A stretch of DNA of 48,816 nucleotides, taken from Candidatus Omnitrophota bacterium. Its GTDB lineage: Bacteria; Omnitrophota; Gorgyraeia; Duberdicusellales; 4484-171. The translations under genes were made by a program, and so were the position numbers. Location: positions 1-48,816 of the forward strand of contig JAQVMQ010000003.1 of NCBI GenBank assembly GCA_028703535.1, read 5' to 3'. The notes beneath the pieces were generated by a model. The model saw nothing but the letters and a program-made list of their open reading frames with translations. It was not told the DNA's origin and did not search any database. This document shows, one piece after another, positions 1 to 48,816 of the stretch. Every line of letters begins with the position of its first letter. Positions within the stretch are counted from its first letter, which is position 1.

Positions 1-774
1 GCTGAATATTTACTTCGTTACGATACCCGCCACCTCCATAAACAAGAGTGATAGCTGAAGAGATATGAGATTTTGAGCCTTTATCAAAGCAAAGCCGCAG
101 GTATCGGACTCATATGGAAAACGCTGAGTATTTACTTCGTTACGATACCCGCCACCTCCATAAACAAGAGTGATAGCTAAAGAGATATGAGATTTTGAGC
201 CTTTATCAAGGCAAAGCCGCAGGTATCGGACTCATATGGAAAACGCTGAATATTTACTTCGTTACGATACCCGCCACCTCCATAAACAAGAGTGATAGCT
301 AAAGAGATATGAGATTTTGAGCCTTTATCAAAGCAAAGCCGCAGGTATCGGACTCATATGGAAAACGCTGAATATTTACTTCGTTACGATACCCGCCACC
401 TCCATAAACAAGAGTGATAGCTGAAGAGATATGAGATTTTGAGCCTTTATCAAGGCAAAGCCGCAGGTATCGGACTCATATGGAAAACGCTGAATATTTA
501 CTTCGTTACGATACCCGCCACCTCCATAAACAAGAGTGATAGCTGAAGAGATATGAGATTTTGAGCCTTTATCAAAGCAAAGCCGCAGGTATCGGACTCA
601 TATGGAAAACGCTGAGTATTTACTTCGTTACGATACCCGCCACCTCCATAAACAAGAGTGATAGCTAAAGAGATATGAGATTTTGAGCCTTTATCAAGGC
701 AAAGCCGCAGGTATCGGACTCATATGGAAAACGCTGAATATTTACTTCGTTACGATATCCGCCACCTCTATAAA
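1..774. repeat. 122-bp non-coding tandem repeat array: 6 full copies plus a degenerating 7th; truncated by the window start
   Basis: Unit starts at 1,123,245,367,489,611,733. Copies are identical except for A/G differences at unit offsets 6, 57 and 88. Copy1=copy5 and copy2=copy6. The period is not a multiple of 3, and there is no ORF >=60 aa in any frame across 1..1005. Confidence 0.95.
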
Positions 775-802
775 AATCCCGTAATACGGGATTTTTATGG
801 AG
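766..802 (+). terminator. Strong hairpin / intrinsic-terminator-like element closing the repeat array
   Basis: 16-bp stem 766-781 / 787-802 (ctctataaaaatcccg / cgggatttttatggag, one G-U pair) with loop taata. The GC core tcccg/cggga is followed by TTTTT on the + strand, with an A-run on the other side, so it is formally bidirectional. Confidence 0.6.
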
Positions 803-1005
803 CAATCGAAAATCGATAATAGAGAAATTAAGAGAGATTTTAGATTGCTGTCAAATTTCGAATTTCGATTAGTGGTATTTGGTTTTAAGATATTTAAAAC
901 TAGAAACTAATTATTTTCGCAATATATAACTTTATGCGATATTGAGTGTGGTTCCTGTAAATATAAAATTAGTATATTAATTCAGTTTTCTGTTAAAATA
1001 AATAC

Positions 1006-1497
1006 ATGAAAGCGTTAGTTGTTTTCTATTCGTTTAACGGTAATACCAGGCTGATAGCTGAAGCTGTGGCAAAAGCTGTTGATGCGGATCTTTTAGAGCT
1101 AAAACCGATTAAAGAGATAGCTCCAAAAGGATTTATGAAATACTTTTGTGGCGGCAGAGCTGTTATTATGAATCTTATGCCTGAATTATATAGATATAAT
1201 GTTAATATTGATTATTATGATGTTTTGTTCATAGGAACACCTGTTTGGGCATGGAGTTACGCGCCGCCGTTAAATACTTTTCTTTCAACCAGTAAAATAG
1301 AGGATAAAAAAATAGCTTTGTTTTGCTGCCATGGTGGAGTTAAAGGCGCGATATTTAGAAAAATGAAGGCTATGTTGGGTAATAACACTTTTTTAGGTGA
1401 AGCTGATTTTAAAGAGCCGCTTAAACGTAATGCTGACAATAATGTCAAAAAAGCTGTAGAATGGTCAAAAGATATATTTAAGGATAATAAATTATGA
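1006..1497 (+). CDS. Flavodoxin family protein
   Basis: N-terminal [22 protein letters not shown] matches the flavodoxin-like FMN-binding start; about 160 aa. Confidence 0.7.
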
Positions 1498-1796
1498 AAA
1501 AATGTCCATATTGTGCCGAAGAAATACAAGATGAAGCGATTAAATGTAGATATTGCAGTGCAGATTTATCAAAAAACGTCGGAGCTAAAAAGTGGTATTT
1601 TAGCTCTTATGCGATTGTTGTAGCGCTTATGGCAATCGGTCCTTTCGCGTTGCCGCTTATATGGTTTCATCCGCAGATGCAGTTGACAACTAAAAAAATA
1701 TTAACAGCTGTTGTGGTTTTGATTACTTTATTTTTTGTATTTATCTTTATGAAAGCTTTTAGTGTTGTAAATGATTATTATAGTTTAATTTATTAA
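1494..1796 (+). CDS. Zinc-ribbon domain membrane protein
   Basis: CPYC-x12-CRYC zinc ribbon at the N-terminus, followed by two hydrophobic helices. ATGA overlap with the upstream gene. Confidence 0.55.
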
Positions 1797-1873
1797 ATTT
1801 TATATTCGCAAATACAAATCTATCTGTTCCAAATTTTCTTGATTTTTCCGTATTTGAAGGTAAGATAAACTCT

Positions 1874-3292
1874 ATGTTAGAAAAAATACGTAATACTCAT
1901 TTAAAAAAGATTCTTTGGGCAATTACTATCTTCATTATTATAACTTTCGCGTTTTTTGGCGCCCCGTCGTTATTCGTTTCGGATTCTCCTGTGGGAAAAA
2001 TACAGAATAAAAAAATAAAATTATCAGAATTCCGTCATTATACGGACCTTGCTCAAATACATTACGTTCTTAATGCTCCATCTGATGATGAATTAAAAGT
2101 CAGCGCGCAGGATATAACATCTAAGGCATGGGAATTATATCTTATACTGTTTCAGGCAGATAAAGAAAAGTATACCGCATTTGATGAAGAGGTTGTCGGA
2201 TACGTAAGACAAATGTTTTCGCGTAATGGAAAGTTCAGCGAACAATTATATCACGGGTTTCTCCAAAGAGTCCTACCACGTTATGGCCTTAATATTTCGC
2301 CCAGAGATTTTGAAGAAGCTATCCGTAAGTTTATTATTGTACAAAGATATATTGATAATAATGTAAAAACAACCATTACGGATGACGAGATTATGGCTGA
2401 ATATAAAAAAGATAATTCTAAGATTAAGATTAATTATTCTATAATCCCTTATGACAAGTTTCTGACGGATATAAACGTGACAGACGATGAAATAAACAAT
2501 ATATATGAAACTGAAAAAAACACGTTCATTAAAGCTCCTACTGTAAAATTCAAATACATTGCGATTGAAAAGGATAGCCCGTTGCTAGATAAACTTAAAA
2601 CGTTCAGCCCTAAAGATATTAAAGAGATATCGGGGATATCCGAAGACTTTTTAGAAATAAAGGAAACAGATTTTTTAACCGACCATGATCCTATAATTGG
2701 AATAGGGTGGCAGCCTGAAGTGATAAAAAAGGTTTTTACACTTAAAAATGGTGAAGTTTTTGGGCCTATAAATCTAGATAAACAGGTGATATATGTTGAA
2801 AAAGTAACAGACAAAGCTTCATATATGCCTCAGAAGAAAGATGTGACGGATGAAATAATTGCACGTATAAAAATACGCAAGGCATTGGCTATGGCGAAAA
2901 AAGAAGCTGAAGATTTCTTAAAAGAATTGAATGAACAGGATGGTCAGGACCTTTACAAGTTGGCCAAAGATAAAGGCATTGAAGTTAAGCAAACGGACTA
3001 TTTTAAATATTTTGATTATATTGAAGGTATTGGGCTTGACGCGGCTGTCAGTGATAAATTGTTTAAACTCCAGAAAGGGCAGATATATAAAGAACCTTTT
3101 ATGTTGCGTGACGGAGCATATATGATACAACTGGCCGATATGACAGAAGTTGACACTAAAGAGTATAACGAGGTGAAAGAGAATTACAGCAGTTTTGTAG
3201 CTAATAAGAAGTTCTTTTTGGAAAAATTAAAATTGATATACCGCCTTGAGCAAAAATATAAACTTGAGATTTATGCGCTCGACGATAAATGA
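1874..3292 (+). CDS. PpiD/SurA-like periplasmic chaperone (SurA N-terminal domain protein)
   Basis: N-terminus MLEKIRNTHLKKILWAITIFIIITFAFFG resembles the PpiD membrane anchor plus SurA_N region. Length is 472 aa, with a degenerate parvulin-like C-terminal part. Confidence 0.55.
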   Translation: MLEKIRNTHLKKILWAITIFIIITFAFFGAPSLFVSDSPVGKIQNKKIKLSEFRHYTDLAQIHYVLNAPSDDELKVSAQDITSKAWELYLILFQADKEKYTAFDEEVVGYVRQMFSRNGKFSEQLYHGFLQRVLPRYGLNISPRDFEEAIRKFIIVQRYIDNNVKTTITDDEIMAEYKKDNSKIKINYSIIPYDKFLTDINVTDDEINNIYETEKNTFIKAPTVKFKYIAIEKDSPLLDKLKTFSPKDIKEISGISEDFLEIKETDFLTDHDPIIGIGWQPEVIKKVFTLKNGEVFGPINLDKQVIYVEKVTDKASYMPQKKDVTDEIIARIKIRKALAMAKKEAEDFLKELNEQDGQDLYKLAKDKGIEVKQTDYFKYFDYIEGIGLDAAVSDKLFKLQKGQIYKEPFMLRDGAYMIQLADMTEVDTKEYNEVKENYSSFVANKKFFLEKLKLIYRLEQKYKLEIYALDDK

Positions 3293-3389
3293 GCCTTTAG
3301 AGAATAAGGTTATAGTTTCGCATACTTAATGTATCAAAAGCGGACATATTTTCCATATCCTATAATAAACATAACGGGCTACAATAAAG

Positions 3390-3413
3390 AAACCGGAGCT
3401 TAAGCTCCGGTTT
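3390..3413 (+). terminator. Hairpin terminator candidate after the PpiD-like gene
   Basis: aaaccggagc-ttaa-gctccggttt, a perfect 10-bp stem ending in TTT. Confidence 0.5.
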
Positions 3414-3535
3414 ACGAAAAGGGATTTAATGAGTACGTTTTTATTACATACAATATATACCGTATTATCAGGCATTAAAACAAGTGCAGGCATTTCATTT
3501 TTTGAAAGCGTTTACAAGAATATGGAGGATTAACA

Positions 3536-3736
3536 ATGGAATGTAGGAAAACCTCTAATTTAGAAGGATGTACATGCAGTTATATCGGTTGTTCTAAAAA
3601 AGGTCTTTGTTGCGAATGCGTTAGCTATCATCGTTTGAATAATGAAATACCGGGCTGTTTTTTTCCTAAAGATGCCGAAAAGACATATGATCGGTCAATT
3701 GAGAATTTCATAAGGACGTATAAGCTTAAAAAATAA
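3536..3736 (+). CDS. Small cysteine-rich protein (DUF6485-like pattern)
   Basis: 66 aa with CTCSYIGCSKKGLCCECVSYH...PGCFF. The RBS ggagg lies 8 nt upstream of the ATG. Confidence 0.5.
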   Translation: MECRKTSNLEGCTCSYIGCSKKGLCCECVSYHRLNNEIPGCFFPKDAEKTYDRSIENFIRTYKLKK

Positions 3737-3763
3737 AACGAGAGACTTATAAGCCTCTCGTTT
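3736..3763 (+). terminator. Hairpin terminator candidate
   Basis: aaacgagag-N10-ctctcgttt begins at the stop codon; 9-bp stem ending in TTT. Confidence 0.5.
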
Positions 3764-3918
3764 AAACTTCCGTGGCTGGACTAAGGTGTCTTCTCTAAAT
3801 TAAGTATACTATTTTTCACCTAAAAAAACTATGGATAAACCGGTTGAAATGTAAACGTTTTAAAACTTTACATTAAATGACTATGACGCTATAATTGCAT
3901 TAAAAGGAGGTACTGATT

Positions 3919-4221
3919 ATGCCGGATAAAAAAATTAAAAAATTGATTAATGACAATTGGCCTAAAACAAAAAAGGAATTCGAGAGGGTCCTTAAAACTA
4001 CTATGCAGCTTTTAAGTCAGGGCGAAACTTACCTTAAGGAAGTTTCTGAGAAAGGACTAAAGGAAACTAAAAAAATATCTCTTAAACTTAAAAAGGAAAA
4101 AATGTATTATGAGTTAGGCAAGCTTGTTGCTAAAACTCCGCAAAGTAAATTAGGTAATAACCAAAATATAAAAGATTATGTTTCAGAAATAAAGAAATTG
4201 TCCAAAACAGATAAAAAATAA
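3919..4221 (+). CDS. Hypothetical Lys-rich coiled-coil protein
   Basis: ORF with RBS aaaggagg upstream; 10 nt upstream of trxA. No recognisable motif. Confidence 0.4.
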   Translation: MPDKKIKKLINDNWPKTKKEFERVLKTTMQLLSQGETYLKEVSEKGLKETKKISLKLKKEKMYYELGKLVAKTPQSKLGNNQNIKDYVSEIKKLSKTDKK

Positions 4222-4231
4222 GAGGTGTGGC

Positions 4232-4549
4232 ATGGCTGTTAATATTAATTCCGATAATTTTGATTCTGAGGTAGTCCAGTCTCCTAAACCGGTTCTTTTG
4301 GATTTTTGGGCGCAGTGGTGCGGTCCTTGCCAGATGCTTGCCCCTGTGATTGGTGAGATATCCAGTGAGCTGGCGGATAAGATTAAAGTCTGTAAGGTTG
4401 ATGTCGATGAGAATGGCGAATTAGCTCAGGAATACGGTATAATGAGTATTCCGACCCTGATTATCATTAAAAATGGTAATGTTATCGCCAAGACAACTGG
4501 TAATATGAGCAAAGATAAACTCGTTGAGTTCATTAATTCAAATATTTAA
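4232..4549 (+). CDS. trxA: Thioredoxin
   Basis: WCGPC active site; 105 aa; typical DFWAQWCGPCQMLAP context. Confidence 0.9.
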   Translation: MAVNINSDNFDSEVVQSPKPVLLDFWAQWCGPCQMLAPVIGEISSELADKIKVCKVDVDENGELAQEYGIMSIPTLIIIKNGNVIAKTTGNMSKDKLVEFINSNI

Positions 4550-4565
4550 ACTGCTTTGCGGATAA

Positions 4566-5186
4566 ATGAAAAAATTTTCCAAGAAAACCATTAATCGGGC
4601 TTTTCTGTATATCCGTACGTTAGAACAGCTTATAAATAATAAACATAATCTTGTATCTTCCGGACAATTGGCAAAATTGACCGGATTAACCAGTACACAA
4701 ATAAGAAAAGATATTTCTAATTTCGGTAAGGTCGGTACACCCGGTATCGGATACAATACAGAAGAACTTAACGAGAAGTTGGAATTGTTTATTTTACAAA
4801 AACAAGTTGTTCATATTGCCGTATTTGGGATAGGGAATCTTGGCGCTGCGATATTGAAATATCCTAATTTCCAAAAAACCAAATTGAATATTGTAGCTGG
4901 ATTTGATAATGACCCTAAAAAAGTTGGCAAGAAATTTAATTCTATACCGATACATCCAATAGTAAATGCTCCAGGCGTTATAAAAAAAACTCATACAGAT
5001 ATCGGCATAATTGCCGTGCCGCAGAAATTTGCTCAGGAAGTAGCGGATATAATGGTATTATCGGGTCTAAAGGGTATCCTTAATTTTTCGCCGACAACTA
5101 TTAATGTGCCAAACGATGTTTTCGTTAAAGATATTGATTTTACTATATCGATACTTTCTTTGTTTTGCCGGATAAATCTCACATAA
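4566..5186 (+). CDS. rex: Redox-sensing transcriptional repressor Rex
   Basis: N-terminal winged-helix region with RAFLYIRTLEQL...SSGQLAKLTGLTSTQIRKDISNFG, plus a Rossmann motif FGIGNLGAA. About 206 aa. Confidence 0.85.
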   Translation: MKKFSKKTINRAFLYIRTLEQLINNKHNLVSSGQLAKLTGLTSTQIRKDISNFGKVGTPGIGYNTEELNEKLELFILQKQVVHIAVFGIGNLGAAILKYPNFQKTKLNIVAGFDNDPKKVGKKFNSIPIHPIVNAPGVIKKTHTDIGIIAVPQKFAQEVADIMVLSGLKGILNFSPTTINVPNDVFVKDIDFTISILSLFCRINLT

Positions 5187-5228
5187 GTTAAAGTCTGAAT
5201 TTTTAGATGTTTGTTTTTAAGACTATGT

Positions 5229-5246
5229 TTGTGATTTTTTTCACAA
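5229..5246. promoter_or_regulatory. Rex operator-like inverted repeat
   Basis: TTGTGAtttttTTCACAA matches 13 of 14 specified positions of the Rex-box consensus TTGTGAAnnnnTTCACAA. It lies between rex and hydG. Confidence 0.6.
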
Positions 5247-5252
5247 AACAAT

Positions 5253-5281
5253 TTGACAAAGATATTGCACCATGTTATTAT
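5253..5281 (+). promoter_or_regulatory. Sigma-70-type promoter candidate for hydG
   Basis: TTGACA (5253-5258), 17-nt spacer, TATTAT (5276-5281). The ATG at 5321 is about 40 nt downstream. Confidence 0.5.
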
Positions 5282-5320
5282 TTTGCATTCTTTACGTAAT
5301 TACTTATATCGGTATATATT

Positions 5321-6802
5321 ATGAATATAAATGACTGGATCAATAATCGTATAAAGCCCGAGCAATACACGGAGTATTTGGCTAACGGGAAAGACTTTAT
5401 TAATGATGAATTAATTGAGGATAAGATACGTTCAAATAACGCAAAAGATCGACGCAGGTTTGACGAAATACTTGCCATATCAAAATCGATCCAGACCTTA
5501 TCTTTGGATGATACGGCTTTTTTATTAAATGTTGAAGACCGCGATATGCTGTCGGAAATGAGAAGTACGGCTCTTGCGATAAAGAAAAAAGTCTATGATA
5601 ATCGTATCGTCACGTTTGCCCCAATTTATTTAGGCAGTTATTGTGTTAACAACTGCGCTTATTGCGGATTCAAAAAGGATAATAGCGCTGTTAGACGTCA
5701 TATATTGACTGAAGAAGAAATAGTTCATGAGATAGAGGTACTTGCCGGAAAGATCGGGCATAAAAGACTTATAGCCGTCTATGGTGAACATCCGAAGAAC
5801 GATATTGACTATATGGTTAACAGTATACGTGCCATATATAATGTCAAGGTGAAAACCAAGAATGGATATGGACAAATCCGCAGAGTCAATGTTAATGCTG
5901 CTCCTTTGGCAATAGAGAATCTTAAAAAACTTCATGAGGTCGGTATCGGGACTTACCAGGTTTTTCAGGAGACGTATCATCATGAGACATATGACAAACT
6001 GCATCCTAAAGGTACTTTAAAAAATGATTATAAATGGCGTTTATACTGTATGCACAGAGCTTTTCAAGCCGGTATAGATGATTTTGGGATAGGCGCATTG
6101 TTCGGACTTTATGATTGGAAGTTCGAGGTAATGGGCCTTGTAGCACATGCCTTAGATCTTGAAAAACATGTTGGGATAGGCCCTCATACGATATCGTTTC
6201 CAAGAATAGAACCGGCTTTTAATTCACCAATAACACAAAGTTCAGGCCATAAAGTAACTGATGACGATTTTCTTAAGTTGATTGTCGTATTGCGGTTGGC
6301 TGTTCCTTACAGTGGTATGATAATCACTGCGCGTGAATCAGAAGATATACGTTCCAAAAGTTGGCTATTGGGGATTACTCAGACCGACGCTTCTACGCGT
6401 ATAGGTGTTGGCGGATACAGTGAGAAAGTGACTGAACAGCAAGATAAGGGTCAGCAGTTTTTGCTTGGAGATACCCGTTCATTAACTGAACTAATCCGTG
6501 AGTTTTCTTCTAAAGGTATGATAACTTCTTTTTGTACTGCGGGCTACAGATGCGGACGTACGGGTGAATGTATAATGGATCTTTTGCGGACAGGACAGGA
6601 AGGTAAATTCTGCAAATTAAATGCTGTCCTGACTTTTCGTGAGTGGCTTGATGATTTTGCTGATGAAGAAACAAAAAAAATGTCTGAGCCGTTGATTGAA
6701 AAAGAAATAGAAGAAGTGAAGATGTCTAATCCGGGTGTTTTTGAACAGTTCATTTCTGCATATGATAAAACTAAAGATGGCCAGAGAGATCTTTATTTTT
6801 AG
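5321..6802 (+). CDS. hydG: Radical SAM enzyme, HydG-like ([FeFe]-hydrogenase maturase family)
   Basis: CVNNCAYCGF radical SAM motif; IRRVNVNAAP...GIGTYQVFQETYHHETYDKLHP; C-terminal CTAGYRCGRTG...KFCKLNAVLTFREWL. At 493 aa it is too long for ThiH. Confidence 0.7.
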   Translation: MNINDWINNRIKPEQYTEYLANGKDFINDELIEDKIRSNNAKDRRRFDEILAISKSIQTLSLDDTAFLLNVEDRDMLSEMRSTALAIKKKVYDNRIVTFAPIYLGSYCVNNCAYCGFKKDNSAVRRHILTEEEIVHEIEVLAGKIGHKRLIAVYGEHPKNDIDYMVNSIRAIYNVKVKTKNGYGQIRRVNVNAAPLAIENLKKLHEVGIGTYQVFQETYHHETYDKLHPKGTLKNDYKWRLYCMHRAFQAGIDDFGIGALFGLYDWKFEVMGLVAHALDLEKHVGIGPHTISFPRIEPAFNSPITQSSGHKVTDDDFLKLIVVLRLAVPYSGMIITARESEDIRSKSWLLGITQTDASTRIGVGGYSEKVTEQQDKGQQFLLGDTRSLTELIREFSSKGMITSFCTAGYRCGRTGECIMDLLRTGQEGKFCKLNAVLTFREWLDDFADEETKKMSEPLIEKEIEEVKMSNPGVFEQFISAYDKTKDGQRDLYF

Positions 6803-6898
6803 AAGCGTTAACTGCCGTACTAATGTCATGTCAAATTTATACGGGATATGGTTAAATAATGTTGAAATAAAATTTTTTTTTGATAATATAATACTATC

Positions 6899-7309
6899 AT
6901 GAAAAAAAGTAATTATTTTGCGTTTATCTTGAGTTTAGTGATACTTATTACCGGATGCGCACCGTTTGTTGCTATTGGATTAGTCGGCGCGGGATGTGTT
7001 ACGGGGTATGGCTTAAGTAATGACAGTGCTGTAGGTAATGTTAAAATGGATTACCATTCTTTGTGGGAAATGTGTCTTGACAAACTTACGGCTATGGAAG
7101 CAGATATATATTATTCAAATGAATCCAAAGGTCTCTTTAAAGTTTTTACATCAGAATATAGAGTTACCATACATATCGATAGTTTTGGGCCTGAGACTCA
7201 AAGATTAAAAGTTTCTGCACGTAAATTCTATATGCCCAAACCACAATTTGCACAAAAGATTTTCTTTAAACTCCTTGAAGATTTGGAAGACCTGGAAGAA
7301 AGAGGATAG
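6899..7309 (+). CDS. Putative lipoprotein
   Basis: Signal peptide with lipobox LITGC; 136 aa; no catalytic motif. Confidence 0.45.
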   Translation: MKKSNYFAFILSLVILITGCAPFVAIGLVGAGCVTGYGLSNDSAVGNVKMDYHSLWEMCLDKLTAMEADIYYSNESKGLFKVFTSEYRVTIHIDSFGPETQRLKVSARKFYMPKPQFAQKIFFKLLEDLEDLEERG

Positions 7310-8067
7310 TGCGGTTAAATTATTTTTTGGTTCTATCGGTATTCTTTTTTACTTCATGTACAGATTATAATAATATATCAGTTATCGAGGTTATCGATGG
7401 CGATACTATACGGCTTTCAAATAATAAGGTTTTGCGATATATCGGTATTGATACTCCCGAAAGTCGTATAAAAGAAGGTTCTGAATTTATTTATGACCCT
7501 CAACCTTTTTCTGTTCAGGCGGCACAAAAAAATAAAGATCTGGTTTTGGGTAAAAAAATAAGAGTCGAATTTGATTTAGTAAAAACAGATAAATATGGAC
7601 GTTTATTGGGATATTGTTTTTATGACGGGATGATGGTAAACGAAGAACTTTTGAAAAACGGATTAGCGGTTTTAATGACAATACCGCCGAATATTAAATA
7701 TACCGATAGATTTATAAAAGCGCAAACTGATGCGAGAAATCAAGGGCGGGGATTGTGGGCTGAGAATGAGATTGTTTCTGACGCGCAGGCGTCTGATTAC
7801 ATAGACCAAGTCCGCACAGTTCGGGGACGTGTTATAAGAACCTTTAAATCAGATAAATGTATTTATTTAAATTTCGGTGCGGATTATCGCACAGACTTTA
7901 CTATAGTTATTTTTAAAAAATCTTTACGATCTTTTATAGATAAAAAGATCGATCCTGAAAACTATTACATGAATAAGATGGTTGAAGTTACAGGCCGGAT
8001 AAAGCAATATAACGGCCCAGAAATTATCGTGGGGCATCCTTCCCAAATAACAGTATTGTCGTATTAA
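7309..8067 (+). CDS. Thermonuclease (SNase-like) family protein
   Basis: VIDGDTIRL...LRYIGIDTPE...YGRLLGY staphylococcal-nuclease motifs. GTG start overlaps the upstream TAG by 1 nt. Confidence 0.75.
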   Translation: MRLNYFLVLSVFFFTSCTDYNNISVIEVIDGDTIRLSNNKVLRYIGIDTPESRIKEGSEFIYDPQPFSVQAAQKNKDLVLGKKIRVEFDLVKTDKYGRLLGYCFYDGMMVNEELLKNGLAVLMTIPPNIKYTDRFIKAQTDARNQGRGLWAENEIVSDAQASDYIDQVRTVRGRVIRTFKSDKCIYLNFGADYRTDFTIVIFKKSLRSFIDKKIDPENYYMNKMVEVTGRIKQYNGPEIIVGHPSQITVLSY

Positions 8068-8135
8068 TTATATAAATAATATTTACTAAAAAATACTTAA
8101 ATTTTTCAGAATATAATGTATAATATAAGGACTTT

Positions 8136-9464
8136 ATGGACACTGATAAATTAACAAAAATAGTTTCGATGTGCAGACGCCGAGGTTTCATATTCGGTGG
8201 TTCGGAGATTTATGGCGGACTTTCGAGTGTATGGGACTATGGGCCGTTTGGCGCGAAGATAAAAAAACGCATCAAAGATCTCTGGTGGGATCATTATGTT
8301 GAAAAACGTGATGATATTGTAGGCCTTGATAGTAGTATAATAATGCATGAAGACGTTTTTAAAGCGTCGGGTCATCTTGCCGGCTTTACCGATTCACTTG
8401 TAGATTGTCCTAAGTGTAAGAAGCGTTCACGCGTGGATATGCTTGAGAAAGAAGATACTACTCATTATATATGCGAGTGTAAGAATGTTATAGACATTAC
8501 GGTAAATAAACCGCGTAAATTTAATTTGATGTTTAAGACCAACGTCAGTGCTACTGAAGAAAATCCGGTTTATGCATATTTACGGCCTGAGACTGCGCAG
8601 GGGATATTTGTAAATTTTGCTAATGTTTTAAATACAGTACACAAAAAACTTCCTCTTGGGATAGCGCAGATCGGTAAGTCTTTTAGAAATGAAGTGACAA
8701 CAGGTAGTTTTATTTTTCGAATGAAAGAGTTTGAACAGATGGAAATAGAATATTTTGTCCATCCTAATGACGCTGATAAAATGTATGAGTATTGGGTTAA
8801 AGAACGGTATTCTTTTTATACTGATAAAATAGGTTTGAAGAAAGAAAATCTAAGGTTACGGCCGCATACGGCTGACGAATTAGCCCATTATGCCAGGGGA
8901 TGCACGGATGTAGAGTATATGTTTCCTTTTGGATGGAGTGAACTTGAGGGCATAGCTAACCGTACAGATTTTGATCTTAAACAGCATTCAGAAGTAAGCA
9001 GAAAAGATTTGAGCTGTTTTTCCAGTGCTGAAAATAAAAAATTTATACCGTATGTAATAGAGCCGTCTGCAGGCGTTGACCGTACTTTTTTTGCTATTAT
9101 ATGTGATGCATATGATGAAGAAACGGTGAACGACAGAACACGTGTTGTCTTACGGCTTAAGCCTTATTTTGCACCGTATCGTGCGGCAGTTTTTCCTTTA
9201 TTAAAAAAGAATGATGAGCTTGTTAATATTGCAAAAAATCTATTTTATGATATAAGAAATAAGATGCCTGCGACATATGAAGATACTGCGGGTATCGGTA
9301 AATTATATCGTCGTCAGGATGAAATAGGTACACCTTTTTGCATAACGATTGATGGGGATTCTTTAAAAGATCAAAAAGTAACAATCAGGGACCGGGATAC
9401 TATGTTACAGGAGAGGGTTTCTATAGACCAGGTTGTTGTATATATAGAGCAGAAAAGTATATAA
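8136..9464 (+). CDS. glyQS: Glycine--tRNA ligase (class II, alpha2 type)
   Basis: RRGFIFGGSEIYGGLSSVWDYGPFG, FRNE and GVDR motifs; 442 aa. Confidence 0.9.
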   Translation: MDTDKLTKIVSMCRRRGFIFGGSEIYGGLSSVWDYGPFGAKIKKRIKDLWWDHYVEKRDDIVGLDSSIIMHEDVFKASGHLAGFTDSLVDCPKCKKRSRVDMLEKEDTTHYICECKNVIDITVNKPRKFNLMFKTNVSATEENPVYAYLRPETAQGIFVNFANVLNTVHKKLPLGIAQIGKSFRNEVTTGSFIFRMKEFEQMEIEYFVHPNDADKMYEYWVKERYSFYTDKIGLKKENLRLRPHTADELAHYARGCTDVEYMFPFGWSELEGIANRTDFDLKQHSEVSRKDLSCFSSAENKKFIPYVIEPSAGVDRTFFAIICDAYDEETVNDRTRVVLRLKPYFAPYRAAVFPLLKKNDELVNIAKNLFYDIRNKMPATYEDTAGIGKLYRRQDEIGTPFCITIDGDSLKDQKVTIRDRDTMLQERVSIDQVVVYIEQKSI

Positions 9465-9497
9465 TGTATTTTTAAAAAATAGAAAGGAGTTTTTATC

Positions 9498-12311
9498 ATG
9501 GCTAAGAAGATGGTATATTTTTTCAGTAAAAATGATTCTGACGGTAACGCAACAATGAAACAGCTTTTAGGCGGTAAAGGGGCCAATTTAGCTGAAATGT
9601 CTACTTTAGGATTGCCGGTACCGCCAGGCATGACCATTACTACAGAAGTATGTAAAGCCTATTATGATAATGGCCGTAAATATCCTAAAGAATTGAAAGC
9701 TCAAGTAGAAGCAAATCTTAAAAAATTAGAGCAGGTCACCGGTAAAAAATTTGGTGATATCAATAATCCTTTATTAATGTCGGTACGAAGCGGTGCGGCT
9801 GTTTCTATGCACGGTATGATTGATACGATATTAAATCTAGGGTTAAACGATAAAGTTGTAGAGGGTCTTGCGAAGTTAACTAATAATCCAAGATTTGCAT
9901 GGGATTCTTACCGTCGCTTTATTCAGATGTTCGGGGATGTCGCGATGGGTGTTGAACATCATTTGTTTGAACATGAACTTGAAGAAGTAAAAAGAGGTAT
10001 AGCCAAAAAAACCGGGATTAAAGGTGCGGCTACATTAGTTCAGGAGGCATTAAATAAAGTAGTTCCTGATACTGCTCTTTCTGTCGACGATCTTAAGAAT
10101 CTTGTGGGACGATATAAAAAAGTCTATAAAAAACATAAAGATTCTGATTTTCCTCAATCACCTAAGGAGCAGATGTGGCATGCAATAACTGCTGTTTTTA
10201 GCTCTTGGAATAATGACAGGGCTATAGCATATAGAGAAATCAATCAGATAAAAGGGCTGATAGGTACGGCAGTTAATGTTCAGACTATGGTTTTTGGGAA
10301 TATGGGTAAAGATTCAGGTACCGGCGTAGGTTTTACACGTAACCCTTCAACTGGTGAGAATAAGCTTTATGGTGAATATCTTATGGATGCTCAAGGCGAA
10401 GATGTTGTTGCAGGTATAAGAACACCATTGTCGATAGATAAGCTCTATAAGGAAAATAAAAAGGTTTACACCCAGCTTTTAGCTATTCGGGCAAAACTTG
10501 AAAAACATTATAAAGATATGCAGGATTTTGAATTTACTATTGAAAAAGGCGTCCTTTATATGCTTCAGACCCGTTCTGGTAAAAGAACGGCCACTGCTGC
10601 GGTTGCAACGGCAGTTGATATGGTAAAAGAGAAGCTTATTGATAAAGAAACAGCATTACTTCGTATTCAGCCTGAACAATTAAATCAGCTGTTACATCCT
10701 ATGTTTGATCCGGCAGATGAAAAAAAGGCCAAAGTACTTTCAAAGTCAGGTCTTCCTGCATCACCGGGAGCAGCTGTAGGGCAGGCGGTATTTACGGCTA
10801 AAGATGCGGAAGAATGGAAAGCTCAAGGTAAAGACGTAATTCTCTGCCGTTTAGAGACTTCCCCAGAGGATATTAGGGGTATGCATGCCGCTAACGGTAT
10901 ATTGACAGCAAGGGGTGGTATGACTTCACATGCTGCTGTTGTTGCCAGAGGCTGGGGTAAGTGTTGCGTTGCAGGTGCAGGTGATATATCAATGCACGCC
11001 AAAGAAATGAAATGTAAAGCTCTTACAATAAAAGAAGGAGACTGGATATCACTTAATGGAAGTACCGGTGTGGTTTATGTCGGAAAGATAAAAACAATTT
11101 CACCTAAGATGACAGGTCCTTTTGGGGTTATTATGTCATGGGCGGATAAAGTCCGTAAATTAGGTGTCCGTACTAATTCCGATACGCCTGCTGATACAAA
11201 AGTTGCGCTAAGTTTTGGCGCTGAAGGTATAGGGCTTTGCAGAACCGAACATATGTTTTTTGAAGGTGATAGAATATTGTCTTTCAGGAAGATGATATTA
11301 GTCGCGCCTGAAGTAAAAGAGCTGCGTTCGGCGATTGCACAGTCTACTGATCCGGTAGAAATCAAGAAATTGGAAAAAGAATTGGAAAAACCTTTAGCAC
11401 AGTATCTGAAAGCATTAAAGGAATTATTGCCGCATCAAAGAAATGATTTCAAAGGAATATTTAAAGAACTTAAAGGTGCGCCTTGTACTATACGATTTTT
11501 GGATCCGCCGTTACATGAGTTTCTTCCGCATGATGAAGAAGGCCAGAAAAAACTCGCTAACGCTTTGAAAATAGATTATAAAGCTGTTAAAGCAACCGTT
11601 GAATCCTTGAACGAGTTTAACCCTATGTTGGGTCATAGAGGCTGCCGATTGGGTATAACTTTTCCTGAGATAACTAAAATGCAGGCAACAGCTGTAATTG
11701 AAGCTGCACTTGCCGTAAAAGCGTCAGGATTAGAAGTTCAACCAGAGATCATGATACCGCTGGTCGGGCATGTTAAGGAGCTGTCTATGCAGAAACAACT
11801 AGTGTTAGATGAGATCGAGCGGATTAAAAAAGAGAAGAAATTGAAAAAATTACCTTTTACGGTTAAGATAGGTACTATGATCGAAGTTCCCCGTGCTGCA
11901 GTTACTGCCGATCTCATAGCACAGGAAGCTGAATTCTTTTCGTTCGGAACAAATGATCTTACACAAATGGGATGCGGATTTTCTCGTGATGATGCGGGTA
12001 AATTCTTGGTTGATTACGTTAAAGAAGATATATATGAGAATGATCCTTTCCAGGTTTTAGACCAGGAAGGAGTTGGCCGATTGGTTGAGATTGCTGTTAA
12101 TTTAGGACGTAAGACCCGTCCTAATATTAAATTGGGTATATGCGGCGAGCATGGCGGTGATCCGAAATCAGTTGAATTCTGCCATAAAACAGGGTTAAAT
12201 TATGTCAGCTGTTCACCTTTCCGTGTACCTATAGCAAGGCTTGCGGCGGCACATGCGGCATTAAAAGACAGATGTAAATGTTCCGGTTCCAAAAAAAAGT
12301 GTGGTAAATAA
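9498..12311 (+). CDS. ppdK: Pyruvate, phosphate dikinase
   Basis: LGGKGANLAEM; catalytic His in GGMTSHAAVVARG; C-terminal GICGEHGGDP; 937 aa. Confidence 0.92.
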   Translation: MAKKMVYFFSKNDSDGNATMKQLLGGKGANLAEMSTLGLPVPPGMTITTEVCKAYYDNGRKYPKELKAQVEANLKKLEQVTGKKFGDINNPLLMSVRSGAAVSMHGMIDTILNLGLNDKVVEGLAKLTNNPRFAWDSYRRFIQMFGDVAMGVEHHLFEHELEEVKRGIAKKTGIKGAATLVQEALNKVVPDTALSVDDLKNLVGRYKKVYKKHKDSDFPQSPKEQMWHAITAVFSSWNNDRAIAYREINQIKGLIGTAVNVQTMVFGNMGKDSGTGVGFTRNPSTGENKLYGEYLMDAQGEDVVAGIRTPLSIDKLYKENKKVYTQLLAIRAKLEKHYKDMQDFEFTIEKGVLYMLQTRSGKRTATAAVATAVDMVKEKLIDKETALLRIQPEQLNQLLHPMFDPADEKKAKVLSKSGLPASPGAAVGQAVFTAKDAEEWKAQGKDVILCRLETSPEDIRGMHAANGILTARGGMTSHAAVVARGWGKCCVAGAGDISMHAKEMKCKALTIKEGDWISLNGSTGVVYVGKIKTISPKMTGPFGVIMSWADKVRKLGVRTNSDTPADTKVALSFGAEGIGLCRTEHMFFEGDRILSFRKMILVAPEVKELRSAIAQSTDPVEIKKLEKELEKPLAQYLKALKELLPHQRNDFKGIFKELKGAPCTIRFLDPPLHEFLPHDEEGQKKLANALKIDYKAVKATVESLNEFNPMLGHRGCRLGITFPEITKMQATAVIEAALAVKASGLEVQPEIMIPLVGHVKELSMQKQLVLDEIERIKKEKKLKKLPFTVKIGTMIEVPRAAVTADLIAQEAEFFSFGTNDLTQMGCGFSRDDAGKFLVDYVKEDIYENDPFQVLDQEGVGRLVEIAVNLGRKTRPNIKLGICGEHGGDPKSVEFCHKTGLNYVSCSPFRVPIARLAAAHAALKDRCKCSGSKKKCGK

Positions 12312-12316
12312 CCTTA

Positions 12317-13135
12317 ATGGAAGCAATTAAAGCCTATTTGAATAGAATTAAACACATTCCTCTTCTTTCGAAAACGGAAGAGGAGGAATGTGTTTTAAGT
12401 GCCCAAAAAGGACTTAAAGAAGCACGTCGCAAGTTAATTAACGCTAATCTTAAATTAGTTGTTAATATTGCCAAGCATTATTCGCGTTATGGTATGACCC
12501 TGATGGATCTAATTGCTGAGGGCAATATTGGATTGATGAGGGCTATAGACAAATTTGATCTTTCCCGGGGTTTTAGGTTTTCGACTTATGCGGCTTGGTG
12601 GATACGCCAGGCAATTACACGTTCGTTGATCGATCAAGGTAAGACTATTCGTGTTCCGGTTTATATGAGTGAAATAATCTCTAAGTATAAAAAAACATGC
12701 GAACAGTTACGGCAAAAGCTGAAACGTGAACCCTCTAGAATCGAAATCGCTAAAAGACTTAAGCTGCCTGTAAATAAGATTGGCGAAATAGAGATGTGGA
12801 TACAAAAAAAGTCCTCATTAGATGCACCTGTCGGTAATGGCGATTCGCAATTAGGTGATTTTATCGCATCTAAAACAGGCTCAGAAACTGAAGATGAAAT
12901 AACTCTTTTCTTTAAAAAAGAACAAATCAATCAATTGTTAGAGCAGATAACGGAACGTGAACGTGATGTGTTGGACATGAGATTCGGTATTTCGGGAAAA
13001 GTCACTAAAACATTAGCAGAGATTGCCGAACAATTAAATATTTCGCGTGAGCGTGTTAGGCAAATAGAAAAAGATGCCTTAAAAAAATTAAAAAAATACG
13101 CCGTTGAAGCCCGGAAAAACGAATTTGAAATATAA
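12317..13135 (+). CDS. RNA polymerase sigma factor, sigma-70 family (short RpoD-like form)
   Basis: Region 2 DLIAEGNIGLMRAIDKFD...FSTYAAWWIRQAI and region 4 TLAEIAEQLNISRERVRQIE; no region 1.1. Confidence 0.85.
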   Translation: MEAIKAYLNRIKHIPLLSKTEEEECVLSAQKGLKEARRKLINANLKLVVNIAKHYSRYGMTLMDLIAEGNIGLMRAIDKFDLSRGFRFSTYAAWWIRQAITRSLIDQGKTIRVPVYMSEIISKYKKTCEQLRQKLKREPSRIEIAKRLKLPVNKIGEIEMWIQKKSSLDAPVGNGDSQLGDFIASKTGSETEDEITLFFKKEQINQLLEQITERERDVLDMRFGISGKVTKTLAEIAEQLNISRERVRQIEKDALKKLKKYAVEARKNEFEI

Positions 13136-13152
13136 AAAGGAGTAGTTTTTTT

Positions 13153-13665
13153 ATGAAAATCAAAGATATGATACGCGACATTCCGGATTTTCCTAAAAAA
13201 GGGATACTATTTAAAGATATAACCACATTGATCAACGATAAGAAAGCATTTCGTTCGGTAATAAATAAGTTAGCTAGGGTTTATAAAGATAAAAAGTTGG
13301 ATTATATAGTGGCTGCAGAATCAAGAGGGTTTATCTTTGCCGCACCGCTTGCATATAAACTCAATTGCGGTTTTGTGCCTATACGTAAGCCGGGGAAATT
13401 ACCGGCACCGGTGTATAAAGAGTCCTATTCTTTAGAGTATGGCATAAATACCATAGAAATGCATAAAGATGCGTTTCCTAAAGGGTCTAAGGTCTTAGTA
13501 TTGGATGATCTATTAGCAACCGGCGGAACAGCTTTGGCTATGACAAAACTTCTAAAGAAGTTACAGGCTAAAATACAAGGTATCGCGTTTATCGTAGAGT
13601 TGGATTTTTTAGGGGGCAGGAAAAAATTCAAAAATTATCCTATTTTCTCATTAATACATTATTAA
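13153..13665 (+). CDS. apt: Adenine phosphoribosyltransferase
   Basis: DFPKKGILFKDIT, a PRPP loop VLVLDDLLATGGTA, and 170 aa. Confidence 0.9.
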   Translation: MKIKDMIRDIPDFPKKGILFKDITTLINDKKAFRSVINKLARVYKDKKLDYIVAAESRGFIFAAPLAYKLNCGFVPIRKPGKLPAPVYKESYSLEYGINTIEMHKDAFPKGSKVLVLDDLLATGGTALAMTKLLKKLQAKIQGIAFIVELDFLGGRKKFKNYPIFSLIHY

Positions 13666-13673
13666 ATAAATAT

Positions 13674-13746
13674 GCCCCCATAGCTCAGAAGGACAGAGCG
13701 CGGCCCTCCTAAGGCTGAGAGCCCCGTTCGAGTCGGGGTGGGGGCA
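13674..13746 (+). tRNA. tRNA-Arg (anticodon CCT)
   Basis: Hand-folded cloverleaf: acceptor gccccca/tgggggc, D stem gctc/gagc, anticodon stem cggcc/ggctg with loop ctCCTaa, T arm ccccg-ttcgagt-cgggg. CCA is not encoded. Confidence 0.9.
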
Positions 13747-13776
13747 TTGATTATATTTTTATAACAGGATCTAAAT

Positions 13777-14322
13777 ATGCGGTTTTTTGCGAAATTATTT
13801 ATTCAGGTTATTTTTATATTAGTTTTTTTGCTTTTCTCAAAGGCATATTCTGAAAATAACCAAGTCGTATTAGTGTCTTCATTCACATTGATGGATACCA
13901 AAACACCTATATTTATGAATCTTGAAAAAGATTTTTCTAATTGTCTGGCCGATAGATTGAAATTAATGACAAATTATACCGTATTAACAGATATTTCTAA
14001 ATCCAAACTTGCATATTCTAATATCTCTGATGAAATAATCCTTACCGGTGATATTTTGAATTTTCAGCCCGGTGTAATTGATACTTATACCGGCAAGAAA
14101 GTAGCCTATATTGAAGTTGAGGTACAACTGATAAATGCTAAGAAAGGTACTGTGATCTCAACTAAGCGAATATCTGCACGAGTACCCGAATCACAGTACT
14201 CATTAGGCTATAGCGGACAATGGAGTATCAAAAGTTCTGATTTTTCCCGTACTTCTTTGGGTAAAGCATATAGTGCTTTCATAAATCAGACAATAATTTA
14301 TGTAAAAGAGACACTCAAATAG
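13777..14322 (+). CDS. Hypothetical secreted protein (CsgG/LpoB-like sequence pattern)
   Basis: N-terminal signal peptide and 181 aa. The family resemblance is weak and pattern-level only. Confidence 0.35.
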   Translation: MRFFAKLFIQVIFILVFLLFSKAYSENNQVVLVSSFTLMDTKTPIFMNLEKDFSNCLADRLKLMTNYTVLTDISKSKLAYSNISDEIILTGDILNFQPGVIDTYTGKKVAYIEVEVQLINAKKGTVISTKRISARVPESQYSLGYSGQWSIKSSDFSRTSLGKAYSAFINQTIIYVKETLK

Positions 14323-14412
14323 TTATTGAATATTAGGGCCAAGGCAGCTATTGCCTAAAATATAATTTCTGTTATAATAACGATATTTGACGAGCCTAAG
14401 GAGGTGTTAAGA

Positions 14413-14580
14413 GTGGCTGAAGTAAAAATAGAAAGAAATGAAGATTTTGAAAAAGCATTGCGTAAATTTAAGATGCAATGTAAGCGTGAGGGGATTGTTA
14501 AAGATTGTAAAAACAGACAATTTTATACTAAACCTTCACAACAGAGACGTGAAAAGACTAAGAAAAAAAAACGCGGTTAA
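14413..14580 (+). CDS. rpsU: 30S ribosomal protein S21
   Basis: Absent from the ORF track (55 aa). GTG start 8 nt after AGGAGG (14399-14404). Translation MAEVKIERNEDFEKALRKFKMQCKREGIVKDCKNRQFYTKPSQQRREKTKKKKRG fits the S21 pattern. Confidence 0.85.
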   Translation: MAEVKIERNEDFEKALRKFKMQCKREGIVKDCKNRQFYTKPSQQRREKTKKKKRG

Positions 14581-14633
14581 TACTTTGTGTATAAGGTCAT
14601 TGTTTTGAATTTTTCTTAACATCATACTACCGA

Positions 14634-14909
14634 ATGAATTGTGAAAACATAAAAAAGATCATACCAAGATATATTTCTCATAACGCCAGTAATGACGAAA
14701 TAAATATGGTTGAGGAGCATTTATGTATTTGCGATAAATGTCGTACTTTGCTTGCGGATAGCATGGACAGCCCTCAACCCACTGTATTCAATGAGCCGGA
14801 TAATAAAGACCTTAAAAAAGATGAAATTTCCGGTCTTTTAGAGTATTTGTTGTTAGGCATAAGCTTGCTTATTTTACTATATTTTTTATTTTCTTCTGTA
14901 TTATCCTGA
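14634..14909 (+). CDS. Putative zf-HC2 anti-sigma factor (membrane anchored)
   Basis: H-x3-C-x2-C motif (HLCICDKC) near the N-terminus, plus a C-terminal transmembrane helix. Confidence 0.5.
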   Translation: MNCENIKKIIPRYISHNASNDEINMVEEHLCICDKCRTLLADSMDSPQPTVFNEPDNKDLKKDEISGLLEYLLLGISLLILLYFLFSSVLS

Positions 14910-15008
14910 TATAATTATATTTTTTATACAAATTCTGTAATATTTTTTTTAGTAAATTTAAGAAAAAAGTATTGTAAGAGGTGCTAAATAATTTATAATA
15001 ATACTCAT

Positions 15009-15209
15009 ATGATTATTTCGCATAAAAAAATTAAAATATTCAGAATTCAAAACCGTAAAGGGTATGCTGCAATATGCATGGATAATTTAACTGAAGGTAA
15101 AACGATAACCCAAACGTATGAACGTATGGTAAAAGCATTAAAACGGTCGGGTATAACACTAAAAACTCAGATAAATGACTTATCAGAGCTTTTAACTAAT
15201 TTTAAATGA
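15009..15209 (+). CDS. Hypothetical small protein
   Basis: 66-aa ORF with no diagnostic motif. Confidence 0.3.
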   Translation: MIISHKKIKIFRIQNRKGYAAICMDNLTEGKTITQTYERMVKALKRSGITLKTQINDLSELLTNFK

Positions 15210-15217
15210 GGTAATTT

Positions 15218-15733
15218 ATGGCACTTTTCTTTATTTTTATTGCAGTCGTTGGTTCGGCTTTTTTTGTTTATTATAGTTTCAAAGAATCTATAAATGATAC
15301 GAACAAAGATTCAAAGATATCGGAACTTAAAGAAAAAAATATAAATATGAATCTTCAGATAGATCAACTTCGTACTGAATGCAGAAAGTTAAAAGAAGCA
15401 TCAGCTCAATATACTCAGGAAAATTATTCAGCAATAGAGAATGAGGTTGATCTTTTGAAATCAGAAAACGTTACTTTAAAAAATAAACTTTTAGAGAAAG
15501 AAAATGAAATTGTAAAAATGCAGCGTATAATTTCTGAAAATACAAAGAAACAACCAGATATAAAAAAACAGCCGGACACTACAAAAACGGTTAACAACGA
15601 AGGACTTCGTATTATATCCACTCCTTTAGGCGATATAACGCAAGAAGACCTATCTGAGAACAAGTCTATATCTTCAAAAAATAATCTACCTACCGAGAAT
15701 ATCATAAATCTCGTAGATGATGAAGACGAGTAA
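15218..15733 (+). CDS. Hypothetical membrane-anchored coiled-coil protein
   Basis: N-terminal transmembrane helix, then heptad-rich KLKEASAQ...LKSENVTLKNKLLEKENEIV. Confidence 0.4.
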   Translation: MALFFIFIAVVGSAFFVYYSFKESINDTNKDSKISELKEKNINMNLQIDQLRTECRKLKEASAQYTQENYSAIENEVDLLKSENVTLKNKLLEKENEIVKMQRIISENTKKQPDIKKQPDTTKTVNNEGLRIISTPLGDITQEDLSENKSISSKNNLPTENIINLVDDEDE

Positions 15734-15739
15734 TCCGTA

Positions 15740-16702
15740 TTAGGTATTTAGTCTTTTAATTAATATTTTTGAATATAATCTGGTTATTCGTGTTGTTGTT
15801 ATTTGTTCAGGATTAATGTACATTGCGTTTAGTGACCCGCCTGCGACTGCGTATTTAACACATTCATGAAAAGATTTGTTTTTCAGAACGGCCCATAAAA
15901 AATAGGCTATAAATGTATCGCCACAGCCTACCGGACTTTTTGTTTCTATCTTGGGAGGCAGGGCTTGTAGTATAATATTGCCGTCGGAGACAACCGCACC
16001 CCTTGAACCTTGTGTAATAGCAGCTATTTTTATTCCTTTTTTATGAAAGTCATGCATGGCTTTTATTAAGTGATTCTTTTGTTTTATTTTGTATCCACAT
16101 ATTTTCTCACATTCTGTTAAATTAGGTTTTATCATAAAAGGTGAGGTTTTCAATAAGCCAAGAAGATATTCAGGACCTGAGGCGTCAAAGATCGTCTTTA
16201 TTTTATATCTATCTGCAATACGTATTAATTTTGAATAAAAATCCAAAGATACGCCGGGTATTATGCGTCCGGAGATAACAACGTATTGACTTTTTTTGAG
16301 ATAAAACTCGTATTTTTTCACAAAATCGATTATGTTATTTTTATTAACTAATGGACCCGGTTCGAGAATACGTGTAATACGATTATTTTTTGTTTTATCA
16401 TCAAGTATGGTTAAACTTGTTCGTGTTAGACCGTTCGTTTTTATGAAATCATTTCTTATCCCTTCACGGTCAAGATTTTCCAAAATGAATTTATCATTTA
16501 AGCGGCCAATAAAGCCTATGGCAATGTTGTTTACGCCGAGTTTATTTAATATTCTTGAGACATTTATACCTTTTCCTCCTACATTTTGGATAGGGGCAGA
16601 AACACGGGAATCTGTGCCTTTTTTAAAGTCTTCTATATAAATATTTTTATCAATGGCCGGATTAAGGGTAACGGTAAGGATGTTTTTCGAATTAACTGTC
16701 AT
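15740..16702 (-). CDS. pfkB: 1-phosphofructokinase family hexose kinase (PfkB family)
   Basis: TLNPAIDK N-terminus, GGKGINV, C-terminal GCGDTF motif; 320 aa. Confidence 0.8.
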   Translation of the reverse strand: MTVNSKNILTVTLNPAIDKNIYIEDFKKGTDSRVSAPIQNVGGKGINVSRILNKLGVNNIAIGFIGRLNDKFILENLDREGIRNDFIKTNGLTRTSLTILDDKTKNNRITRILEPGPLVNKNNIIDFVKKYEFYLKKSQYVVISGRIIPGVSLDFYSKLIRIADRYKIKTIFDASGPEYLLGLLKTSPFMIKPNLTECEKICGYKIKQKNHLIKAMHDFHKKGIKIAAITQGSRGAVVSDGNIILQALPPKIETKSPVGCGDTFIAYFLWAVLKNKSFHECVKYAVAGGSLNAMYINPEQITTTRITRLYSKILIKRLNT

Positions 16703-16786
16703 ATTTTTATTATAACATAACTTTTATTTCCTTGAATTATTATAAATAACATTTATAATAATATCTAATACAAAAGGGAGGATGTA

Positions 16787-17278
16787 ATGAGAAATTTCAT
16801 AACTGCGATATCATTGGTGTTGGCTGTTTCTTTGGTTTCCGGGTGTTTTAATAAAAAAGCAATTGCAACAGGGAATAAGGTGTCATTTGATTATATACTT
16901 AAAGTAAATGGTACTATTATTGATAGTACGGGGGAAACCGGGCCTAAAGAATATATACAGGGTAATAATGAGTTGATAAGCGGGCTTGAATCACGAATGC
17001 TCGGGTTGCGAGAAGGTGAGACTAAAACAATCGTTGTTCCGCCAACGGAAGCTTACGGTGAGTATACCCTGAATGCGGTTAAGGAAGTTCCTAAAGCAAA
17101 TTTGCCGGAAAATATCGTTCCTGAAAAAGGCCAGATTTTGCGTTTAATGACCAATGAGAATACACCTCTATGGGGACGTATTCTGGATATAAAAGAAGAG
17201 AATTTACTAGTGGATTTTAATCATCCACTGGCCGGTAAAGATTTAGAATTTATTGTTACAATTATTAATATAGAATAA
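16787..17278 (+). CDS. FKBP-type peptidyl-prolyl cis-trans isomerase (lipoprotein)
   Basis: Lipobox VSGC; VSFDYILKV...GLESRMLGLREGE...AYGEY...NHPLAGKDLEF SlyD/FKBP pattern. Confidence 0.8.
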   Translation: MRNFITAISLVLAVSLVSGCFNKKAIATGNKVSFDYILKVNGTIIDSTGETGPKEYIQGNNELISGLESRMLGLREGETKTIVVPPTEAYGEYTLNAVKEVPKANLPENIVPEKGQILRLMTNENTPLWGRILDIKEENLLVDFNHPLAGKDLEFIVTIINIE

Positions 17279-17289
17279 ACACTCTAGCT

Positions 17290-17592
17290 ATGTCTAATGA
17301 GAAAGCCGATGATTTTACTGCAGAAAGTGAAATAAAGGCTCTTCGTGACGAACAATTACAACGGATAGCCGTTCTAAATGACTATGTAACTGGTTATACA
17401 AAAGAGAACTTATATTCCGATCTAAAGCTCTATTATGATGAAGAGGTAGAATTTAATTTTAAAAAATTTGATAATTTTTTTAATGATGTATCTTTTCTCG
17501 AAAAGCTTGTGAATACAGCTAAACAAAAAAATACTCATCCCGTACTTGAATTTATACAATATATTTTTATTCAATCTGTTAAAGATGATTAG
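17290..17592 (+). CDS. Hypothetical protein
   Basis: 100-aa ORF that overlaps the next gene by 8 nt. Confidence 0.35.
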   Translation: MSNEKADDFTAESEIKALRDEQLQRIAVLNDYVTGYTKENLYSDLKLYYDEEVEFNFKKFDNFFNDVSFLEKLVNTAKQKNTHPVLEFIQYIFIQSVKDD

Positions 17593-18676
17593 AGCGATAT
17601 TCTCATTGTTTTTTATTTCAAGTTTTTTTTTATCTCTGGCTTTTGCCGATATCATTTATTTGAAAAATGGCAAATCGGTTAATGGTATTATTGAGTCTGA
17701 AACTGCCGAGCATCTTATTGTCAATATCGGTCCGGGTGAGATACAGGTAGACAAAGATAATATAAATACTTTCATTAAAGAAGAAAATACGGATCTTGAA
17801 AAACTTTGGGAAAATAAATATATTTTTAATAAAGATTTTGTTCCTGAAAGATTTTCTGAAACAATAGATAATTTAAATTTATTGAAAAACCAAAGAATAG
17901 CCGCAATCTCGGCCAAGCAGCAAAAAGAAAAATTAAAAAAATCACAATATCTATTAGATAAAAAGATGTATAGTATTCGTAAAGAACTTGATAGATTAAG
18001 TCAAAAATTATCAACTATGATATTAAAAGATAATCAGCAAGAATATTCGGCAATTGTCGAGAGATTCTATTCTTTACAAGCAGAACTTCAACTGGCCGAC
18101 AGTAGATCCCTTCAGATAAAGGAGGAGTTGCCGGTTTTGAATCAAGCTATCTCAAAATACATATCTGAACTCAATTTGTTTGAGTCGGATCTTGACGAAA
18201 AGGCCAAAAACTTAACGTCCTATAAAGAACAGAATTTCGTTGATGCTGTTAATTCTCAACTTGCGGTTTTTCATGAAGATTTTACGGCACATATACAAGA
18301 ATATACTATGCGCAACGACAATATAATAGTTCGCGGAGTTATTAATAATACTGTTGTCTGTGAGTTTGTCGTAGATACAGGCGCATCAATTGTTTTACTC
18401 CCGTATAAAGTAGCTGACAGGCTTTCTTTGATAAATAGTAACGGTCAGACTTTTGAAGCTACCTTGGCAAATGGGGAAAAGGTACCTGCCCAACTTGCCA
18501 TCTTAAAGAAATTACAGGTTGGGGAGTCATATGCAGAGAACGTTCAGGCAGGTATATTATTAGACAGGACTAGAGATTACCCTGGTTTGTTAGGTATGTC
18601 ATTTCTTAAAAACTTTATTATTAAAATAAATTATAACGAATCAAAGCTGCAGCTTGAGGATTTTACTCCGGAATAA
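17585..18676 (+). CDS. Retropepsin-like aspartic protease with signal peptide and coiled-coil region
   Basis: VVDTGASIVLL (D-T-G-A) in the C-terminal domain. I prefer the ATG at 17585 (MIRAIFSLFFISSFFLSLAFA signal peptide) over the ORF-track TTG at 17546. Confidence 0.65.
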   Translation: MIRAIFSLFFISSFFLSLAFADIIYLKNGKSVNGIIESETAEHLIVNIGPGEIQVDKDNINTFIKEENTDLEKLWENKYIFNKDFVPERFSETIDNLNLLKNQRIAAISAKQQKEKLKKSQYLLDKKMYSIRKELDRLSQKLSTMILKDNQQEYSAIVERFYSLQAELQLADSRSLQIKEELPVLNQAISKYISELNLFESDLDEKAKNLTSYKEQNFVDAVNSQLAVFHEDFTAHIQEYTMRNDNIIVRGVINNTVVCEFVVDTGASIVLLPYKVADRLSLINSNGQTFEATLANGEKVPAQLAILKKLQVGESYAENVQAGILLDRTRDYPGLLGMSFLKNFIIKINYNESKLQLEDFTPE

Positions 18677-18689
18677 GTTGATGTTTATA

Positions 18690-19034
18690 CTATAATTTTT
18701 GTCGGGCTTTTGCTCTTATATATTCTTCAAGATAGAGTATTTTATCTTTTGGAGCATCAACGAATTTAAGGCCGACATCATATCTATTTATGCCGGTAGG
18801 ATCTTTTTTTATCCATTGTACTTGTGACAGTATTGTAATAGCAAACGTCATTTTTTTTATTTTTAGATTTAATTTCAATAGAGAATTTTTAGGAATAAAT
18901 TCATGAGTGTAGATTCTGGCTCCGCCTAAGCTTATATCCCGTGTCATAAAAGAAAATTGTTTAGGATATGTTACTATTTGATAAACAATTTCTGAATCGT
19001 CCGGTATGCGTATATAACGTCGTCTTTCGTTCAT
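18690..19034 (-). CDS. PilZ domain protein
   Basis: RRRYIR (RxxxR) and DISLGG (DxSxxG) c-di-GMP-binding motifs. Located 5 nt downstream of pilM. Confidence 0.7.
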   Translation of the reverse strand: MNERRRYIRIPDDSEIVYQIVTYPKQFSFMTRDISLGGARIYTHEFIPKNSLLKLNLKIKKMTFAITILSQVQWIKKDPTGINRYDVGLKFVDAPKDKILYLEEYIRAKARQKL

Positions 19035-19039
19035 AGTAT

Positions 19040-19999
19040 TTAAGCTAACGCTATCCCATATGGAAGTACCATCTCCTGCGCATAATCAATCAATATAGGG
19101 GTTTTCTTTAGATCCACAAATGGATTCCAAAGTTGGCAGTTGATGTTCAGCTTATCCTGTAATATTTTAGGCAATTGTGCGAGTTTCGAAGACCCGCCAC
19201 ACAGATATAGCATTTCTATATCGCCTAATACATTGGTTTTTCGGCAATAGGCTATTGACATTTCCACTTCATTAATTAATGAATTGAGATCTATGGAAAT
19301 AATGTTTTCTAAATCAGAGTCAGGATTCATCTTTAGTTTGCTGGCATCAGGTAAATGCAAACCTTTAAATTCTGCGATAGCTCGTGTGAAATTATCACCT
19401 CCGACATTAACATCACGGGAAAAGATAATCTGTCCGCGTTTTACAATTAAAACGGTAGAAATTATATGTCCGACCCGAAAAATGATATAAGATTTGTCTT
19501 TGCTGGGTATAGTTTTCTTATAAAAAAGATTATATAAAGCAGAGGAGTCGATAACGATTTTTTCAAGCTCTATGTCAGTTTCTTTAAGTAACGCGATTTG
19601 ACTGTTAATGAAATTTTTTGAGCATGAGACAATCACTACATTCATTTGTCCGTCAGGCCGTTTACCTAAAATATTTACGTCAATTATGGCATCTTCAAGA
19701 GGGAAAGGGACATATTTTTCAATATCATATTTAAGTGAATTGAGAAGCTTATCTTTATTCATATATGCAAAAACATCATATCTGACAATAACATCCTTGC
19801 CTGAAACTGAAATTTTTGCCGTTTTACTTTTTATACCGGAATTAACAATCAGTTCTTTTATTCGTGCAGGGATGTTCGGTTCATTCTCATTTAAAGGCAT
19901 ATACCCGCAAGCTATTATCTTTTTTGAATGAGAATTACTAACCTCAACAGCTTTTACAGAATAAGTCCCAATATCTAATCCAATGACTGCCTTACTCAT
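19040..19999 (-). CDS. pilM: Type IV pilus assembly protein PilM (actin-like ATPase fold)
   Basis: VIGLDIGTYSVKAVEV N-terminus, LCGGSSKL; 319 aa. Confidence 0.8.
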   Translation of the reverse strand: MSKAVIGLDIGTYSVKAVEVSNSHSKKIIACGYMPLNENEPNIPARIKELIVNSGIKSKTAKISVSGKDVIVRYDVFAYMNKDKLLNSLKYDIEKYVPFPLEDAIIDVNILGKRPDGQMNVVIVSCSKNFINSQIALLKETDIELEKIVIDSSALYNLFYKKTIPSKDKSYIIFRVGHIISTVLIVKRGQIIFSRDVNVGGDNFTRAIAEFKGLHLPDASKLKMNPDSDLENIISIDLNSLINEVEMSIAYCRKTNVLGDIEMLYLCGGSSKLAQLPKILQDKLNINCQLWNPFVDLKKTPILIDYAQEMVLPYGIALA

Positions 20000-20397
20000 T
20001 TATTTAATTCCTTTATTCTTAAATATTCACGATAATATTTTGAAGCGTCGAGATTGTTGCCTAAATACTTACCATTGATCAAGAATAAATTATATAACGC
20101 TTTTTCCTGTATATTTTTATCAGGGCCTATTAAAACAGAATTAAATTCTTTAAGGGCGATGCTGTATAGACCGTTCAGTGAATAAAGAACACCCATGTTA
20201 TAGTGTATTTTTTGACAGCTTTCTTCTGTCATGCAAGATCTGGAAAGCTTGTTATATTCAAACAAGGCCATAGAATAATCATTGTTTTTATAATATTCGT
20301 AAGCCGTTTTTTCGGACGATGACGAGTTAGCAATGTTTTCGGCTAAAATAGATAATGGGAATACTGCAAAAAGAAAAATATAAAATAATTTATTCAT
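19996..20397 (-). CDS. TPR-like secreted protein (possible secretin accessory/pilotin)
   Basis: Signal peptide and TPR-like helices (AYEYYKNNDYSMALFEY..., ALKEFNSVL). Its ends overlap both pilQ and pilM. Confidence 0.4.
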   Translation of the reverse strand: MNKLFYIFLFAVFPLSILAENIANSSSSEKTAYEYYKNNDYSMALFEYNKLSRSCMTEESCQKIHYNMGVLYSLNGLYSIALKEFNSVLIGPDKNIQEKALYNLFLINGKYLGNNLDASKYYREYLRIKELNK

Positions 20398-22177
20398 TAG
20401 GCTCTTCTATTTTTTTTAAATCCATATCGGTATAATTGATTTTTCCCTTTTCAATCATATTAAGTAAATCTTCCCATTTCTCAGATACACTGTTAGGCGT
20501 GTTATTTTTGTTTTCAGCAGAAGATGGTACTTGATTTGAAAGAGTGGGAGTATCCTGAGATATTCCTACAGTATTTTCCAAAGCATCTTTCTTATTTACT
20601 TCTTCATTTTTTTGAGTATAGTCTTTCACTTTATAACTCAAATCGCGTTCAAGCGGGAAATTAAGTAAATTATTTGATAGATTTTGAACTTTATCAGAAT
20701 ACACATCATCTTTTTTTAGTTTTTTGTTTTTTTTCTCGACATCTACTTGTTCATCAGTCGTGTGTAAAATAGTTGGTGTTACAAAGATTAAAACTTCACG
20801 CATTACATCTTCGTCAATTGTTTTATGAAAAAACCTGCCTATCAATGGTAAATGTCCCAAGATAGGGAAGTAGGATTCGGTTTTAGTGACATCTCTTCTG
20901 CGCATACCTCCTATGACTATCGTGCGTCCGTCACCAACGATCATTTTTGTCTTTGTTATGCGTGAATTGGTTATAGGCTGCTCGTCTGACGCTGTATAAC
21001 CGGCAACAAAGCTCTGTTCAGTTTCAAGCTCCAAGATTACTTTATGATTAGGGGTTATATGCGGATTGACTTTTATAGCTATCCCGACACTTTTAAATTG
21101 TGTAGAGGTTGTACCGTCAGAAGATCCGCTGGCATCGGTTTGTACGTAAGTATACGGCACATCTTCAGTAATGTTTATTTCAGCGCTTTCGTTATTAAGT
21201 GTAATAACTTTGGGGCTTGCTATAATATTTGCTTTTTCTTCTGTTTCCAGCATTTGAACGGCGGCTTCAAGCCAGGCATGACTGAAAATAGTATTACCGT
21301 ATGTCAACCCTATAGTTCCGGTAGAGGATAAACTTTGTGTTGCAATTGTGGTCAGATCGGACAGGCTCTCGGGAGCATCTGTAGCAAAAACATCCGAAGC
21401 TTTTTTATCGGCAAAAGACCATTCAATGCCGAAATTGAAGTCATCGGTTATTTTCTTGTCGACCATTAAAACTTCAATTAATACTTGTGTAGTTTGCTCA
21501 TCCAATTCTGTTACTATTTTGGTCATTTTTTCAATATTTTCGGGGACATCCATAATTATAAGACTGTTCGTTCTTACGTCACCTTCGATTGAACCACGAT
21601 CGGATTGTATGGATTTTAAATAAGTTTTTGCTTCTTCTGTCGATACGAAGTTAAGTTTTATTATTTTTATATCTAAAGGACTTTTTTCCATTTCCTGTTG
21701 TATTTTCTCGTACGTTACGATAAGTATATAGTTGTCTTTTTCTATTTTTGCCAAACCATATGTCTTTAATATAAGATCCAGCGCGCTTTCCCATGATAAT
21801 CCTTCAATATGCAGTGTCACGTTTGCAGTAACTCCGTCAGCGACTAAAATACTTCTGTCACCTAGATCAGCAAAAGTTCGGGCAACATCTTTTATATCTG
21901 CATCTCTAAAATCAATATAAACTTTTGAATCCAACGAATCAACTTCAATATTGGAGCCTTCGTCTGTATTCATGGTGTCTTTTATTGGTGAAACGTTTTC
22001 ATCGGGTATAACTTCTGTTGATTCAGATATTCCGATATCCATGTTTTGCGGCATATTTATTGATGGCTCATCAAAAAAATTATCCGTTTCAAAATTGGAA
22101 ATATTTTCTTGTGCGAATGATATATTGATAGTACATGAGAAAAATGTAATAAATATAAAAATAAAAAATTTATTCAT
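20390..22177 (-). CDS. pilQ: Type IV pilus secretin PilQ
   Basis: N0/STN-like YIDFRDADIKDVARTFADL, and a C-terminal secretin domain ending in FPILGHLPLIGRFF...VLIFVTPTIL. Confidence 0.85.
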   Translation of the reverse strand: MNKFFIFIFITFFSCTINISFAQENISNFETDNFFDEPSINMPQNMDIGISESTEVIPDENVSPIKDTMNTDEGSNIEVDSLDSKVYIDFRDADIKDVARTFADLGDRSILVADGVTANVTLHIEGLSWESALDLILKTYGLAKIEKDNYILIVTYEKIQQEMEKSPLDIKIIKLNFVSTEEAKTYLKSIQSDRGSIEGDVRTNSLIIMDVPENIEKMTKIVTELDEQTTQVLIEVLMVDKKITDDFNFGIEWSFADKKASDVFATDAPESLSDLTTIATQSLSSTGTIGLTYGNTIFSHAWLEAAVQMLETEEKANIIASPKVITLNNESAEINITEDVPYTYVQTDASGSSDGTTSTQFKSVGIAIKVNPHITPNHKVILELETEQSFVAGYTASDEQPITNSRITKTKMIVGDGRTIVIGGMRRRDVTKTESYFPILGHLPLIGRFFHKTIDEDVMREVLIFVTPTILHTTDEQVDVEKKNKKLKKDDVYSDKVQNLSNNLLNFPLERDLSYKVKDYTQKNEEVNKKDALENTVGISQDTPTLSNQVPSSAENKNNTPNSVSEKWEDLLNMIEKGKINYTDMDLKKIEEPNE

Positions 22178-22180
22178 AGA

Positions 22181-22558
22181 TTATTCAGCCTTTCTATAAG
22201 GAACTGTAACCACCAACTCCTTATATTTTACTATTATGCCATCTTTTGTTATCTTTTGTATCAATAATTTTTTATCCCAAACTTCGTTTTCACCCAATAT
22301 TTTCGTATTTAATATAACAAACTTTTTATTACCATCAATAATAATCCCATTAATTACTAATTTAGTTACCAAATCTTCAAGTATCGCTTTATCTGTTGTA
22401 ATAAGGTCAAAATCCTCAAAACCTTCCGGAGCAACGAAGGGATCTCTCAGAGATAGTTGGTTAAAGGGGAGATCATTGCCTTGTGCATAAAGCGACGTAG
22501 ATATTCCTGTAATAAACAATAGTAACAAGATTATGTATTTATAATTATTATTTCGCAT
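22181..22558 (-). CDS. PilP-like pilus assembly protein
   Basis: Signal peptide, an LRDPF motif typical of PilP, a small beta-rich C-terminus, and a position immediately upstream of pilQ. Confidence 0.5.
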   Translation of the reverse strand: MRNNNYKYIILLLLFITGISTSLYAQGNDLPFNQLSLRDPFVAPEGFEDFDLITTDKAILEDLVTKLVINGIIIDGNKKFVILNTKILGENEVWDKKLLIQKITKDGIIVKYKELVVTVPYRKAE

Positions 22559-23150
22559 TTTGATATATAATCACAGTTATTTTTTCTTTATAATTATTAG
22601 ATTTTTCTTTCTTTTGAGTATCAATATCAATTTTTGAAACTTCAAACATCTTCGTATTATGCTCAATTGTCCATAAAAAACTTAAAAAATCTGAGAAAGT
22701 TGACAATAATTCTATTTCAACAGGTATTTCATTTAATTTAATTATTATTCCATCACGTTCAATGATTTTTTCTTTTTTATCAAGAGGCTTTATATATGTA
22801 AAGTCTATATTAGATTGTTTAGCAAGGTTAGTTAGCATATCCAAAACACCGTCAACACCAACAGAGTTGGCAATAAGATTTTCTTTGATCTTTAAAAGCT
22901 CGGATTGAATACGTTCAGTCTCGACTTCATGGTCTTTTTTTTCATTAGCAAGCTTATTAAAAGCATTGTCATCATATTGAGCAAAAGAGGTTATGCTTTT
23001 TTTTGTTGATTCTATTTCTTTGATTTTCGGAGAAAGCAGAAGAACCCAGGATATAGCGGCCATTATGAAAATAATGAAGAAAATAAAAGCTACTAACTGA
23101 GATCCGGAGAAGTCCATGCCCTTTTTTTCACTTAAAAGATCGACTGCCAT
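22548..23150 (-). CDS. PilO-like pilus assembly protein
   Basis: Single N-terminal transmembrane helix plus coiled coil; 200 aa; located between the PilN-like and PilP-like genes. Confidence 0.45.
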   Translation of the reverse strand: MAVDLLSEKKGMDFSGSQLVAFIFFIIFIMAAISWVLLLSPKIKEIESTKKSITSFAQYDDNAFNKLANEKKDHEVETERIQSELLKIKENLIANSVGVDGVLDMLTNLAKQSNIDFTYIKPLDKKEKIIERDGIIIKLNEIPVEIELLSTFSDFLSFLWTIEHNTKMFEVSKIDIDTQKKEKSNNYKEKITVIIYQNAK

Positions 23151-23723
23151 CTAATTCTCCATAATAAAGCGTATATTAAACTCGACTGCATCTTTCTTTC
23201 CATATGAAGTTACCCGTAAATTTTGCAGTTGATAATCCAAAATACTGTTATAAAAACGTTCATCGCTACGAAGGTCTTTAAAGAAATCGCTTATTACTGC
23301 TATCGGTCTTTGTGTTATCATAAACGGTGAGAGAAATCCATGTATCTTAATCTCTTTATTATTTAAGTTAACATCTTTAAACCACATAGCCACCGGGGTA
23401 TGTTTTGACAATGCATAGATTTTTTCTGCCCAATTTTTGCGTTTATTTACAAATTCATTATATATTCCGGTTTCAAGTGATAATTGGCTGTTATTTTTCT
23501 TTATTGTCGCAACTTCTGTCTCTATTGCAACATATTTTGCATAAGTTTGTTTAAGGTCATTTATCTTGTTTTTTTGTGAATTAGCGGTAAAGACAAGCGA
23601 GAAATAGCAAATAGCAATTAAAATCGCAGCAAAAACAACTGTAGAACTAATGAAATATACCGATTTTTTCTGTGAATCAGTAAGAGTATTTGACGATTCT
23701 ATAGGTCTAAGATTTATCTCCAA
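23151..23723 (-). CDS. PilN-like pilus assembly protein (start revised to TTG 23723)
   Basis: With the TTG start the N-terminus reads MEINLRP, matching the conserved PilN INLLP motif. AAGGGGG lies 6 nt upstream of the TTG. Single transmembrane helix and 190 aa. The ORF track starts at 23807. Confidence 0.55.
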   Translation of the reverse strand: MEINLRPIESSNTLTDSQKKSVYFISSTVVFAAILIAICYFSLVFTANSQKNKINDLKQTYAKYVAIETEVATIKKNNSQLSLETGIYNEFVNKRKNWAEKIYALSKHTPVAMWFKDVNLNNKEIKIHGFLSPFMITQRPIAVISDFFKDLRSDERFYNSILDYQLQNLRVTSYGKKDAVEFNIRFIMEN

Positions 23724-23828
23724 CTTGTACCCCCTTAAATACTTATATATATTATAACAAAATAAAATAAATGCACAACAAAATAGAAAACACTTTACCA
23801 TAATCATAAAATAGGTTATGATTTTTTT

Positions 23829-24827
23829 ATGGAAATCAGTAGATTAGACCTTAGGAAAAGTATAAAAAAGACATTGCCGATATTTGCATTTGTTATAGTT
23901 TGTGTTTTTCTATTCCTCCTGCTGATATATCAACATAAAATACTACAGGCAAAAATAGAAGACGCTTATATTGCGCAGGAGGCTAAAATATTTGAGATTA
24001 TACTTTTCAACAAAGCTAATATAATGTTCTATTTTTTTTCCATACTTTTAATCTTTTTTACATTTTTACTTTCATGGCAGGTCTATTCAAAAATGAGTAA
24101 AGATAAGTTGAATTTGGCAAACATGAAAACCGATTTTGCTATTATAGCGTCACACGAACTACGAACTCCTGTAACTTCCATATGCCTTATATCTGAACGG
24201 CTGCTTAAGGAGTCTTTGCCGGAGGTGAAGCGAACAGTATATCTTCATCAGATAAAGTATCTTGCTGAAAAGCTCAGTATGATAACTTCTAACATCTTAG
24301 ATATTGCAAAAATAGAAAAAGGCATATTACCTGTAGATGAAAAATCAATCGTGAATTTGAATAATCTTATTTCGACTGTTTCGGAACAATACAATATATT
24401 ACTCCAAACAAAACGCCAGAGAATAGAGCTGCAACTTGATAAAGAACTTCCGGTTATTTTTGCCGGTAAAAACGATATAATCAGAATTTTATCTAACCTT
24501 ATTGATAATGCGGTAAAAGCATCCAATTATGATGCGGCAATAAGAATACGAACAGAGCGGCTAGAATCAAAAGCTGTACTGGTTATACATAATGAGGGTA
24601 ATATTATTTCGGCGGTAGATCAGCCGAAGATTTTTATACCTTTCTACTATAATAACAAGAACGGCACAGGGTTGGGATTGCCGTTAGTTAAGATATTAAC
24701 ACAGCAAAATGATGGAGAAATAACTTTTACAAGCGATAAAGTTAGCGGTACGACTTTTAAACTGATCTTTCCTGAAACACAAGAGAACAATAATGAACAA
24801 ACAAAAAATACGAATATTGTTAGTTGA
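23829..24827 (+). CDS. Sensor histidine kinase (two TM helices, very short extracytoplasmic loop)
   Basis: HisKA H-box SHELRTPV, N-box LIDNAVKAS, G-box GTGLGLPLV. Confidence 0.85.
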   Translation: MEISRLDLRKSIKKTLPIFAFVIVCVFLFLLLIYQHKILQAKIEDAYIAQEAKIFEIILFNKANIMFYFFSILLIFFTFLLSWQVYSKMSKDKLNLANMKTDFAIIASHELRTPVTSICLISERLLKESLPEVKRTVYLHQIKYLAEKLSMITSNILDIAKIEKGILPVDEKSIVNLNNLISTVSEQYNILLQTKRQRIELQLDKELPVIFAGKNDIIRILSNLIDNAVKASNYDAAIRIRTERLESKAVLVIHNEGNIISAVDQPKIFIPFYYNNKNGTGLGLPLVKILTQQNDGEITFTSDKVSGTTFKLIFPETQENNNEQTKNTNIVS

Positions 24828-25467
24828 GGATGATCCGAATATATCCGGTATTATGGTTGATGAGTTATCCGAGAAATATGAGATATTCAATGTTTATACA
24901 GGAAATGACGGCATAGCCGCAGCCGCGGAAAACAAACCGGAGATGATACTTCTAGACATTATGCTTCCAGATATAACGGGATTTGAAGTATGTAAACAAA
25001 TACGCTTGATAGATTACAATTGCGGTATAATTTTTCTGACTGCCAAAACCGATGTAGTTGATAAAATACACGGGTTAGAAATAGGGGGGGATGATTATAT
25101 AGTAAAGCCTTTTGATTTTGATGAATTAAACGCACGAATACAGGCCGTATTGCGCAGAAAACAGAAGGCTCTTGAGTTACCGCAAATATATGAAAAAAAT
25201 GAACTTTTTTTTGATTTCAGGAAAAATACAGTTCGGAAAAAAAAGAAAAAAACAACCTTATCATTTCTGGAATCAGACATAATGAAATTTCTCATAGCTC
25301 ATGAGAATTCCCCGGTAAAACGCCAAGAGATACTGGAAAATGTATGGGGTTATTCTAATTTCCAGGATACACGGACAGTTGATATGCATATTTCATCGTT
25401 ACGTAAAAAGATAGGAAAGGAACATATTCTTACAGTCCACCAAAAAGGCTACATGTTTGTCCCGTAA
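24793..25467 (+). CDS. OmpR-family response regulator
   Basis: Receiver domain (LLVEDDPNI, LLDIMLPD, KPF) plus a winged-helix C-terminus (RTVDMHISSLRKK). It overlaps the kinase gene by 35 nt. Confidence 0.85.
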   Translation: MNKQKIRILLVEDDPNISGIMVDELSEKYEIFNVYTGNDGIAAAAENKPEMILLDIMLPDITGFEVCKQIRLIDYNCGIIFLTAKTDVVDKIHGLEIGGDDYIVKPFDFDELNARIQAVLRRKQKALELPQIYEKNELFFDFRKNTVRKKKKKTTLSFLESDIMKFLIAHENSPVKRQEILENVWGYSNFQDTRTVDMHISSLRKKIGKEHILTVHQKGYMFVP

Positions 25468-25482
25468 TATATACTCATAACC

Positions 25483-25510
25483 TTGAATTTGACCAAAATA
25501 CAGTTATAAT
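25483..25510 (+). promoter_or_regulatory. Promoter candidate immediately upstream of the GGDEF-STAND gene
   Basis: TTGAAT (25483-25488), 16-nt spacer, TATAAT (25505-25510). The ATG at 25517 is only 6 nt after the -10 element, and no SD is visible. Confidence 0.35.
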
Positions 25511-25516
25511 TATGTC

Positions 25517-28500
25517 ATGGATTTCAAAATAACCGAAGCTCAGAAAGGTTTGTATCTTGACCATTTAACGCAAGTGTACAATCGTGTATTTTTATTTGAA
25601 AAAATAAAACCACAGATCAACGAGAAACATCCGTTTACTTTATTCATGATAGATTTTGATAATTTTAAGAATATAAATGATTCTTTTGGACATTTAGCAG
25701 GTGATAAAACTTTAGTACTTGTGTCTCAAGGGATAAAAAACATTATTCCGAAAGATGCCGTACTTATACGTTATGCAGGGGATGAGTTTATCGTTGTTTT
25801 GGAAACTCCCGATATTGACAGGGTAAAATCTATAGCTGAAGATATACTTAATTCAATCCGTGTTCTTGATATCGATTTCAATAATACAAAGATCAATCAA
25901 ACACTTAGTATCGGTATATCTTTCTATCCCGGCGAATCAAACGATCTGAATCAGCTTATCGGTAATGCCGATGCGGCTTTGTATCTATCTAAAAAACGCG
26001 GAAAAAACAACTATGCTTTTTATAACGAGATAAGTATTGAGCAGATGAGTTTAAAGATCGGTTTGAATTATTTTCCTTGCAGCAAGATTATTAATCATGA
26101 GAATATAATCGAAGAACTAAAAGATATGTCCGAAACAAACGTGTTCGGGGGAATGCTGCTTACCGGATCTTCTGGGATAGGCAAAAGCCGTATAATTAAC
26201 GCTGTTAAAGAACATGTAAAGAAAGAGACTCTTTTCGATATCAATCCTTTGCAGAAAGATTGTCTTATGCCTTTTTCATCTCTTCGCAACGGCATATCTG
26301 CATATATAAAAAAACTACTGGCTCTTGAAGATGTTGATATATCATTACTTTCTGATTTATCCAATGAAAATAAAAAAATCCTTGATTTCTTTATTAATCC
26401 CGAAAATAATTTCAACTTACTCTTGAATAATTGCACAACGGATCTTATTAATTCAGCTTTATTATCCTTTTTTGATTGTATCGTAAATAAATACTCAAAA
26501 TTATCAATTATTATTGATAATTTCCAATTTATCGATTTAAAATCACTTAATTTTCTCAAGATGTTAATGGAGAGCTCATATTCACGAAATGTCAAATTTT
26601 ATGCAACAGTACTGTCGCCACTGCCTGAAAACATAAATAATCCTGAAGCATTAACAAAAACAATTACGGAGATATCGAATATACCTAAAATAATCTCTCA
26701 TGAAATACATCCTCTTACAAAAGAGAATACTCGTGAAATGATTGATTTTATTTTTCCGGGGTTAGGAGATAATCTTAATTTTTCTGCGGATATCTTCGAA
26801 ATATCTAATGGACAGCCTTTTTTTATTGAAGAACTTTTGAAACTTCTTTTGGTTAAAAATTTCATATTCCACGAAGATGGAGGGTGGAACATACGTGATA
26901 ACTACCAGGATAAAATACCAAAGACATTAACTGAAGTCATACGCCAAAGACTGATAACGCTTGATCCAGAGATAAAAGAAACTATTTTAATATCTTCTTT
27001 ACTGGGTGAGACCATAAGTCCTGAACTTATAAGCCGGATAAACTCTTCTAATGAAAATGACGTATTAGAGATCTTGTCAAAAGCGAATAAGCAGAAAATA
27101 TTGAGAGAAGACAATAATACCTTCAGCTTTTTTAATCCCGCAGCTAAGGATACTGCGCTTAACGAACTTTCGGCTGATAAGAAAGATGAGCTTTTTTCGC
27201 TTGCGTCCGATGCTCTTTTAGATAGTTATACTGATAATCTAGAGGAGATAAGTTTTCAGCTGGCAAACATATTTAAAAATAATAATGATCTCACTCGTTT
27301 GAACTCACTTTCACAGATAATATCAAAAAACGCATCCAATATACTTAACTCTGAAGAAATACTCGCTTACCTTGAAGATATATCTTTCAAGAGAAAAAAA
27401 GCTGCCCATACGATAAAGATAAAGGAACTTTCGTTAGAAGATAGAGATCTTATTTTGGGTTTCTTGAGACACTTCCAAGCAGCTGTAAATTATTCGGGGC
27501 TTTATCCTTCTAACAATAAACTGCGTATACAAATAGTGGAGGATATCTTTAAATTACTTGAACTGCTTTTAAGCAAATATTCATCTATTGAAATATCTGA
27601 AGTAGATAAAAATCTTGTGGTTAATCAAATACGCTTAACTGATTATTATACAAAAGGTCTTGATTTAAGTAGCATAACCACTAGCTTTATTGAACGCAAC
27701 ATAAAAACCGTTACATTTTATAACGGCATAAATCTTGAGGAACTCAGAAATTTTATTTCGGTTATATGTTTAAATCCTGATGAGATATCCAAAATTGGAG
27801 AATGGCAGGCAATAATATCAAAAAATAAATTAACTAATATTTCTATTAATCAGGCAGTATATATATCCGAAGAAAAAAGCAGATTTGCGCCGATAAAAAA
27901 TAAAATCGAAGGCGCGATAATCTCAGACTTTCTGCTTGGAAAACTTTCAGGAAAAGACAAATCAATCGTGCCGAATCTAGATAAAGACACTTTGGAGATA
28001 TTAAAAACAGTGGGTAATAAAAACACTCTGGAAATGCTTAAAAATATAAGCAATATTCCCGATTTATCTTCTTTAGCAGAAGCACCTGTAGAGCCAGATA
28101 AGAGCAATAAACAGGAAAAACCCAGTATAAATACTTTAATAAAAAAACTTGAAGATAAACATACGCATCTTATGTCTTTGGAAGAAGTAAATGATTATAT
28201 TGATAATATCAATGATATACAAACCTCTATCAGCTCACTTGATGATGCAGCTTTATTCCTTGATTTTTTAATAAAATCAAGGAATAAAATTGAAGAAGTG
28301 ATATCGCCTGAAAAGAAAGGAACAAAGAATAAGGATGTTCACAAACAAAATTCAATGGAAATAACATCCATTATAGATATTTTTGTTTCCGAAACACCTA
28401 AGAATAAGATAGAATTTTTAAAAAAATTATCACCTTCGGAAAAAACCACGGTAAAAATTGTTAATACTTTAAAAAACGAAGATATTGAAAATATAGTTAG

Positions 28501-29578
28501 TCAATTAACATCGACTGACGAATCATTATTATCAAAGAAAAAGCTCAGAGATGTTATATTGACATCTACCGACAAACAGTTGCTGGAAAAAATTAAAAAG
28601 CGTACAGGAGAAATACTCGAAAAGACTTATGCAAATGATAAAAATTCAAATATATCAAAAACAATCAGTATATTTGACGATACATCCGAATGGGACAAGA
28701 TGCCTCTTGTAACTAAAATCGATGATTTAAGTATGTTTTCAAGGGAAGACTTTGAGGTAATACCGGCTGATACTATTAATAAGCTGTTATCCGATATATT
28801 GAAATTATCCAAAAGTGATGATTTTAATATGTTAAAAAAAATAACATCTATTTTATCGGAGAAACAAAGTATCGTCTCCGATAAACTAAAAAACGAGATC
28901 AACCGAGCCTATATGAATTTTTTTATAAATATAGAAAAAAACGGATCGAGCTATCATGAGATAGTACCGGTTTTTTGTGCTATAGTGTCGCTATTGGAAG
29001 ATAAGGATATGGCGTTCTTTCAAATAACGTTTTTGTCGAGCTTGCTTAAAAACATGCTTTCGATTTTTAAAATTGATAATTTTGATAAAAATATATACGA
29101 AAAGATCCTTATCATTAACTACATATTTGAATACATCTCACTTCCTAAAAAGAATCTCACAGCCGGAGAATTACAAAAAATAAAAAAAGATTTCGCCTTG
29201 GCTAATTATGCGGAAAAACTCTTTAATCTATACATTACAAAACCCCGAATAACGGAATTCATCAATACAGAATTACCTAAGACATATTTGTTTTTTTCTG
29301 ACAGTCCGTTAGTTATTGCTAAAGTGCTTAATGAGAAGATCTCTTCGATAACGGATCCTTTTGAAAATTTTTCTTTCATACAAAAAATATCAAGGTTCAT
29401 TCTTTCTTTAAACAAAGAAGCGTTGTCTGTTATATTTAAAAAGTTATTAACTGAAAAAAATAAAAAGAAAGTTTACGATATGTTTTTACTGCTTCCTGCG
29501 GACATACAGGAATATATAGTTAATGATATTAAAAACGATAAGGAATATATTTCAATAATTAACGATTTTATAAAATAA
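25517..29578 (+). CDS. Giant multidomain protein: N-terminal GGDEF (AGDEF variant) diguanylate-cyclase domain, AAA_16/STAND-like P-loop NTPase, and about 900 aa of helical region of unknown function
   Basis: GGDEF-domain pattern HLTQVYNR...DFDNFKNINDSFGHLAGD...RYAGDEF (AGDEF at 25775-25789). Walker A GSSGIGKS (26165-26188). Walker-B-like SIIIDNFQFID. Confidence 0.75.
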   Translation: MDFKITEAQKGLYLDHLTQVYNRVFLFEKIKPQINEKHPFTLFMIDFDNFKNINDSFGHLAGDKTLVLVSQGIKNIIPKDAVLIRYAGDEFIVVLETPDIDRVKSIAEDILNSIRVLDIDFNNTKINQTLSIGISFYPGESNDLNQLIGNADAALYLSKKRGKNNYAFYNEISIEQMSLKIGLNYFPCSKIINHENIIEELKDMSETNVFGGMLLTGSSGIGKSRIINAVKEHVKKETLFDINPLQKDCLMPFSSLRNGISAYIKKLLALEDVDISLLSDLSNENKKILDFFINPENNFNLLLNNCTTDLINSALLSFFDCIVNKYSKLSIIIDNFQFIDLKSLNFLKMLMESSYSRNVKFYATVLSPLPENINNPEALTKTITEISNIPKIISHEIHPLTKENTREMIDFIFPGLGDNLNFSADIFEISNGQPFFIEELLKLLLVKNFIFHEDGGWNIRDNYQDKIPKTLTEVIRQRLITLDPEIKETILISSLLGETISPELISRINSSNENDVLEILSKANKQKILREDNNTFSFFNPAAKDTALNELSADKKDELFSLASDALLDSYTDNLEEISFQLANIFKNNNDLTRLNSLSQIISKNASNILNSEEILAYLEDISFKRKKAAHTIKIKELSLEDRDLILGFLRHFQAAVNYSGLYPSNNKLRIQIVEDIFKLLELLLSKYSSIEISEVDKNLVVNQIRLTDYYTKGLDLSSITTSFIERNIKTVTFYNGINLEELRNFISVICLNPDEISKIGEWQAIISKNKLTNISINQAVYISEEKSRFAPIKNKIEGAIISDFLLGKLSGKDKSIVPNLDKDTLEILKTVGNKNTLEMLKNISNIPDLSSLAEAPVEPDKSNKQEKPSINTLIKKLEDKHTHLMSLEEVNDYIDNINDIQTSISSLDDAALFLDFLIKSRNKIEEVISPEKKGTKNKDVHKQNSMEITSIIDIFVSETPKNKIEFLKKLSPSEKTTVKIVNTLKNEDIENIVSQLTSTDESLLSKKKLRDVILTSTDKQLLEKIKKRTGEILEKTYANDKNSNISKTISIFDDTSEWDKMPLVTKIDDLSMFSREDFEVIPADTINKLLSDILKLSKSDDFNMLKKITSILSEKQSIVSDKLKNEINRAYMNFFINIEKNGSSYHEIVPVFCAIVSLLEDKDMAFFQITFLSSLLKNMLSIFKIDNFDKNIYEKILIINYIFEYISLPKKNLTAGELQKIKKDFALANYAEKLFNLYITKPRITEFINTELPKTYLFFSDSPLVIAKVLNEKISSITDPFENFSFIQKISRFILSLNKEALSVIFKKLLTEKNKKKVYDMFLLLPADIQEYIVNDIKNDKEYISIINDFIK

Positions 29579-29579
29579 T

Positions 29580-30026
29580 ATGCTATCTGAAAGAAAAAAA
29601 ACAGCACCGCTGGGTAAAATATTACTTCAGCTTAAAAAGATCACTTTCGCCCAATTAGGTCAAGCCCTAATTGTTCAAAAAGAGAAAATGCCGGATAAAC
29701 GAATAGGCGAGATATTGGTTTATCTGTCTTTCATATCAGAAGATGAGTTGGCATATGCGTTAGCGTTACAATATCAATATCCATCGCTTGATCTTAAAAA
29801 CTATTCGATAAATCAAGAAGCTTTGGCATTAATATCAAAAGAAACGGCTGAAAAAAACCTTATACTGCCGCTTGATATTTTTGATGACATATTAACTGTA
29901 ACAGTTCTAAATCCATTGCATAGAGATGTTTTTGATGAAATATCAAAAAACACCGGAAAAGAATTGCGTTTGTTTGTTTCCTCAAGACAGGATATTCTTT
30001 CTGTAATAAATACTTTATATAAATAA
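29580..30026 (+). CDS. Stand-alone T2SSE_N / MshEN-type domain protein
   Basis: Two tandem 24-residue MshEN-like motifs: PLGKILLQLKKITFAQLGQALIVQ and RIGEILVYLSFISEDELAYALALQ. These are followed by the LILPLDIFDDILTVTVLNP GspE N-terminal pattern. 148 aa. Confidence 0.65.
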   Translation: MLSERKKTAPLGKILLQLKKITFAQLGQALIVQKEKMPDKRIGEILVYLSFISEDELAYALALQYQYPSLDLKNYSINQEALALISKETAEKNLILPLDIFDDILTVTVLNPLHRDVFDEISKNTGKELRLFVSSRQDILSVINTLYK

Positions 30027-31252
30027 TGGAAAATACACATAATAAAATCCCGGAGAATGTATCAAATTCTATAGATAAACTTTTGTCTGCTGACTCATTT
30101 GCCCCTGGTTTTGTTAAAAAATTCCTAATGAAATCGGTTGAGCTTAAAGCAAGCGATATCTTTGTTGAGCCGTTGGATAACCAATTGCGTATACGTTTTA
30201 GAATAGACGGTATCTTGCATACTATTGACACTTGTCCGCCAAAAAACGCTCAGTCTGTAGCTAGTTGCATAAAGGTTATTTCTGATTTAGACATTGCCGA
30301 ACACAGATTGCCGCAAGACGGCCGTTTTAGAATATTTATTGATAATAAACCCATAGATTTCCGTGTTTCTGTATTGCCCACAAACATCGGTGAAAAGATA
30401 GTGTTGAGGGTTCTTGATAAAGGCAATATGCGTCTTGACCTTGATACTTTAAATTTTGATAAAGAATGTATTGAGACCTTAAAGCGTAATCTTGCCAAAC
30501 CTTATGGTATGATACTTGCCTGCGGCCCTACAGGAGCGGGGAAGACAACAACATTATATTCAGCCTTGAGTCATATAAATAAAATTGATGTTAACATAAT
30601 GACAGCAGAAGATCCTATTGAATACCAACTTCAGGGTATAAATCAGGTAGCTATACATGAAGATATAGGCTTAACATTCGCGTCTGTTTTGCGTGCAGCC
30701 TTAAGACAGGATCCGGATATAATACTTGTAGGTGAAATACGTGATTTAGAGACAGCGGACGTTGCCGTAAAAGCGGCATTAACTGGTCATTTGGTTTTAT
30801 CGACTTTACATACAACTACGGCTACGGGAGCTGTAATCCGTTTTATCAGTATGGGAGTAGAGCCGTTTCTATTGGCATCATCATGTGTCATGACATCGGC
30901 TCAAGCATTGATGCGTACACTTTGTCCTAAATGCAAAAAACCTCTTAAAGATAAAGATGCCCTCATGGAAGTCTTTAAGTCGGAAGAGTTTATTCCGCAA
31001 AAAGAGCCGGAATTCTTTGAACCTGTAGGTTGTGATTATTGCAGTAAAACCGGGTATAAAGGACGGGTAGGCATAATGGAAATCCTTGAGATAACAAAAG
31101 ATATCCGTGAATTACTTGTAGCAAATGCTGATGAGAACAACATACGTAAAGTAGCCAAAGACGCGGGTATGATAACTATACGTGAAAGGGCATTGCAAAA
31201 AGTTGTGTTAGGGCTTTCGACTATGGATGAGGTATACAGGGTTACGGTATAA
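30026..31252 (+). CDS. GspE/PilB-family ATPase core lacking the N-terminal MshEN/N1 domain
   Basis: Walker A GPTGAGKTTT, Asp box AEDPIEY, Walker B DPDIILVGEIRD, His box LSTLHT. Tetracysteine CPKC...CDYC is typical of PilB/GspE rather than PilT. The start overlaps the upstream stop (TAATG). Confidence 0.8.
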   Translation: MENTHNKIPENVSNSIDKLLSADSFAPGFVKKFLMKSVELKASDIFVEPLDNQLRIRFRIDGILHTIDTCPPKNAQSVASCIKVISDLDIAEHRLPQDGRFRIFIDNKPIDFRVSVLPTNIGEKIVLRVLDKGNMRLDLDTLNFDKECIETLKRNLAKPYGMILACGPTGAGKTTTLYSALSHINKIDVNIMTAEDPIEYQLQGINQVAIHEDIGLTFASVLRAALRQDPDIILVGEIRDLETADVAVKAALTGHLVLSTLHTTTATGAVIRFISMGVEPFLLASSCVMTSAQALMRTLCPKCKKPLKDKDALMEVFKSEEFIPQKEPEFFEPVGCDYCSKTGYKGRVGIMEILEITKDIRELLVANADENNIRKVAKDAGMITIRERALQKVVLGLSTMDEVYRVTV

Positions 31253-31254
31253 AT

Positions 31255-32847
31255 ATGGAAAAATTATCGTCGTTACAAAAAAAACATCTACATACACTTT
31301 GCAAGAATAATTATTATCCTCCGATAGATCTGTCTTCATGTATAATCAACGACGATATTTTGGATTATATACCGGAAAAAATTGCAAAAACACATAATGT
31401 AATACCCATATCATGTATGGGGTATGTATTGACTATAGCCATAGTCGACCCGTTAAACATAGCAACCATAGACAGTCTTAAACTAATAACCCTTATGGAG
31501 ATATCACCGGTAATAGCTGATGAGCAGCAGCTAAAAGCGGCTATTGAGCTAAACTATAAACGAAAAAAAGAGGCAGAGCCTGATACATCATTAATTCCTG
31601 AGGAGCCAGGTGATACTCCTCAAGGATTTGATCAGTTTCAACGCGAACAAATAGATGTTGATAACGTTGCTAAGCTATCAAAAGAAACACGCATAATAAA
31701 TGCCGTTAACAAAATATTATCCGACGCTGTGACTATGCGCGCAAGTGATATACATATTGAACCCTTTGAAAATGAAGTGCGAGTACGTTATAGAATAGAC
31801 GGCATATTACATGAGACTAAAGTTGTTGAAAAACAATTTCAGCCTGCGGTGATTGCGCGTATAAAAATAATGTCACGGCTCGATATTACGCAGCGCAGAA
31901 TACCACAGGATGGTCGTTTTTCTTTCAAAACAAAAACTAAAGAACTGGATGTGCGTGTTTCCACCGTACCTGTGGATTTCGGTGAAAAAATAGTAATGCG
32001 GTTGCTGGATAAAGAAAATATCAATCTTTCAATAGAAAGTCTGGGCTTTTCTGAAGCGGCATACAAGGCGTTTACAGACGCTATAAAAAAACCTCTTGGG
32101 ATGATATTATTAACCGGGCCTACAGGTTCTGGCAAAACTACAACGCTTTATACTTTATTGAATACGTTAAACACTGAGAGCCGCCATCTTTTGACAATAG
32201 AAGACCCAGTGGAATACAACCTCTGGGGTGTTTCTCAGGTGCCTGTACGTCATGAAATAGGTTTGGATTTTTCTCAAATACTGCGTTCAACATTGCGTCA
32301 GTCACCCGATGTAATAATGCTTGGTGAAATACGTGATAGCGAAACGATAGACATTGCAATGAAGGCGGCACTTACGGGCCATATAGTTTTTTCCACGCTC
32401 CATACAAACGATGCACCTTCGGCTATATCCCGTTTGATCAATATGGGTGTTGCGCCTTTTCTAATCTCATTTTCGATAAACCTTATAGCTGCACAGCGGT
32501 TGGTAAGACGTATATGTCCGGCATGCCGGGAATCTTATCAACAAGATCTCTCCGGAAACACCGAAATTCCTTTGCAATACCGAAAAAAAGATGCTATTCT
32601 ATACCGAGGCAAGGGTTGTTCTGAATGCTCAAATACAGGTTATAAAGGGCGCATAGCGGTAATAGAAGCTCTTTCTTTTGATAATACTATACGTGATATG
32701 ATAATAAGAAAAAAATCAACCGAAGAAATACGTGATTACGCTTTAAAAAATACTACTATGCTATCGTTACGTGAAGATGCCAGTGAAAAATGTTTTAAAG
32801 GCGAAACTACTCTTGAAGAGGTATTAAGAGTTACAACAAATATATAA
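31255..32847 (+). CDS. pilB: Type IV pilus assembly ATPase PilB (full-length GspE family)
   Basis: N-terminal T2SSE_N-like region, GPTGSGKTTT, DPDVIMLGEIRD-type motifs, CPAC...CSEC tetracysteine; 530 aa. Confidence 0.85.
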   Translation: MEKLSSLQKKHLHTLCKNNYYPPIDLSSCIINDDILDYIPEKIAKTHNVIPISCMGYVLTIAIVDPLNIATIDSLKLITLMEISPVIADEQQLKAAIELNYKRKKEAEPDTSLIPEEPGDTPQGFDQFQREQIDVDNVAKLSKETRIINAVNKILSDAVTMRASDIHIEPFENEVRVRYRIDGILHETKVVEKQFQPAVIARIKIMSRLDITQRRIPQDGRFSFKTKTKELDVRVSTVPVDFGEKIVMRLLDKENINLSIESLGFSEAAYKAFTDAIKKPLGMILLTGPTGSGKTTTLYTLLNTLNTESRHLLTIEDPVEYNLWGVSQVPVRHEIGLDFSQILRSTLRQSPDVIMLGEIRDSETIDIAMKAALTGHIVFSTLHTNDAPSAISRLINMGVAPFLISFSINLIAAQRLVRRICPACRESYQQDLSGNTEIPLQYRKKDAILYRGKGCSECSNTGYKGRIAVIEALSFDNTIRDMIIRKKSTEEIRDYALKNTTMLSLREDASEKCFKGETTLEEVLRVTTNI

Positions 32848-32851
32848 GACT

Positions 32852-34051
32852 ATGGGATTATTCAACTGGACAGGAATAAATGCTGACGGTAAAAAAGATT
32901 CAGGCACGATAGACGGAGAGAATCTTTCTTCAGTTATCACTCAGCTTAAAGCCCGGAAAATACAAATAACGGATATAAAAGAGATAAAAACCCAGAAAAA
33001 AGTAAGACGGGGGAAGGTAAGGTCAAAGGATCTTGAACTGTTCAGCCGTCAACTTGCATCACTAATACAATCACGTATACAAATAGTCAAAAGTCTTGAT
33101 ATATTGGCTAACCAGGTAGATAATCCATATTTTTCGGAAGTAATACTCTCTGTAAAAAAGAATATCGAAAAGGGTAATTCTTTGGCTATGTCATTTGCCG
33201 AATACCCAAAAGTTTTTTCACCGCTTTTTATAAATATGATCAATGTAGGTGAGTTTAGCGGGAACCTTGATAAAATGCTTAATCGACTGGCAACATATAT
33301 TGAAGGATATAACGCATTGATAAAACGTGTAAAGTCAGCAATGATATATCCTATCGTTGTCTTTGGCATTGCTGCGGTGCTTTTAGCTTTGATCTTTATC
33401 TTTGTTATCCCAGGTTTTAAAAGTATTTTTGACAGTTTAGGCAAAGGCTTACCGCTACCGACTCAGATACTAATAAGCACCAGTGATTTTATTCGTGCAT
33501 ATATTATATATATGGCTATCGGAATAACCGGGCTGATCTTTGGCGCACTGAAATTCTTTTCTTCGGAAAAAGGTAAAAGAATATTTGAAATCATAAGGGC
33601 AAGAATCCCTATTTTTGGTGATTTGCACAAAAAAATGGTACTAGCCCGTTTTACAAAAACTTTGGCGATTTTAATAAAAAGCGGCGTAACAATTATTAAC
33701 GCGCTGGAGATATCGGGTAAAACCGCGGGAAGCTATAAACTTGAAGAAGAACTTATGCCTACCATAACTAACGAAGTTTCCAGAGGTAAAAAGCTTGATA
33801 TCGCCCTTCAAAATTCCGGATTTTTCCCTCCTATGGCCACAAACATGATTGGAGTAGGGGAAGAAGGAGGAGACCTTGGTAATATGCTTGACAGGGTTTC
33901 GGATTTATATGATAAAGATGTAGAAAACGCGACATCTGCTTTATTATCTATTATGGAGCCGCTAATCATAGTTGTTCTAGGGACATTGATAGGCGGAATT
34001 GTTATTTGTTTATTCCTGCCTATCATGAAAATGAGTTCCATGGTAGGATAG
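32852..34051 (+). CDS. pilC: Type IV pilus platform protein PilC (GspF family)
   Basis: Two GspF-type repeats, three transmembrane segments; 399 aa; immediately downstream of pilB. Confidence 0.85.
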   Translation: MGLFNWTGINADGKKDSGTIDGENLSSVITQLKARKIQITDIKEIKTQKKVRRGKVRSKDLELFSRQLASLIQSRIQIVKSLDILANQVDNPYFSEVILSVKKNIEKGNSLAMSFAEYPKVFSPLFINMINVGEFSGNLDKMLNRLATYIEGYNALIKRVKSAMIYPIVVFGIAAVLLALIFIFVIPGFKSIFDSLGKGLPLPTQILISTSDFIRAYIIYMAIGITGLIFGALKFFSSEKGKRIFEIIRARIPIFGDLHKKMVLARFTKTLAILIKSGVTIINALEISGKTAGSYKLEEELMPTITNEVSRGKKLDIALQNSGFFPPMATNMIGVGEEGGDLGNMLDRVSDLYDKDVENATSALLSIMEPLIIVVLGTLIGGIVICLFLPIMKMSSMVG

Positions 34052-34137
34052 AATTCGCCTGTCTTTTTTTATTCTATAATTATTAAGTTTGCATTTTAAT
34101 TCAAGTTTAGTATAATATCTCAAAAATAGGTGAAATT

Positions 34138-35076
34138 ATGCTAAAAAAAATAAATGTATTAATATTAACAATATCTCTTTTTACCGGGATTACATACGCC
34201 TCGACAATAATTTTAAACAATGGAGATACGTTTGAAGGGAATATTGTAGAAAGAACGAAAGATAAAATTACAATTAACGTCCGTGGGATAGAAAAGGAAT
34301 TTAACGCTTCGGAAATATCAAAGATCAAAGGCCGCAGAGCTGTCGCATCTAAAAAAAACCTTGAGGAAAATATTCCGGAAGCAGCCGAACTACAAAAAAC
34401 CACCAAGCCTATCGCTAAAGAAAAACCGTCTGTTAAGATAAATCCAAACCTTGAATTAACATTCCAAAATGCTTTAAGAAATGCCGCTTCAGGGAATTTC
34501 GATACCGCAAAAATAATCTTCAAAGAATTACAGAAAACTGAACAAGACAATGTCAATGTAATTCAGTCACTTAATATAATTGAGGATCTCGATATAAAGA
34601 TCATTTCGGACGAATACGCAAAAGCCTTGTTTAGTGGCGCGTATCTTTATTATATCGAAGATTACGATAACGCTATTAAATCTCTCCAAAAAGCGCTTCA
34701 GTTAAGGCCTGAAAGCTCTGAGATATATTATAATCTTTCCAGTATATATCAGGCGCTTAATGATTATACCAATGCGATCATTTACTTGAAAAAATTATAC
34801 GAGCTTACACCTGCGGATCCTGATGTTGTATTTGATCTGGGTTGTTGCTATTATTTAAAAGAAGATTTCAAAAATGCGATAATCTATTTGAAAAAAGCTA
34901 CGACCATAATACCTGATGATCCTTATATTTATACGTTATTGGGCATGTCCTACTACATGGTTGATAACCGAAAAGACGCTAAAGACATACTCAAACTTGC
35001 ATGTGCCTTTTACGAAAAGGGAAATAATCTAAAAGAATCTGAAAAAATCAAAAAGTTCATAGCGACTATACTCTAA
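34138..35076 (+). CDS. Secreted tetratricopeptide-repeat protein
   Basis: Signal peptide and repeated TPR units (AIKSLQKALQLRPESSEIYYNLSSIYQALNDYTNAIIYLKK...). Confidence 0.6.
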   Translation: MLKKINVLILTISLFTGITYASTIILNNGDTFEGNIVERTKDKITINVRGIEKEFNASEISKIKGRRAVASKKNLEENIPEAAELQKTTKPIAKEKPSVKINPNLELTFQNALRNAASGNFDTAKIIFKELQKTEQDNVNVIQSLNIIEDLDIKIISDEYAKALFSGAYLYYIEDYDNAIKSLQKALQLRPESSEIYYNLSSIYQALNDYTNAIIYLKKLYELTPADPDVVFDLGCCYYLKEDFKNAIIYLKKATTIIPDDPYIYTLLGMSYYMVDNRKDAKDILKLACAFYEKGNNLKESEKIKKFIATIL

Positions 35077-35105
35077 AAACCTAAGATTTTTCAAGCATCT
35101 ATCCC

Positions 35106-35133
35106 TTTACATATACCCTTACAGTGATATAAT
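35106..35133 (+). promoter_or_regulatory. Extended -10 sigma-70 promoter candidate
   Basis: TTTACA (35106-35111), 16-nt spacer, TGaTATAAT (35125-35133). RBS aggaggg lies upstream of the ATG at 35176. Confidence 0.5.
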
Positions 35134-35175
35134 ATTTATATATTTATTTGTTCCGCATGATATTTAGGAGGGATT

Positions 35176-35382
35176 ATGTCACGAAAGGTCAGCAAAAAAT
35201 CTGTTAGAAAAAAGCCCGTAGCTGCTAAGAAAGCCGTATCTAAATCTAAAGCAACAAAGACTATAACCCTAAAACTTACCGGTAACCAGTGGGCATATGT
35301 TAATAAATGGTCCGATAAGGCCAATTTAATACCATCGGAATATGTTAAAAAGATTCTTTTAGATTTTTTGAATATCGAATAA
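35176..35382 (+). CDS. Small basic protein with Lys-rich tail and ribbon-helix-helix-like C-terminus
   Basis: KKSVRKKPVAAKKAVSKSKATK tail, then ITLKLTGNQWAYVNKW...IPSEYVKKILLDFL (beta strand plus two helices). Strong RBS. Confidence 0.4.
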   Translation: MSRKVSKKSVRKKPVAAKKAVSKSKATKTITLKLTGNQWAYVNKWSDKANLIPSEYVKKILLDFLNIE

Positions 35383-35410
35383 CATCTTCTGTTTTTTAAA
35401 ATTAAATAAT

Positions 35411-36370
35411 ATGAATGGAAAAGAGATAAAACTGCCCAAACTGCTTTTAGGCACATGGTCTTTTGGCAACGACAAGTGGTGGGGAGCCCAGTCATCCAAA
35501 CAGTCTCTTGCGACTCTTGAAACGGCATTAGATTGTAATATAAATTTCATTGATACTGCGCCTTGTTACGGTCGCGGCAACTCAGAAAAAATAATAGGCG
35601 AATTCTTAAAATCGCGCAAGCGTAATGATGTATTTATTGCTACAAAGTTAGGACTTTCATGGAAAGATAACAGTCCGGTAATATTCCATGATCTTTCTCC
35701 TGAAAAAATGAAAATAGAACTTGATCTATCACGTAAACGTCTTAATACGGATATTATCGACCTATATCAGATACACTGGCCGGATGAAAATACGCCTATC
35801 GAAAAATATGCAGATATGATGCTCGATTTTTACAATAAGGGCTTTATAAGGTTTATTGGTGTAAGTAATTTTTCCGTTAAGCAAATAACCGAATTCATGC
35901 GTTATTGCCCTTTGCATACTGTTCAGCCTCAATACAGCATGTTCTTTAGAGAGATAGAGGACGAGCTAGTGCCATTTTGTCAGCAAAATAACATAAAGAT
36001 AATAACTTATGCACCTTTATACAGCGGCATATTAACAGGTAAATTCCATTTAAAATCTAAAGCCATACCAACAGATATAAACCGTAAAAATAAGATAAAC
36101 CACTTTAAAGAACCGTTATTTTCAATAGATAAAAAAACACTTCAAAGTCTTGTCGATATTGCCAATAAAGCTGATCTTACAATGGCCCAGTTGGCCATTA
36201 TTTGGAATTTCAGCCAAAACGGGATATCTGCGGCGATATTTGGTGCAAGAAACCCGCAACAAATACGGGAAAACTCCAAAGCATTAAATGTTACTATATC
36301 TGATGATGATATGGTGTTAATAACTAATATACTGAATGAGCGCGACGACGCTATAAAATCAATAAAATAA
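35411..36370 (+). CDS. Aldo/keto reductase
   Basis: LGTWSFG...NFIDTAPCYGRGNSE...YQIHWPD...IGVSNF AKR motifs. Confidence 0.85.
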   Translation: MNGKEIKLPKLLLGTWSFGNDKWWGAQSSKQSLATLETALDCNINFIDTAPCYGRGNSEKIIGEFLKSRKRNDVFIATKLGLSWKDNSPVIFHDLSPEKMKIELDLSRKRLNTDIIDLYQIHWPDENTPIEKYADMMLDFYNKGFIRFIGVSNFSVKQITEFMRYCPLHTVQPQYSMFFREIEDELVPFCQQNNIKIITYAPLYSGILTGKFHLKSKAIPTDINRKNKINHFKEPLFSIDKKTLQSLVDIANKADLTMAQLAIIWNFSQNGISAAIFGARNPQQIRENSKALNVTISDDDMVLITNILNERDDAIKSIK

Positions 36371-36384
36371 AACTAAGAGATAAT

Positions 36385-36558
36385 TCTCAGTATCATAACC
36401 AGCAACCATAATTTAAGTGATTAGCTGGTCCCGTGAATAAAGTAATGGTCCCGAGAGCGAAGCGAATCGGGAAAGATAAAACTAAATAAAGGTTAGATAT
36501 AAGATACTTCGAGACCACTCTCAGTATCATAAAAAATCAAAGTAAAACTAAATAAAGG
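36385..36558. repeat. Duplicated leader segment; the first copy carries a 78-bp hairpin-containing insert
   Basis: tctcagtatcataa at 36385 and 36519. taaaactaaataaagg at 36477 and 36543. The insert 36399-36476 contains hairpins accagc/gctggt and tcccga/tcggga. Confidence 0.7.
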
Positions 36559-36567
36559 ACATTTTTT

Positions 36568-37512
36568 ATGAAAATACTTGTGACAGGCGCGACAGGGTTT
36601 ATAGGTAGAAATCTTGTACGAAAATTAGTAATTTTATATCCTGAGGCACAAATAACATGTCTCGTGCGCTGTACAAGCAATACGACATCTATAAATGACC
36701 TGGGTCTTAAGTTTATTATAACTGATATCTCAGATTATAACGAATTAATAAAGATCAATACAGTTTATGATTTTATATTTCATTGTGCCGGTTGCGTTAG
36801 CAACAAAAGTAAAACTTTATTAAAAAAATACAATATAGAGGCAACTGAAAATGTTTATCGTTATGCCTTGGAGACCGGTTCAGGAAAAGTTATATACACA
36901 AGCTCTGTCGCAACAGTAAGCGGTAACCCTCAGAACCCGTTAACCGAAAATTTGCCGTATATGGTGAGCAATCTGTATGGCTGGTCTAAAATGGAAGCAG
37001 AGAAGTCTGCCATCAAATACCGTGCGCTTGGTGTTAAAACAGCAATAATACGGCCTACCATGATATACGGCAAAGACGAGCCGCATTTATTGAAATTAAT
37101 AGTCAATTTGATAAAACACCGTCTATTTTTTATATGGGGTAACGCGGACATAAAATTCCATTTAGTATATATTGATAATGTAGTAGATTGCCTTATAGAC
37201 GCCATGTCAAATAACGGGTATCTTGCCGGTACATATTTTATCTCAGACAATGAAGTACTGACGTTCGGTCAAGTTATGGATATAATAGCCAGTGCGTTAC
37301 ATGTAAGGCCGCCAATACGTATGTCGAAAAAAATAATAAATATACTCCGAAAAATACCTATTATAAAAGACAAAATTAATGCCGTATTTAAAGACAGAGA
37401 GTTCCCAAACGCCGCACTTAAATCAATAGGATTTATCCCGCAATATGAAGCGAGAAATGCCCTTATGTTGACCGCAAAATCTATTGCCGAAAGACCTTCA
37501 AAAAAGAGCTAA
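36568..37512 (+). CDS. NAD-dependent epimerase/dehydratase (extended SDR)
   Basis: VTGATGFIGRNL Rossmann motif and YGWSK (YxxxK) catalytic motif. Confidence 0.8.
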   Translation: MKILVTGATGFIGRNLVRKLVILYPEAQITCLVRCTSNTTSINDLGLKFIITDISDYNELIKINTVYDFIFHCAGCVSNKSKTLLKKYNIEATENVYRYALETGSGKVIYTSSVATVSGNPQNPLTENLPYMVSNLYGWSKMEAEKSAIKYRALGVKTAIIRPTMIYGKDEPHLLKLIVNLIKHRLFFIWGNADIKFHLVYIDNVVDCLIDAMSNNGYLAGTYFISDNEVLTFGQVMDIIASALHVRPPIRMSKKIINILRKIPIIKDKINAVFKDREFPNAALKSIGFIPQYEARNALMLTAKSIAERPSKKS

Positions 37513-37945
37513 GCTGCGTCTTTGTATTGCTTACCGGTATATTTGATAAATTGATAGCAATATGTGTGTACGTACTATAAACATGCAATCCACAATATAA
37601 TCAGCTGTTGAATATAAAGCCCGTATTATGAGTAAAAAAACATATATATTTGCCACGAAAATCGGGAGTTCTTTTAAAGACAAATATCTTAATTGAGTAA
37701 GTATTTTCAATTACTAGATTACTTCCTATAATATATCTTATGTTAACTTTTACAATATAGTCATTTTAAGCTTTTAATTAATAAATACAATGTTTTTTCT
37801 TCTCTTTTATTTTTTTAGAGCTTCTTATCAATTCTACCTTTGAGTTATTAAACTACATATATGGTTATATATCTGTCTGTGGTTTTAAAAGGTATCATAA
37901 CTTGCCGTAAATAGCCGTTTTCCTGAGTTATTTTATGGGTCTTTA

Positions 37946-38896
37946 TTAAAGATATATTCCGGCCAGATCTTCATCAGTATCGTAATCCTGCGCCCATCCG
38001 TCTATGTCGAGTTTTATCATCTCATTTACCACGATATCGTATTCTTCAGGAGATACTCTGCGATTGATTTCAGGGTAATCCCTGGCCGTAAAATACGGCT
38101 GGAATTGACACATCAAACTGACCTTAAAATCGGTAAGATTCGCACTCAGCCAATTGATTATTTTTACCGATTTATCTGCACATCCTGGAAGCACAAGATG
38201 CCTGACTATCAGCCCGCGTTTCATCATGCCGTCTGAGTCCATAACCGTGCGCGATACCTGCCGCTGCATTTCTTTTAAAGACTCACTGCATCGTAAAAAA
38301 TAATCTTCAGCTTTAGAATATTTTTTTGATACGTCACTATCAATATATTTCATATCCGGAAGGTATACATCAATTATACCGTCTAATAGCTCAATTATAT
38401 CTCTTTTTTCATAACCTGAGGTATTATAAACAATAGGCAGGTTTAATCCGCGGTCAAACGCATTATCCAGTGCTTTGAGTATATACGGCAAATAATGTGT
38501 CGGCGTTACCAGATTAATATTATGGGCACCGTCAGTCTGCAAACGTATCATCTTATCAGCGACATCTTCAATGGTATTTTTTTCGCCGTTTGGAAAATGA
38601 GAAAACTTGTAATTTTGACAATAAACACATCTCAAAGGACAACCTGAAAAAAAAATCGTACCGCTGCCCCCGCTGCCGCTTATTACAGGCTCTTCTCCCT
38701 TATGAAGAAAATTTGAATATATCAAAATATCATTACCTGCCGAACATATGCCGCGCTCACCGTGAATCCGGTCAACACCGCATTCACGAGGACATAGATC
38801 GCATCTGGATAAACGTTCATTAAGACCTGAAACAATTTTTTTTATAAGATTCTGTTTTTTTCTCATATTTTTATAATAGCCGGTTAATATAGCCAA
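37946..38896 (-). CDS. Radical SAM protein, PflX-like (COG1313-type activase homologue)
   Basis: N-terminal CDLCPRECGVDR cysteine cluster plus CPLRCVYCQN radical SAM motif. Confidence 0.65.
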   Translation of the reverse strand: MAILTGYYKNMRKKQNLIKKIVSGLNERLSRCDLCPRECGVDRIHGERGICSAGNDILIYSNFLHKGEEPVISGSGGSGTIFFSGCPLRCVYCQNYKFSHFPNGEKNTIEDVADKMIRLQTDGAHNINLVTPTHYLPYILKALDNAFDRGLNLPIVYNTSGYEKRDIIELLDGIIDVYLPDMKYIDSDVSKKYSKAEDYFLRCSESLKEMQRQVSRTVMDSDGMMKRGLIVRHLVLPGCADKSVKIINWLSANLTDFKVSLMCQFQPYFTARDYPEINRRVSPEEYDIVVNEMIKLDIDGWAQDYDTDEDLAGIYL

Positions 38897-38921
38897 ACCA
38901 AATGCGGTAGCTGAACCTAAT

Positions 38922-39458
38922 TTACCTTATCTGTTTTCTATATATTTTTCTTATTTCTGATAAGACAGATATATATTTATCTGTCTTAAAATCAGGATAT
39001 GTAGTCGGCAATACCTGAAAAGTCCCTGCCTTGTATTGAAGAGTGACTTCCGCGAATATACCTTTGCCGATGGCTATACGGTGCGCGTAGTCTTTTGTCG
39101 TTATTAAAACAAATTTTGCTTCAGTTAAATACCCCGGATCAATGTTTACACGCCTGTTACCTTTGACAGACAGCCCGGATTCAATGTGCATTATAGCGCG
39201 CTTTATTTTTACAAAATCATCCTGTCCACGTAATTTAATAAATGAGATAAGTCTCTTATAAAGCGGCCGGCCCATTTCGGGACAATAGTAATCAGTTTCT
39301 GAAAAAGACATTTTGTCTGTTTCATAGTCAGTCTTACCGAATTTTTTTAATAATTTATCTTTCGCATTGGCATAATCCGTCTCAGATGAATATATCAAGC
39401 CTATTACCAGTTTTACTTCAACAGGCTTTTTTAGCTTAAGATACGCGTTAACGGACAT
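38922..39458 (-). CDS. DUF4416 family protein
   Basis: The pattern KLVIGLIYS...FSETDYYCPEMG...RVNIDPGYL...LITTKDYAHRI...TYPDF matches my recollection of DUF4416. Confidence 0.55.
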   Translation of the reverse strand: MSVNAYLKLKKPVEVKLVIGLIYSSETDYANAKDKLLKKFGKTDYETDKMSFSETDYYCPEMGRPLYKRLISFIKLRGQDDFVKIKRAIMHIESGLSVKGNRRVNIDPGYLTEAKFVLITTKDYAHRIAIGKGIFAEVTLQYKAGTFQVLPTTYPDFKTDKYISVLSEIRKIYRKQIR

Positions 39459-39461
39459 TTT

Positions 39462-39845
39462 TTAGTTATGTTTACTATCAAAGACAGGCTTTTGGGCTTT
39501 TTCGGCAGAATCAATGTATTTCTCAAGTATTTTCTTATCTTTAGGTGCTATATCACTGAAGAAGATACCTACATAATATAGACCCGCGCCATTATCCCTT
39601 ATATACTCACGGCGGACTATTACCCCTTCACAATTAACTTTTTTTACTGTATTGGTTTTATTTTTTTTGACAGGTATCAAAAGAACGACATTAAGCTTAG
39701 TCATTAATTCAAGGGGCTTATCAATTGAACAATAAGCACCACTCACAGAAATATTCTTGGTTTCTGTCAATATGTCGTTTTCGCCGCCCGCTAACTTCAG
39801 TGGCAAAACTTTCTCAAACCGCTTATGTTGTCTTCTTTCCTGCAT
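39462..39845 (-). CDS. PilZ domain protein
   Basis: RRQHKR (RxxxR) and NISVSG (NxSxxG) motifs; 127 aa. Confidence 0.7.
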   Translation of the reverse strand: MQERRQHKRFEKVLPLKLAGGENDILTETKNISVSGAYCSIDKPLELMTKLNVVLLIPVKKNKTNTVKKVNCEGVIVRREYIRDNGAGLYYVGIFFSDIAPKDKKILEKYIDSAEKAQKPVFDSKHN

Positions 39846-39913
39846 AACTTTATCCTAAAAAACAATCTCAACAAAAAAGATATAATAAAACTTTTATTAG
39901 CTTAATCAATATA

Positions 39914-40060
39914 CTATGCTGACTGTTTCTTTTGAAGGAAAGTTTTAAAGCAGGTCTTATTGCAATAATGGCCGCCATCTTTGTAATACCAGGTCGACCT
40001 TAAAAGAGACTTATTGCAATTTCCGCAGTTTTTTCTTTTTGCTTCGCTTCTTTTACTCAT
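39914..40060 (-). CDS. 48-aa zinc-ribbon/TRASH-like small protein (absent from the ORF track)
   Basis: Manual translation MSKRSEAKRKNCGNCNKSLLRSTWYYKDGGHYCNKTCFKTFLQKKQSA with CxxC-x17-CxxxC. It lies between two PilZ genes on the same strand. The RBS is weak. Confidence 0.4.
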   Translation of the reverse strand: MSKRSEAKRKNCGNCNKSLLRSTWYYKDGGHYCNKTCFKTFLQKKQSA

Positions 40061-40077
40061 TTTTTTACCTTATTAAT

Positions 40078-40404
40078 TTATTGATATACTTGACAAAGAA
40101 AATCAGTTATTGTGCGCTTGCTGGTTGAGGGTACATCGACGAAACGCAGTCCGGCAGAAAAACGCTCTGCCAATCGTTCTTTATTACACCACATAACTTC
40201 AGCTTTCACTCTTATTATCTTATCAATCAGGTTTATATTAACCTTGAAATTCTCGCCTTTCACTAAAAAATCATCAGTAAGTATTTTTACACCGTTCTCA
40301 CTAAGGTCTTTACTTACGGTGTAAAAAAAACTCTTTTTTCCGGCCAAATCACATTCAACCGGAAAAGATATGCCAATTCTTGGTTCTATACGTCTTTCAT
40401 CCAT
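40078..40404 (-). CDS. PilZ domain protein
   Basis: RRIEPR (RxxxR) and DLSENG (DxSxxG) motifs; 108 aa. Confidence 0.7.
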   Translation of the reverse strand: MDERRIEPRIGISFPVECDLAGKKSFFYTVSKDLSENGVKILTDDFLVKGENFKVNINLIDKIIRVKAEVMWCNKERLAERFSAGLRFVDVPSTSKRTITDFLCQVYQ

Positions 40405-40450
40405 TGTTTATTATCTCTTGTTTGATATTTGTAAAGAAAATATACCATAT

Positions 40451-41557
40451 TCATACATATTTGTCAATGTACCCTGGAAATTTTTTAAGTGTCTGCCGCA
40501 CAAGGTCTAAAGAAATATCAGAAACCACCTCTACTCTGCCTATTTTGGACAATAACACCATACGCACAGTACCACCCGAAAATTTCTTGTCATAGACGAG
40601 TTTTTTAAATAGCTGTTTTGGCTCATATTTAGCGGTTACAGGCAAATTATAAGCTTGAATAAGGGTAATGACCGCCTTAACCTCATTTTCGCTTGTTTTG
40701 CCCATAATATACGATAAATATGCTGCATAGGCCATGCCGATTGCTACAGCCTCGCCATGAGTTATCTTCTTGAATGAAGTTATACCTTCCAAAGCATGCG
40801 CGAAAGTGTGCCCGAAATTAAGTATAGTGCGTAAACCCGATTTTTCCGTTTCGTCACGGCTGACCACCATAGCCTTACACTTTGCAGATACAGCGACGAG
40901 ATTAGTCAATGCTTTGGGCTCTCTGGAAAGTATCTTGAGTTTATTAACTTTTAAAAAATTAAAAAAATCTTTATCCATGATTATCCCGTATTTAATAGCT
41001 TCAGCAATGCCTTGATTAAAATCATCATCAGTTAAGGTCCTAAGAAATTCGATATCCGTGATAACACGTTTGGGCTGGTAAAATGTACCAACAATATTTT
41101 TTACACCGTTAAAATCGATGGCTGTCTTACCGCCTATACTTGAATCAACCTGCGCAAGCAAAGTTGTCGGAACTTGAATTACCGGTATACCGCGCTTATA
41201 GACGGATGCGGCAAATCCCGCAAGATCGCCTACAGTACCTCCGCCAACGGCGACGATATATATTGTCCTGGAGACTTTGTCAAAACCCATTATCCGGTTT
41301 AAAGTGCGTAAAAACACTTCTTTGGATTTTGCCGACTCACCATTAGGTACAACAATAATACCCGCTGTGTTTTTATCCCCAAAAATTTTCAAAAACTGAA
41401 GTTTGTAAAGTTGATAAACTTTCGAAGAAGTGATTACAACCGGATAATTACCAGTTTTCAAACTTTCAAATAATTTTCTGGATTTTAAGAAATTATTTGC
41501 ACCTATAACAACCTCATAGGAGTTCTCTTTTATCTTTACTTTTATATTTTTAGTCAT
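40451..41557 (-). CDS. aroB: 3-dehydroquinate synthase
   Basis: GGGTVGDLAGFAAS, TLLAQVDSSIGGKT, and a HTFAHALE metal-binding region; 368 aa. Confidence 0.9.
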   Translation of the reverse strand: MTKNIKVKIKENSYEVVIGANNFLKSRKLFESLKTGNYPVVITSSKVYQLYKLQFLKIFGDKNTAGIIVVPNGESAKSKEVFLRTLNRIMGFDKVSRTIYIVAVGGGTVGDLAGFAASVYKRGIPVIQVPTTLLAQVDSSIGGKTAIDFNGVKNIVGTFYQPKRVITDIEFLRTLTDDDFNQGIAEAIKYGIIMDKDFFNFLKVNKLKILSREPKALTNLVAVSAKCKAMVVSRDETEKSGLRTILNFGHTFAHALEGITSFKKITHGEAVAIGMAYAAYLSYIMGKTSENEVKAVITLIQAYNLPVTAKYEPKQLFKKLVYDKKFSGGTVRMVLLSKIGRVEVVSDISLDLVRQTLKKFPGYIDKYV

Positions 41558-41558
41558 A

Positions 41559-42161
41559 TTAAATCACTCCGTCTATACCTATAATAAATAGTATACTCCT
41601 AACAATCGGCGTAAGCAAATATTTACAACCCCCGGCAAAAATAAAAAAAACAAAAAATAAAAATGATAGCCAGACGTTTGAGAAATATTTTTCCATTATA
41701 CGGTTTGGCCATATAACCATGATTATTCTGGCACCGTCTAACGGCGCAAAAGGCAACAGGTTAAAAACAAAAAGATATATATTTATTGCCGAAAAAATTA
41801 TCCATATTTCAGATAGCCACAAAAGATTTAGCCTATAGGAAAAAGCAAAAAATATACCCAAAAACAAGTTAACTAACGGGCCGCTTAAACATATCTTTAT
41901 AATATCCTGTTTAGGGCGGCGAAGCTGTGCAGGATTTATAGGTATAGGTTTAGCGTAACCGATAGGCAAAAAACCTGCTGTAAGCAAAAGGAACAAAGGC
42001 AGACAACATGTCCCAAACATATCAATATGCGCAATCGGATTTAATGTATTACGTTTGTTAAATCGTACTGTAGGATCGCCCAACTTGTCTGCGGCATAAC
42101 CGTGGATATACTCATGAAGACAAATGAAAAAAATTGTTGAGACAAAAATGACCGCCGTCAT
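41559..42161 (-). CDS. Site-2 protease family (M50) membrane metalloprotease
   Basis: HEYIHG (HExxH) and NLLPFAPLDG motifs; polytopic membrane protein. Confidence 0.75.
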   Translation of the reverse strand: MTAVIFVSTIFFICLHEYIHGYAADKLGDPTVRFNKRNTLNPIAHIDMFGTCCLPLFLLLTAGFLPIGYAKPIPINPAQLRRPKQDIIKICLSGPLVNLFLGIFFAFSYRLNLLWLSEIWIIFSAINIYLFVFNLLPFAPLDGARIIMVIWPNRIMEKYFSNVWLSFLFFVFFIFAGGCKYLLTPIVRSILFIIGIDGVI

Positions 42162-43075
42162 TTGTTTTTGGTCTCCGCATCGTCTATCTTTAATTTATTT
42201 AATTGAATTAAACGCTGTTTGGCTTTTTCTATCTGCGCAAAAGTAAGTTTTCTTTCACGCGCGAGATAATAATACGGCTCTTTATTTTTATTGTCAGGCA
42301 TCAATATATCCTGAGCTATATCAAGATAAAAAGCATCAGACAAAAGATCATCACCCCGTACTTTATTAATGTACTTTCCGGCAAGAAGAACATCGTTTTT
42401 TGCAAGTTCGGATATTACCGATATAAGCCCATAAACTCCTTCCGGTTTGACAACAGGATAATAAGCTTCAAGTTCCGGTAATATTCTACGACCCATAGCC
42501 GTTAATTTGTTACGCGCCGATATGCGCTGCTGTAAATTGGCATCGGCAAGTTCGTTAAGCAGATTTTTTATTTTATTATTTAATTCGATCGCGGCTTTCC
42601 GTCTTTGCAGTACAGGATTATCTTCTTTGGCAACTAACGATAAAAATTTGTTATTTACCCAACCGCATATATACGGATAGGCAGAGATCTTATACCAGCC
42701 GCTATTCTTTGCTAACGCAATAAGTTCAGTATCTTTTGATACTTGCCCTATTATAGGCGCATTAATAGATGCATCAGCACGAATATTAAGACTGTCTGCC
42801 GATACTTTTATTTTATTAGGTTTATCGAGCGAAACATAATCTTCGCTGACATATCCGTAAAAACCTTTTTCAGGCAGAACTATCTTTGCCCAGCCATAAG
42901 CACGCTTAATGACTTCAACCTGTGTATTCTGCGGTAGACTGCCAAATGATTCAGCAGAAACCGTTGAGTCAACCCGCACATTGACACCGTCATTGTTAAT
43001 GTAATATTTCTGTCCGCAAAAACCCTGGCAGATAAATAATAAAGAAATAATTAAAAACGCGATTATTTTTTTCAT
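42158..43075 (-). CDS. Secreted protein with two SH3b-like domains and a helical C-terminal region
   Basis: Signal peptide and repeated (D/S)GVNVR / LNIRADAS ... GW(A/Y)KI bacterial SH3 signatures. Confidence 0.55.
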   Translation of the reverse strand: MKKIIAFLIISLLFICQGFCGQKYYINNDGVNVRVDSTVSAESFGSLPQNTQVEVIKRAYGWAKIVLPEKGFYGYVSEDYVSLDKPNKIKVSADSLNIRADASINAPIIGQVSKDTELIALAKNSGWYKISAYPYICGWVNNKFLSLVAKEDNPVLQRRKAAIELNNKIKNLLNELADANLQQRISARNKLTAMGRRILPELEAYYPVVKPEGVYGLISVISELAKNDVLLAGKYINKVRGDDLLSDAFYLDIAQDILMPDNKNKEPYYYLARERKLTFAQIEKAKQRLIQLNKLKIDDAETKNK

Positions 43076-43081
43076 CGCAGA

Positions 43082-43303
43082 TTATTTCTTTCCCTTTGCT
43101 CCGTCCTTCTTCTCATCTTTTGCGACTTTTTCTTTCTTACCGCTCTTCATCTTAATGACTTTTATCTTAGGCAGCCCCAATACATCTGATTCTTCAGTCC
43201 ACTTACCTTTTTCTTTAAGCCATTTTATTCTGTCAGTACGCGTCATAATAGACTTTTGACCGCCAAAACCACCAGCACGTTTTAGTGAAGCATGCATACT
43301 CAT
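43082..43303 (-). CDS. Small basic protein (TIGR04137-like pattern)
   Basis: MSMHASLKRAGGFGGQKSIMTRTDRIKWLKEKGKW...LGLPK, 73 aa and Lys-rich. Confidence 0.4.
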   Translation of the reverse strand: MSMHASLKRAGGFGGQKSIMTRTDRIKWLKEKGKWTEESDVLGLPKIKVIKMKSGKKEKVAKDEKKDGAKGKK

Positions 43304-43329
43304 TTTCTTACCTCCTTAAAAACCGGCAT

Positions 43330-43884
43330 TTATAACCGGTATTTTTTCACGAATCCGTCTTTATATTTTTTCTTAAGTTTATTAAGTTCTTTTTCAGCTT
43401 CAGCTTTGCTATTAAAAGTACCGACATAAACGACATAATAATCGTTAGAAGTCTTTTTAGTAATCACGCCAAAGCCTTTCGATTCCAGATCATCCGATTC
43501 TTTTTTTGCGCGCGTTTCCGCTTTATAGCTTGCTACCTGGATTACATACCCTTCCTGCTGCATAGTCTCCTGTACTGCGTTGTTATCTGACACAGTTTCG
43601 CTTAAAACAGGCGCTTGCTCATTAATCAAAGCTTCTTGTCTGGTTTCAGAATATACCTGCGCCTCTGCCGGAAGGACTTCACGGGAAACAGTCTGCTTCT
43701 GTTCTTTCAAATAAGCCAATTTACGGCCGCGTTCTACACCTAACGAAAACGCGACAATCAATAGAAGACCAACTATTACAAGCCCTAAAACAAGAGTATC
43801 ACGCGGTAAAGTTATCGTCGTGCGCTGTGTACCAAATTTAGGTGTTTCCTGATAACCAAATAAATGTAACTGTTTGCCTTTCAT
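43330..43884 (-). CDS. SPOR domain-containing membrane protein (start revised to ATG 43884)
   Basis: C-terminal YVIQVASYKAETRAKKESDDLESKGF...YVVYVGTFNSKAEAEKELNKLKK SPOR repeat. GGAGA lies 6-7 nt upstream of the ATG at 43884. The ORF-track start at 43944 would overlap the HD-GYP gene. Confidence 0.65.
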   Translation of the reverse strand: MKGKQLHLFGYQETPKFGTQRTTITLPRDTLVLGLVIVGLLLIVAFSLGVERGRKLAYLKEQKQTVSREVLPAEAQVYSETRQEALINEQAPVLSETVSDNNAVQETMQQEGYVIQVASYKAETRAKKESDDLESKGFGVITKKTSNDYYVVYVGTFNSKAEAEKELNKLKKKYKDGFVKKYRL

Positions 43885-43934
43885 ATAGTTCTCCAAAAGC
43901 AACAGCGAGTAAAAATGACCAATATTATATTTCC

Positions 43935-44975
43935 TTATAGACAAGAACGCAAGTGTTTTTTTATGTCAGCTTTATCTATGACTTTAAGGAAAACTTCTAC
44001 AACTTTACCGTCAAATTGTTTACCCGATTGCTTTTTAAATTCATTTTTTATCATATCAAGTGATATTTTACCTTTATAAGGACGGCCGAAATACATAGCA
44101 TCAAATGCGTCGATAATTGCCAATATACGCGCGCCGAGAGGGATTTGCTGTTTCTTTAAACCCGACGGATACCCCTTACCGTCATAACGTTCATGATGAT
44201 GTCTTATTATCGGCAATGCCGGCTTAAGCATTTCCATATTTTTAAGCATATCCGCCCCCGCATTAGGATGTTTACGCAATACATCATATTCATCCTGTGT
44301 CAACGTAGCTTTTTTGTTAAGCAATTCTGTCGGCACCTCGGTTTTCCCCGCGTCGTGCAGTAATGATGCATATTCCAAAGCGTTTATCTCCTTTTCTGTT
44401 AACCGCATCTCTTTTCCCATTTCTTTAACCAATTTGATAACACCGCTCGTATGCAAATACGATGTCGGCACGAATTGATGAAGCATGCGTGTTAAGGATT
44501 TTACATAATTCACCATCAAGCGTTTTTCGTCACGTCGCATAGCCAATAATTTAACGCCTAAACTCATTGTTTCACAAAGTGATAAAAACCAACGCTGTTC
44601 CCATTCCAGAAATTCGGTTTTACGCCGTAAATATACACCGCCCAGCGTTTCTCCAAAATTAAACGGCGACATCATTCTCTTGCCTTGAGTTATCTCCCGT
44701 TCACTGGCAAATATTTCTCGTTCACGTATAGTTAAAATAGACTTACCGCCCGACTTTACTGTTTGGGTTTTACCGTCGAATTTGACTTTAAGCAAAGGGT
44801 ACGAACCTGCATGTTTAAATACGATTACAATCTTATCAGCAGCAAGGGAATTTTTAAAAACACGGCCTATACCTAAGGCAAAAGTTCTCTGGTCCTCTGA
44901 AGAATTGGCAAGCCGGTATACCATATGATATGTAGAAAATATTTTATTATATCTTTTCATCAGTACTCCATTCAT
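43935..44975 (-). CDS. HD-GYP domain phosphodiesterase
   Basis: HDAGK, then HHERYDGKGYPSGL (HHExxDGxGYP), then IIDAFDAM. Confidence 0.8.
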   Translation of the reverse strand: MNGVLMKRYNKIFSTYHMVYRLANSSEDQRTFALGIGRVFKNSLAADKIVIVFKHAGSYPLLKVKFDGKTQTVKSGGKSILTIREREIFASEREITQGKRMMSPFNFGETLGGVYLRRKTEFLEWEQRWFLSLCETMSLGVKLLAMRRDEKRLMVNYVKSLTRMLHQFVPTSYLHTSGVIKLVKEMGKEMRLTEKEINALEYASLLHDAGKTEVPTELLNKKATLTQDEYDVLRKHPNAGADMLKNMEMLKPALPIIRHHHERYDGKGYPSGLKKQQIPLGARILAIIDAFDAMYFGRPYKGKISLDMIKNEFKKQSGKQFDGKVVEVFLKVIDKADIKKHLRSCL

Positions 44976-45450
44976 CTTTAATTAGCATATAAAAATTATC
45001 CAGACTTTGAGATATAATTTTTGTGTCAAAAATTACAGGCATGAAATTAGTATCTCCATCCCAACGTGGAACTATATGTACATGAATATGTTCTTTTATC
45101 CCTGCACCGGAATGTTGCCCTATATTCATTCCGATATTAAAGCCTTTCGGCTTGATAGTTTTCTTAAGTTTCTTTATCGCGTTAATCATTACAGTATTTA
45201 TATCCAAAACTTCGGTATCTGTCAAATTTTCCATACCAGCAATATGCCTGTTAGGCACAACCATCAAATGCCCGTTATTATACGGATATTTATTTAAAAT
45301 GACAAAACAATGTTTTGACCGGTGAACCACAAGATTTTTTTCGTCTTTTTTAGACTTTAAAACTTTACAGAAAATACACCCCTTCTCCGGAACAGTTTTC
45401 TGAACATAATCAATACGCCATGGCGCCCATATACGATCATTTTTAGTCAC
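44947..45450 (-). CDS. HIT family nucleotide hydrolase/transferase
   Basis: Histidine triad HIHVHIVPR and an N-terminal WAPWRIDYV pattern. Confidence 0.8.
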   Translation of the reverse strand: MTKNDRIWAPWRIDYVQKTVPEKGCIFCKVLKSKKDEKNLVVHRSKHCFVILNKYPYNNGHLMVVPNRHIAGMENLTDTEVLDINTVMINAIKKLKKTIKPKGFNIGMNIGQHSGAGIKEHIHVHIVPRWDGDTNFMPVIFDTKIISQSLDNFYMLIKDEWSTDEKI

Positions 45451-45946
45451 AGCTTACTATTTTCCTTTCTATGATCTTCCCTGAATCAACTACAATTATT
45501 CCGAAACTGCGCGAATCAGAAAAAACCTTGTCGGTCACTGAACCCGGATTAAAATAAACTATATCGTTACGGATTTCGTTATAAGAATGATGCGAATGCC
45601 CAAAAACAAGAATGTCAAGCTTCTCGAGTTCATTACCGAAAAGACGGGTGACGTAATCAATAATACCGTCAGGATGTCCGCGTCCATGCGTGAGGCCTAT
45701 AGTCACATCTTCGAAAGTTAATATACATTTCTCAGGAAGTGTGCGTTTAAGCTCCTGTGTATCCATATTCCCGCAAACGGCGTATACTTCAGTAAGTTTA
45801 GCTAATTTATCCAACACAGAAGCTTCTACACAATCACCTGCATGAAGACATAGATCAGCACGCTTAGCTTCCTGCTCAATAATCGCCGGAAGTTTATCTG
45901 CAGATACAGGGATATGCGTGTCCGATATAACTAATATCCGTGTCAT
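45443..45946 (-). CDS. YfcE/MJ0936-type metallophosphoesterase
   Basis: SDTH, AGD, GNMD, HG and GHSH calcineurin-like motifs; 167 aa. Confidence 0.8.
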   Translation of the reverse strand: MTRILVISDTHIPVSADKLPAIIEQEAKRADLCLHAGDCVEASVLDKLAKLTEVYAVCGNMDTQELKRTLPEKCILTFEDVTIGLTHGRGHPDGIIDYVTRLFGNELEKLDILVFGHSHHSYNEIRNDIVYFNPGSVTDKVFSDSRSFGIIVVDSGKIIERKIVSCD

Positions 45947-47562
45947 TATACTTTACCTCCGCCGGCAGAATAAAAATTATCCCGAAAAGAAATTACCGGA
46001 TGATTATACATCTTCAACAGATAATTCACTTCTTCAATATCCCAGGCCATTATATTATGATCTTTGGCTATTACTTTTGCTGTCGAAGGTATGCTTGACA
46101 AAGATATGAATATCTTTTTTATCTTCTTACCGTTAAGGTTTTTACCTTTTTCAATAAAATTAAATATATCATTATCATCTGTATTCCCGTCTTTTATACC
46201 TGCAAAGACCACTTCACGTCCTTCACCGATAAGTATAGACAAATTATCTTCAGTAGGGTCATTCATAACACGGTTTTTAGTTAACTTAGGTAATATATAA
46301 TTTTTAGCCCCGCATTTTATGATATCATCGTCGAAAGACGACATAAGCCCTAATATTTTTGATACTTTATCTCTAAAGAAATCTTCTCTAAAAAGATCGA
46401 TATTTTCAAAAACCGCATGACGCCATGCAATACGTCTGCGTAAAGTATTGGTTATAGGCATAACAAAATAAAAAACAAATACATTTGAAACCCAGAAAGA
46501 AAATAAACTGTCTTTAATACGACACATATTCCCTGCATTTTCCAGATAACCCAGATCATCAAATTTAGATATAATAGTTTCAAGATCCCGCGGCTTACAG
46601 AGGTTTAAGTTATTTATATCGGATTTTCTGGTATAGCCTTTACTAATATAATGAAGAATTTTAAGTGCTGTCGGATAGTTTTTTATTTTAGCGCATATTA
46701 TATCCATACGTTTCATAAATCTTTGGAAAAGATAAGATTCTTTACGGTATACTAACAATTCCATCAGCGAAGCAAGATCATTTATTTCATTATCCGTACG
46801 CTTAAATTCGTTAAGACAATTAACGGCATAATCATAATAGCTCACGTTATCTCCAAGATAATTTGCCAGAAAAGATATAAAGAACGGCGAAACATTATTG
46901 ACAGAAAGTGATTTCTTTAAACGCATATAGTTATTAAAGAATATGCCATTATTAATATGTATAAGCTCAAAATTACCGAAAAGCAGGTTCAATTGTTCGG
47001 ACATTATATTTTCTGCTTTTTTTATTTTAGAAGATGTTAATATTACCATACAGTCACGTTGTACTATTATGAATTTCGAAAAATCTTTAAAACATCCGGG
47101 AAAAACTGATTCAAGCGCGAGAAATTCTTCAACAACAAAAAGACATTTCCCCTTAGTCTCAAGTATAAAAGAATTAATAAAATTCAAGATATCATTAAAA
47201 GAAATATTATTTTGCAGTAAAGTTTCTTTTATTATCCCTGTGGTTTTGGGCAGTAAATTAACAGCACTTTGAACGAGCTGATCCATAGAGTTTGTCATCT
47301 TAAGATAACGGCCCAGTAGAGAATAAACGGCATTACGGTATATTTCGTCTTTACCGCCGTATTTGGCCAGCACATGAATAATCTCAAAATTCGACACACA
47401 ATCGCCACCCAAATAATCTTCAAGGAAATAATTGAGTTCATCCGCATCGTCGCCCAGAACAGCTATATTCTGTCTATACCCGTCGATAAAGCCTTTAACG
47501 CGTTTATCTAATAAGTTTAGATTGTCCGAACGATTTCCGGATATACCAAGATTATCCTGCAT
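45946..47562 (-). CDS. Hypothetical 538-aa protein; possibly an inactivated archaeal-type ATPase (COG1672-like) with a wHTH and a DUF234-like C-terminus
   Basis: IAVLGDDADE sits where a P-loop is expected, and CLFVVEEF is Walker-B-like. ALKILHYISKGYTRKSDI...LGYLEN is wHTH-like. The C-terminal SILIGEGREVVFAGIK...MAWDIEEV is DUF234-like. Pattern-level resemblance only. Confidence 0.3.
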   Translation of the reverse strand: MQDNLGISGNRSDNLNLLDKRVKGFIDGYRQNIAVLGDDADELNYFLEDYLGGDCVSNFEIIHVLAKYGGKDEIYRNAVYSLLGRYLKMTNSMDQLVQSAVNLLPKTTGIIKETLLQNNISFNDILNFINSFILETKGKCLFVVEEFLALESVFPGCFKDFSKFIIVQRDCMVILTSSKIKKAENIMSEQLNLLFGNFELIHINNGIFFNNYMRLKKSLSVNNVSPFFISFLANYLGDNVSYYDYAVNCLNEFKRTDNEINDLASLMELLVYRKESYLFQRFMKRMDIICAKIKNYPTALKILHYISKGYTRKSDINNLNLCKPRDLETIISKFDDLGYLENAGNMCRIKDSLFSFWVSNVFVFYFVMPITNTLRRRIAWRHAVFENIDLFREDFFRDKVSKILGLMSSFDDDIIKCGAKNYILPKLTKNRVMNDPTEDNLSILIGEGREVVFAGIKDGNTDDNDIFNFIEKGKNLNGKKIKKIFISLSSIPSTAKVIAKDHNIMAWDIEEVNYLLKMYNHPVISFRDNFYSAGGGKV

Positions 47563-47568
47563 ACTTTA

Positions 47569-48246
47569 TTAGCCCTTATTTTTTCTATTTAAATAAACTA
47601 ACGGATCACACGGCTGATAGCCCTTCCTGACTTCAAAATGAAAATCACATCCCAACGCTGAACATGTCCCCAGCCCTGCAAGCTTCTGACCTGAAGTCAA
47701 CGTATCACCTTCTTTGACCAGTATATCACTTAAGTTAGCATATATCGTATATAAATTTCCCGAATGTTTTAAGATTACTGTCTTGCCCCATCCACGCAAA
47801 TAATCCGAAAATACTACACGGCCGGACATGGCAGCCATAACCTTGGAATCACTTTCCGAAGTTTTAATATCAATACCGTTATTGGTTATGTTCTTCAGCT
47901 TCTCCCCGTAAAAACTTACTATTTCGCCGTTAACAGGCCATGCCATATCACCGCCCGAAAATGAATACTGACGTCGGGGTATAACTATAACCTGCCCTAT
48001 TTTAAGATCACGATAATTTGCTATTTTGTTGATTTCGCATATCTCATTTACGCTAACACCATAACGTCTTGAGATAGCCCATAACGAATCACCTCGGCGT
48101 ATTGTATAGTTGTTCTTCTCAGAGTTTAGGCTAAATCCGCTGTATGTCGATGTAGGTGTAATGGTCGCAACACCTGAAGTGTTCATGCGGCCCGAAGAAC
48201 ATGCAGTTAAAAATATACTGATAATAATTAATGTTAAAAATCGCAT
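47569..48246 (-). CDS. NlpD-like lipoprotein: LysM plus degenerate LytM (M23) domain
   Basis: Lipobox LTAC and LysM YTIRRGDSLWAISRRYGV. The M23 fold has metal ligands substituted: NNGIDI for HxGxD, YANL for YAHL, DFHFE for HLHFE. Confidence 0.75.
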   Translation of the reverse strand: MRFLTLIIISIFLTACSSGRMNTSGVATITPTSTYSGFSLNSEKNNYTIRRGDSLWAISRRYGVSVNEICEINKIANYRDLKIGQVIVIPRRQYSFSGGDMAWPVNGEIVSFYGEKLKNITNNGIDIKTSESDSKVMAAMSGRVVFSDYLRGWGKTVILKHSGNLYTIYANLSDILVKEGDTLTSGQKLAGLGTCSALGCDFHFEVRKGYQPCDPLVYLNRKNKG

Positions 48247-48517
48247 AAAATATGAAAACGGTTATTTATATATAATATATATATTACCTAAAAAAAAAGA
48301 TATTTCAAACGAAAAAAAAAGACCATAAAAATCGTAAACGCTAAAATAAAAACTAATCTTTAAATACTCATCTAATCCATTGCGAAAAAACAATAATAAG
48401 CTATAATTAGATAGCTATAAATCGTAAGTTATAAGCTATATGATATAAATCTTAGGACTTTATAAAGGTTTCTTTCCCAACTTTGTCTATAGCATAAGAC
48501 TTATGGCTATAGTAAGG

Positions 48518-48549
48518 TAAGGCATCTCGGATACACATCCTCGATGCCG
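48518..48549 (+). repeat. 32-bp hairpin repeat, copy A
   Basis: taaggcatctcggatacacatcctcgatgccg, with stems ggcatc/gatgcc and ggat/atcc. Confidence 0.8.
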
Positions 48550-48663
48550 TAAATGAAACTTAGGTTTTTTGACATGTAGTAAAAAAATCTTTAGTTGAAT
48601 TTATCCTGAGCAAAGCGAAGGGCAAAAAATCAAAAAGTGTTCTTTGTTATTGTATTAGGTTTA

Positions 48664-48695
48664 TAAGGCGTCTCGGATACACATCCTCGATGCCG
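48664..48695 (+). repeat. 32-bp hairpin repeat, copy B
   Basis: taaggcgtctcggatacacatcctcgatgccg, 31/32 identical to copy A. The single A-to-G change turns A-U into G-U on the + strand. Confidence 0.8.
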
Positions 48696-48735
48696 CAAAA
48701 AATCAAGGAATAACCCTTGATTTCTATCATTTTTT

Positions 48736-48809
48736 GCGGGCGTAGTTCAGTGGCAGAACTCCAGCTTCCCAAGCTAGCGACGTCGGTTCGATTCCGATCG
48801 CCCGCTCCA
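48736..48809 (+). tRNA. tRNA-Gly (anticodon CCC), CCA encoded
   Basis: Hand-folded cloverleaf: acceptor gcgggcg/cgcccgc, D stem gttc/gaac, anticodon loop ttCCCaa, T arm gtcgg-ttcgatt-ccgat, 3-prime tcca. Confidence 0.9.
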
Positions 48810-48816
48810 TTTAGTT

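What the first reader, a model, noticed from the sequence alone, without database searches (positions are those of the whole stretch)
1..802. Non-coding 122-bp tandem array running off the window edge and closed by a strong hairpin: candidate multi-copy structured RNA locus
Seen directly: the unit starts at 1,123,245,367,489,611 and 733. The six full copies are identical except for A/G transitions at unit offsets 6, 57 and 88. Copy1=copy5 and copy2=copy6, which implies a recent 488-bp (4-unit) higher-order duplication. The period of 122 is not divisible by 3, every frame on both strands has stops, and the ORF track has nothing across 1..1005, so the array is not a protein repeat. Each unit carries internal complementarity: offsets 21-30 cgatacccgc against 97-106 gcaggtatcg (9/10 pairs), 49-54 tgatag against 81-86 ttatca, and two competing partners for ctcatatgga (63-69 atatgag or 34-39 tccata). 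The 7th copy degenerates near 774. Its cctctataaa segment becomes the 5-prime arm of a 16-bp stem (766-781/787-802) with a GC core followed by T5. Nothing converges from the right, because the next gene is on the + strand. The simplest reading is therefore that the hairpin terminates a + strand transcript made from the array. I do not recognise the unit as any known RNA family or mobile-element end.
Basis: partly seen in the sequence, partly recalled or inferred. Interest (0 to 1): 0.72.

Follow-up and report, generated by a model that had tools for sequence, protein, structure and literature searches.

The report
Tandem repeats trailing the tmRNA gene
The 122-bp array is the tail of the tmRNA (ssrA) gene that lies just off the window edge: each unit re-copies the last 18 bases of tmRNA, the same layout as the long-known but unexplained "tRNA-linked repeats" of E. 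coli, here attached to tmRNA in an uncultured Omnitrophota bacterium.

Summary
The window misses the key context. Contigs of the same organism show a bona fide tmRNA gene directly upstream, and the array starts inside its 3' end. Unit offsets 21-38 (CGATACCCGCCACCTCCA) are the last 18 nt of tmRNA. The terminal partial unit carries a decayed copy of that end fused to the terminator hairpin. This is the architecture of E. coli tRNA-linked repeats (TLRs, e.g. tyrT/rtT), which I checked on K-12, including a 10-nt "anti-core" complementary to the core. The 122-nt unit folds no better than shuffled sequence and matches no Rfam family. It has no relatives outside this near-clonal species, so an independent structured-RNA family is not supported. 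Plus-strand co-transcription ending at the hairpin is plausible but inferred. Similar tmRNA-linked repeats, some in arrays, occur in at least 44 other genomes across many phyla. I found no description of these. Verdict: a real, hypervariable tmRNA-linked repeat array, a new variant of a known kind. Its function is unknown and its copy number is not resolved by the short-read-type assemblies available.

The parts
1..732 (+). Six full 122-bp units of the tmRNA-linked repeat array. The array continues leftwards off the window to the ssrA gene.
   Evidence: TRF and unit comparison. In L001, L064, L065, L067 and L068 the same units follow directly on the tmRNA gene.
21..38 (+). 'Core': CGATACCCGCCACCTCCA, identical to the last 18 nt of tmRNA (5 nt of T-loop, T-stem 3' strand, acceptor 3' strand, discriminator). 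It recurs at 143-160, 265-282, 387-404, 509-526 and 631-648.
   Evidence: Alignment of the Rfam tmRNA model to L001 1275-1645. Core positions.
97..106 (+). 'Anti-core' GCAGGTATCG, complementary (9/10) to the first 10 nt of the core. It recurs at 219, 341, 463, 585 and 707. Pairing with the next core leaves an 8-nt 3' tail.
   Evidence: the repeat finder. The same layout, a perfect 10-nt anti-core, is present in the E. coli tyrT TLR units. Enrichment over shuffles is p = 0.015 for this unit.
733..774 (+). Terminal partial unit. It consists of the last 20 nt of the spacer, a decayed core CGATATCCGCCACCTCTA (753-770, two C>T changes) and TAAA. I read it as the displaced, probably ancestral, ssrA 3' end.
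   Evidence: With the undecayed C at position 769 the hairpin stem would be fully Watson-Crick (sequence inspection).
766..802 (+). Terminator-type hairpin (17-bp stem, GC core, U-run) that overlaps the decayed ssrA end. It is the likely terminator of the ssrA transcription unit.
   Evidence: strand folding: -26.2 kcal/mol, z = -5.6. There is no other terminator-like site in 1-1100. The upstream ferredoxin gene has its own terminator at L001 1147-1185.
942..969 (+). Promoter-like site (TTGAGT-16-TAAAAT) for the next gene, a flavodoxin at 1006-1497. It marks the start of the next transcription unit and is not part of the array.
   Evidence: Flavodoxin Pfam families are listed.

Best explanation
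The array is a tmRNA-linked repeat of the same type as the E. coli tRNA-linked repeats (TLRs).

Shown: a normal tmRNA gene (ssrA) lies immediately left of the window. The repeat begins inside its T-loop. Every unit consists of the last 18 nt of tmRNA plus 104 nt of unrelated spacer. After the last unit comes one more, decayed, copy of the tmRNA end fused to a terminator hairpin.

Inferred origin: the gene once ended at that decayed copy and its hairpin. A segment carrying its own copy of the tmRNA 3' end was then inserted at the T-loop, leaving an att-type short direct repeat. Unequal recombination or slippage, first between the 18-22-nt repeats and then between whole 122-bp units, has since expanded and reshuffled the array. 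That would explain why unit order and number differ between otherwise 99.9-100% identical populations.

Inferred operation: RNA polymerase starting at the ssrA promoter reads through all units to the hairpin at 766-802, so the array is the 3' external spacer of the tmRNA precursor. It must be cut off at the first core, because CCA is not encoded (CCTCCA|TAAAC). By analogy with TLRs, each later core, possibly presented in the core/anti-core helix with an 8-nt tail, could be cut the same way and release RNAs of about 122 nt. Nothing here indicates that these have a function of their own.
For: The tmRNA gene is at L001 1275-1642 (ARAGORN with tag peptide; Rfam RF00023, 166 bits, E = 1.7e-67), and the array starts at 1625.

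The same ssrA-to-array or array-to-hairpin junctions appear in 11 or more independent assemblies from ENA, NCBI, JGI and Logan.

Flanks differ at only 0-12 positions in 10.7 kb, while unit order differs between assemblies.

The spacer is unrelated to the tmRNA body or to the flanks.

The ssrA unit is bracketed by terminators, and no promoter-like site lies in the array.

The TLR definition (18-19 bp identical to the 3' end of the upstream stable-RNA gene, 1-5 copies per locus, co-transcribed and processed) comes from PMC8144298. I re-derived the architecture on E. coli K-12 tyrT-tyrV: 178 bp x 3.1, a 19-nt core, a final lone core and a 10-nt anti-core.

The ssrA neighbourhood (ferredoxin/PFOR/SurA-like genes) is conserved in other Omnitrophota, so this is the native ssrA.

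The arrangement recurs. In a saturated scan, 44 genomes have a full ssrA followed by truncated 3'-end copies 110-138 nt downstream. Five of these carry two or more near-identical units, including cultured Halomonas koreensis. In Onishia taeanensis the flank after the second copy repeats the unit.
Against: No transcript data are available, so co-transcription and processing are inferred from layout and from the E. coli analogy.

There is no sequence similarity to E. coli TLRs or to Rfam rtT.

The upstream gene is tmRNA, whereas the published TLR description covers tRNA and rRNA genes.

Copy number (3.2 in L001, 6.3 or more in the window) cannot be fixed from these assemblies. The L001 contig name (k141) indicates a 141-mer de Bruijn assembly, barely longer than one unit.

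The insertion-scar origin lacks an integrase anywhere in the window parts I scanned (for 1-12.3 kb; for 13-34 kb) or next to six comparator loci. The unit-unit junction also lacks the symmetric GCGGG arm expected of a tyrosine-recombinase core.

In Halomonas koreensis each unit carries its own terminator, so there the downstream units are probably not transcribed. This shows that such arrays can exist as purely DNA-level products.
Confidence: 0.72

Rival explanations
1. The array is a site-specific recombination scar or miniature cis-mobilizable element. The 122-bp unit would be a cargo-less attP-like module left by, or mobilised in trans by, an ssrA-targeting integrase. The array would then grow by integrase-mediated attL x attR exchange between sister chromosomes rather than by homologous recombination. 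This is compatible with the best explanation as an account of origin. It is a rival only as an account of how the array is maintained.
For: The identity block with ssrA starts in the T-loop (CGATA) and runs to 4 nt past the discriminator. That is the signature of tDNA-integrating elements, as described for Islander (PMC4383910) and for the Dehalococcoides 20-bp ssrA direct repeats with T-loop insertion (PMC3146451).

The displaced copy is decayed and sits on the native terminator.

Across the ssrA-linked comparator loci, breakpoints cluster at 1, 5 or 8 nt upstream of CCCGCC.

Three distant Omnitrophota share the junction TTA|CGAT and a TATCGGA motif.

In L084 the successive mini-units have unrelated spacers, as repeated independent events would give.
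Against: There is no integrase in the scanned parts of the window or downstream of six comparator loci.

The 104-nt 'island' is far below the 2-kb floor of Islander, and about half the roughly 250 bp quoted for attP.

The junction lacks the inverted GCGGG core arm.

No donor element with this spacer was found in genome, viral, metagenome, phage or plasmid collections.

E. coli TLR cores also begin in the T-loop, so that feature is not specific to integrases.
Confidence: 0.3
2. This is the first reader's reading: each unit is a copy of a functional, independently folded small RNA (a multi-copy structured-RNA locus). The 21-30/97-106 helix and the inner hairpins would be selected features.
For: The core/anti-core helix is present in every unit, is rarer than chance (p = 0.015), and is mirrored in E. 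coli TLRs.

Some TLRs are processed RNAs that bind Hfq and CsrA (PMC8144298).

An unrelated tmRNA-linked unit in eight Acidobacteriaceae genomes is as conserved as tmRNA itself (0.80 against 0.83, with flanks at 0.51-0.59). It shows G-U-containing helices and 4 compensatory pairs, with 0 of 500 shuffles reaching the observed value.
Against: Unit MFE z-scores run from +0.18 to -0.61 in three phases and on both strands.

There is no Rfam match, and no promoter-like site in the array.

The only variation is three A/G sites with no compensatory pattern.

All available copies come from one near-clonal species, so conservation cannot be assessed.

Other Omnitrophota units share only short motifs.
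Confidence: 0.12
3. The array is an assembly artefact: a single or double copy was inflated by a de Bruijn-graph loop at a contig end.
For: The array sits at the contig edge in the window and in almost all other contigs. Unit 1 equals unit 5 and unit 2 equals unit 6, as a loop traversal would give. The only spanning contig has just 3.2 units.
Against: Unit-to-unit junction sequence is present in independent assemblies from different samples and pipelines.

At least five distinct unit haplotypes exist (AGA, GAG, AAA, AGG, AAG).

Analogous arrays occur inside long contigs and in isolate genomes of other taxa.

The array itself is therefore real. Only its exact copy number and unit order are uncertain.
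Confidence: 0.04

Closest known systems
tRNA-linked repeats (TLRs) of Escherichia coli, e.g. the 178-bp x 3.14 repeats distal to tyrT-tyrV (rtT/rttR RNA) and rrA/rrB/rrF after 5S rRNA (Egan & Landy 1978 and Rudd 1999, as cited in PMC8144298; Stenum et al. 2021, PMC8144298)
   Same: The repeats sit directly downstream of a stable-RNA gene on the same strand. Each repeat ends with 18-19 nt identical to the 3' end of that gene (18 nt here). The array begins inside the gene's T-loop and ends with one extra lone core. Copies are tandem. A 10-nt anti-core complementary to the start of the core leaves an 8-nt tail. No function is known. All of this was checked on K-12.
   Different: The upstream gene is tmRNA, not a tRNA or rRNA. 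The host is an uncultured Omnitrophota bacterium. The unit is 122 bp, not 178 or about 150 bp. There is no sequence similarity and no Rfam rtT hit. Copy number is probably higher than the 1-5 per locus reported. There is no embedded ORF like tpr. Transcription and processing are untested.
Displaced tDNA/ssrA 3' fragments flanking genomic islands (Islander principle, PMC4383910; Dehalococcoides ssrA islands with 20-bp direct repeats, PMC3146451) and cis-mobilizable elements that keep att sites but no integrase
   Same: The ssrA gene is intact and followed by direct copies of its 3' end. The breakpoint lies in the T-loop. The copy furthest from the gene is the decayed one. Tandem arrangement occurs at the same locus.
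   Different: The 'islands' are 104 bp, mutually identical and carry no genes. There is no integrase. The length is far below any described island or CIME. The unit-unit junction lacks a symmetric core.
3' external transcribed spacer RNAs of tRNA operons (e.g. 3'ETS-leuZ, cited in PMC8144298)
   Same: The RNA would be a by-product of stable-RNA precursor processing.
   Different: There is no evidence here of a discrete product or a target. 3'ETS-leuZ is not a repeat and carries no copy of the tRNA end.

Membership tests
tRNA-linked repeats (TLR class) | Located immediately downstream of a stable-RNA gene, in the same orientation and operon | tested here: met
   The array starts within the 3' end of ssrA (L001 1275-1642 with the array from 1625; also L064, L065, L067, L068). 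Caveat: the gene is tmRNA, which the published TLR description (tRNA/rRNA) does not mention.
tRNA-linked repeats (TLR class) | 18-19 bp at the 3' end of each repeat are identical to the 3' end of the upstream gene | tested here: met
   The 18-nt sequence CGATACCCGCCACCTCCA is identical in all six units. The E. coli reference has a 19-nt core.
tRNA-linked repeats (TLR class) | One to several tandem copies per locus, closed by a final lone core | tested here: met
   There are 6.3 or more units in the window, 3.2 in L001 and 4.3 in L002. The terminal decayed core is at 753-770.
tRNA-linked repeats (TLR class) | Transcribed with the upstream gene and released by processing at the repeated 3'-end sequence | not testable with these tools
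   Only the layout is available: no promoter-like site or terminator lies inside the array, and the hairpin lies after it. RNA-seq or end mapping is needed.
tRNA-linked repeats (TLR class) | Sequence or structure homology to E. coli TLRs (Rfam rtT RF00391) | tested here: not met
   No rtT hit appeared even at E <= 10. The resemblance is architectural only, so this is an analogue or new variant, not a homologue.
Genomic island in a tmRNA gene (Islander definition) | An intact tDNA plus a displaced 3' fragment downstream in direct orientation | tested here: met
Genomic island in a tmRNA gene (Islander definition) | An integrase gene between the tDNA and the fragment | tested here: not met
   The intervals are 104 bp with stops in all frames. 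No integrase family was found among the genes of 1-12.3 kb or in 20 ORFs between 13 and 34 kb. ORFs between 34 and 48 kb were not scanned.
Genomic island in a tmRNA gene (Islander definition) | Length of 2-200 kb | tested here: not met
   The unit is 122 bp, and the whole array is under 1 kb in the window. The criterion comes from PMC4383910.
Any curated RNA family (Rfam 15) | A covariance-model match | tested here: not met
   Only chance-level hits (U7, MIR9555, isrD) appeared, at E = 0.7-8. Comparator arrays also have no family over their units.

The most novel reading that the evidence does not exclude
tmRNA-linked repeats could be a widespread, previously undescribed class. This would be a module of about 110-140 nt that ends in a copy of the tmRNA 3' end, often carries an anti-core, is sometimes amplified into arrays, and is conserved within lineages. 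In Acidobacteriaceae the unit is as conserved as tmRNA and shows compensatory pairs. On this reading the module is a functional processed RNA or processing or recombination signal shared in principle with E. coli TLRs. The Omnitrophota array would then be an active member, and comparative genomics across phyla could finally reveal what TLRs do.
Probability: 0.2. Interest if true: 0.7.

Novelty: new variant of a known kind. Interest (0 to 1): 0.5.

Why it matters
TLRs have been known since 1978 and, apart from three 5S-linked members, still have no known function or agreed origin. They have been studied essentially only in E. coli and its relatives.

This locus shows the same architecture attached to tmRNA in a deep-branching uncultured phylum. 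A single pattern scan also turned up dozens more tmRNA-linked examples across Acidobacteriota, Actinomycetota, Verrucomicrobiota, Planctomycetota, Myxococcota, Gammaproteobacteria and others. The phenomenon is therefore general, and it can now be studied by comparison: conservation, covariation, breakpoints and copy-number dynamics.

There are practical consequences too. Such arrays break short-read assemblies at ssrA, can mislead island-finding tools that use tDNA fragments, and act as hypervariable strain markers.

Tried and rejected
1. Protein repeat or frameshifted gene. All six frames have stops in each unit, so this is rejected.

2. Known RNA family. Rfam at gathering and at E <= 10 gave nothing credible.

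3. Spacer derived from the tmRNA body or local flanks. Local alignment scores are no better than shuffles.

4. A donor element or other copies of the unit. There were no exact-pattern hits in genome contigs (36-mer), viral contigs or metagenome contigs. blastn against phages and plasmids found no match. The three viral hits to the 18-nt core were two phage tmRNA-type genes and one hit with no RNA gene called, with unrelated flanks.

5. Close relatives for covariation. Flavodoxin homologues reach at most 64% identity and SurA-like homologues at most 38%. No shared 8-mers turned up in GTDB representatives. The junction pattern TTACGATNCCCGCCACCTCCA in metagenomes gave only 4 single-copy matches with no tmRNA nearby, which I take to be chance hits.

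6. An integrase nearby. None was found in the scanned window ORFs or downstream of six comparator loci.

7. The 4-unit higher-order repeat as firm evidence of a recent 488-bp duplication. It was not adopted, because L002, L006, L001 and L064 show other unit orders and assembly loops could mimic it.

8. Many of the 120 pattern hits are not ssrA-linked. Examples are the Streptomyces loci, where the second copy is the one preceded by a full T-arm, the 15-bp coding-type repeats in L111 and L192, and loci without tmRNA such as L141, L145 and L149. These were left out of the counts.

Full report
**1. The observation**

- Tandem Repeats Finder reports a single array at 1-774 with period 122, 6.3 copies, 97% matches and no indels.
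- The six full units differ only by A/G at offsets 6, 57 and 88. Units 1 and 5 are identical, as are units 2 and 6.
- Every reading frame on both strands is closed within each unit. The first listed ORF starts at 1006.
- The 10-nt inverted repeat CGATACCCGC/GCAGGTATCG is in every unit.
- The seventh copy follows the consensus to offset 42 (window 774) with two C>T changes and then diverges completely.
- The hairpin at 766-802 is very stable: -26.2 kcal/mol, z = -5.6, and no shuffle out of 200 is as stable.
- A 23-mer of the unit occurs nowhere else in the 48.8 kb window.

**2. What the window hides**

I looked up contigs that encode exactly the flavodoxin of 1006-1497. This returned seven loci of the same organism.
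- One of them, L001, runs 2.2 kb further left.
- In L001, ARAGORN calls a tmRNA at 1275-1642 with tag ANNNLFAGVAPVPAYS. Rfam's tmRNA model scores 166 bits, E = 1.7e-67.
- The repeat begins at L001 1625, inside that gene.
- Unit offsets 21-38, CGATACCCGCCACCTCCA, are the last 18 nt of tmRNA: five T-loop bases, the 3' strand of the T-stem, the 3' strand of the acceptor stem with the G3-U pair, and the discriminator A. CCA is not encoded.
- A second look-up with the upstream ferredoxin gave six more contigs. In the four that reach the gene's end, tmRNA runs straight into the same units, and every contig breaks at or within the array.
- Altogether, 11 or more independent assemblies from ENA, NCBI, JGI and Logan show either the ssrA-to-array junction or the array-to-hairpin junction.

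The array is therefore real. Its length is not resolved.
- The one spanning contig has 3.2 units, and its name (k141) indicates a 141-mer assembly, barely longer than a unit.
- The window has 6.3 or more units, L002 has 4.3 and L006 has 3.9, with different orders of five unit haplotypes.
- Outside the array these contigs differ from the window at 0-12 positions in up to 10.7 kb.
- Either the array evolves much faster than its flanks or the assemblies traverse it differently.
- For the same reason, the 'unit 1 = unit 5, unit 2 = unit 6' pattern is not firm evidence of a higher-order duplication.

**3. Anatomy**

The layout is: ferredoxin terminator (L001 1147-1185), then ssrA, then [core + 104-nt spacer] x n, then a decayed core, then the hairpin, then the flavodoxin promoter-like site (window 942-969), then the flavodoxin gene.
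- No promoter-like or terminator-like site lies inside the array.
- The 104-nt spacer is unrelated to the tmRNA body or to either flank.
- The terminal core (753-770, CGATATCCGCCACCTCTA) forms part of the 5' arm of the hairpin. With the undecayed C at position 769 the stem would be fully Watson-Crick. I therefore read this copy plus the hairpin as the ancestral end of the gene, now displaced by the array (inference).

The organism is an Omnitrophota bacterium, according to source names.
- Its nearest SurA-like homologue is only 38% identical, so no close relatives exist in the databases.
- In four other Omnitrophota loci, ssrA lies beside a SurA-like gene, and three of them also carry the ferredoxin or PFOR genes. 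This is therefore the native ssrA.
- Two of those relatives (L061, L062) have a plain ssrA end.

**4. Is the unit a structured RNA?**

On its own evidence, no.
- In three phases and on both strands the 122-nt unit folds no better than dinucleotide shuffles, with z from +0.18 to -0.61.
- No Rfam family matches even at E <= 10.
- The three variable sites carry no compensatory signal.

**5. What it resembles**

The architecture matches the tRNA-linked repeats (TLRs) of E. coli.
- There are 22 such sequences at ten loci, with one to five per locus. [quoted passage not shown]
- They were first seen as the '178 bp repeated 3.14 times' after tyrT.
- They are co-transcribed and processed. Their function is unknown, except that the 5S-linked rrA/B/F bind Hfq and CsrA. 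The authors of that study propose that the repeated end is the RNase E processing signal (PMC8144298).

I re-derived this on K-12.
- tyrV is followed by 3.1 units of 178 bp.
- Each unit ends in AATCCTTCCCCCACCACCA, the last 19 nt of tRNA-Tyr, starting in the T-loop.
- The array is closed by one extra lone core, which is exactly the layout seen here.
- Each E. coli unit also contains a perfect 10-nt inverted copy of the start of the core (GGGGAAGGAT/ATCCTTCCCC). This corresponds to the window's GCAGGTATCG/CGATACCCGC, and in both cases an 8-nt 3' tail is left.

There is no sequence homology. The window array is an architectural analogue attached to tmRNA, not a homologue.

**6. The alternative frame: an integration scar**

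Several features also fit elements that integrate into tRNA and tmRNA genes (PMC4383910; PMC3146451).
- The identity block starts in the T-loop and runs just past the gene end.
- A decayed displaced copy lies on the far side.

Other features do not fit.
- There is no integrase in the genes of 1-12.3 kb or in the 20 ORFs I scanned between 13 and 34 kb.
- The 'island' is 104 bp.
- The unit-unit junction lacks the symmetric GCGGG arm.
- No donor element was found in any collection.

I keep site-specific insertion as the likeliest origin of the first short direct repeat. I do not take it as the explanation of the array's present behaviour.

**7. The phenomenon is not unique to this organism**

In 44 of those loci, a copy preceded by a complete T-arm, i.e. 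the ssrA 3' end, is followed by truncated copies.
- I confirmed the tmRNA gene with Rfam in the ten such loci I tested.
- These genomes include Acidobacteriota, Actinomycetota, Verrucomicrobiota, Planctomycetota, Myxococcota, Clostridia, Eisenbacteria, Halomonadaceae and two more Omnitrophota.
- The breakpoints cluster at 1, 5 or 8 nt upstream of CCCGCC.

Five of these loci carry arrays of two or more near-identical units.

| Locus | Taxon | Array |
|---|---|---|
| L162 | Eisenbacteria | 5 x 124 bp |
| L083, L093 | Acidobacteriaceae | 3 x 112-114 bp |
| L155 | Halomonas koreensis DSM 23530 | 3 x 110 bp |
| L190 | Terriglobia | 2 x 127 bp |

- In Onishia taeanensis (L165) the flank after the second copy repeats the 116-bp unit.
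- The Omnitrophota contig L079 ends inside its second unit.
- Downstream genes at six of these loci are ordinary.

The three Omnitrophota units share the junction TTA|CGAT and a TATCGGA motif.

In eight Acidobacteriaceae genomes the 3' two-thirds of the unit is as conserved as tmRNA itself.
- Pairwise identity is 0.80 for that part of the unit and 0.83 for tmRNA, against 0.59 and 0.51 for the flanks.
- The consensus fold has invariant G-U pairs and four compensatory pairs, with 0 of 500 shuffles reaching the observed value. This is a small sample, and the structure was derived from the same alignment.

By contrast, Halomonas koreensis units each contain a full terminator, so there the downstream units are probably silent.

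An anti-core is significantly present in 8 of the 44 comparator units, as well as in the window unit and in E. coli tyrT.

I found no paper describing tmRNA-linked repeats of this kind. The absence holds only for the library searched.

**8. Verdict**

- It is the repeated 3' trailer of the tmRNA gene, a tmRNA-linked repeat of TLR type.
- It probably originated from an insertion at the T-loop. It is expanded and reshuffled by recombination between units, and probably transcribed through to the hairpin.
- An independent structured-RNA function is not supported for this unit. It cannot be excluded, given the TLR precedent and the conserved Acidobacteriaceae analogue.
- It is a new variant of a known but poorly understood kind, and I rate its interest as moderate.

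Noticed in passing
L074-L193 (genome contigs), e.g. L162 800-1640, L083 2373-2725, L093 4380-4735, L155 4649-4990, L190, L165, L079 2496-2674, L101 4655-4810: Many genomes from many phyla have a full ssrA gene followed by one or more truncated direct copies of its 3' end 110-138 nt apart. Several form arrays of near-identical units. The scan saturated at 120 loci, so the true number is larger.
   Followed up: partly
L083, L093, L097, L117, L119, L122, L138, L150 (Acidobacteriaceae MAGs), about 90-105 nt after ssrA: A conserved ssrA-linked unit (..GAGGTCCTTCGC..GCTCAGGATTTCGCCTGCGGGCTCAGACGCCCGC..GGCTCAA|GTTCGACTCCCGCC) is as conserved as tmRNA, while both flanks are at random level. It shows G-U-containing helices and 4 compensatory pairs. 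No Rfam family covers it.
   Followed up: partly
L037 764-1112 (-) and 1353-1702 (+), Acidimicrobiales MAG DASZHS010000049.1: Two full-length tmRNA genes with slightly different tags (AEPQLALAA and AEQPQLALAA) are arranged divergently 240 nt apart.
   Followed up: no
L058 4235-4426 (-), Spirochaetia MAG JBBRCZ010000003.1: The ssrA gene has its own terminator and is followed 174 nt downstream by a second copy of the last 17 nt of the gene. This is a single-unit version of the same layout.
   Followed up: no
L084 6449-6812 (-), Acidimicrobiia MAG: Three successive mini-units (114-123 nt) follow ssrA, each closed by a copy of the 3' end. Their spacers are unrelated to one another, as if produced by separate events rather than by duplication.
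   Followed up: no
L077, L081, L082, L085, L087, L109, L127, L142 and other Streptomyces loci: Two copies of CCCGCCNCCTCCA lie about 129 nt apart. In L085, L087, L109, L127 and L142 the second copy is the one preceded by a full T-arm, so the first may lie inside the tmRNA gene. ARAGORN called no tmRNA at these sites in my containment test.
   Followed up: no
L071 (IMGVR_UViG_3300013233_000195) and L072 (IMGVR_UViG_3300013126_000151): These viral contigs carry tmRNA-type 3' ends. L071 sits beside a cluster of 10 tRNA genes. L072 is called as a permuted tmRNA.
   Followed up: no
window 801-870: Just after the hairpin there are further inverted repeats (AGCAATCGAAAATC/GATTTTAGATTGCT and AATCGAAAATCGAT.../...TTCGAATTTCGATT) rich in ATCGA, a motif that also resembles the T-loop sequence. 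Their role is unknown.
   Followed up: no
window 17546-18673 (+): A 376-aa protein carries a retropepsin-like aspartyl protease domain (gag-asp_proteas/Asp_protease_2), next to a PilZ protein and a type IV pilus/secretin cluster (about 18.7-34 kb).
   Followed up: no
window 48736-48809 (+): A tRNA-Gly(CCC) gene lies 7 nt from the right edge of the window. The other end of the contig therefore also stops at a stable-RNA gene.
   Followed up: no
L149 1415-2165 (-), Halomonas litopenaei; L145 502-945 (-); L141 3803-4380 (-): Tandem arrays carry the same 13-nt tmRNA-like core (units of about 122, about 108 and 218 bp), but Rfam found no tmRNA gene within the 8-kb locus. Their relation to ssrA is unclear.
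   Followed up: no

Follow-up and report, generated by a model that had tools for sequence, protein, structure and literature searches.

Organization of the gene block

The plus-strand gene block at positions 23829–34051 of the window (the whole 48,816-nt stretch of Candidatus Omnitrophota DNA analysed here, which is all of contig C11) is best explained as that half of a type IVa-pilus-like machine which comprises the motors and their control, a machine characteristic of this uncultured small-genome phylum. Taken as a whole, together with the mechanism proposed below, we hold this reading with moderate confidence.

The block begins with the genes for a sensor histidine kinase (332 aa, 23829..24827; HisKA and HATPase_c) and an OmpR/PhoB-type response regulator (224 aa, 24793..25467; Response_reg (REC) and Trans_reg_C), which overlap by 35 nt. 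These are followed by the genes for an AGDEF-STAND protein (1353 aa, 25517..29578; GGDEF at residues 13–165 and AAA_16 at 207–358), a free-standing MshEN protein (148 aa, 29580..30026; MshEN only), PilB-alpha (408 aa, 30026..31252; N2 and CTD, with T2SSE at residues 28–405), PilB-beta (530 aa, 31255..32847; Pfam MshEN at residues 21–105, representing an MshEN_C-like N1, and T2SSE at 143–525) and a PilC/GspF-type platform protein (399 aa, 32852..34051; two T2SSF domains) that scored 351.8 bits with the GspF model and 333.7 bits with the PilC model, both under the equivalog cut-offs. The ORF and Pfam/NCBIfam analysis thus reproduced the seven ORFs, domains and junctions given in the preliminary description of this DNA. 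From the response regulator gene to pilC, the junctions are 49, 1, −1, 2 and 4 nt, the −1 being a TAATG in which the start codon of PilB-alpha overlaps the stop codon of the MshEN gene, and this spacing suggests that the block is co-transcribed. The sequencing runs found to contain this sequence included no RNA run. The 49-nt gap upstream of the AGDEF-STAND gene holds a promoter-like TTGAAT-16-TATAAT (25483..25510, plus strand); this consensus match is weak evidence, because the overall promoter scan barely exceeded shuffled sequences (97 sites versus 78 ± 10). A gene for a 312-aa TPR protein with a signal peptide (34138..35076, plus strand; TPR families) starts 86 nt past pilC. Its product weakly resembles PilW and Tgl (33.8 bits with each model, far under the cut-offs), no BLAST match to it was found adjoining the block in relatives, and its membership in the module is uncertain.

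Divergent operon and pilus genes elsewhere in the genome

A complete divergent operon (18690..23807, minus strand) begins 21 nt upstream of the block and encodes the envelope part of the machine, consisting of the subcomplex for alignment and the secretin. According to Pfam/NCBIfam, its products are PilN-like (23151–23807), PilO (22548–23150), a PilP-like lipoprotein with a weak T2SSB match (22181–22558), the secretin PilQ (20390–22177; 263 bits with PilQ versus 223 with GspD), a small TPR protein (19996–20397), PilM (19040–19999; PilM_2, 121 bits) and a PilZ protein with RxxxR and DxSxxG motifs (18690–19034). The window also encodes an HD-GYP protein and two further PilZ proteins. The same N-O-Q-TPR-M order is found directly upstream of the block in the relative G263.

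Profile searches and a motif scan detected no N_methyl pilin on the contig, and neither a Peptidase_A24 protein (PilD) nor a PilT-size ATPase was found in the window, in agreement with the preliminary description. The other contigs of the genome contain 16 pilin-like matches, a single candidate for PilD and two genes for PilT/PilU. The earlier notion of a self-contained module therefore has to be abandoned, as these components lie on other contigs and the envelope part sits in the divergent operon, which had been missed at first. The alternative raised at that time, a standard T4aP system beside an unrelated cyclase, proved correct as to PilT and pilins encoded elsewhere but not as to the cyclase gene, which is no unrelated neighbour. 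The 1.4-Mb genome carries, in addition, a paralogous locus of the same design on contig C42 (MshEN > PilB > PilB > PilC > pilin > PilM .. PilQ), in which the c-di-GMP motif is again present in the free MshEN protein and absent from the linked PilBs.

Conservation of the block among relatives

The core order GGDEF-STAND > free MshEN > PilB-alpha > PilB-beta > PilC recurs in 17 loci (16 genomes and one named Ca. Omnitrophota contig), which fall into three gene-order variants. At all 17 loci, MshEN is kept as a separate ORF of 142–174 aa located at most 73 nt after the AGDEF-STAND gene, and the string also contains two PilBs and PilC; viewed from the other side, of the 19 AGDEF-type loci whose downstream sequence could be read, 17 have a free MshEN gene immediately after the AGDEF-STAND gene. 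Some loci hold two free MshEN genes. In type B and C loci, full-length PilB-alphas (556–577 aa) adjoin the free MshEN gene, and type C loci have a pilin gene immediately behind pilC, whereas the gene-order variant of the window has no linked pilin. Because the block was found again in distant relatives (22–63% protein identity), it is not a chance neighbourhood, and the preliminary expectation of a conserved block was not refuted. Comparison of these sequences shows the conserved unit to comprise AGDEF-STAND, free MshEN, the two PilBs and PilC. Full-length STAND homologues are present in 8 of 41 relatives, and the STAND protein was detected in 27 of the 301 sampled genomes of the phylum (22 of 207 genera), that is, in approximately 9% of genomes, which marks the module as accessory.

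The two-component system, which had initially been counted as part of the unit, accompanies the block only in G000, G002, G006 and G034. Histidine kinase orthologues upstream of the block were confined to the last three, in which the response regulator orthologues are 44–47% identical. This distribution makes the two-component system an accessory that is specific to one clade. Reading the kinase sequence by eye confirmed two hydrophobic helices (residues ∼16–34 and ∼65–84) separated by a loop of ∼30 residues, as first described; HisKA starts from residue 100, and HAMP, PAS or extra sensor domains are absent.

The AGDEF-STAND protein

The N-terminal domain has a GGDEF fold; alignments show its RYAGDEF to be invariant and reveal no RxxD I-site. 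It is followed by an AAA_16 STAND NTPase that has a winged helix and also a helical arm. After these come a small alpha/beta domain, a linker of ∼160 residues modelled with low confidence, and a helical solenoid at the C-terminus (AF2 model, pLDDT 75). Foldseek matches include Avs3, MalT, Apaf-1, CED-4 and a STAND-TPR protein, and TIGR03903 (TOMM kinase/cyclase fusion) matches residues 214–592 (E = 1.7e-10). Homologues of this architecture also occur in MAGs labelled Planctomycetota, Aminicenantes and Bradymonadales, where they have no pilus link. Our literature search found no paper on a fusion of a GGDEF-fold domain with a STAND NTPase.

The active-site motif had been read as GGDEF, but it is AGDEF in all 17 clade members. 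The metal- and GTP-binding residues of the cyclase domain (D46, D48, N54, D55, K159, K163 and the DEF) are invariant across sequences that are only 22–31% identical. The preliminary designation as a c-di-GMP synthase, although likely, is uncertain because of the AGDEF motif.

The free MshEN protein and the two PilB ATPases

The free MshEN protein is predicted to form a four-helix bundle with tandem 24-residue c-di-GMP motifs (residues 10–33 and 41–64) and an alpha/beta subdomain (Pfam MshEN, residues 65–147). NF053729, the c-di-GMP motif model, scored 47.2 bits (cut-off 38), and the best fold match of the AF2 model (pLDDT 90.8) is MshE-N with c-di-GMP (5HTL, TM 0.69–0.72). Motif 1 begins with Pro and fails to match the published motif, in its relaxed form, at two of the 11 positions that are constrained, with Lys-Lys in place of [GAS]-hydrophobic, and the spacer between the motifs is 7 residues instead of 5. 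There are documented cases of c-di-GMP binding by motifs that have no Arg at position 1: PilF GSPII-B, with K/L at this position, binds with a Kd of 6 nM, and GSPII-C, with P, binds at about 500 nM (PMC11731258). The isolated MshEN_N domain also binds c-di-GMP alone (PMC5013675). The free MshEN is thus a putative c-di-GMP receptor. It carries the motif and the linked PilBs do not; the tandem motif is confined to the free proteins, and the 148-aa protein has the sole intact copy of the locus. The free MshEN proteins form their own subgroups, mirroring the locus type.

Both ATPases are of the extension type and retain Walker A/B, the Asp and His boxes, the N2 arginines and CxxC...CxxC, consistent with the two tetracysteine motors of the preliminary description, and both look competent by these motifs. 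Neither is TfpB (NF053534, 396 and 429 bits versus a cut-off of 850). In the variant found in the window, PilB-alpha has lost the whole N1/MshEN domain (its residues 16–408 correspond to TIGR02538 profile positions 171–563), while PilB-beta has kept an MshEN_C-like N1 and lost the helix bundle with the 24-residue motifs. The MshEN/PilB split is genuine, since contigs from four runs of four metagenome studies have the same sequence across the junction and the N-truncated PilB-alphas form one clade (99% support). The split is shared by eight genomes (53–59% identity for the core and 34–54% for MshEN), and independent gene calls in an NCBI assembly give the same split. PilB-beta falls in a 'second PilB' clade of the tree, and the two PilBs are ancient, co-inherited paralogues, which speaks for motors that work as a pair rather than as alternatives; the earlier suggestion that MshEN selects one of the two motors has found no support.

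Alternative explanations

The replacement of the first Gly of the signature in every clade member raises the possibility, which we consider rather unlikely, that the AGDEF domain is dead and that the 1353-aa protein is a scaffold or receptor that binds GTP or c-di-GMP, like the degenerate GGDEF of FimX; it would then recruit the free MshEN together with the motors, and the c-di-GMP would be made by other cyclases of the genome, which encodes seven other GGDEF proteins as possible suppliers. NbdA and similar AGDEF domains are described as degenerate, and FimX-type degenerate GGDEF-EAL proteins regulate PilB via an adaptor (PDB 7LKM/7LKQ are among the fold matches). However, the invariance of all remaining catalytic positions argues for retained chemistry, the lack of an RxxD I-site removes a possible c-di-GMP receptor site, and one AGDEF enzyme, VCA0965, is reported as active (PMC3974145). 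We give still less credence to a simple gene fission, in which the 148-aa and 408-aa products would be halves of one ordinary MshE-like ATPase that reassemble constitutively, the free MshEN doing no regulatory work of its own and the cyclase only supplying c-di-GMP to a cis-like sensor. The two products together have the size of a PilB (556 aa), the TAATG overlap suggests 1:1 coupled translation, and TIGR02538 places the pieces at positions 2–136 and 171–563, so that the break sits in the inter-domain linker. However, free MshEN proteins also stand beside full-length PilB-alphas, in type B and C loci and at the C42 locus, indicating that the free protein predates the truncation; the loci with two free MshEN genes and the separate subgroups of these proteins by locus type are likewise difficult to reconcile with fission.

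It is improbable that the machine is instead a type II secretion system, or some other type IV filament device that builds no pilus, with the module controlling protein secretion rather than a surface pilus. The slightly higher GspF score of the PilC protein, the GspE scores of both ATPases that come close to their PilB scores, the lack of a major pilin at the locus and the T2SSB match of the PilP-like protein would fit such a device, but PilM, PilO and a PilN-like protein are present instead of GspL/GspM, the secretin matches PilQ best, type C loci have their pilin gene directly after pilC, and the genome encodes two PilT/PilU ATPases. Two ORFs in different frames that meet in an A/T-rich stretch might suggest that the ATPase was split by an assembly error or by a recent frameshift that left a pseudogene, but this is extremely unlikely: motifs are intact in both products, and the recurrence of the junction in four runs and of the split in eight genomes refutes it.

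Comparison with known systems

In V. cholerae MshE and other fused-MshEN PilB-type ATPases, c-di-GMP controls type IV pilus extension (PMC5013675; PMC11656802). The window shares the fold and the tandem 24-residue motif with MshE, M. xanthus PilB, C. perfringens PilB2 and T. thermophilus PilF, but its sensor is a separate polypeptide with a Pro-initial motif 1 and a 7-residue spacer, its linked ATPases (two motors instead of one) lack the motif, one of them lacks any N1 domain, and a dedicated cyclase-type gene lies directly upstream. In the FimX-PilZ-PilB system of X. citri (PDB 7LKM/7LKN/7LKO/7LKQ), the c-di-GMP signal reaches PilB in trans via small adaptors that bind the N-terminal (MshEN-fold) domain of PilB. 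The free MshEN model superposes on this domain (TM 0.71), and the locus in the window has a PilZ gene as well; however, the X. citri N-domain is still within PilB and the receptor is the FimX EAL, whereas in the window the N-domain is itself a free motif-bearing protein and the PilZ keeps its canonical RxxxR/DxSxxG motifs. A. baylyi also has two extension-type ATPases for one pilus system (PilB and TfpB) and a small protein acting on motors, the inhibitor CpiA (PMC8213720), but the motor genes of the window are adjacent ancient paralogues, and its small protein is of a c-di-GMP receptor type rather than a CpiA-like inhibitor. In E. coli, a dedicated cyclase, the membrane protein DgcJ, is thought to supply the MshEN receptor NfrB locally (PMC8669469); there, MshEN is fused to a glycosyltransferase and the output is a polysaccharide synthase, in contrast to the free MshEN, pilus motors and STAND-type cyclase protein of the window. 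With MalT, Apaf-1/CED-4, Avs and AAA_16-TPR proteins carrying a class III cyclase, the window protein shares a P-loop NOD, a winged helix, a helical arm and a C-terminal repeat sensor, but its effector is a GGDEF-fold domain.

Proposed mechanism and implications

Synthesis of c-di-GMP requires two GGDEF domains, and other STAND switches oligomerise. In the mechanism that we favour, the STAND protein would sense a ligand through either its C-terminal solenoid or its small alpha/beta domain, the NTPase would then oligomerise, and the N-terminal AGDEF domains would be brought together to make c-di-GMP. The free MshEN protein would read this local c-di-GMP and, working in trans, supply the ligand-gated N1 subunit that the motor lacks: it may dock or stabilise PilB-alpha, or the alpha/beta pair, on the PilM/PilC platform and thereby license pilus extension. 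Catalysis, c-di-GMP binding and the protein contacts are all predicted from sequence. A second c-di-GMP input may come from the PilZ protein that the divergent operon encodes, and in this clade only, the two divergent operons are probably also placed under transcriptional control by the OmpR-type two-component system.

As the preliminary description had supposed, no paper describing the STAND/free MshEN/two-PilB/PilC wiring was found in our literature search. The module combines known parts, namely a cyclase-type switch, MshEN, PilB motors and PilC, in a new wiring.

Gene content of the module and of the adjoining operon

The module at 23829-34051 consists of seven plus-strand ORFs, whose positions, domains and junctions were all found to be as the preliminary description had given them. 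A sensor histidine kinase (HK; 23829-24827, 332 aa, with HisKA and HATPase_c) and a response regulator (RR; 24793-25467, 224 aa, with REC and Trans_reg_C) are followed by the AGDEF-STAND gene (25517-29578, 1353 aa, with GGDEF at residues 13-165 and AAA_16 at 207-358), a free MshEN protein (29580-30026, 148 aa, with MshEN as its sole domain), PilB-alpha (30026-31252, 408 aa, a T2SSE core alone), PilB-beta (31255-32847, 530 aa, an N1 domain, i.e. the N-terminal PilB domain of MshEN type, plus T2SSE) and PilC (32852-34051, 399 aa, with two T2SSF domains). The junctions from HK to PilC are, in order, -35, 49, 1, -1 (TAATG), 2 and 4 nt, and the module genes are probably co-transcribed. Scans of the window for promoters and terminators gave no excess over background in this AT-rich DNA, and the sequencing runs that contain the window sequence are of DNA only (landfill and groundwater metagenomes).

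In the HK, hydrophobic stretches at residues ~16-34 and ~65-84, read by eye, flank a loop of ~30 residues, and no other input domain accompanies HisKA and HATPase_c. It may be an intramembrane-sensing histidine kinase, a small type with two transmembrane helices, a very short connecting loop (usually below ~25 residues) and no further input domain. An HK-RR pair upstream of the block was found solely in the window's own genome (G000) and three relatives (G002, G006 and G034) and represents a clade-specific addition.

A tightly packed minus-strand operon (18690-23807), which had been overlooked in the preliminary description, starts 21 nt upstream of the module and encodes PilN-like, PilO, a PilP-like lipoprotein, the PilQ secretin, a small TPR protein, PilM and a PilZ protein (18690-19034) with canonical RxxxR/DxSxxG motifs. 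Pfam and NCBIfam searches place the type IVa set PilM/N/O/P/Q together with PilB and PilC in the window, although the PilN, PilP and TPR assignments are weak matches and PilQ, at 263 bits, lies under its cut-off of 284. Because the divergent operon supplies the envelope half, the window encodes a nearly complete type IVa-pilus-like machine. Just past the PilZ gene, a plus-strand ORF of 376 aa (17546-18676) contains a retropepsin-like aspartyl protease domain (gag-asp_proteas, 59 bits). The order pilN-pilO-(pilP)-pilQ-TPR-pilM, in which the position of pilM after the secretin is unusual, is also present in a genome of a different family (G263; locus L143, 1597-6946), directly upstream of the AGDEF-STAND gene and on the same strand.

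The window, identical with contig C11 of a genome of 1.41 Mb (90 contigs, roughly 90% complete), contains no N_methyl pilin (profile search and motif scan), no prepilin peptidase (Peptidase_A24 profile search) and no ATPase of PilT size (T2SSE search), as had been reported. Since the ORFs, junctions, motifs and these absences all check out, the underlying observation is confirmed. The genome-wide search for pilT, pilA and pilD that had been proposed found candidates for all of them outside the window: 16 N_methyl matches on seven other contigs, one Peptidase_A24 candidate on C4 (37.7 bits) and two PilT/PilU-family proteins above the cut-off of 319, on C74 and C86 (459 and 373 bits). The module is therefore not self-contained: its envelope genes lie in the divergent operon, and pilins, peptidase and PilT/PilU would have to come from other contigs. 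This small genome encodes 11 T2SSE-family ATPases (six of PilB size, the two PilT/PilU and three TadA/CpaF-like), five secretin-like ORFs and eight GGDEF proteins; so large an outlay on type IV filament systems is unusual.

Conservation of the module

The STAND part has homologues in 8 of 41 relatives and, across the phylum, in 27 of 301 sampled genomes (22 of 207 genera). We fetched 22 STAND loci for a comparison of gene order. At 17 of these, a free MshEN gene starts no more than 73 nt after AGDEF-STAND, and the gene string also includes two PilBs and PilC. The block is indeed conserved in relatives, in three gene-order types. Type A, to which the window belongs, has the order STAND, MshEN, truncated PilB, PilB and PilC (G000, G002, G006, G026, G033, G025, G263 and G270). 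Type B has the same order with a full-length first PilB (G310 and G284). In type C, two PilB genes, in some cases preceded by an MshEN gene, stand before STAND, MshEN, PilC and a pilin gene (G037, L058, G274, G245, G261 and G155); L058 is on a contig named Candidatus Omnitrophota. Such names among the relatives, together with the genome size of 1.41 Mb, led us to reject a Leptospira origin, which weak Lepto-specific NCBIfam matches of the TPR protein had suggested.

The STAND protein also occurs in a non-pilus context, because at two loci (L142, 11948-13126, of G060, and L057, 5258-6493, labelled Planctomycetales) the neighbour following AGDEF-STAND looks by eye like a ROK-type regulator rather than MshEN or PilB, and pilus genes are absent. 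At three loci, a gene for an ATPase of PilT size (357-358 aa) adjoins AGDEF-STAND (L146, 4379-5455, of G119; L156, 5830-6906, of G117; L151, 12634-13707, of G284), lying directly upstream of it where the STAND ORF was called (G119 and G284). AGDEF-STAND is thereby linked to pilus motors in a second way. In G025, of the same order, a GGDEF-like match (C5, 163732-164238) falls within a giant gene, an open frame of 17,786 aa, which, like the name of the L058 contig, fits Omnitrophota.

The window's genome holds a paralogue of the same design on contig C42 (17975-27922; locus L141, 8975-18922). Its order is free MshEN (145 aa), PilB (567 aa), PilB (561 aa), PilC, pilin and PilM to PilQ, and it contains no STAND cyclase.

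The AGDEF-STAND protein and other c-di-GMP genes

The preliminary description had called this protein a c-di-GMP synthase and its gene GGDEF-STAND. The active-site sequence is RYAGDEF, not GG(D/E)EF, and inspection of the domain revealed no RxxD I-site. RYAGDEF is invariant in all 17 linked-clade members, and three distant unlinked homologues have RYGGDEF. The domain matches PF00990 at 133.6 bits; the metal- and GTP-binding residues D46, D48, N54, D55, K159 and K163 are invariant in the alignment, and its profile matches the GGDEF structures of DosC, PleD and WspR in the PDB (E = 1e-33 to 1e-48).

For the remainder of the protein, a fold search was needed, because comparison with PDB sequences, intended for the STAND and C-terminal part, gave matches to the GGDEF domain alone. 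The AAA_16 match (32.9 bits) is just above the cut-off of 32.6; GxGKS, the hhhhD Walker B, GNPFFIEE and an LYP motif are conserved in the STAND alignments, and in one of them (A3) GxGK, the Walker B Asp, GNPFFIEE and LYP are invariant. The AF2 model (pLDDT 75), which starts at residue 172 of the protein, shows an NTPase, a winged helix and a helical arm, then a small alpha/beta domain (model residues 519-610, counted from residue 172), a low-confidence linker (model residues 612-777) and a helical solenoid. Foldseek matched this model to Avs3, MalT (TMt 0.62), Apaf-1, CED-4 and a STAND-TPR protein (6MFV). AAA_16, the motifs and the fold matches together account for the P-loop NOD, winged helix, helical arm and C-terminal repeat sensor of STAND proteins. 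By analogy with such proteins, ligand-driven oligomerization would join the N-terminal AGDEF domains; in GGDEF cyclases, the synthesis of one c-di-GMP takes two such domains.

Ten kilobases from the module, a 346-aa HD_5 protein (43935-44975, minus strand) with a canonical HD and HHExxDGxGYP is likely an HD-GYP c-di-GMP phosphodiesterase, judging from these motifs. Two single-domain PilZ proteins (127 and 108 aa; 39462-40404, minus strand) are encoded upstream of DUF4416 and radical-SAM genes, so that, counting 18690-19034, the contig has three PilZ genes.

The free MshEN protein

The AF2 model of the free MshEN protein (pLDDT 90.8) has helices at residues 11-17, 23-35, 42-48 and 54-64 followed by an alpha/beta part, matching the two-subdomain MshEN fold of a four-helix bundle and a C-terminal alpha/beta subdomain. 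Its best Foldseek match is 5HTL, Vibrio cholerae MshE-N with c-di-GMP (TM 0.69-0.72), followed by the Xanthomonas citri PilB N-domain and PilF GSPII-B. c-di-GMP-binding MshEN domains carry two copies of a 24-residue motif, in relaxed form [RKPN]hGxxhhxx[GAS]hhxxxxhxxxhxx[QNKRYWST], with a five-residue spacer (Wang et al. 2016). Motif 2 of the window protein (residues 41-64, RIGEILVYLSFISEDELAYALALQ) fits this form at 11 of 11 constrained positions and motif 1 (residues 10-33, PLGKILLQLKKITFAQLGQALIVQ) at 9 of 11, with Pro at the first position and Lys-Lys in place of [GAS]-hydrophobic. The NCBIfam model of the c-di-GMP motif, NF053729, scores 47.2 bits (cut-off 38). Instead of the expected five residues, the spacer has seven (KEKMPDK), as in all type-A members; PilF GSPII-C also shows a seven-residue spacer in the structure-match alignment. 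Arg at the first position is dispensable, because PilF GSPII-B, with K and L there, binds c-di-GMP with a Kd of 6 nM and GSPII-C, with Pro, at about 500 nM (PMC11731258). An isolated MshEN_N subdomain binds c-di-GMP alone (PMC5013675). Its NF053729 score and its fold make the window protein a good candidate c-di-GMP receptor.

In a whole-genome scan, the tandem motif was found in just three proteins of G000: the free MshEN proteins of the window and of C42, and the single canonical PilB on C47. Among 16 relative loci, it was confined to free proteins of 142-174 aa, and none of the linked PilBs contained it. Stand-alone MshEN proteins are not rare, making up about 32 of the best 150 representative matches (single-domain, 142-198 aa); a word-indexed homologue search gave just three matches and was uninformative. 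Of others in the representative library, one follows a hydrogenase operon and two are on contigs too short to read, and no general context rule emerges from them.

The two PilB motors

As previously described, the window encodes two extension-type ATPases: the proteins of 408 and 530 aa alike have Walker A/B, the Asp box, the His box, the arginine fingers of N2 and the tetracysteine Zn motif. N1 is absent from PilB-alpha, for which the profile alignment begins at position 171 of 564, and PilB-beta has the C-terminal subdomain of N1 alone. In a tree of 36 PilB cores, all 'first' PilBs fall on one side of a branch (support 99), the truncated ones among them forming one clade (99), and all 'second' PilBs form one clade (87). 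The branching of one subtree reflects that of the other, so alpha and beta are ancient paralogues that have been co-inherited, which argues for a cooperating pair (separate hexamers or a mixed ring) and against the earlier suggestion that a c-di-GMP sensor selects one of two alternative motors.

We also considered reciprocal loss of a catalytic histidine in the two window PilBs and rejected it, since both keep TGH...HT. Loss of the first His-box histidine is restricted to the beta paralogues of type B and C loci, including that of C42, where Glu replaces it. Among systems studied by experiment, the one with two extension motors that comes nearest is PilB/TfpB of Acinetobacter baylyi (PMC8213720); neither window ATPase is a TfpB according to the NCBIfam search.

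Alternative explanations

The split between the MshEN and PilB-alpha genes could have arisen from a frameshift or assembly artefact, or mark a pseudogene. However, the TAATG junction is identical in contigs of four sequencing runs, each from a different study (landfill and groundwater metagenomes), an NCBI assembly with independent gene calls has the same split, and so do G002, G006, G026, G033, G025, G263 and G270, where an MshEN protein of 142-151 aa precedes a truncated PilB of 397-430 aa (identity across split loci 53-59% for the core and 34-54% for MshEN). The recurrence in relatives and the identical junction rule out the artefact; the split is real, and we attach practically no weight to an artefact or pseudogene. 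The gene order and the N1-less core of PilB-alpha might also suggest plain fission of one MshE-like ATPase; as free MshEN genes also adjoin full-length first PilBs in type B and C loci and on C42, we regard this as improbable.

As to the AGDEF domain, it may be dead and serve as a scaffold or receptor. The deviating motif bears on this possibility on one side and, on the other, the invariant metal- and GTP-binding residues and an AGDEF enzyme, VCA0965, that is reported to be active (PMC3974145). We consider a dead domain unlikely. A type II secretion system rather than a pilus is a very slim prospect. In its favour, the two ATPases score nearly as high with the GspE model (499.7 and 562.3 bits, cut-off 630.25) as with the type IV-A PilB model TIGR02538 (521.1 and 578.8 bits, cut-off 675.65); against it, the window carries the type IVa set. 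By Pfam T2SSE (425.6 and 445 bits), both belong to the PilB/GspE family, but with scores under the two cut-offs they are not equivalogs.

Proposed mechanism and implications

The genes observed here, their conservation, the distribution of the motif, the folds and the history of the paralogues are best explained by a four-step mechanism that would involve catalysis, ligand binding and protein contacts and to which, as a whole, we lend moderate confidence. The STAND-gated AGDEF cyclase would supply c-di-GMP locally to the free MshEN protein, which in turn would serve a PilB-alpha/beta motor on the PilM/PilC platform as an N1 subunit in trans, gated by its ligand; the two-component system would add transcriptional control in this clade, and PilZ could provide a second c-di-GMP input. 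A bolder version, possible but doubtful, would make the free MshEN protein an exchangeable, c-di-GMP-gated N1 'clutch' of a hetero-oligomeric PilB-alpha/beta motor and AGDEF-STAND an NLR-like receptor, in which a host or prey ligand triggers oligomerization and local c-di-GMP synthesis, so that these tiny, probably host-dependent bacteria would deploy the pilus only once they touch a partner cell.

To our knowledge, c-di-GMP control of pilus extension ATPases is known with fused receptors or FimX/PilZ adaptors alone. In this phylum, the receptor is a protein in its own right, paired with a dedicated cyclase-type enzyme under STAND regulation and with two co-inherited motors; the parts are all of known kinds, and what is new is the wiring. 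Our literature search found no papers that describe free MshEN proteins working together with PilB, fusions of GGDEF with STAND, or c-di-GMP in the pili of Omnitrophota. Free MshEN proteins are not mentioned in a 2024 review of PilB cofactors, which counts as open both the role of the N1 domain and whether two PilB paralogues make one motor (PMC11656802).

If the mechanism is true, the module would be a natural case of local second-messenger signalling with source, receptor and target in one operon, and a test bed both for the role of the PilB N1 domain and for two PilB paralogues as one motor. The organism is uncultured, and the components are small enough for heterologous biochemistry. For the bacteria of this phylum, which are ultrasmall and probably host-dependent, AGDEF-STAND points to a signal input that may decide pilus deployment.

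Follow-up and report, generated by a model that had tools for sequence, protein, structure and literature searches.

A GGDEF-STAND fusion protein encoded in a pilus locus of an Omnitrophota bacterium, a candidate signal-gated diguanylate cyclase

We analysed a stretch of 48,816 nucleotides (the window) of contig JAQVMQ010000003.1, from Candidatus Omnitrophota bacterium (assembly GCA_028703535.1), centring on the gene found at positions 25517-29578 of the forward strand. The gene starts with ATG and encodes a protein of 1353 residues, composed of an AGDEF-type cyclase domain, a STAND NTPase, a mid domain and a HEAT-like region; full-length homologues range from 1190 to 1450 residues. The reading frame, as well as every motif coordinate quoted in a previous sequence-only reading, was reproduced by script. 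The protein is rich in Ile, Lys, Leu, Asn and Ser, a real bias due to the AT-richness of the genome (about 30-38% GC).

Receptor and pilus-machine genes follow on the same strand. The first of them (29580-30026), which starts 1 nt past the cyclase stop codon, encodes a stand-alone MshEN protein of 148 residues (Pfam MshEN, E=1.5e-14; NF053729, 47.2 bits against a cutoff of 38), containing tandem predicted c-di-GMP-binding motifs, PLGKILLQLKKITFAQLGQALIVQ and RIGEILVYLSFISEDELAYALALQ. The MshEN motif is a 24-residue pattern, (R/K/L)LGxx(L/V/I)(L/V/I)xxG(L/V/I)(L/V/I)xxxxLxxxLxxQ, present in two copies divided by a short spacer. Both copies are found here: motif II is exact at the key positions, motif I starts with Pro and has Lys where Gly is expected, and the spacer is 7 residues long, not 5. 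The GSPII-C domain of PilF, which binds c-di-GMP, likewise has a motif II that starts with Pro. Next come a PilB/GspE-type ATPase of 408 residues without its N-terminal domain (30026-31252; T2SSE, E=1.6e-127), a full-length PilB/GspE-type ATPase of 530 residues (31255-32847, profile matches), whose N-domain does not contain the c-di-GMP motif, and the PilC/GspF platform protein (32852-34051; T2SSF, E=4e-58).

On the other side of the cyclase gene, profile matches identify a histidine kinase (23829-24827) and an OmpR-type response regulator (24793-25467), which together occupy positions 23829-25467. As this pair lies directly upstream, on the same strand and at a distance of 49 nt, the cyclase gene does not clearly head its operon, as had been proposed. 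A divergent pilus-machine operon, again recognised by profile matches, extends on the reverse strand (18690-23807) and encodes an unassigned protein of 218 residues, PilO, an unassigned protein of 125 residues, a secretin, a TPR protein, PilM and a PilZ-domain protein (18690-19034; Pfam PilZ, E=3.7e-11). The motifs of PilZ c-di-GMP receptors are RxxxR and (D/N)xSxxG, and both are present, as RRYIR (residues 5-9) and DISLGG (residues 33-38). An HD-GYP protein is also encoded within the window. Housekeeping genes flank the pilus locus, and the position of the cyclase gene inside it is conserved across distant genomes.

Residues 13-165 of the 1353-residue protein (25553-26011) constitute a GGDEF, or diguanylate cyclase, domain, according to both Pfam PF00990 (E=7.2e-39, 133.6 bits against a cutoff of 23.8) and TIGR00254 (E=2.5e-37, 128.1 bits against a cutoff of 37.4), and align end to end with the solved structures of the active cyclases DosC, WspR, PleD and DgcZ. 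The active-site loop departs from the canonical GG(D/E)EF signature, being AGDEF (A87 G88 D89 E90 F91, 25775-25789), after an invariant R85-Y86; script and homologue alignment identify this loop, which is the same in all 30 aligned homologues. Within this set, whose members are 18-32% identical, the invariant residues are D46, D48, K51, N54, D55, H59, D63, R85-Y86-A87-G88-D89-E90-F91 and K159. They include D46, N54, D63, D89, E90 and K159, which, by analogy with PleD, we take to perform the catalytic and substrate-related roles (metal Asp, guanine-binding Asn/Asp, acidic pair, phosphate-binding Lys). The predicted N-terminal GGDEF domain with an AGDEF variant is thus borne out, with all catalytic and substrate residues kept.

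Among 187 family proteins scanned, 137 feature AGDEF and 14 GGDEF, while 36 gave no match. Since AG(D/E)EF accounts for about 1.6% of GGDEF domains overall, the near-invariance of AGDEF in the family speaks for purifying selection acting on a functional site and against decay; judging from these sequences, the protein is probably a c-di-GMP-making enzyme. The substitution of the first Gly makes cyclase activity less certain, without excluding it. The precedent offered by the sequence-only reading had been correctly cited: VCA0965 of Vibrio cholerae is an AGDEF cyclase active both in vivo and in vitro (PMC3974145).

The I-site is degenerate: where RxxD canonically lies, 9 residues ahead of the start of the GGDEF motif, the protein reads PKDA (residues 78-81, 25748-25759), and a script confirmed the absence of RxxD already noticed by eye. 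Of the 30 relatives, 18 keep RxxD (6 of them among the 7 closest), and in this alignment its loss appears specific to the lineage of the 1353-residue protein. It seems improbable to us that the GGDEF domain is non-catalytic, only binding GTP or serving as an interaction module, in a protein which is no source of c-di-GMP and acts instead as a nucleotide-sensing STAND regulator or helps to assemble the pilus ATPases. The departure from GG(D/E)EF would agree with such a role, as would the view that the AGDEF domain of some proteins, such as NbdA, is degenerate; yet the metal-, substrate- and catalysis-related residues are all invariant, VCA0965 is active with the same motif (PMC3974145), the gene is close to two predicted c-di-GMP receptors (MshEN and PilZ), and known c-di-GMP receptor GGDEF domains rely on the very RxxD I-site that is absent here.

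The cyclase domain is followed by a STAND-type P-loop NTPase domain (residues 186-400, 26072-26716), detected by Pfam AAA_16/AAA_22, AF2 and Foldseek, and starting with FPCxxFIxxxxE, which in this family takes the place of the 'FVGRE' that opens AAA_16. The AAA_16 match is marginal in the protein itself (residues 207-358, 32.9 bits against a cutoff of 32.6), and is found in all 30 aligned homologues, with a best E-value of 1.9e-20; some of them also match NACHT, NB-ARC and nSTAND weakly. The AF2 model of the domain is an alpha/beta P-loop fold, and Foldseek relates the STAND module to Avs3 (E=4e-9), to the STAND-TPR protein PH0952 (6mfv, E=2e-8) and to the MalT NOD (E=3e-7; 8bob_C, TMt 0.62), with plant resistosomes and NLRs also among the matches. 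Profiles and structural matches, therefore, back both the proposed P-loop NTPase fold and its fusion to a GGDEF domain.

Walker A, GSSGIGKS (residues 217-224, 26165-26188; G220, G222 and K223 invariant in 30 homologues), and the Walker B region, SIIIDNFQFID (residues 330-340, 26504-26536; D334 and D340 invariant), were both located by script where they had been reported. They conform to the STAND patterns GxxGxGK[ST] and hhhhD[D/E], if one allows for a second acidic residue of Walker B which is Asn here (N335), as in the closest clade; D-N is found in 10 of the 30 relatives and D-D in 18. On the sequence, a D-N Walker B suggests slow ATP hydrolysis; it could equally denote a defective NTPase.

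The STAND helical, winged-helix and arm region (residues 401-630, 26717-27406), defined by AF2, TIGR03903 and the Foldseek match to the MalT NOD, contains the GxP motif of the helical domain, NGQPFFIEELL (26807-26839; G432 invariant, P434 at least 90% conserved), and two beta-hairpin winged-helix-like units in the AF2 secondary structure (pLDDT about 85-95). TIGR03903 aligns with residues 214-592 (E=1.7e-10). The complete NOD architecture, namely P-loop, helical domain with GxP, winged helix, arm and C-terminal repeats, is recognised by AF2, alignment and Foldseek. No HTH family, and hence no C-terminal LuxR-type HTH of the LAL/MalT kind, is found among the Pfam and NCBIfam matches of the protein, and Pfam gives no match to the class III cyclase domain (Guanylate_cyc), the N-terminal domain being a GGDEF.

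The last 900 residues, approximately, had been described as Asn/Lys/Ile-rich helical sequence with no nameable motif. The compositional bias was confirmed, while the lack of features was not: AF2 and Foldseek resolve residues 400-1353 into the winged-helix/arm region, an alpha/beta domain of 140 residues and a HEAT-like solenoid. The conserved mid domain (residues 640-780, 27434-27856; invariant P664, N703 and E742) is modelled by AF2 with pLDDT 94.2 and pTM 0.88. Foldseek found no PDB fold match to it (best E=0.27, TM <0.35), and no consistent match in Pfam nor credible one among PDB sequences emerged; a mid-domain HMM matches 127 of 141 family proteins, with 1-2 copies each. As far as the model indicates, this is a new alpha/beta domain, a fold family without known counterpart. 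After a poorly conserved linker of low confidence (residues 782-869, 27860-28123; AF2 pLDDT about 40-50), residues 870-1353 (28124-29575) are modelled as an all-helical HEAT/ARM-like solenoid (pLDDT about 65-87), matching importins, CAND1 and cohesin HEAT proteins in Foldseek (E about 1e-4). HEAT_2 is found in 22 of 30 homologues, and Pfam returns no HEAT profile match in the 1353-residue protein itself. The solenoid is presumed to be a sensor or partner-binding arm. Neither autoinhibition nor GGDEF pairing is visible in the AF2 model of the whole protein, the inter-domain geometry of which is unreliable (pTM 0.46).

A STAND protein that combines a variable repeat sensor with an N-terminal effector is typical of defence, and the top structural match is the antiphage STAND Avs3. 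An Avs/NLR-like protein, sensing phage or foreign protein by its repeat arm and answering with a nucleotide signal made by a GGDEF effector, might thus be envisaged, GGDEF domains being occasionally, although rarely, effectors in other conflict systems (PMC7159879). We consider a defence function highly implausible: PADLOC gave 0 hits, with neither a defence model nor a defence island recognised, the likeness to Avs3 does not go beyond the repeats and a NOD of generic type (TM 0.14), the vicinity contains no toxic effector such as a nuclease or protease, and the position in a pilus locus amid housekeeping genes is kept across distant genomes.

Species-level genomes from more than 10 phyla, almost exclusively MAGs, contain at least 232 in-frame ORFs in which RYAGDEF precedes a Walker A at a fixed spacing of 132-141 residues. 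The GGDEF-STAND architecture is not rare, and defines a large family present in many phyla. Databases label family proteins only as "diguanylate cyclase", and no published description of the family was found in the literature; of the common, already described family that would have refuted the earlier reading, only the first trait is thus borne out. Pilus neighbours were found, within the 8-kb loci fetched, for 14 of the 232 ORFs and for none of the remaining 218, indicating that the pilus link is clade-specific; elsewhere than in Omnitrophota and Planctomycetota, family members mostly do not adjoin pilus genes.

In these two phyla, the pilus-ATPase context, already remarked from the sequence, is real and conserved across loci. 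The order cyclase, MshEN-only gene, T2SSE/T2SSF is kept in loci L001-L004, down to 25-31% identity, and the same order occurs in further Omnitrophota and Planctomycetota loci; the split between MshEN and truncated ATPase is also conserved among homologous loci. The kinase/regulator pair, which could be the real regulatory input, likewise precedes the gene of the homologue P0004 (31% identical), and is absent upstream of P0002, P0011 and P0021. Transcriptional control by this pair is part of a different explanation, in which the STAND and HEAT regions are no ligand-triggered switch but a permanent platform for oligomerisation and docking, by which a cyclase that is always active stays bound to the pilus machine. 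We give it a small, though appreciable, chance of being correct: the pair found directly upstream here and in P0004, the missing I-site, the D-N Walker B of the clade, which suggests little ATP turnover, and the typical function of HEAT solenoids as protein-protein scaffolds speak in its favour, but Walker A, the first Walker B Asp and GxP are invariant across phyla, which implies that nucleotide binding matters, the pair does not accompany all homologues, and most family members are away from pilus genes.

We favour instead, with moderate confidence, a STAND-gated cyclase that, to judge by sequences and models, would supply the pilus motor with c-di-GMP locally. In this view, it would be a signal-gated diguanylate cyclase with a STAND build of the NLR/MalT type, the GGDEF domain being its N-terminal effector. 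At rest, the HEAT-like solenoid, probably with the mid domain, would keep the NTPase core closed and monomeric, until a ligand or partner protein opens it. STAND proteins pass from a closed ADP-bound form to an open ATP-bound multimer upon inducer binding, and a similar inducer- and ATP-dependent multimerisation is expected here by analogy with the MalT type (PMC6468293). We infer that ATP binding would cause oligomerisation and bring the GGDEF domains together; since these are active only as pairs, c-di-GMP would be made. Without an RxxD product-inhibition site, and with a D-N Walker B, output might be sustained once triggered. The product would be used locally: the stand-alone MshEN receptor would presumably bind to the PilB-like ATPase that lacks its N-terminal domain, and the PilZ receptor gene is the last of the divergent PilM/PilO/secretin operon. 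The system is predicted to control how a type IV pilus-like filament is assembled.

Among known systems, mycobacterial cyclase-STAND proteins of the Rv0386 type and TIGR03903 TOMM kinase/cyclase fusions likewise have an N-terminal dimerising cyclase, followed by AAA_16/STAND and a helical repeat arm. Rv0386 is a class III adenylyl cyclase, followed by an AAA_16 NTPase, TPR and a LuxR HTH. In contrast, a GGDEF domain (cyclic dinucleotide) stands in for the class III cyclase as effector, HTH output is lacking, HEAT-like repeats replace TPR and a mid domain is added. GGDEF and class III cyclases, as Pei and Grishin reportedly described in 2001, have the same palm fold. By analogy, the 1353-residue protein may work like Rv0386-type cyclases, without being a member of that group. 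It also shares the NOD organisation of MalT, PH0952 (6mfv) and LAL-type STAND regulators, which have a DNA-binding output or none, whereas here an enzymatic N-terminal effector is found, and no HTH.

The AGDEF loop of VCA0965, with its acidic pair kept, resembles the one described here; VCA0965 differs in its N-terminal input, which spans the membrane five times, and in its RxxD site, and is unrelated outside the GGDEF domain. GGDEF and AAA_16/STAND are also joined in one polypeptide in Ser/Thr kinase-AAA_16-TPR-GGDEF proteins (P0048, P0050, P0055, P0060), such as the 1826-residue Clostridium thermocellum protein, the kinase, TPR and GGDEF arrangement having been noted previously (PMC1262709). 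Their order is reversed, with a C-terminal GGDEF, and they contain a kinase and TPR repeats and no mid domain; they are not close relatives of the GGDEF-STAND family. Finally, the tandem 24-residue motif of the neighbouring 148-residue protein is shared with V. cholerae MshE and T. thermophilus PilF, MshE/PilB-type ATPases in which it binds c-di-GMP. Unlike in those ATPases, the receptor domain is here a separate polypeptide, its partner ATPase lacks it, and a dedicated cyclase gene lies immediately upstream.

The cyclase-STAND gene (25517..29578, forward strand) is an ORF with an ATG start, encoding 1353 residues. Taken together, the assignments of its parts give a full architecture made of a GGDEF domain with an AGDEF signature, a STAND core (NOD: P-loop, helical and winged-helix/arm units), an alpha/beta unit at residues 640-780, called here the mid domain, and a HEAT-like arm. 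A script reproduced all the coordinates proposed by the sequence-only reading, namely, on the forward strand, the AGDEF loop (residues 87-91, 25775-25789), the tetrapeptide PKDA, located nine residues ahead of the signature, where an I-site is canonically placed (25748-25759), the Walker A motif GSSGIGKS (residues 217-224, 26165-26188) and the Walker B region SIIIDNFQFID (residues 330-340, 26504-26536). The biased composition, initially described as Asn/Lys/Ile-rich, is real; it was measured as I/K/L/N/S-rich, in agreement with the GC content of the whole window, 30-38%.

The GGDEF domain was recognized by Pfam at residues 13-165 (E=7.2e-39) and, in the NCBIfam search, by TIGR00254, and can be aligned end to end with the solved cyclases DosC, WspR, PleD and DgcZ. 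Twenty-two of its residues are invariant in 30 aligned full-length homologues: D46, D48, F50, K51, N54, D55, G58, H59, G62, D63, R85, Y86, A87, G88, D89, E90, F91, S131, G133, D152, Y156 and K159. These include positions which we take, by analogy with PleD, to be the metal-binding, guanine-binding and catalytic ones of active cyclases; a non-catalytic GGDEF domain is, in our judgement, distinctly improbable. Hypr enzymes feature a Ser in place of the guanine-specifying Asp: being D63 invariant, a cGAMP-making Hypr-GGDEF variant is unlikely, and this reading was set aside.

The invariant A87 is the Ala of the AGDEF signature. In a larger sample of 187 proteins, made of the best 150 of the HMMER matches described below (minus overlap) and of the full-length relatives, R-Y-AGDEF is found in 137, near residues 57-174 and mostly 80-115, and GGDEF in 14; most of the scanned proteins with neither motif are N-terminally truncated fragments. 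Among GGDEF domains at large, AG(D/E)EF accounts for about 1.6%, and VCA0965, an AGDEF protein, makes c-di-GMP both in vivo and in vitro (Hunter et al., PMC3974145). A frequency of AGDEF of about 90%, maintained in a family whose members share about 20% identity from phylum to phylum, in spite of Gly and Ala codons being one base apart, so that reversion would be easy, indicates at the sequence level selection on a working site. The proposed lack of an I-site holds for the window protein, where PKDA is found, but cannot be extended to the family, since RxxD is present in 18 of the 30 relatives; it is kept in 6 of the 7 closest ones, and lost only in the window protein and a few others.

Profile support for a P-loop NTPase fold was sought and found. 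AAA_16 and AAA_22 (Pfam) match at residues 207-358, the former marginally in the window protein itself (32.9 bits, gathering cutoff 32.6), and AAA_16 is detected in all 30 homologues (best E=1.9e-20), some of which add weaker ATPase_2, NACHT, NB-ARC and nSTAND matches. In NCBIfam, the TOMM kinase/cyclase fusion family matches residues 214-592 with its STAND part, below cutoff but informatively. A PDB sequence search with residues 176-1353 returned nothing at E<=1. Within the 30-homologue alignment, G220, G222, K223 and R225 of Walker A, D334 and D340 of the Walker B region and G432 of the GxP motif "TxGNPxFIEELL" are invariant or nearly so, and P434 is conserved in at least 90%. An AlphaFold2 model of residues 170-1353 (37 sequences, mean pLDDT 76.8, pTM 0.46) features an alpha/beta P-loop domain at about 195-400, a helical domain, and two winged-helix-like units plus a helical arm within 401-630. 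In a Foldseek search of the PDB, the model matched Avs3, an antiphage STAND (E=4e-9); 6mfv, a STAND-TPR protein of archaeal origin (E=2e-8); 8bob_C, the NOD of MalT (E=3e-7, target TM 0.62); and also plant NLR resistosomes and ORC/Cdc6. Because of these structural matches, obtained with the predicted fold, and of the profile matches, the P-loop STAND assignment holds.

The second acidic residue of Walker B is Asn in the window protein (D334-N335, 26516-26521) and in its closest clade, 10 of the 30 homologues, and Asp in 18 of them. By analogy with other P-loop NTPases, a D-N pair suggests nucleotide binding with slow hydrolysis, and may mark a slow-hydrolysing subgroup.

The remaining 900 residues or so, initially described as unknown helical sequence, are not uniformly helical: past the winged-helix/arm region, they resolve into the mid domain, a linker and a helical solenoid. 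The mid domain is composed of two long helices followed by a beta-beta-alpha-beta-alpha3-beta arrangement, and contains the invariant residues P664, N703 and E742 within the motifs LYPxxS, SEVEKxLxxN and IKxIxFxKGxxxxELxxF. Modelled alone, it is predicted with high confidence (pLDDT 94.2, pTM 0.88). Nothing better than E=0.27 and TM 0.35 was found for it by Foldseek in the PDB, where weak matches to GAF, PelD and FliS folds (probability <=0.25, TM <0.35) were rejected; no Pfam family matched consistently, and its profile produced only chance-level matches to PDB sequences. Its HMM is found, in one or two copies, in 127 of 141 proteins having an N-terminal xGDEF and a Walker A, those lacking it being TPR variants or fragments. 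In genome loci from the DNA searches (L088-L325, examples being L117, L161 and L191, or L109, L131 and L148), relatives have 1-4 copies in tandem, and Gemmatimonadota relatives, of about 1600 aa, are without a mid domain and feature a different C-terminal region. Residues 782-869 are modelled as a low-confidence linker, and residues 870-1353 as a solenoid composed entirely of helices, similar to HEAT proteins of the importin, CAND1 and cohesin types (E about 1e-4). Pfam HEAT_2, not detected in the window protein itself, is present in 22 of 30 homologues.

The closest full-length relatives, 1190-1450 aa long and 18-38% identical, are nearly all from Candidatus Omnitrophota MAGs, with some from Planctomycetota, and are named in the sources only "diguanylate cyclase"; across the family, named members are called either this or "HEAT repeat domain-containing protein". 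Judged by these homologues, the window most probably comes from an Omnitrophota genome. A portion devoid of the GGDEF domain (residues 176-1353) was searched exhaustively by HMMER in 1.84 billion cluster representatives: 5113 proteins matched at E<=1e-3, of which 511 reached E<=1e-10 and 53 reached E<=1e-30. A word-index homologue search, which seems to perform poorly with low-complexity-like composition, returned only 9 matches for the same residues, and none for the mid-domain alignment. In the 187-protein sample Walker A, where recognisable, lies roughly 120-140 residues past the xGDEF motif. A locus search on a generic Walker A pattern selected mostly unrelated AAA_16 proteins of Actinomycetota and Chloroflexota, only four loci (L008, L009, L010 and L044) having an N-terminal GGDEF.

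A more specific DNA pattern, Y-A-G-D-E-F followed by a 375-405-nt gap and GxxGxGK, was searched in one genome per GTDB species, in TAT and TAC versions. In-frame ORFs featuring RYAGDEF and a Walker A 132-141 residues on were at least 118 and at least 114 for the two codon versions, at least 232 in total. Carriers include Desulfobacterales, Syntrophaceae and other Thermodesulfobacteriota; Aminicenantes and other Acidobacteriota; Gemmatimonadota; Planctomycetota, including Brocadiaceae; Omnitrophota, including Ca. Gygaella obscura; Nitrospiraceae, Zixibacteria, TA06, Rokubacteria, Myxococcales and some Bacillota MAGs. Given these in-frame ORFs, the protein belongs to a large family spread over many phyla, as defined by sequence, and is not a singular fusion. 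No cultured host was identified among the matches listed, those in the isolates Hymenobacter nivis and Lewinella being out of frame and hence chance matches. The family is almost entirely confined to uncultured lineages, which is probably why it was overlooked. Of the suggestion that the architecture might be an already described, common family, only the second half is borne out: it is common, in at least 232 species-level genomes, but no literature account was found.

Downstream of the cyclase gene, on the same strand, a 1-nt gap precedes a gene for a stand-alone MshEN protein of 148 aa (29580-30026), which overlaps by 1 nt that of a 408-aa PilB/GspE-type ATPase without N-domain (30026-31252); a full-length PilB-like ATPase of 530 aa (31255-32847), PilC/GspF (32852-34051) and a TPR protein (34138-35076) follow after gaps of 2, 4 and 86 nt, respectively. 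Both 24-residue c-di-GMP-binding motifs, PLGKILLQLKKITFAQLGQALIVQ and RIGEILVYLSFISEDELAYALALQ, can be recognized in the stand-alone MshEN protein by the consensus quoted in PMC11731258, and the NCBIfam "c-di-GMP motif" model scores 47.2 bits (cutoff 38); the 530-aa ATPase does not carry the motif in its N-domain. The split into receptor and ATPase (29580-31252, +) recurs in three loci of relatives (L001, L002 and L003), as an MshEN-only protein of 148-157 aa and an N-domain-less ATPase of about 410-420 aa. As it is kept across distant Omnitrophota genomes, the sequences identify it as a genuine arrangement and not a frameshift.

The order cyclase-STAND, MshEN-only, ATPase(s)/PilC is kept in four independently assembled relatives (L001-L004), down to 25-31% identity, and in further Omnitrophota and Planctomycetota loci. 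In the last of the four, L004, the locus of homologue P0021 (2623-12577) contains two cyclases, a HAMP-GAF-GGDEF and an AGDEF-STAND protein. A separate MshEN-only gene comes after each of them, and two full-length MshEN-T2SSE ATPases lie in between. More distant family members are located elsewhere, partly beside polysaccharide genes. A pilus-ATPase, MshEN or PilC neighbour was found within the 8-kb loci of 14 of the 232 matches listed, and not in the other 218. A defence-type STAND is a very remote prospect: PADLOC defence models gave no match, and the conserved pilus-locus context contradicts it.

The gene was thought to head the operon; the pilus ATPases do lie downstream, but a histidine kinase and an OmpR-type regulator (23829-25467, +) are found directly upstream, on the same strand. 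One of the four relatives, a complete 1.8-Mb Omnitrophota genome, also features such a pair upstream, and a secretin nearby. A constitutive scaffold-cyclase, under transcriptional control by this pair, is conceivable but unlikely. A match to a sigma-70-like promoter at 25483-25510 carries no weight, since the region is AT-rich and gave 66 such sites where 52 are expected.

In a divergent operon on the minus strand (23807 to 18690), genes for PilO, a secretin, a TPR protein and PilM are accompanied by a last one, for a 114-aa PilZ-domain protein (18690-19034, -) featuring RRYIR (RxxxR) and DISLGG (DxSxxG), by its motifs a likely second c-di-GMP receptor at the pilus locus. Only 21 bp (23808-23828) separate the divergent start codons, that of the minus-strand gene ending at 23807 and that of the histidine kinase at 23829, so hardly any space is left outside coding sequence for two promoters. 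Two ORFs of this operon without Pfam match, 22181-22558 (-) and 23151-23807 (-), occupy the places expected for PilP-like and PilN-like proteins; others without match lie at 45946-47562 (-), 6899-7309 (+) and 13777-14322 (+). Just past the operon, a 376-aa protein (17546-18676, +) contains an aspartyl protease domain of the retroviral type (gag-asp_proteas, E=7e-16). The wider surroundings consist of housekeeping genes. A regex scan of the window for class III signal peptides of pilins gave no match, so filament subunits would be encoded elsewhere. A 346-aa HD-GYP protein (43935-44975, -; Pfam HD_5/HD), with HD at 207, HHE at 260 and GYP at 268, is a candidate c-di-GMP phosphodiesterase; including it, the window encodes a predicted cyclase, a phosphodiesterase and two receptors.

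The window protein is built as a STAND protein that carries its effector at the N terminus. In the scheme established for such proteins (PMC6468293), a closed monomer, bound to ADP and silenced by its sensor arm, is converted by an inducer into an open, ATP-bound multimer with an active effector; GGDEF domains must pair in order to join two GTP, as stated in PMC7825114, and induced proximity would therefore be a natural mode of activation. The same 132-141-residue spacing to Walker A in at least 232 ORFs, with only about 20 residues from the end of the GGDEF domain to the FPCxxFI start of the NTPase, suggests a rigid coupling of the two. We favour, and think probable if only just, a STAND-gated cyclase which, in this clade, would provide a local supply of c-di-GMP for two receptors of a type IV pilus-like machine, the MshEN-only and the PilZ protein. 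The sensor arm would hold the STAND core off until a trigger opens it, and the ATP-bound multimer would pair the GGDEF domains; output of the window protein would be sustained, because of the missing I-site and of the D-N Walker B. Beyond sequence and fold, all this is what we infer, and, with a pTM of 0.46, the modelled placement of the domains relative to each other is not reliable enough to reveal autoinhibition.

A broader "cyclasome" reading, which we put forward tentatively in all its steps and regard as rather doubtful, would have AGDEF-STAND-mid-domain-HEAT proteins as unrecognised, phylum-spanning signalling hubs: the new alpha/beta domain and the HEAT arm would sense a ligand or partner and drive an ATP-dependent STAND oligomer, whose clustered AGDEF domains would give off c-di-GMP in a burst. 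The invariant Ala would then be an adaptation to activation through higher-order assembly and not through a simple dimer. In ultra-small, possibly host-dependent Omnitrophota, such a hub would be dedicated to switching on the pilus motor, by way of the split MshEN receptor.

As a clearly defined and widespread group, the family offers a testable new mode of activating c-di-GMP synthesis, along with a natural experiment on AGDEF fixation and a confidently predicted domain without structural relatives in the PDB. For Omnitrophota, the gene content points to a compact, testable local circuit, from cyclase to stand-alone MshEN to split PilB, plus PilZ and HD-GYP, putatively controlling a pilus that may matter for host or prey attachment. 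To our knowledge, accounts of diguanylate cyclases nearly always place their control in N-terminal sensors, which adjust a constitutive or induced dimer. If the STAND-gated view is true, an NLR/MalT-like, ATP-dependent assembly switch would represent a new activation logic for c-di-GMP, threshold-like and possibly all-or-none, and the STAND principle of "induced proximity" would extend to cyclic dinucleotide synthesis.

No account of an N-terminal GGDEF-STAND family was found in the literature on GGDEF with STAND, AAA_16, NACHT or P-loop, and NCBIfam lacks a model spanning the whole length of the protein. The building blocks and their logic are already known; no prior description was found of the domain combination, the fixed AGDEF, the structurally orphan mid domain and the pilus circuit with a split MshEN receptor. 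The only related literature note found concerns kinase-TPR-GGDEF proteins (PMC1262709); these kinase-AAA_16-TPR-GGDEF proteins, noted in 2005, differ from the window protein in domain order and content. With VCA0965 only the AGDEF loop is shared. The NOD is similar to those of MalT and PH0952, but the window protein has no HTH. It may work like the TIGR03903 kinase/cyclase fusions and the Rv0386-type cyclase-STAND adenylyl cyclases, but belongs to neither group, since its effector is a GGDEF domain in place of a class III cyclase.

Follow-up and report, generated by a model that had tools for sequence, protein, structure and literature searches.

A free-standing MshEN-type protein beside an N-truncated PilB ATPase in Omnitrophota and its likely role as a separate c-di-GMP receptor of the type IV pilus motor

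The window analysed here is the whole 48,816-nucleotide stretch of contig JAQVMQ010000003.1 from a Candidatus Omnitrophota bacterium. Its forward strand carries a cassette conserved in Omnitrophota: a putative diguanylate cyclase, a small protein that we call M, a short ATPase (A1), a second PilB (A2) and PilC. The following features (1-based, window coordinates) bear on the analysis.

18690-19034, minus strand: 114-aa protein with PilZ as its only domain, next gene downstream of pilM (Pfam PilZ, E 3.7e-11)
19040-23807, minus strand: divergent type IV pilus structural operon encoding a PilN-like protein, PilO, a small protein, secretin, a TPR protein and PilM (Pfam PilM_2, Secretin, PilO, weak PilN)
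25517-29578, plus strand: 1353-aa protein with a GGDEF domain (AGDEF variant), an AAA_16/STAND-type NTPase and a long C-terminal region (Pfam)
29580-30026, plus strand: M, 148-aa free-standing MshEN-domain protein (ORF translation, Pfam)
29607-29678, plus strand: motif I of M, residues 10-33, PLGKILLQLKKITFAQLGQALIVQ (sequence)
29700-29771, plus strand: motif II of M, residues 41-64, RIGEILVYLSFISEDELAYALALQ (sequence)
30024-30028, plus strand: TAATG stop/start overlap of M and A1 (TAA 30024-30026, ATG 30026-30028)
30026-31252, plus strand: A1, 408-aa PilB/GspE-type ATPase core with N2, CTD and tetracysteine, without N1/MshEN (Pfam T2SSE)
31255-32847, plus strand: A2, 530-aa PilB paralogue with an MshEN_C/N1 subdomain and an ATPase core (Pfam MshEN 21-105, T2SSE 143-525)
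32852-34051, plus strand: PilC platform protein (Pfam T2SSF, two stretches)

The first-pass annotation, a reading of the letters and open reading frames, had described M as a GspE N-terminal domain and nothing more, and the sole Pfam match in M is indeed MshEN (PF05157; residues 65-147; 54.2 bits, gathering score 23.1). The protein is predicted to consist of a four-helix MshEN_N subdomain followed by an alpha/beta MshEN_C subdomain, and the N-termini of PilBs in the PDB align with it from end to end. An AF2 model (pLDDT 91, pTM 0.75) has helices at residues 11-17, 23-35, 42-48 and 54-64, with the alpha/beta subdomain after them. The best Foldseek match of this model is 5htl_A, the MshE N-domain with c-di-GMP (E 2e-9, TM 0.65-0.68); PilF GSPII-B with c-di-GMP is also among the top matches, and the matches further include 2bh1 and 4pht (GspE-GspL complexes) and 7lkm (PilB-N with PilZ). 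M belongs to a family of at least 90 clusters of free-standing proteins of about 150 aa each, whose members are annotated merely 'hypothetical protein' or 'PilB'.

In A1, Pfam detects T2SSE (PF00437) alone, at residues 28-405 and model positions 10-370 of 370 (E 1.6e-127). A Pfam search for PF05157 found none in A1, where about 27 residues precede the T2SSE match, and the same was true of 12 orthologues; the closest homologues of A1 are proteins of 406-438 aa that likewise contain T2SSE only. A1 has the Walker A (GPTGAGKT) and Walker B (DPDIILVGEIRD) motifs, an Asp box, a His box reading TGHLVLSTLHT and the tetracysteine (CPKC...CDYC). The earlier description of an ATPase core devoid of the N-terminal domain holds. 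The MshEN match of A2 starts at residue 21 and therefore leaves no room for the four-helix, c-di-GMP-binding subdomain, which agrees with the earlier remark that this second PilB lacks the c-di-GMP motifs.

As noted in the first-pass annotation, the stop codon of M overlaps the start codon of A1. The annotation also allowed that the pair might be a single full-length pilB broken by a frameshift or a 1-nt assembly error. One base inserted at 30021-30025, where an AAA run occupies 30021-30023, would fuse the two frames, and such an artefact is real in an unrelated contig, L004. However, the M/A1 junction is identical in four assembled contigs, and no indel is seen there in contigs of three further studies (Logan contigs of low depth, 2-5x), which makes seven independent assemblies in all. 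In every one of the 12 divergent Omnitrophota loci compared (ATPase identity 51-60%), M precedes a short ATPase, with junctions of -20 to +57 nt. The start-to-start offset from M to A1 takes the values 0, 1 and 2 modulo 3 among these loci, and in three of them (L010, L015 and L090) M and the ATPase share one frame with a stop between them. Furthermore, the break sits exactly at the domain boundary, unlike that in L004, and the short ATPases form one clade with 100% bootstrap. The split is thus genuine, in that a separate MshEN-type protein and a PilB-type ATPase lacking its N-terminal domain are tightly linked, and a broken pilB is so improbable that we set it aside. Such M/A1 pairs should not be merged or labelled pseudogenes in annotation.

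Two further candidates were rejected. The pair in L004 (P0003), a 189-aa MshEN protein followed by a 359-aa ATPase, was dropped as an independent split in a distant relative: its three reading frames reveal a proteobacterial-type mshE whose N2 domain is interrupted by a 1-nt frameshift in an A5 run. Programmed frameshifting or readthrough to a fused protein was rejected because no slippery heptamer occurs at the junction and orthologues differ in how the two frames are related.

The origin of the split was analysed with profile HMMs and with trees of M and the ATPases (neighbour joining only), distinguishing type-A loci, in which M accompanies a short A1 as in the window, from type-B loci, in which it accompanies a full-length A1. 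Gene fission, as the first-pass annotation proposed, would mean that a c-di-GMP-competent full-length PilB was simply cut into M and A1 in the window lineage, and that the free M found beside full-length ATPases arose separately or those ATPases regained a head. The sizes invite this reading (148 + 408 = 556 aa, that of a normal PilB), as do a gene order that repeats the domain order and the tight coupling of the two genes. Free M, however, also precede full-length orthologues of A1 in 11 other Omnitrophota loci. In the ATPase tree the short A1 are monophyletic and sister to full-length A1 (91% for the combined clade), and A2 forms a clade with 99% bootstrap. In the M tree the free proteins, type A included, form one clade with 76% bootstrap, or 60% without the motif columns; this separation from the attached domains is only moderately supported, the C-subdomain alone giving 43% and the N-subdomain alone 28%, which leaves some room for fission, and neither partition strongly supports either origin. 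Scored against an HMM of type-B free M, all eight type-A M gain 19-43 bits over their scores against an HMM built from 93 attached A1 N-termini, and an advantage of 9-30 bits persists with the C-subdomain alone. The reciprocal comparison is ambiguous and lends fission some support, as type-B M obtain similar scores with the HMM of type-A M and with that of the attached domains. Free and attached domains are also set apart by shared signatures, G[YF]PY[IL] versus IPPI(N/D)L and P(I/L)D versus P(V/I)SK.

Taken together, these data make fission the less likely origin, even though the split itself is real. They moderately favour a single origin in which M is an older free-standing paralogue of the PilB N-terminal domain and the ATPase subsequently lost its own degenerate head. 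Because type-A M groups with the free M that precede full-length ATPases, the 556-aa total, correct as a sum, is probably a coincidence of domain sizes.

Both c-di-GMP motifs had been recognized previously within 29607-29771, and the sequence bears out the coordinates of each. We compared them with a relaxed form of the published pattern, [RKPN]hGxxhhxx[GAS]hhxxxxhxxxhxx[QNKRYWST], which both motifs match in most members of the M family. Motif II of the window protein fits this pattern, consistent with its having been judged close to consensus. Motif I retains G12, L15, L26, L30 and Q33 and misses the pattern at positions 10 and 11; besides the two deviations already reported, P10 for R at position 1 and K19 for G/A/S at position 10, a third key position deviates, with K20 in place of a hydrophobic residue at position 11. 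A lysine or arginine at position 11 of motif I is common to the window subclade (the window, L005, L007, L010, P0150 and P0154). The family consensus at position 1 is K in motif I and L, P or R in motif II. The spacer of 7 residues, rather than the reported 5, is as first described but is not anomalous, since Geobacter PilB (5tsg alignment) and 71 of 94 free-standing M have the same.

The residues that matter most for the ligand in MshE separate free from attached domains. In MshE, backbone amides bind guanine at the position-3 glycines of the motifs; the G11L and G40I substitutions abolish c-di-GMP binding, and changes of R9 and Q32 have less than fivefold effect (PMC5013675). The corresponding glycines, G12 and G43, are both present in the window M, and the pair is found in 91 of 94 free M versus 0 of 101 ATPase-attached N-termini of Omnitrophota PilBs. 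G43 and Q64 of motif II are invariant (94/94) in the free-standing family, the latter position (24) being E, G or S in attached domains. Also intact in the window protein are the two glutamines and, at positions 2, 17 and 21 of both motifs, the six Leu/Ile residues. Glycines, Leu/Ile positions and glutamines are near-invariant across the 94 free M and lost in the 101 attached domains. As to the first residue of the motif, PilF binds c-di-GMP with nanomolar affinity with K or L at position 1 (PMC11731258). In XpsE, I19R, the equivalent of position 11, is one of eight changes blamed for lost binding.

The deviations of motif I raise the alternative that M of the window subclade binds no c-di-GMP and serves as a nucleotide-independent adaptor or regulator, for example by docking the headless ATPase to PilM/PilC or by competitively inhibiting the N1-platform contact. 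Docking to other proteins is an established function of the MshEN_C/N1 subdomain, and the Foldseek matches to the GspE-GspL and PilB-PilZ structures are in line with such a role. Nevertheless, the retention of the ligand-site residues in the window protein, their conservation in free and loss in attached domains, and the putative cyclase gene adjoining M all count against loss of binding, which we regard as a minority possibility. Judging by its motif I, the window subclade may bind c-di-GMP more weakly or differently.

The gene directly upstream of M, absent from the first-pass annotation, has its stop 1 nt before the M start. Its product contains GGDEF (PF00990; residues 13-165, model positions 2-161 of 161, E 7e-39) and AAA_16 (residues 207-358). 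The AGDEF site is kept as RYAGDEF in orthologous loci, and AGDEF is active in VCA0965 (PMC3974145); no RxxD I-site was found five residues upstream of the active site, where the sequence is PKDA. We consider this AGDEF-STAND protein a putative dedicated diguanylate cyclase of the cassette. The same protein is encoded upstream of M in 10 type-A loci, while L091, also type A, has no cyclase beside M. Among the type-B loci scanned, a GAF-GGDEF gene lies directly upstream of M in three, and in a fourth one PilT-like gene intervenes between the two. PilT-like genes occur separately from A1, for example at 3424-4491 of L016. The single-domain PilZ protein encoded next to pilM may provide a second c-di-GMP input to the same pilus machine.

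The idea that M is a c-di-GMP sensor has strong comparative and contextual support, and M most likely acts in trans as a receptor through which the type IV pilus motor would respond to c-di-GMP from the neighbouring putative cyclase. The overall explanation that we hold to be rather probable is that M and A1 are two real genes of the cassette, with M a trans-acting receptor of old paralogue origin. A search for RNA runs returned none. M and A1 would be co-transcribed genes of a type IV pilus motor cassette in which the AGDEF-STAND cyclase makes c-di-GMP locally; M would hold the ligand in its four-helix bundle, and its N1-like C-terminal subdomain would couple the headless A1 and/or A2 to the PilM/PilC platform, or alter their activity, so that c-di-GMP would gate pilus extension. 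The data show the gene structure and its conservation, the fold, the conserved motifs and the genomic linkage; ligand binding, the choice of A1, A2 or another protein as partner, and the direction in which M would regulate are inferred. In the window lineage, the ATPase downstream of the old free-standing paralogue would have dropped its own, already degenerate, N-terminal domain; a single gene was probably not cut.

A conserved M gene with a putative c-di-GMP synthase gene on one side and the gene of a headless pilus ATPase on the other suggests that a separate subunit, and not the motor itself, senses the signal. More broadly, and only tentatively, Omnitrophota may have moved c-di-GMP control off the ATPase to a dedicated, diffusible MshEN subunit with its own cyclase. 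This local signalling module would serve a PilB motor of two paralogues, whose own heads have degenerated or been deleted. If this is true, perception and ATPase activity could be reconstituted from the separate proteins of the split system. How c-di-GMP binding is transmitted from the MshEN head to the PilB/MshE hexamer is poorly understood, partly since a flexible tether holds the head. N1 and N2 are flexibly arranged in solved PilB structures. A separate 150-aa sensor and a headless ATPase would make it possible to measure binding on the isolated sensor, to add the sensor back in ATPase assays and to solve structures of the complex. We searched the literature for free-standing MshEN proteins paired with headless PilBs and for this cassette, and found neither described. 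The M proteins would make up a family of probable c-di-GMP receptors. They occur in an uncultured phylum that is believed to use its type IV pili for attaching to host cells (PMC10066038). The MshEN domains that are attached to PilBs in Omnitrophota should not be treated as c-di-GMP receptors.

Among characterized systems, M resembles the MshEN domain of Vibrio cholerae MshE (PDB 5HTL; Wang et al. 2016, PMC5013675) in its two-subdomain fold, in a tandem pair of 24-residue motifs that place Gly third and include a Leu triad and a terminal Gln, and in its association with a type IV pilus ATPase. Unlike in MshE, it is a separate polypeptide adjoining an ATPase without an N-terminal domain, its spacer is 7 residues (5 in MshE), its motif I begins with P and carries K at positions 10 and 11, and identity is about 24%. 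The GSPII-B domain of Thermus thermophilus PilF (PDB 8PDK, PMC11731258) is also MshEN-type, with non-arginine first residues (K167 and L196) like the M family consensus; PilF, however, has three tandem copies fused to its ATPase, whereas M is a single, separately encoded copy. In the Xanthomonas citri PilB-PilZ-FimX system (PDB 7LKM), c-di-GMP reaches PilB in trans via small proteins that bind its MshEN-fold N-terminal domain (PMC8389850), and the window likewise has a single-domain PilZ beside pilM. There, however, the FimX EAL domain senses, PilZ adapts and PilB keeps its N-terminal domain, whereas here the MshEN-fold domain is itself the free subunit. The nearest full-length relatives of A1 are Omnitrophota PilBs of 570-580 aa (for example P0015 and P0022; 51-57% identity), which occupy the same loci with PilC following; they keep an attached MshEN with degenerate motifs, while in A1 the domain is gone. 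Finally, the PilT/PilU retraction ATPases are, like A1, hexameric T2SSE-family cores without N1/MshEN, but A1 retains the PilB/GspE tetracysteine and clusters within the PilB A1 lineage.

Pfam places M, the 148-aa free-standing MshEN protein (a name we also use for its free-standing relatives), and A1, the short PilB/GspE-type ATPase that follows it, inside a complete type IV pilus locus:

18690-23807, opposite strand to M/A1: PilN-like gene, PilO, secretin, PilM and a PilZ protein
18690-19034, - strand: single-domain PilZ protein, 114 aa, immediately 3′ of pilM in the pilus operon
23829-25467: histidine kinase and response regulator
25517-29578: GGDEF plus AAA_16/STAND protein, 1353 aa, ending 1 nt before M
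29580-30026, + strand: M, 148 aa; Pfam MshEN only (PF05157, residues 65-147); motif I at residues 10-33, motif II at residues 41-64
30024-30026 and 30026-30028, + strand: TAA stop of M and ATG start of A1, overlapping
30026-31252, + strand: A1, 408 aa; Pfam T2SSE only (residues 28-405, E 1.6e-127)
31255-32847, + strand: A2, a second PilB paralogue, 530 aa; Pfam MshEN from residue 21, plus T2SSE
32852-34051: PilC
39462-39845, - strand: single-domain PilZ protein, 127 aa
43935-44975, - strand: HD_5 (HD-GYP-type) protein, 346 aa, ~12 kb from the cassette

The three ORFs of the first-pass annotation (148, 408 and 530 aa) and its TAA/ATG overlap were borne out; the GGDEF gene upstream of M was absent from it. 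The 1-nt spacing between cyclase and M, together with the 1-nt overlap of M and A1, fits stoichiometric co-production. Since its MshEN match begins at residue 21, A2 has an N1-like subdomain but cannot accommodate the four-helix c-di-GMP-binding subdomain. In some gene calls M begins at the internal Met37 (112 aa, 29688-30026; P0002, four contigs including the window's), which would remove motif I; residues 1-36 are conserved across orthologues, so the 148-aa start is the correct one. Adjoining the pilus operon is a 376-aa protein (17546-18676, + strand) with a C-terminal retropepsin-like aspartyl protease domain (gag-asp_proteas/Asp_protease_2), and a Pfam search with a 538-aa ORF (45946-47562, - strand) gave no match at E <= 0.001.

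Judged from the sequence alone, one added base at 30021-30025 would join the M and A1 frames, and comparative evidence was therefore required to weigh a frameshifted pilB or assembly error against a genuine split. Over the 601 bases around the junction, two Logan assemblies and a JGI assembly match the window exactly, and 30015-30055 is covered without difference or gap by contigs of three further studies (low-depth contigs, not raw reads). The nearest A1 homologues, all from Candidatus Omnitrophota, are 406-438 aa long, carry T2SSE only and share 51-60% identity with it; full-length PilBs of 570-580 aa rank next. A search for the same arrangement in related genomes found it in all twelve divergent loci compared (the window, L005, L007, L009, L010, L015, L026, L030, L090, L091, L092 and L093), an MshEN-only gene of 146-159 aa lying directly 5′ of a short ATPase gene that is followed by a 527-566-aa PilB and PilC. 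M and the short ATPase overlap by up to 20 nt or stand up to 57 nt apart, and the start-to-start offset takes all three values modulo 3. Both genes lie in a single frame in L010, L015 and L090, divided by a stop codon, and an indel cannot account for that; the split is genuine and no artefact or pseudogene. Separately, L004 (114-1818) was dropped as a second instance: it is a proteobacterial-type mshE in which a 1-nt frameshift within an A5 run, mid N2 domain, leaves ORFs of 189 and 359 aa (frame 2 ending in DATVVKIAAIFV and a stop, frame 0 opening after a stop with KLLQSLFEDASQVNASDIHIEP); whether pseudogene or sequencing error, it resembles the M/A1 split only superficially.

M can be aligned over its whole length with the N-terminal 140 residues of PilBs of known structure (5tsg, 6olj; E 8e-13), and also with MshE 5htl. 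Its AF2 model, built with 48 family members, is confident (pLDDT 91, pTM 0.75) and places an alpha/beta subdomain after four helices; by Foldseek the closest structures are MshE-N (5htl) and PilF GSPII-B, both with c-di-GMP, and the X. citri PilB-N/PilZ complex. A profile search returned ~75 clusters of MshEN-only proteins of 145-165 aa, either without a name or annotated as 'hypothetical protein' or 'PilB', whose named sources are all Omnitrophota; among the best 80 loci of a scan across GTDB species representatives, 16 carried the free-standing form.

We set 94 free M proteins against 101 N-termini taken from full-length Omnitrophota PilBs. Glycine occupies position 3 of both 24-residue motifs in 91/94 free proteins versus 0/101 attached N-termini; 97 of the latter have it in neither motif, mostly with T and S instead. 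All free M (100%) have Q at position 24 of motif II, whereas attached N-termini have E, G or S, and the inter-motif spacer is 7 aa in 71/94 free and 5 aa in 99/101 attached domains. At position 1 the family consensus is K for motif I; for motif II it is L, P or R. In MshE the guanines are bound by glycine backbone amides, and binding is abolished by G11L and G40I, while changes at R9, D12 and Q32 cost less than fivefold (PMC5013675); PilF binds with nanomolar affinity with K or L at position 1, which widened the consensus to (R/K/L)LG (PMC11731258). Given these signatures and the mutational and affinity data, the free family looks like a competent c-di-GMP receptor and the attached heads look inactive. 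A reservation applies to the window M, whose motif I fails the relaxed published pattern; here and in close relatives its position 10 is K or N and position 11 K or R (QLKKIT), recalling I19R of XpsE, one of eight changes blamed for its lost binding. The attached MshEN_N subdomains are systematically degenerate, with RLT... or RLS... for RLG (P0015-P0123; A1/A2 N-termini of L011-L076), and since none of the 101 has both glycines, domain-based censuses of c-di-GMP receptors would overcount these heads.

Cyclase genes accompany M in two types of locus. Type A, to which the window belongs, has the order AGDEF-STAND cyclase, M, short A1, A2, PilC; type B (11 loci, among them L012, L016, L017, L020, L024 and L027) has M, full-length A1 (565-576 aa), full-length A2, PilC. 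The AGDEF-STAND architecture is kept at about 1340-1420 aa in 10 type A loci, is missing from L091, and would fall at the contig edge of L010. In type B, a GAF-GGDEF or HAMP-GAF-GGDEF gene lies immediately 5′ of M in L012, L017 and L020, one PilT-like gene intervenes in L016, and a scan of the neighbourhood of M in L024 found no cyclase gene. The window cyclase is unusual: its N-terminal AGDEF domain, a motif capable of being an active site (PMC3974145), is without an RxxD I-site and is fused to a STAND/AAA_16 NTPase, after which ~1000 residues gave no Pfam match (HEAT_2 in some orthologues). Some type B loci carry a second small MshEN gene, M2, before pilC, and all the extra MshEN-only copies below retain both motif glycines:

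L027, 10861-11292, and L031, 6980-7408: M2, 142-143 aa, between the second PilB and pilC
L036, 6690-7166 and 7344-7814: tandem MshEN-only pair, no ATPase adjacent

The Omnitrophota-type cassette also occurs in TPA MAGs titled 'uncultured Planctomycetia/Planctomycetales' (L012, L022, L024, L030, L038, L076), whose NCBI labels may be at odds with their true placement.

NJ trees of the ATPase core resolve two paralogue clades (bootstrap 99% for A2, 91% for A1), with the short ATPases monophyletic within A1 (100%) and sister to full-length A1. The sum of 148 and 408 aa, the size of a normal PilB, might suggest straightforward fission of one PilB into M plus A1, as the first-pass annotation had entertained, but we consider this unlikely, as type-A M groups with the free proteins both in the MshEN-domain NJ tree, where these form one clade apart from attached N-termini (76%), and in HMM scores. 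The clade support is 60% without 22 key motif columns, only 43% on the C-subdomain alone and 28% on the N-subdomain alone. For 8/8 type-A M proteins the type-B free-M HMM beats that of 93 attached A1 N-termini by 19-43 bits (9-30 bits on the C-subdomain alone); scoring in the reverse direction is ambiguous. Read most economically, the data have M pre-existing as its own gene next to a full-length A1, with the degenerate A1 head shed later in the type-A lineage; if M did pre-exist, the summed length reflects domain sizes and is not the sign of a cut.

It is known that MshEN is a c-di-GMP receptor, that it combines with many other domains and that cyclases and receptors form local pairs. Our literature search found no description of free-standing MshEN proteins as a conserved family in pilus loci, of a free MshEN paired with a headless PilB, or of systematic degeneration of attached heads in Omnitrophota; a genome survey of the phylum treats type-4a pili and does not mention PilB or c-di-GMP (PMC10066038). 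We propose that the adjacent cyclase would provide c-di-GMP, that M would take it up, and that the N1-like C-subdomain of M would bring in or activate headless A1, possibly with A2, at the PilM/PilC platform. The PilZ gene beside pilM and the HD-GYP-type gene, whose 346-aa product is a candidate c-di-GMP phosphodiesterase, indicate further c-di-GMP inputs. GspE docks on GspL, and PilB on PilZ, through a module to which the C-subdomain of M is homologous (Foldseek matches 2bh1, 4pht and 7lkm), and the 114-aa PilZ protein may be a second c-di-GMP input, by analogy with the PilZ-PilB system of Xanthomonas.
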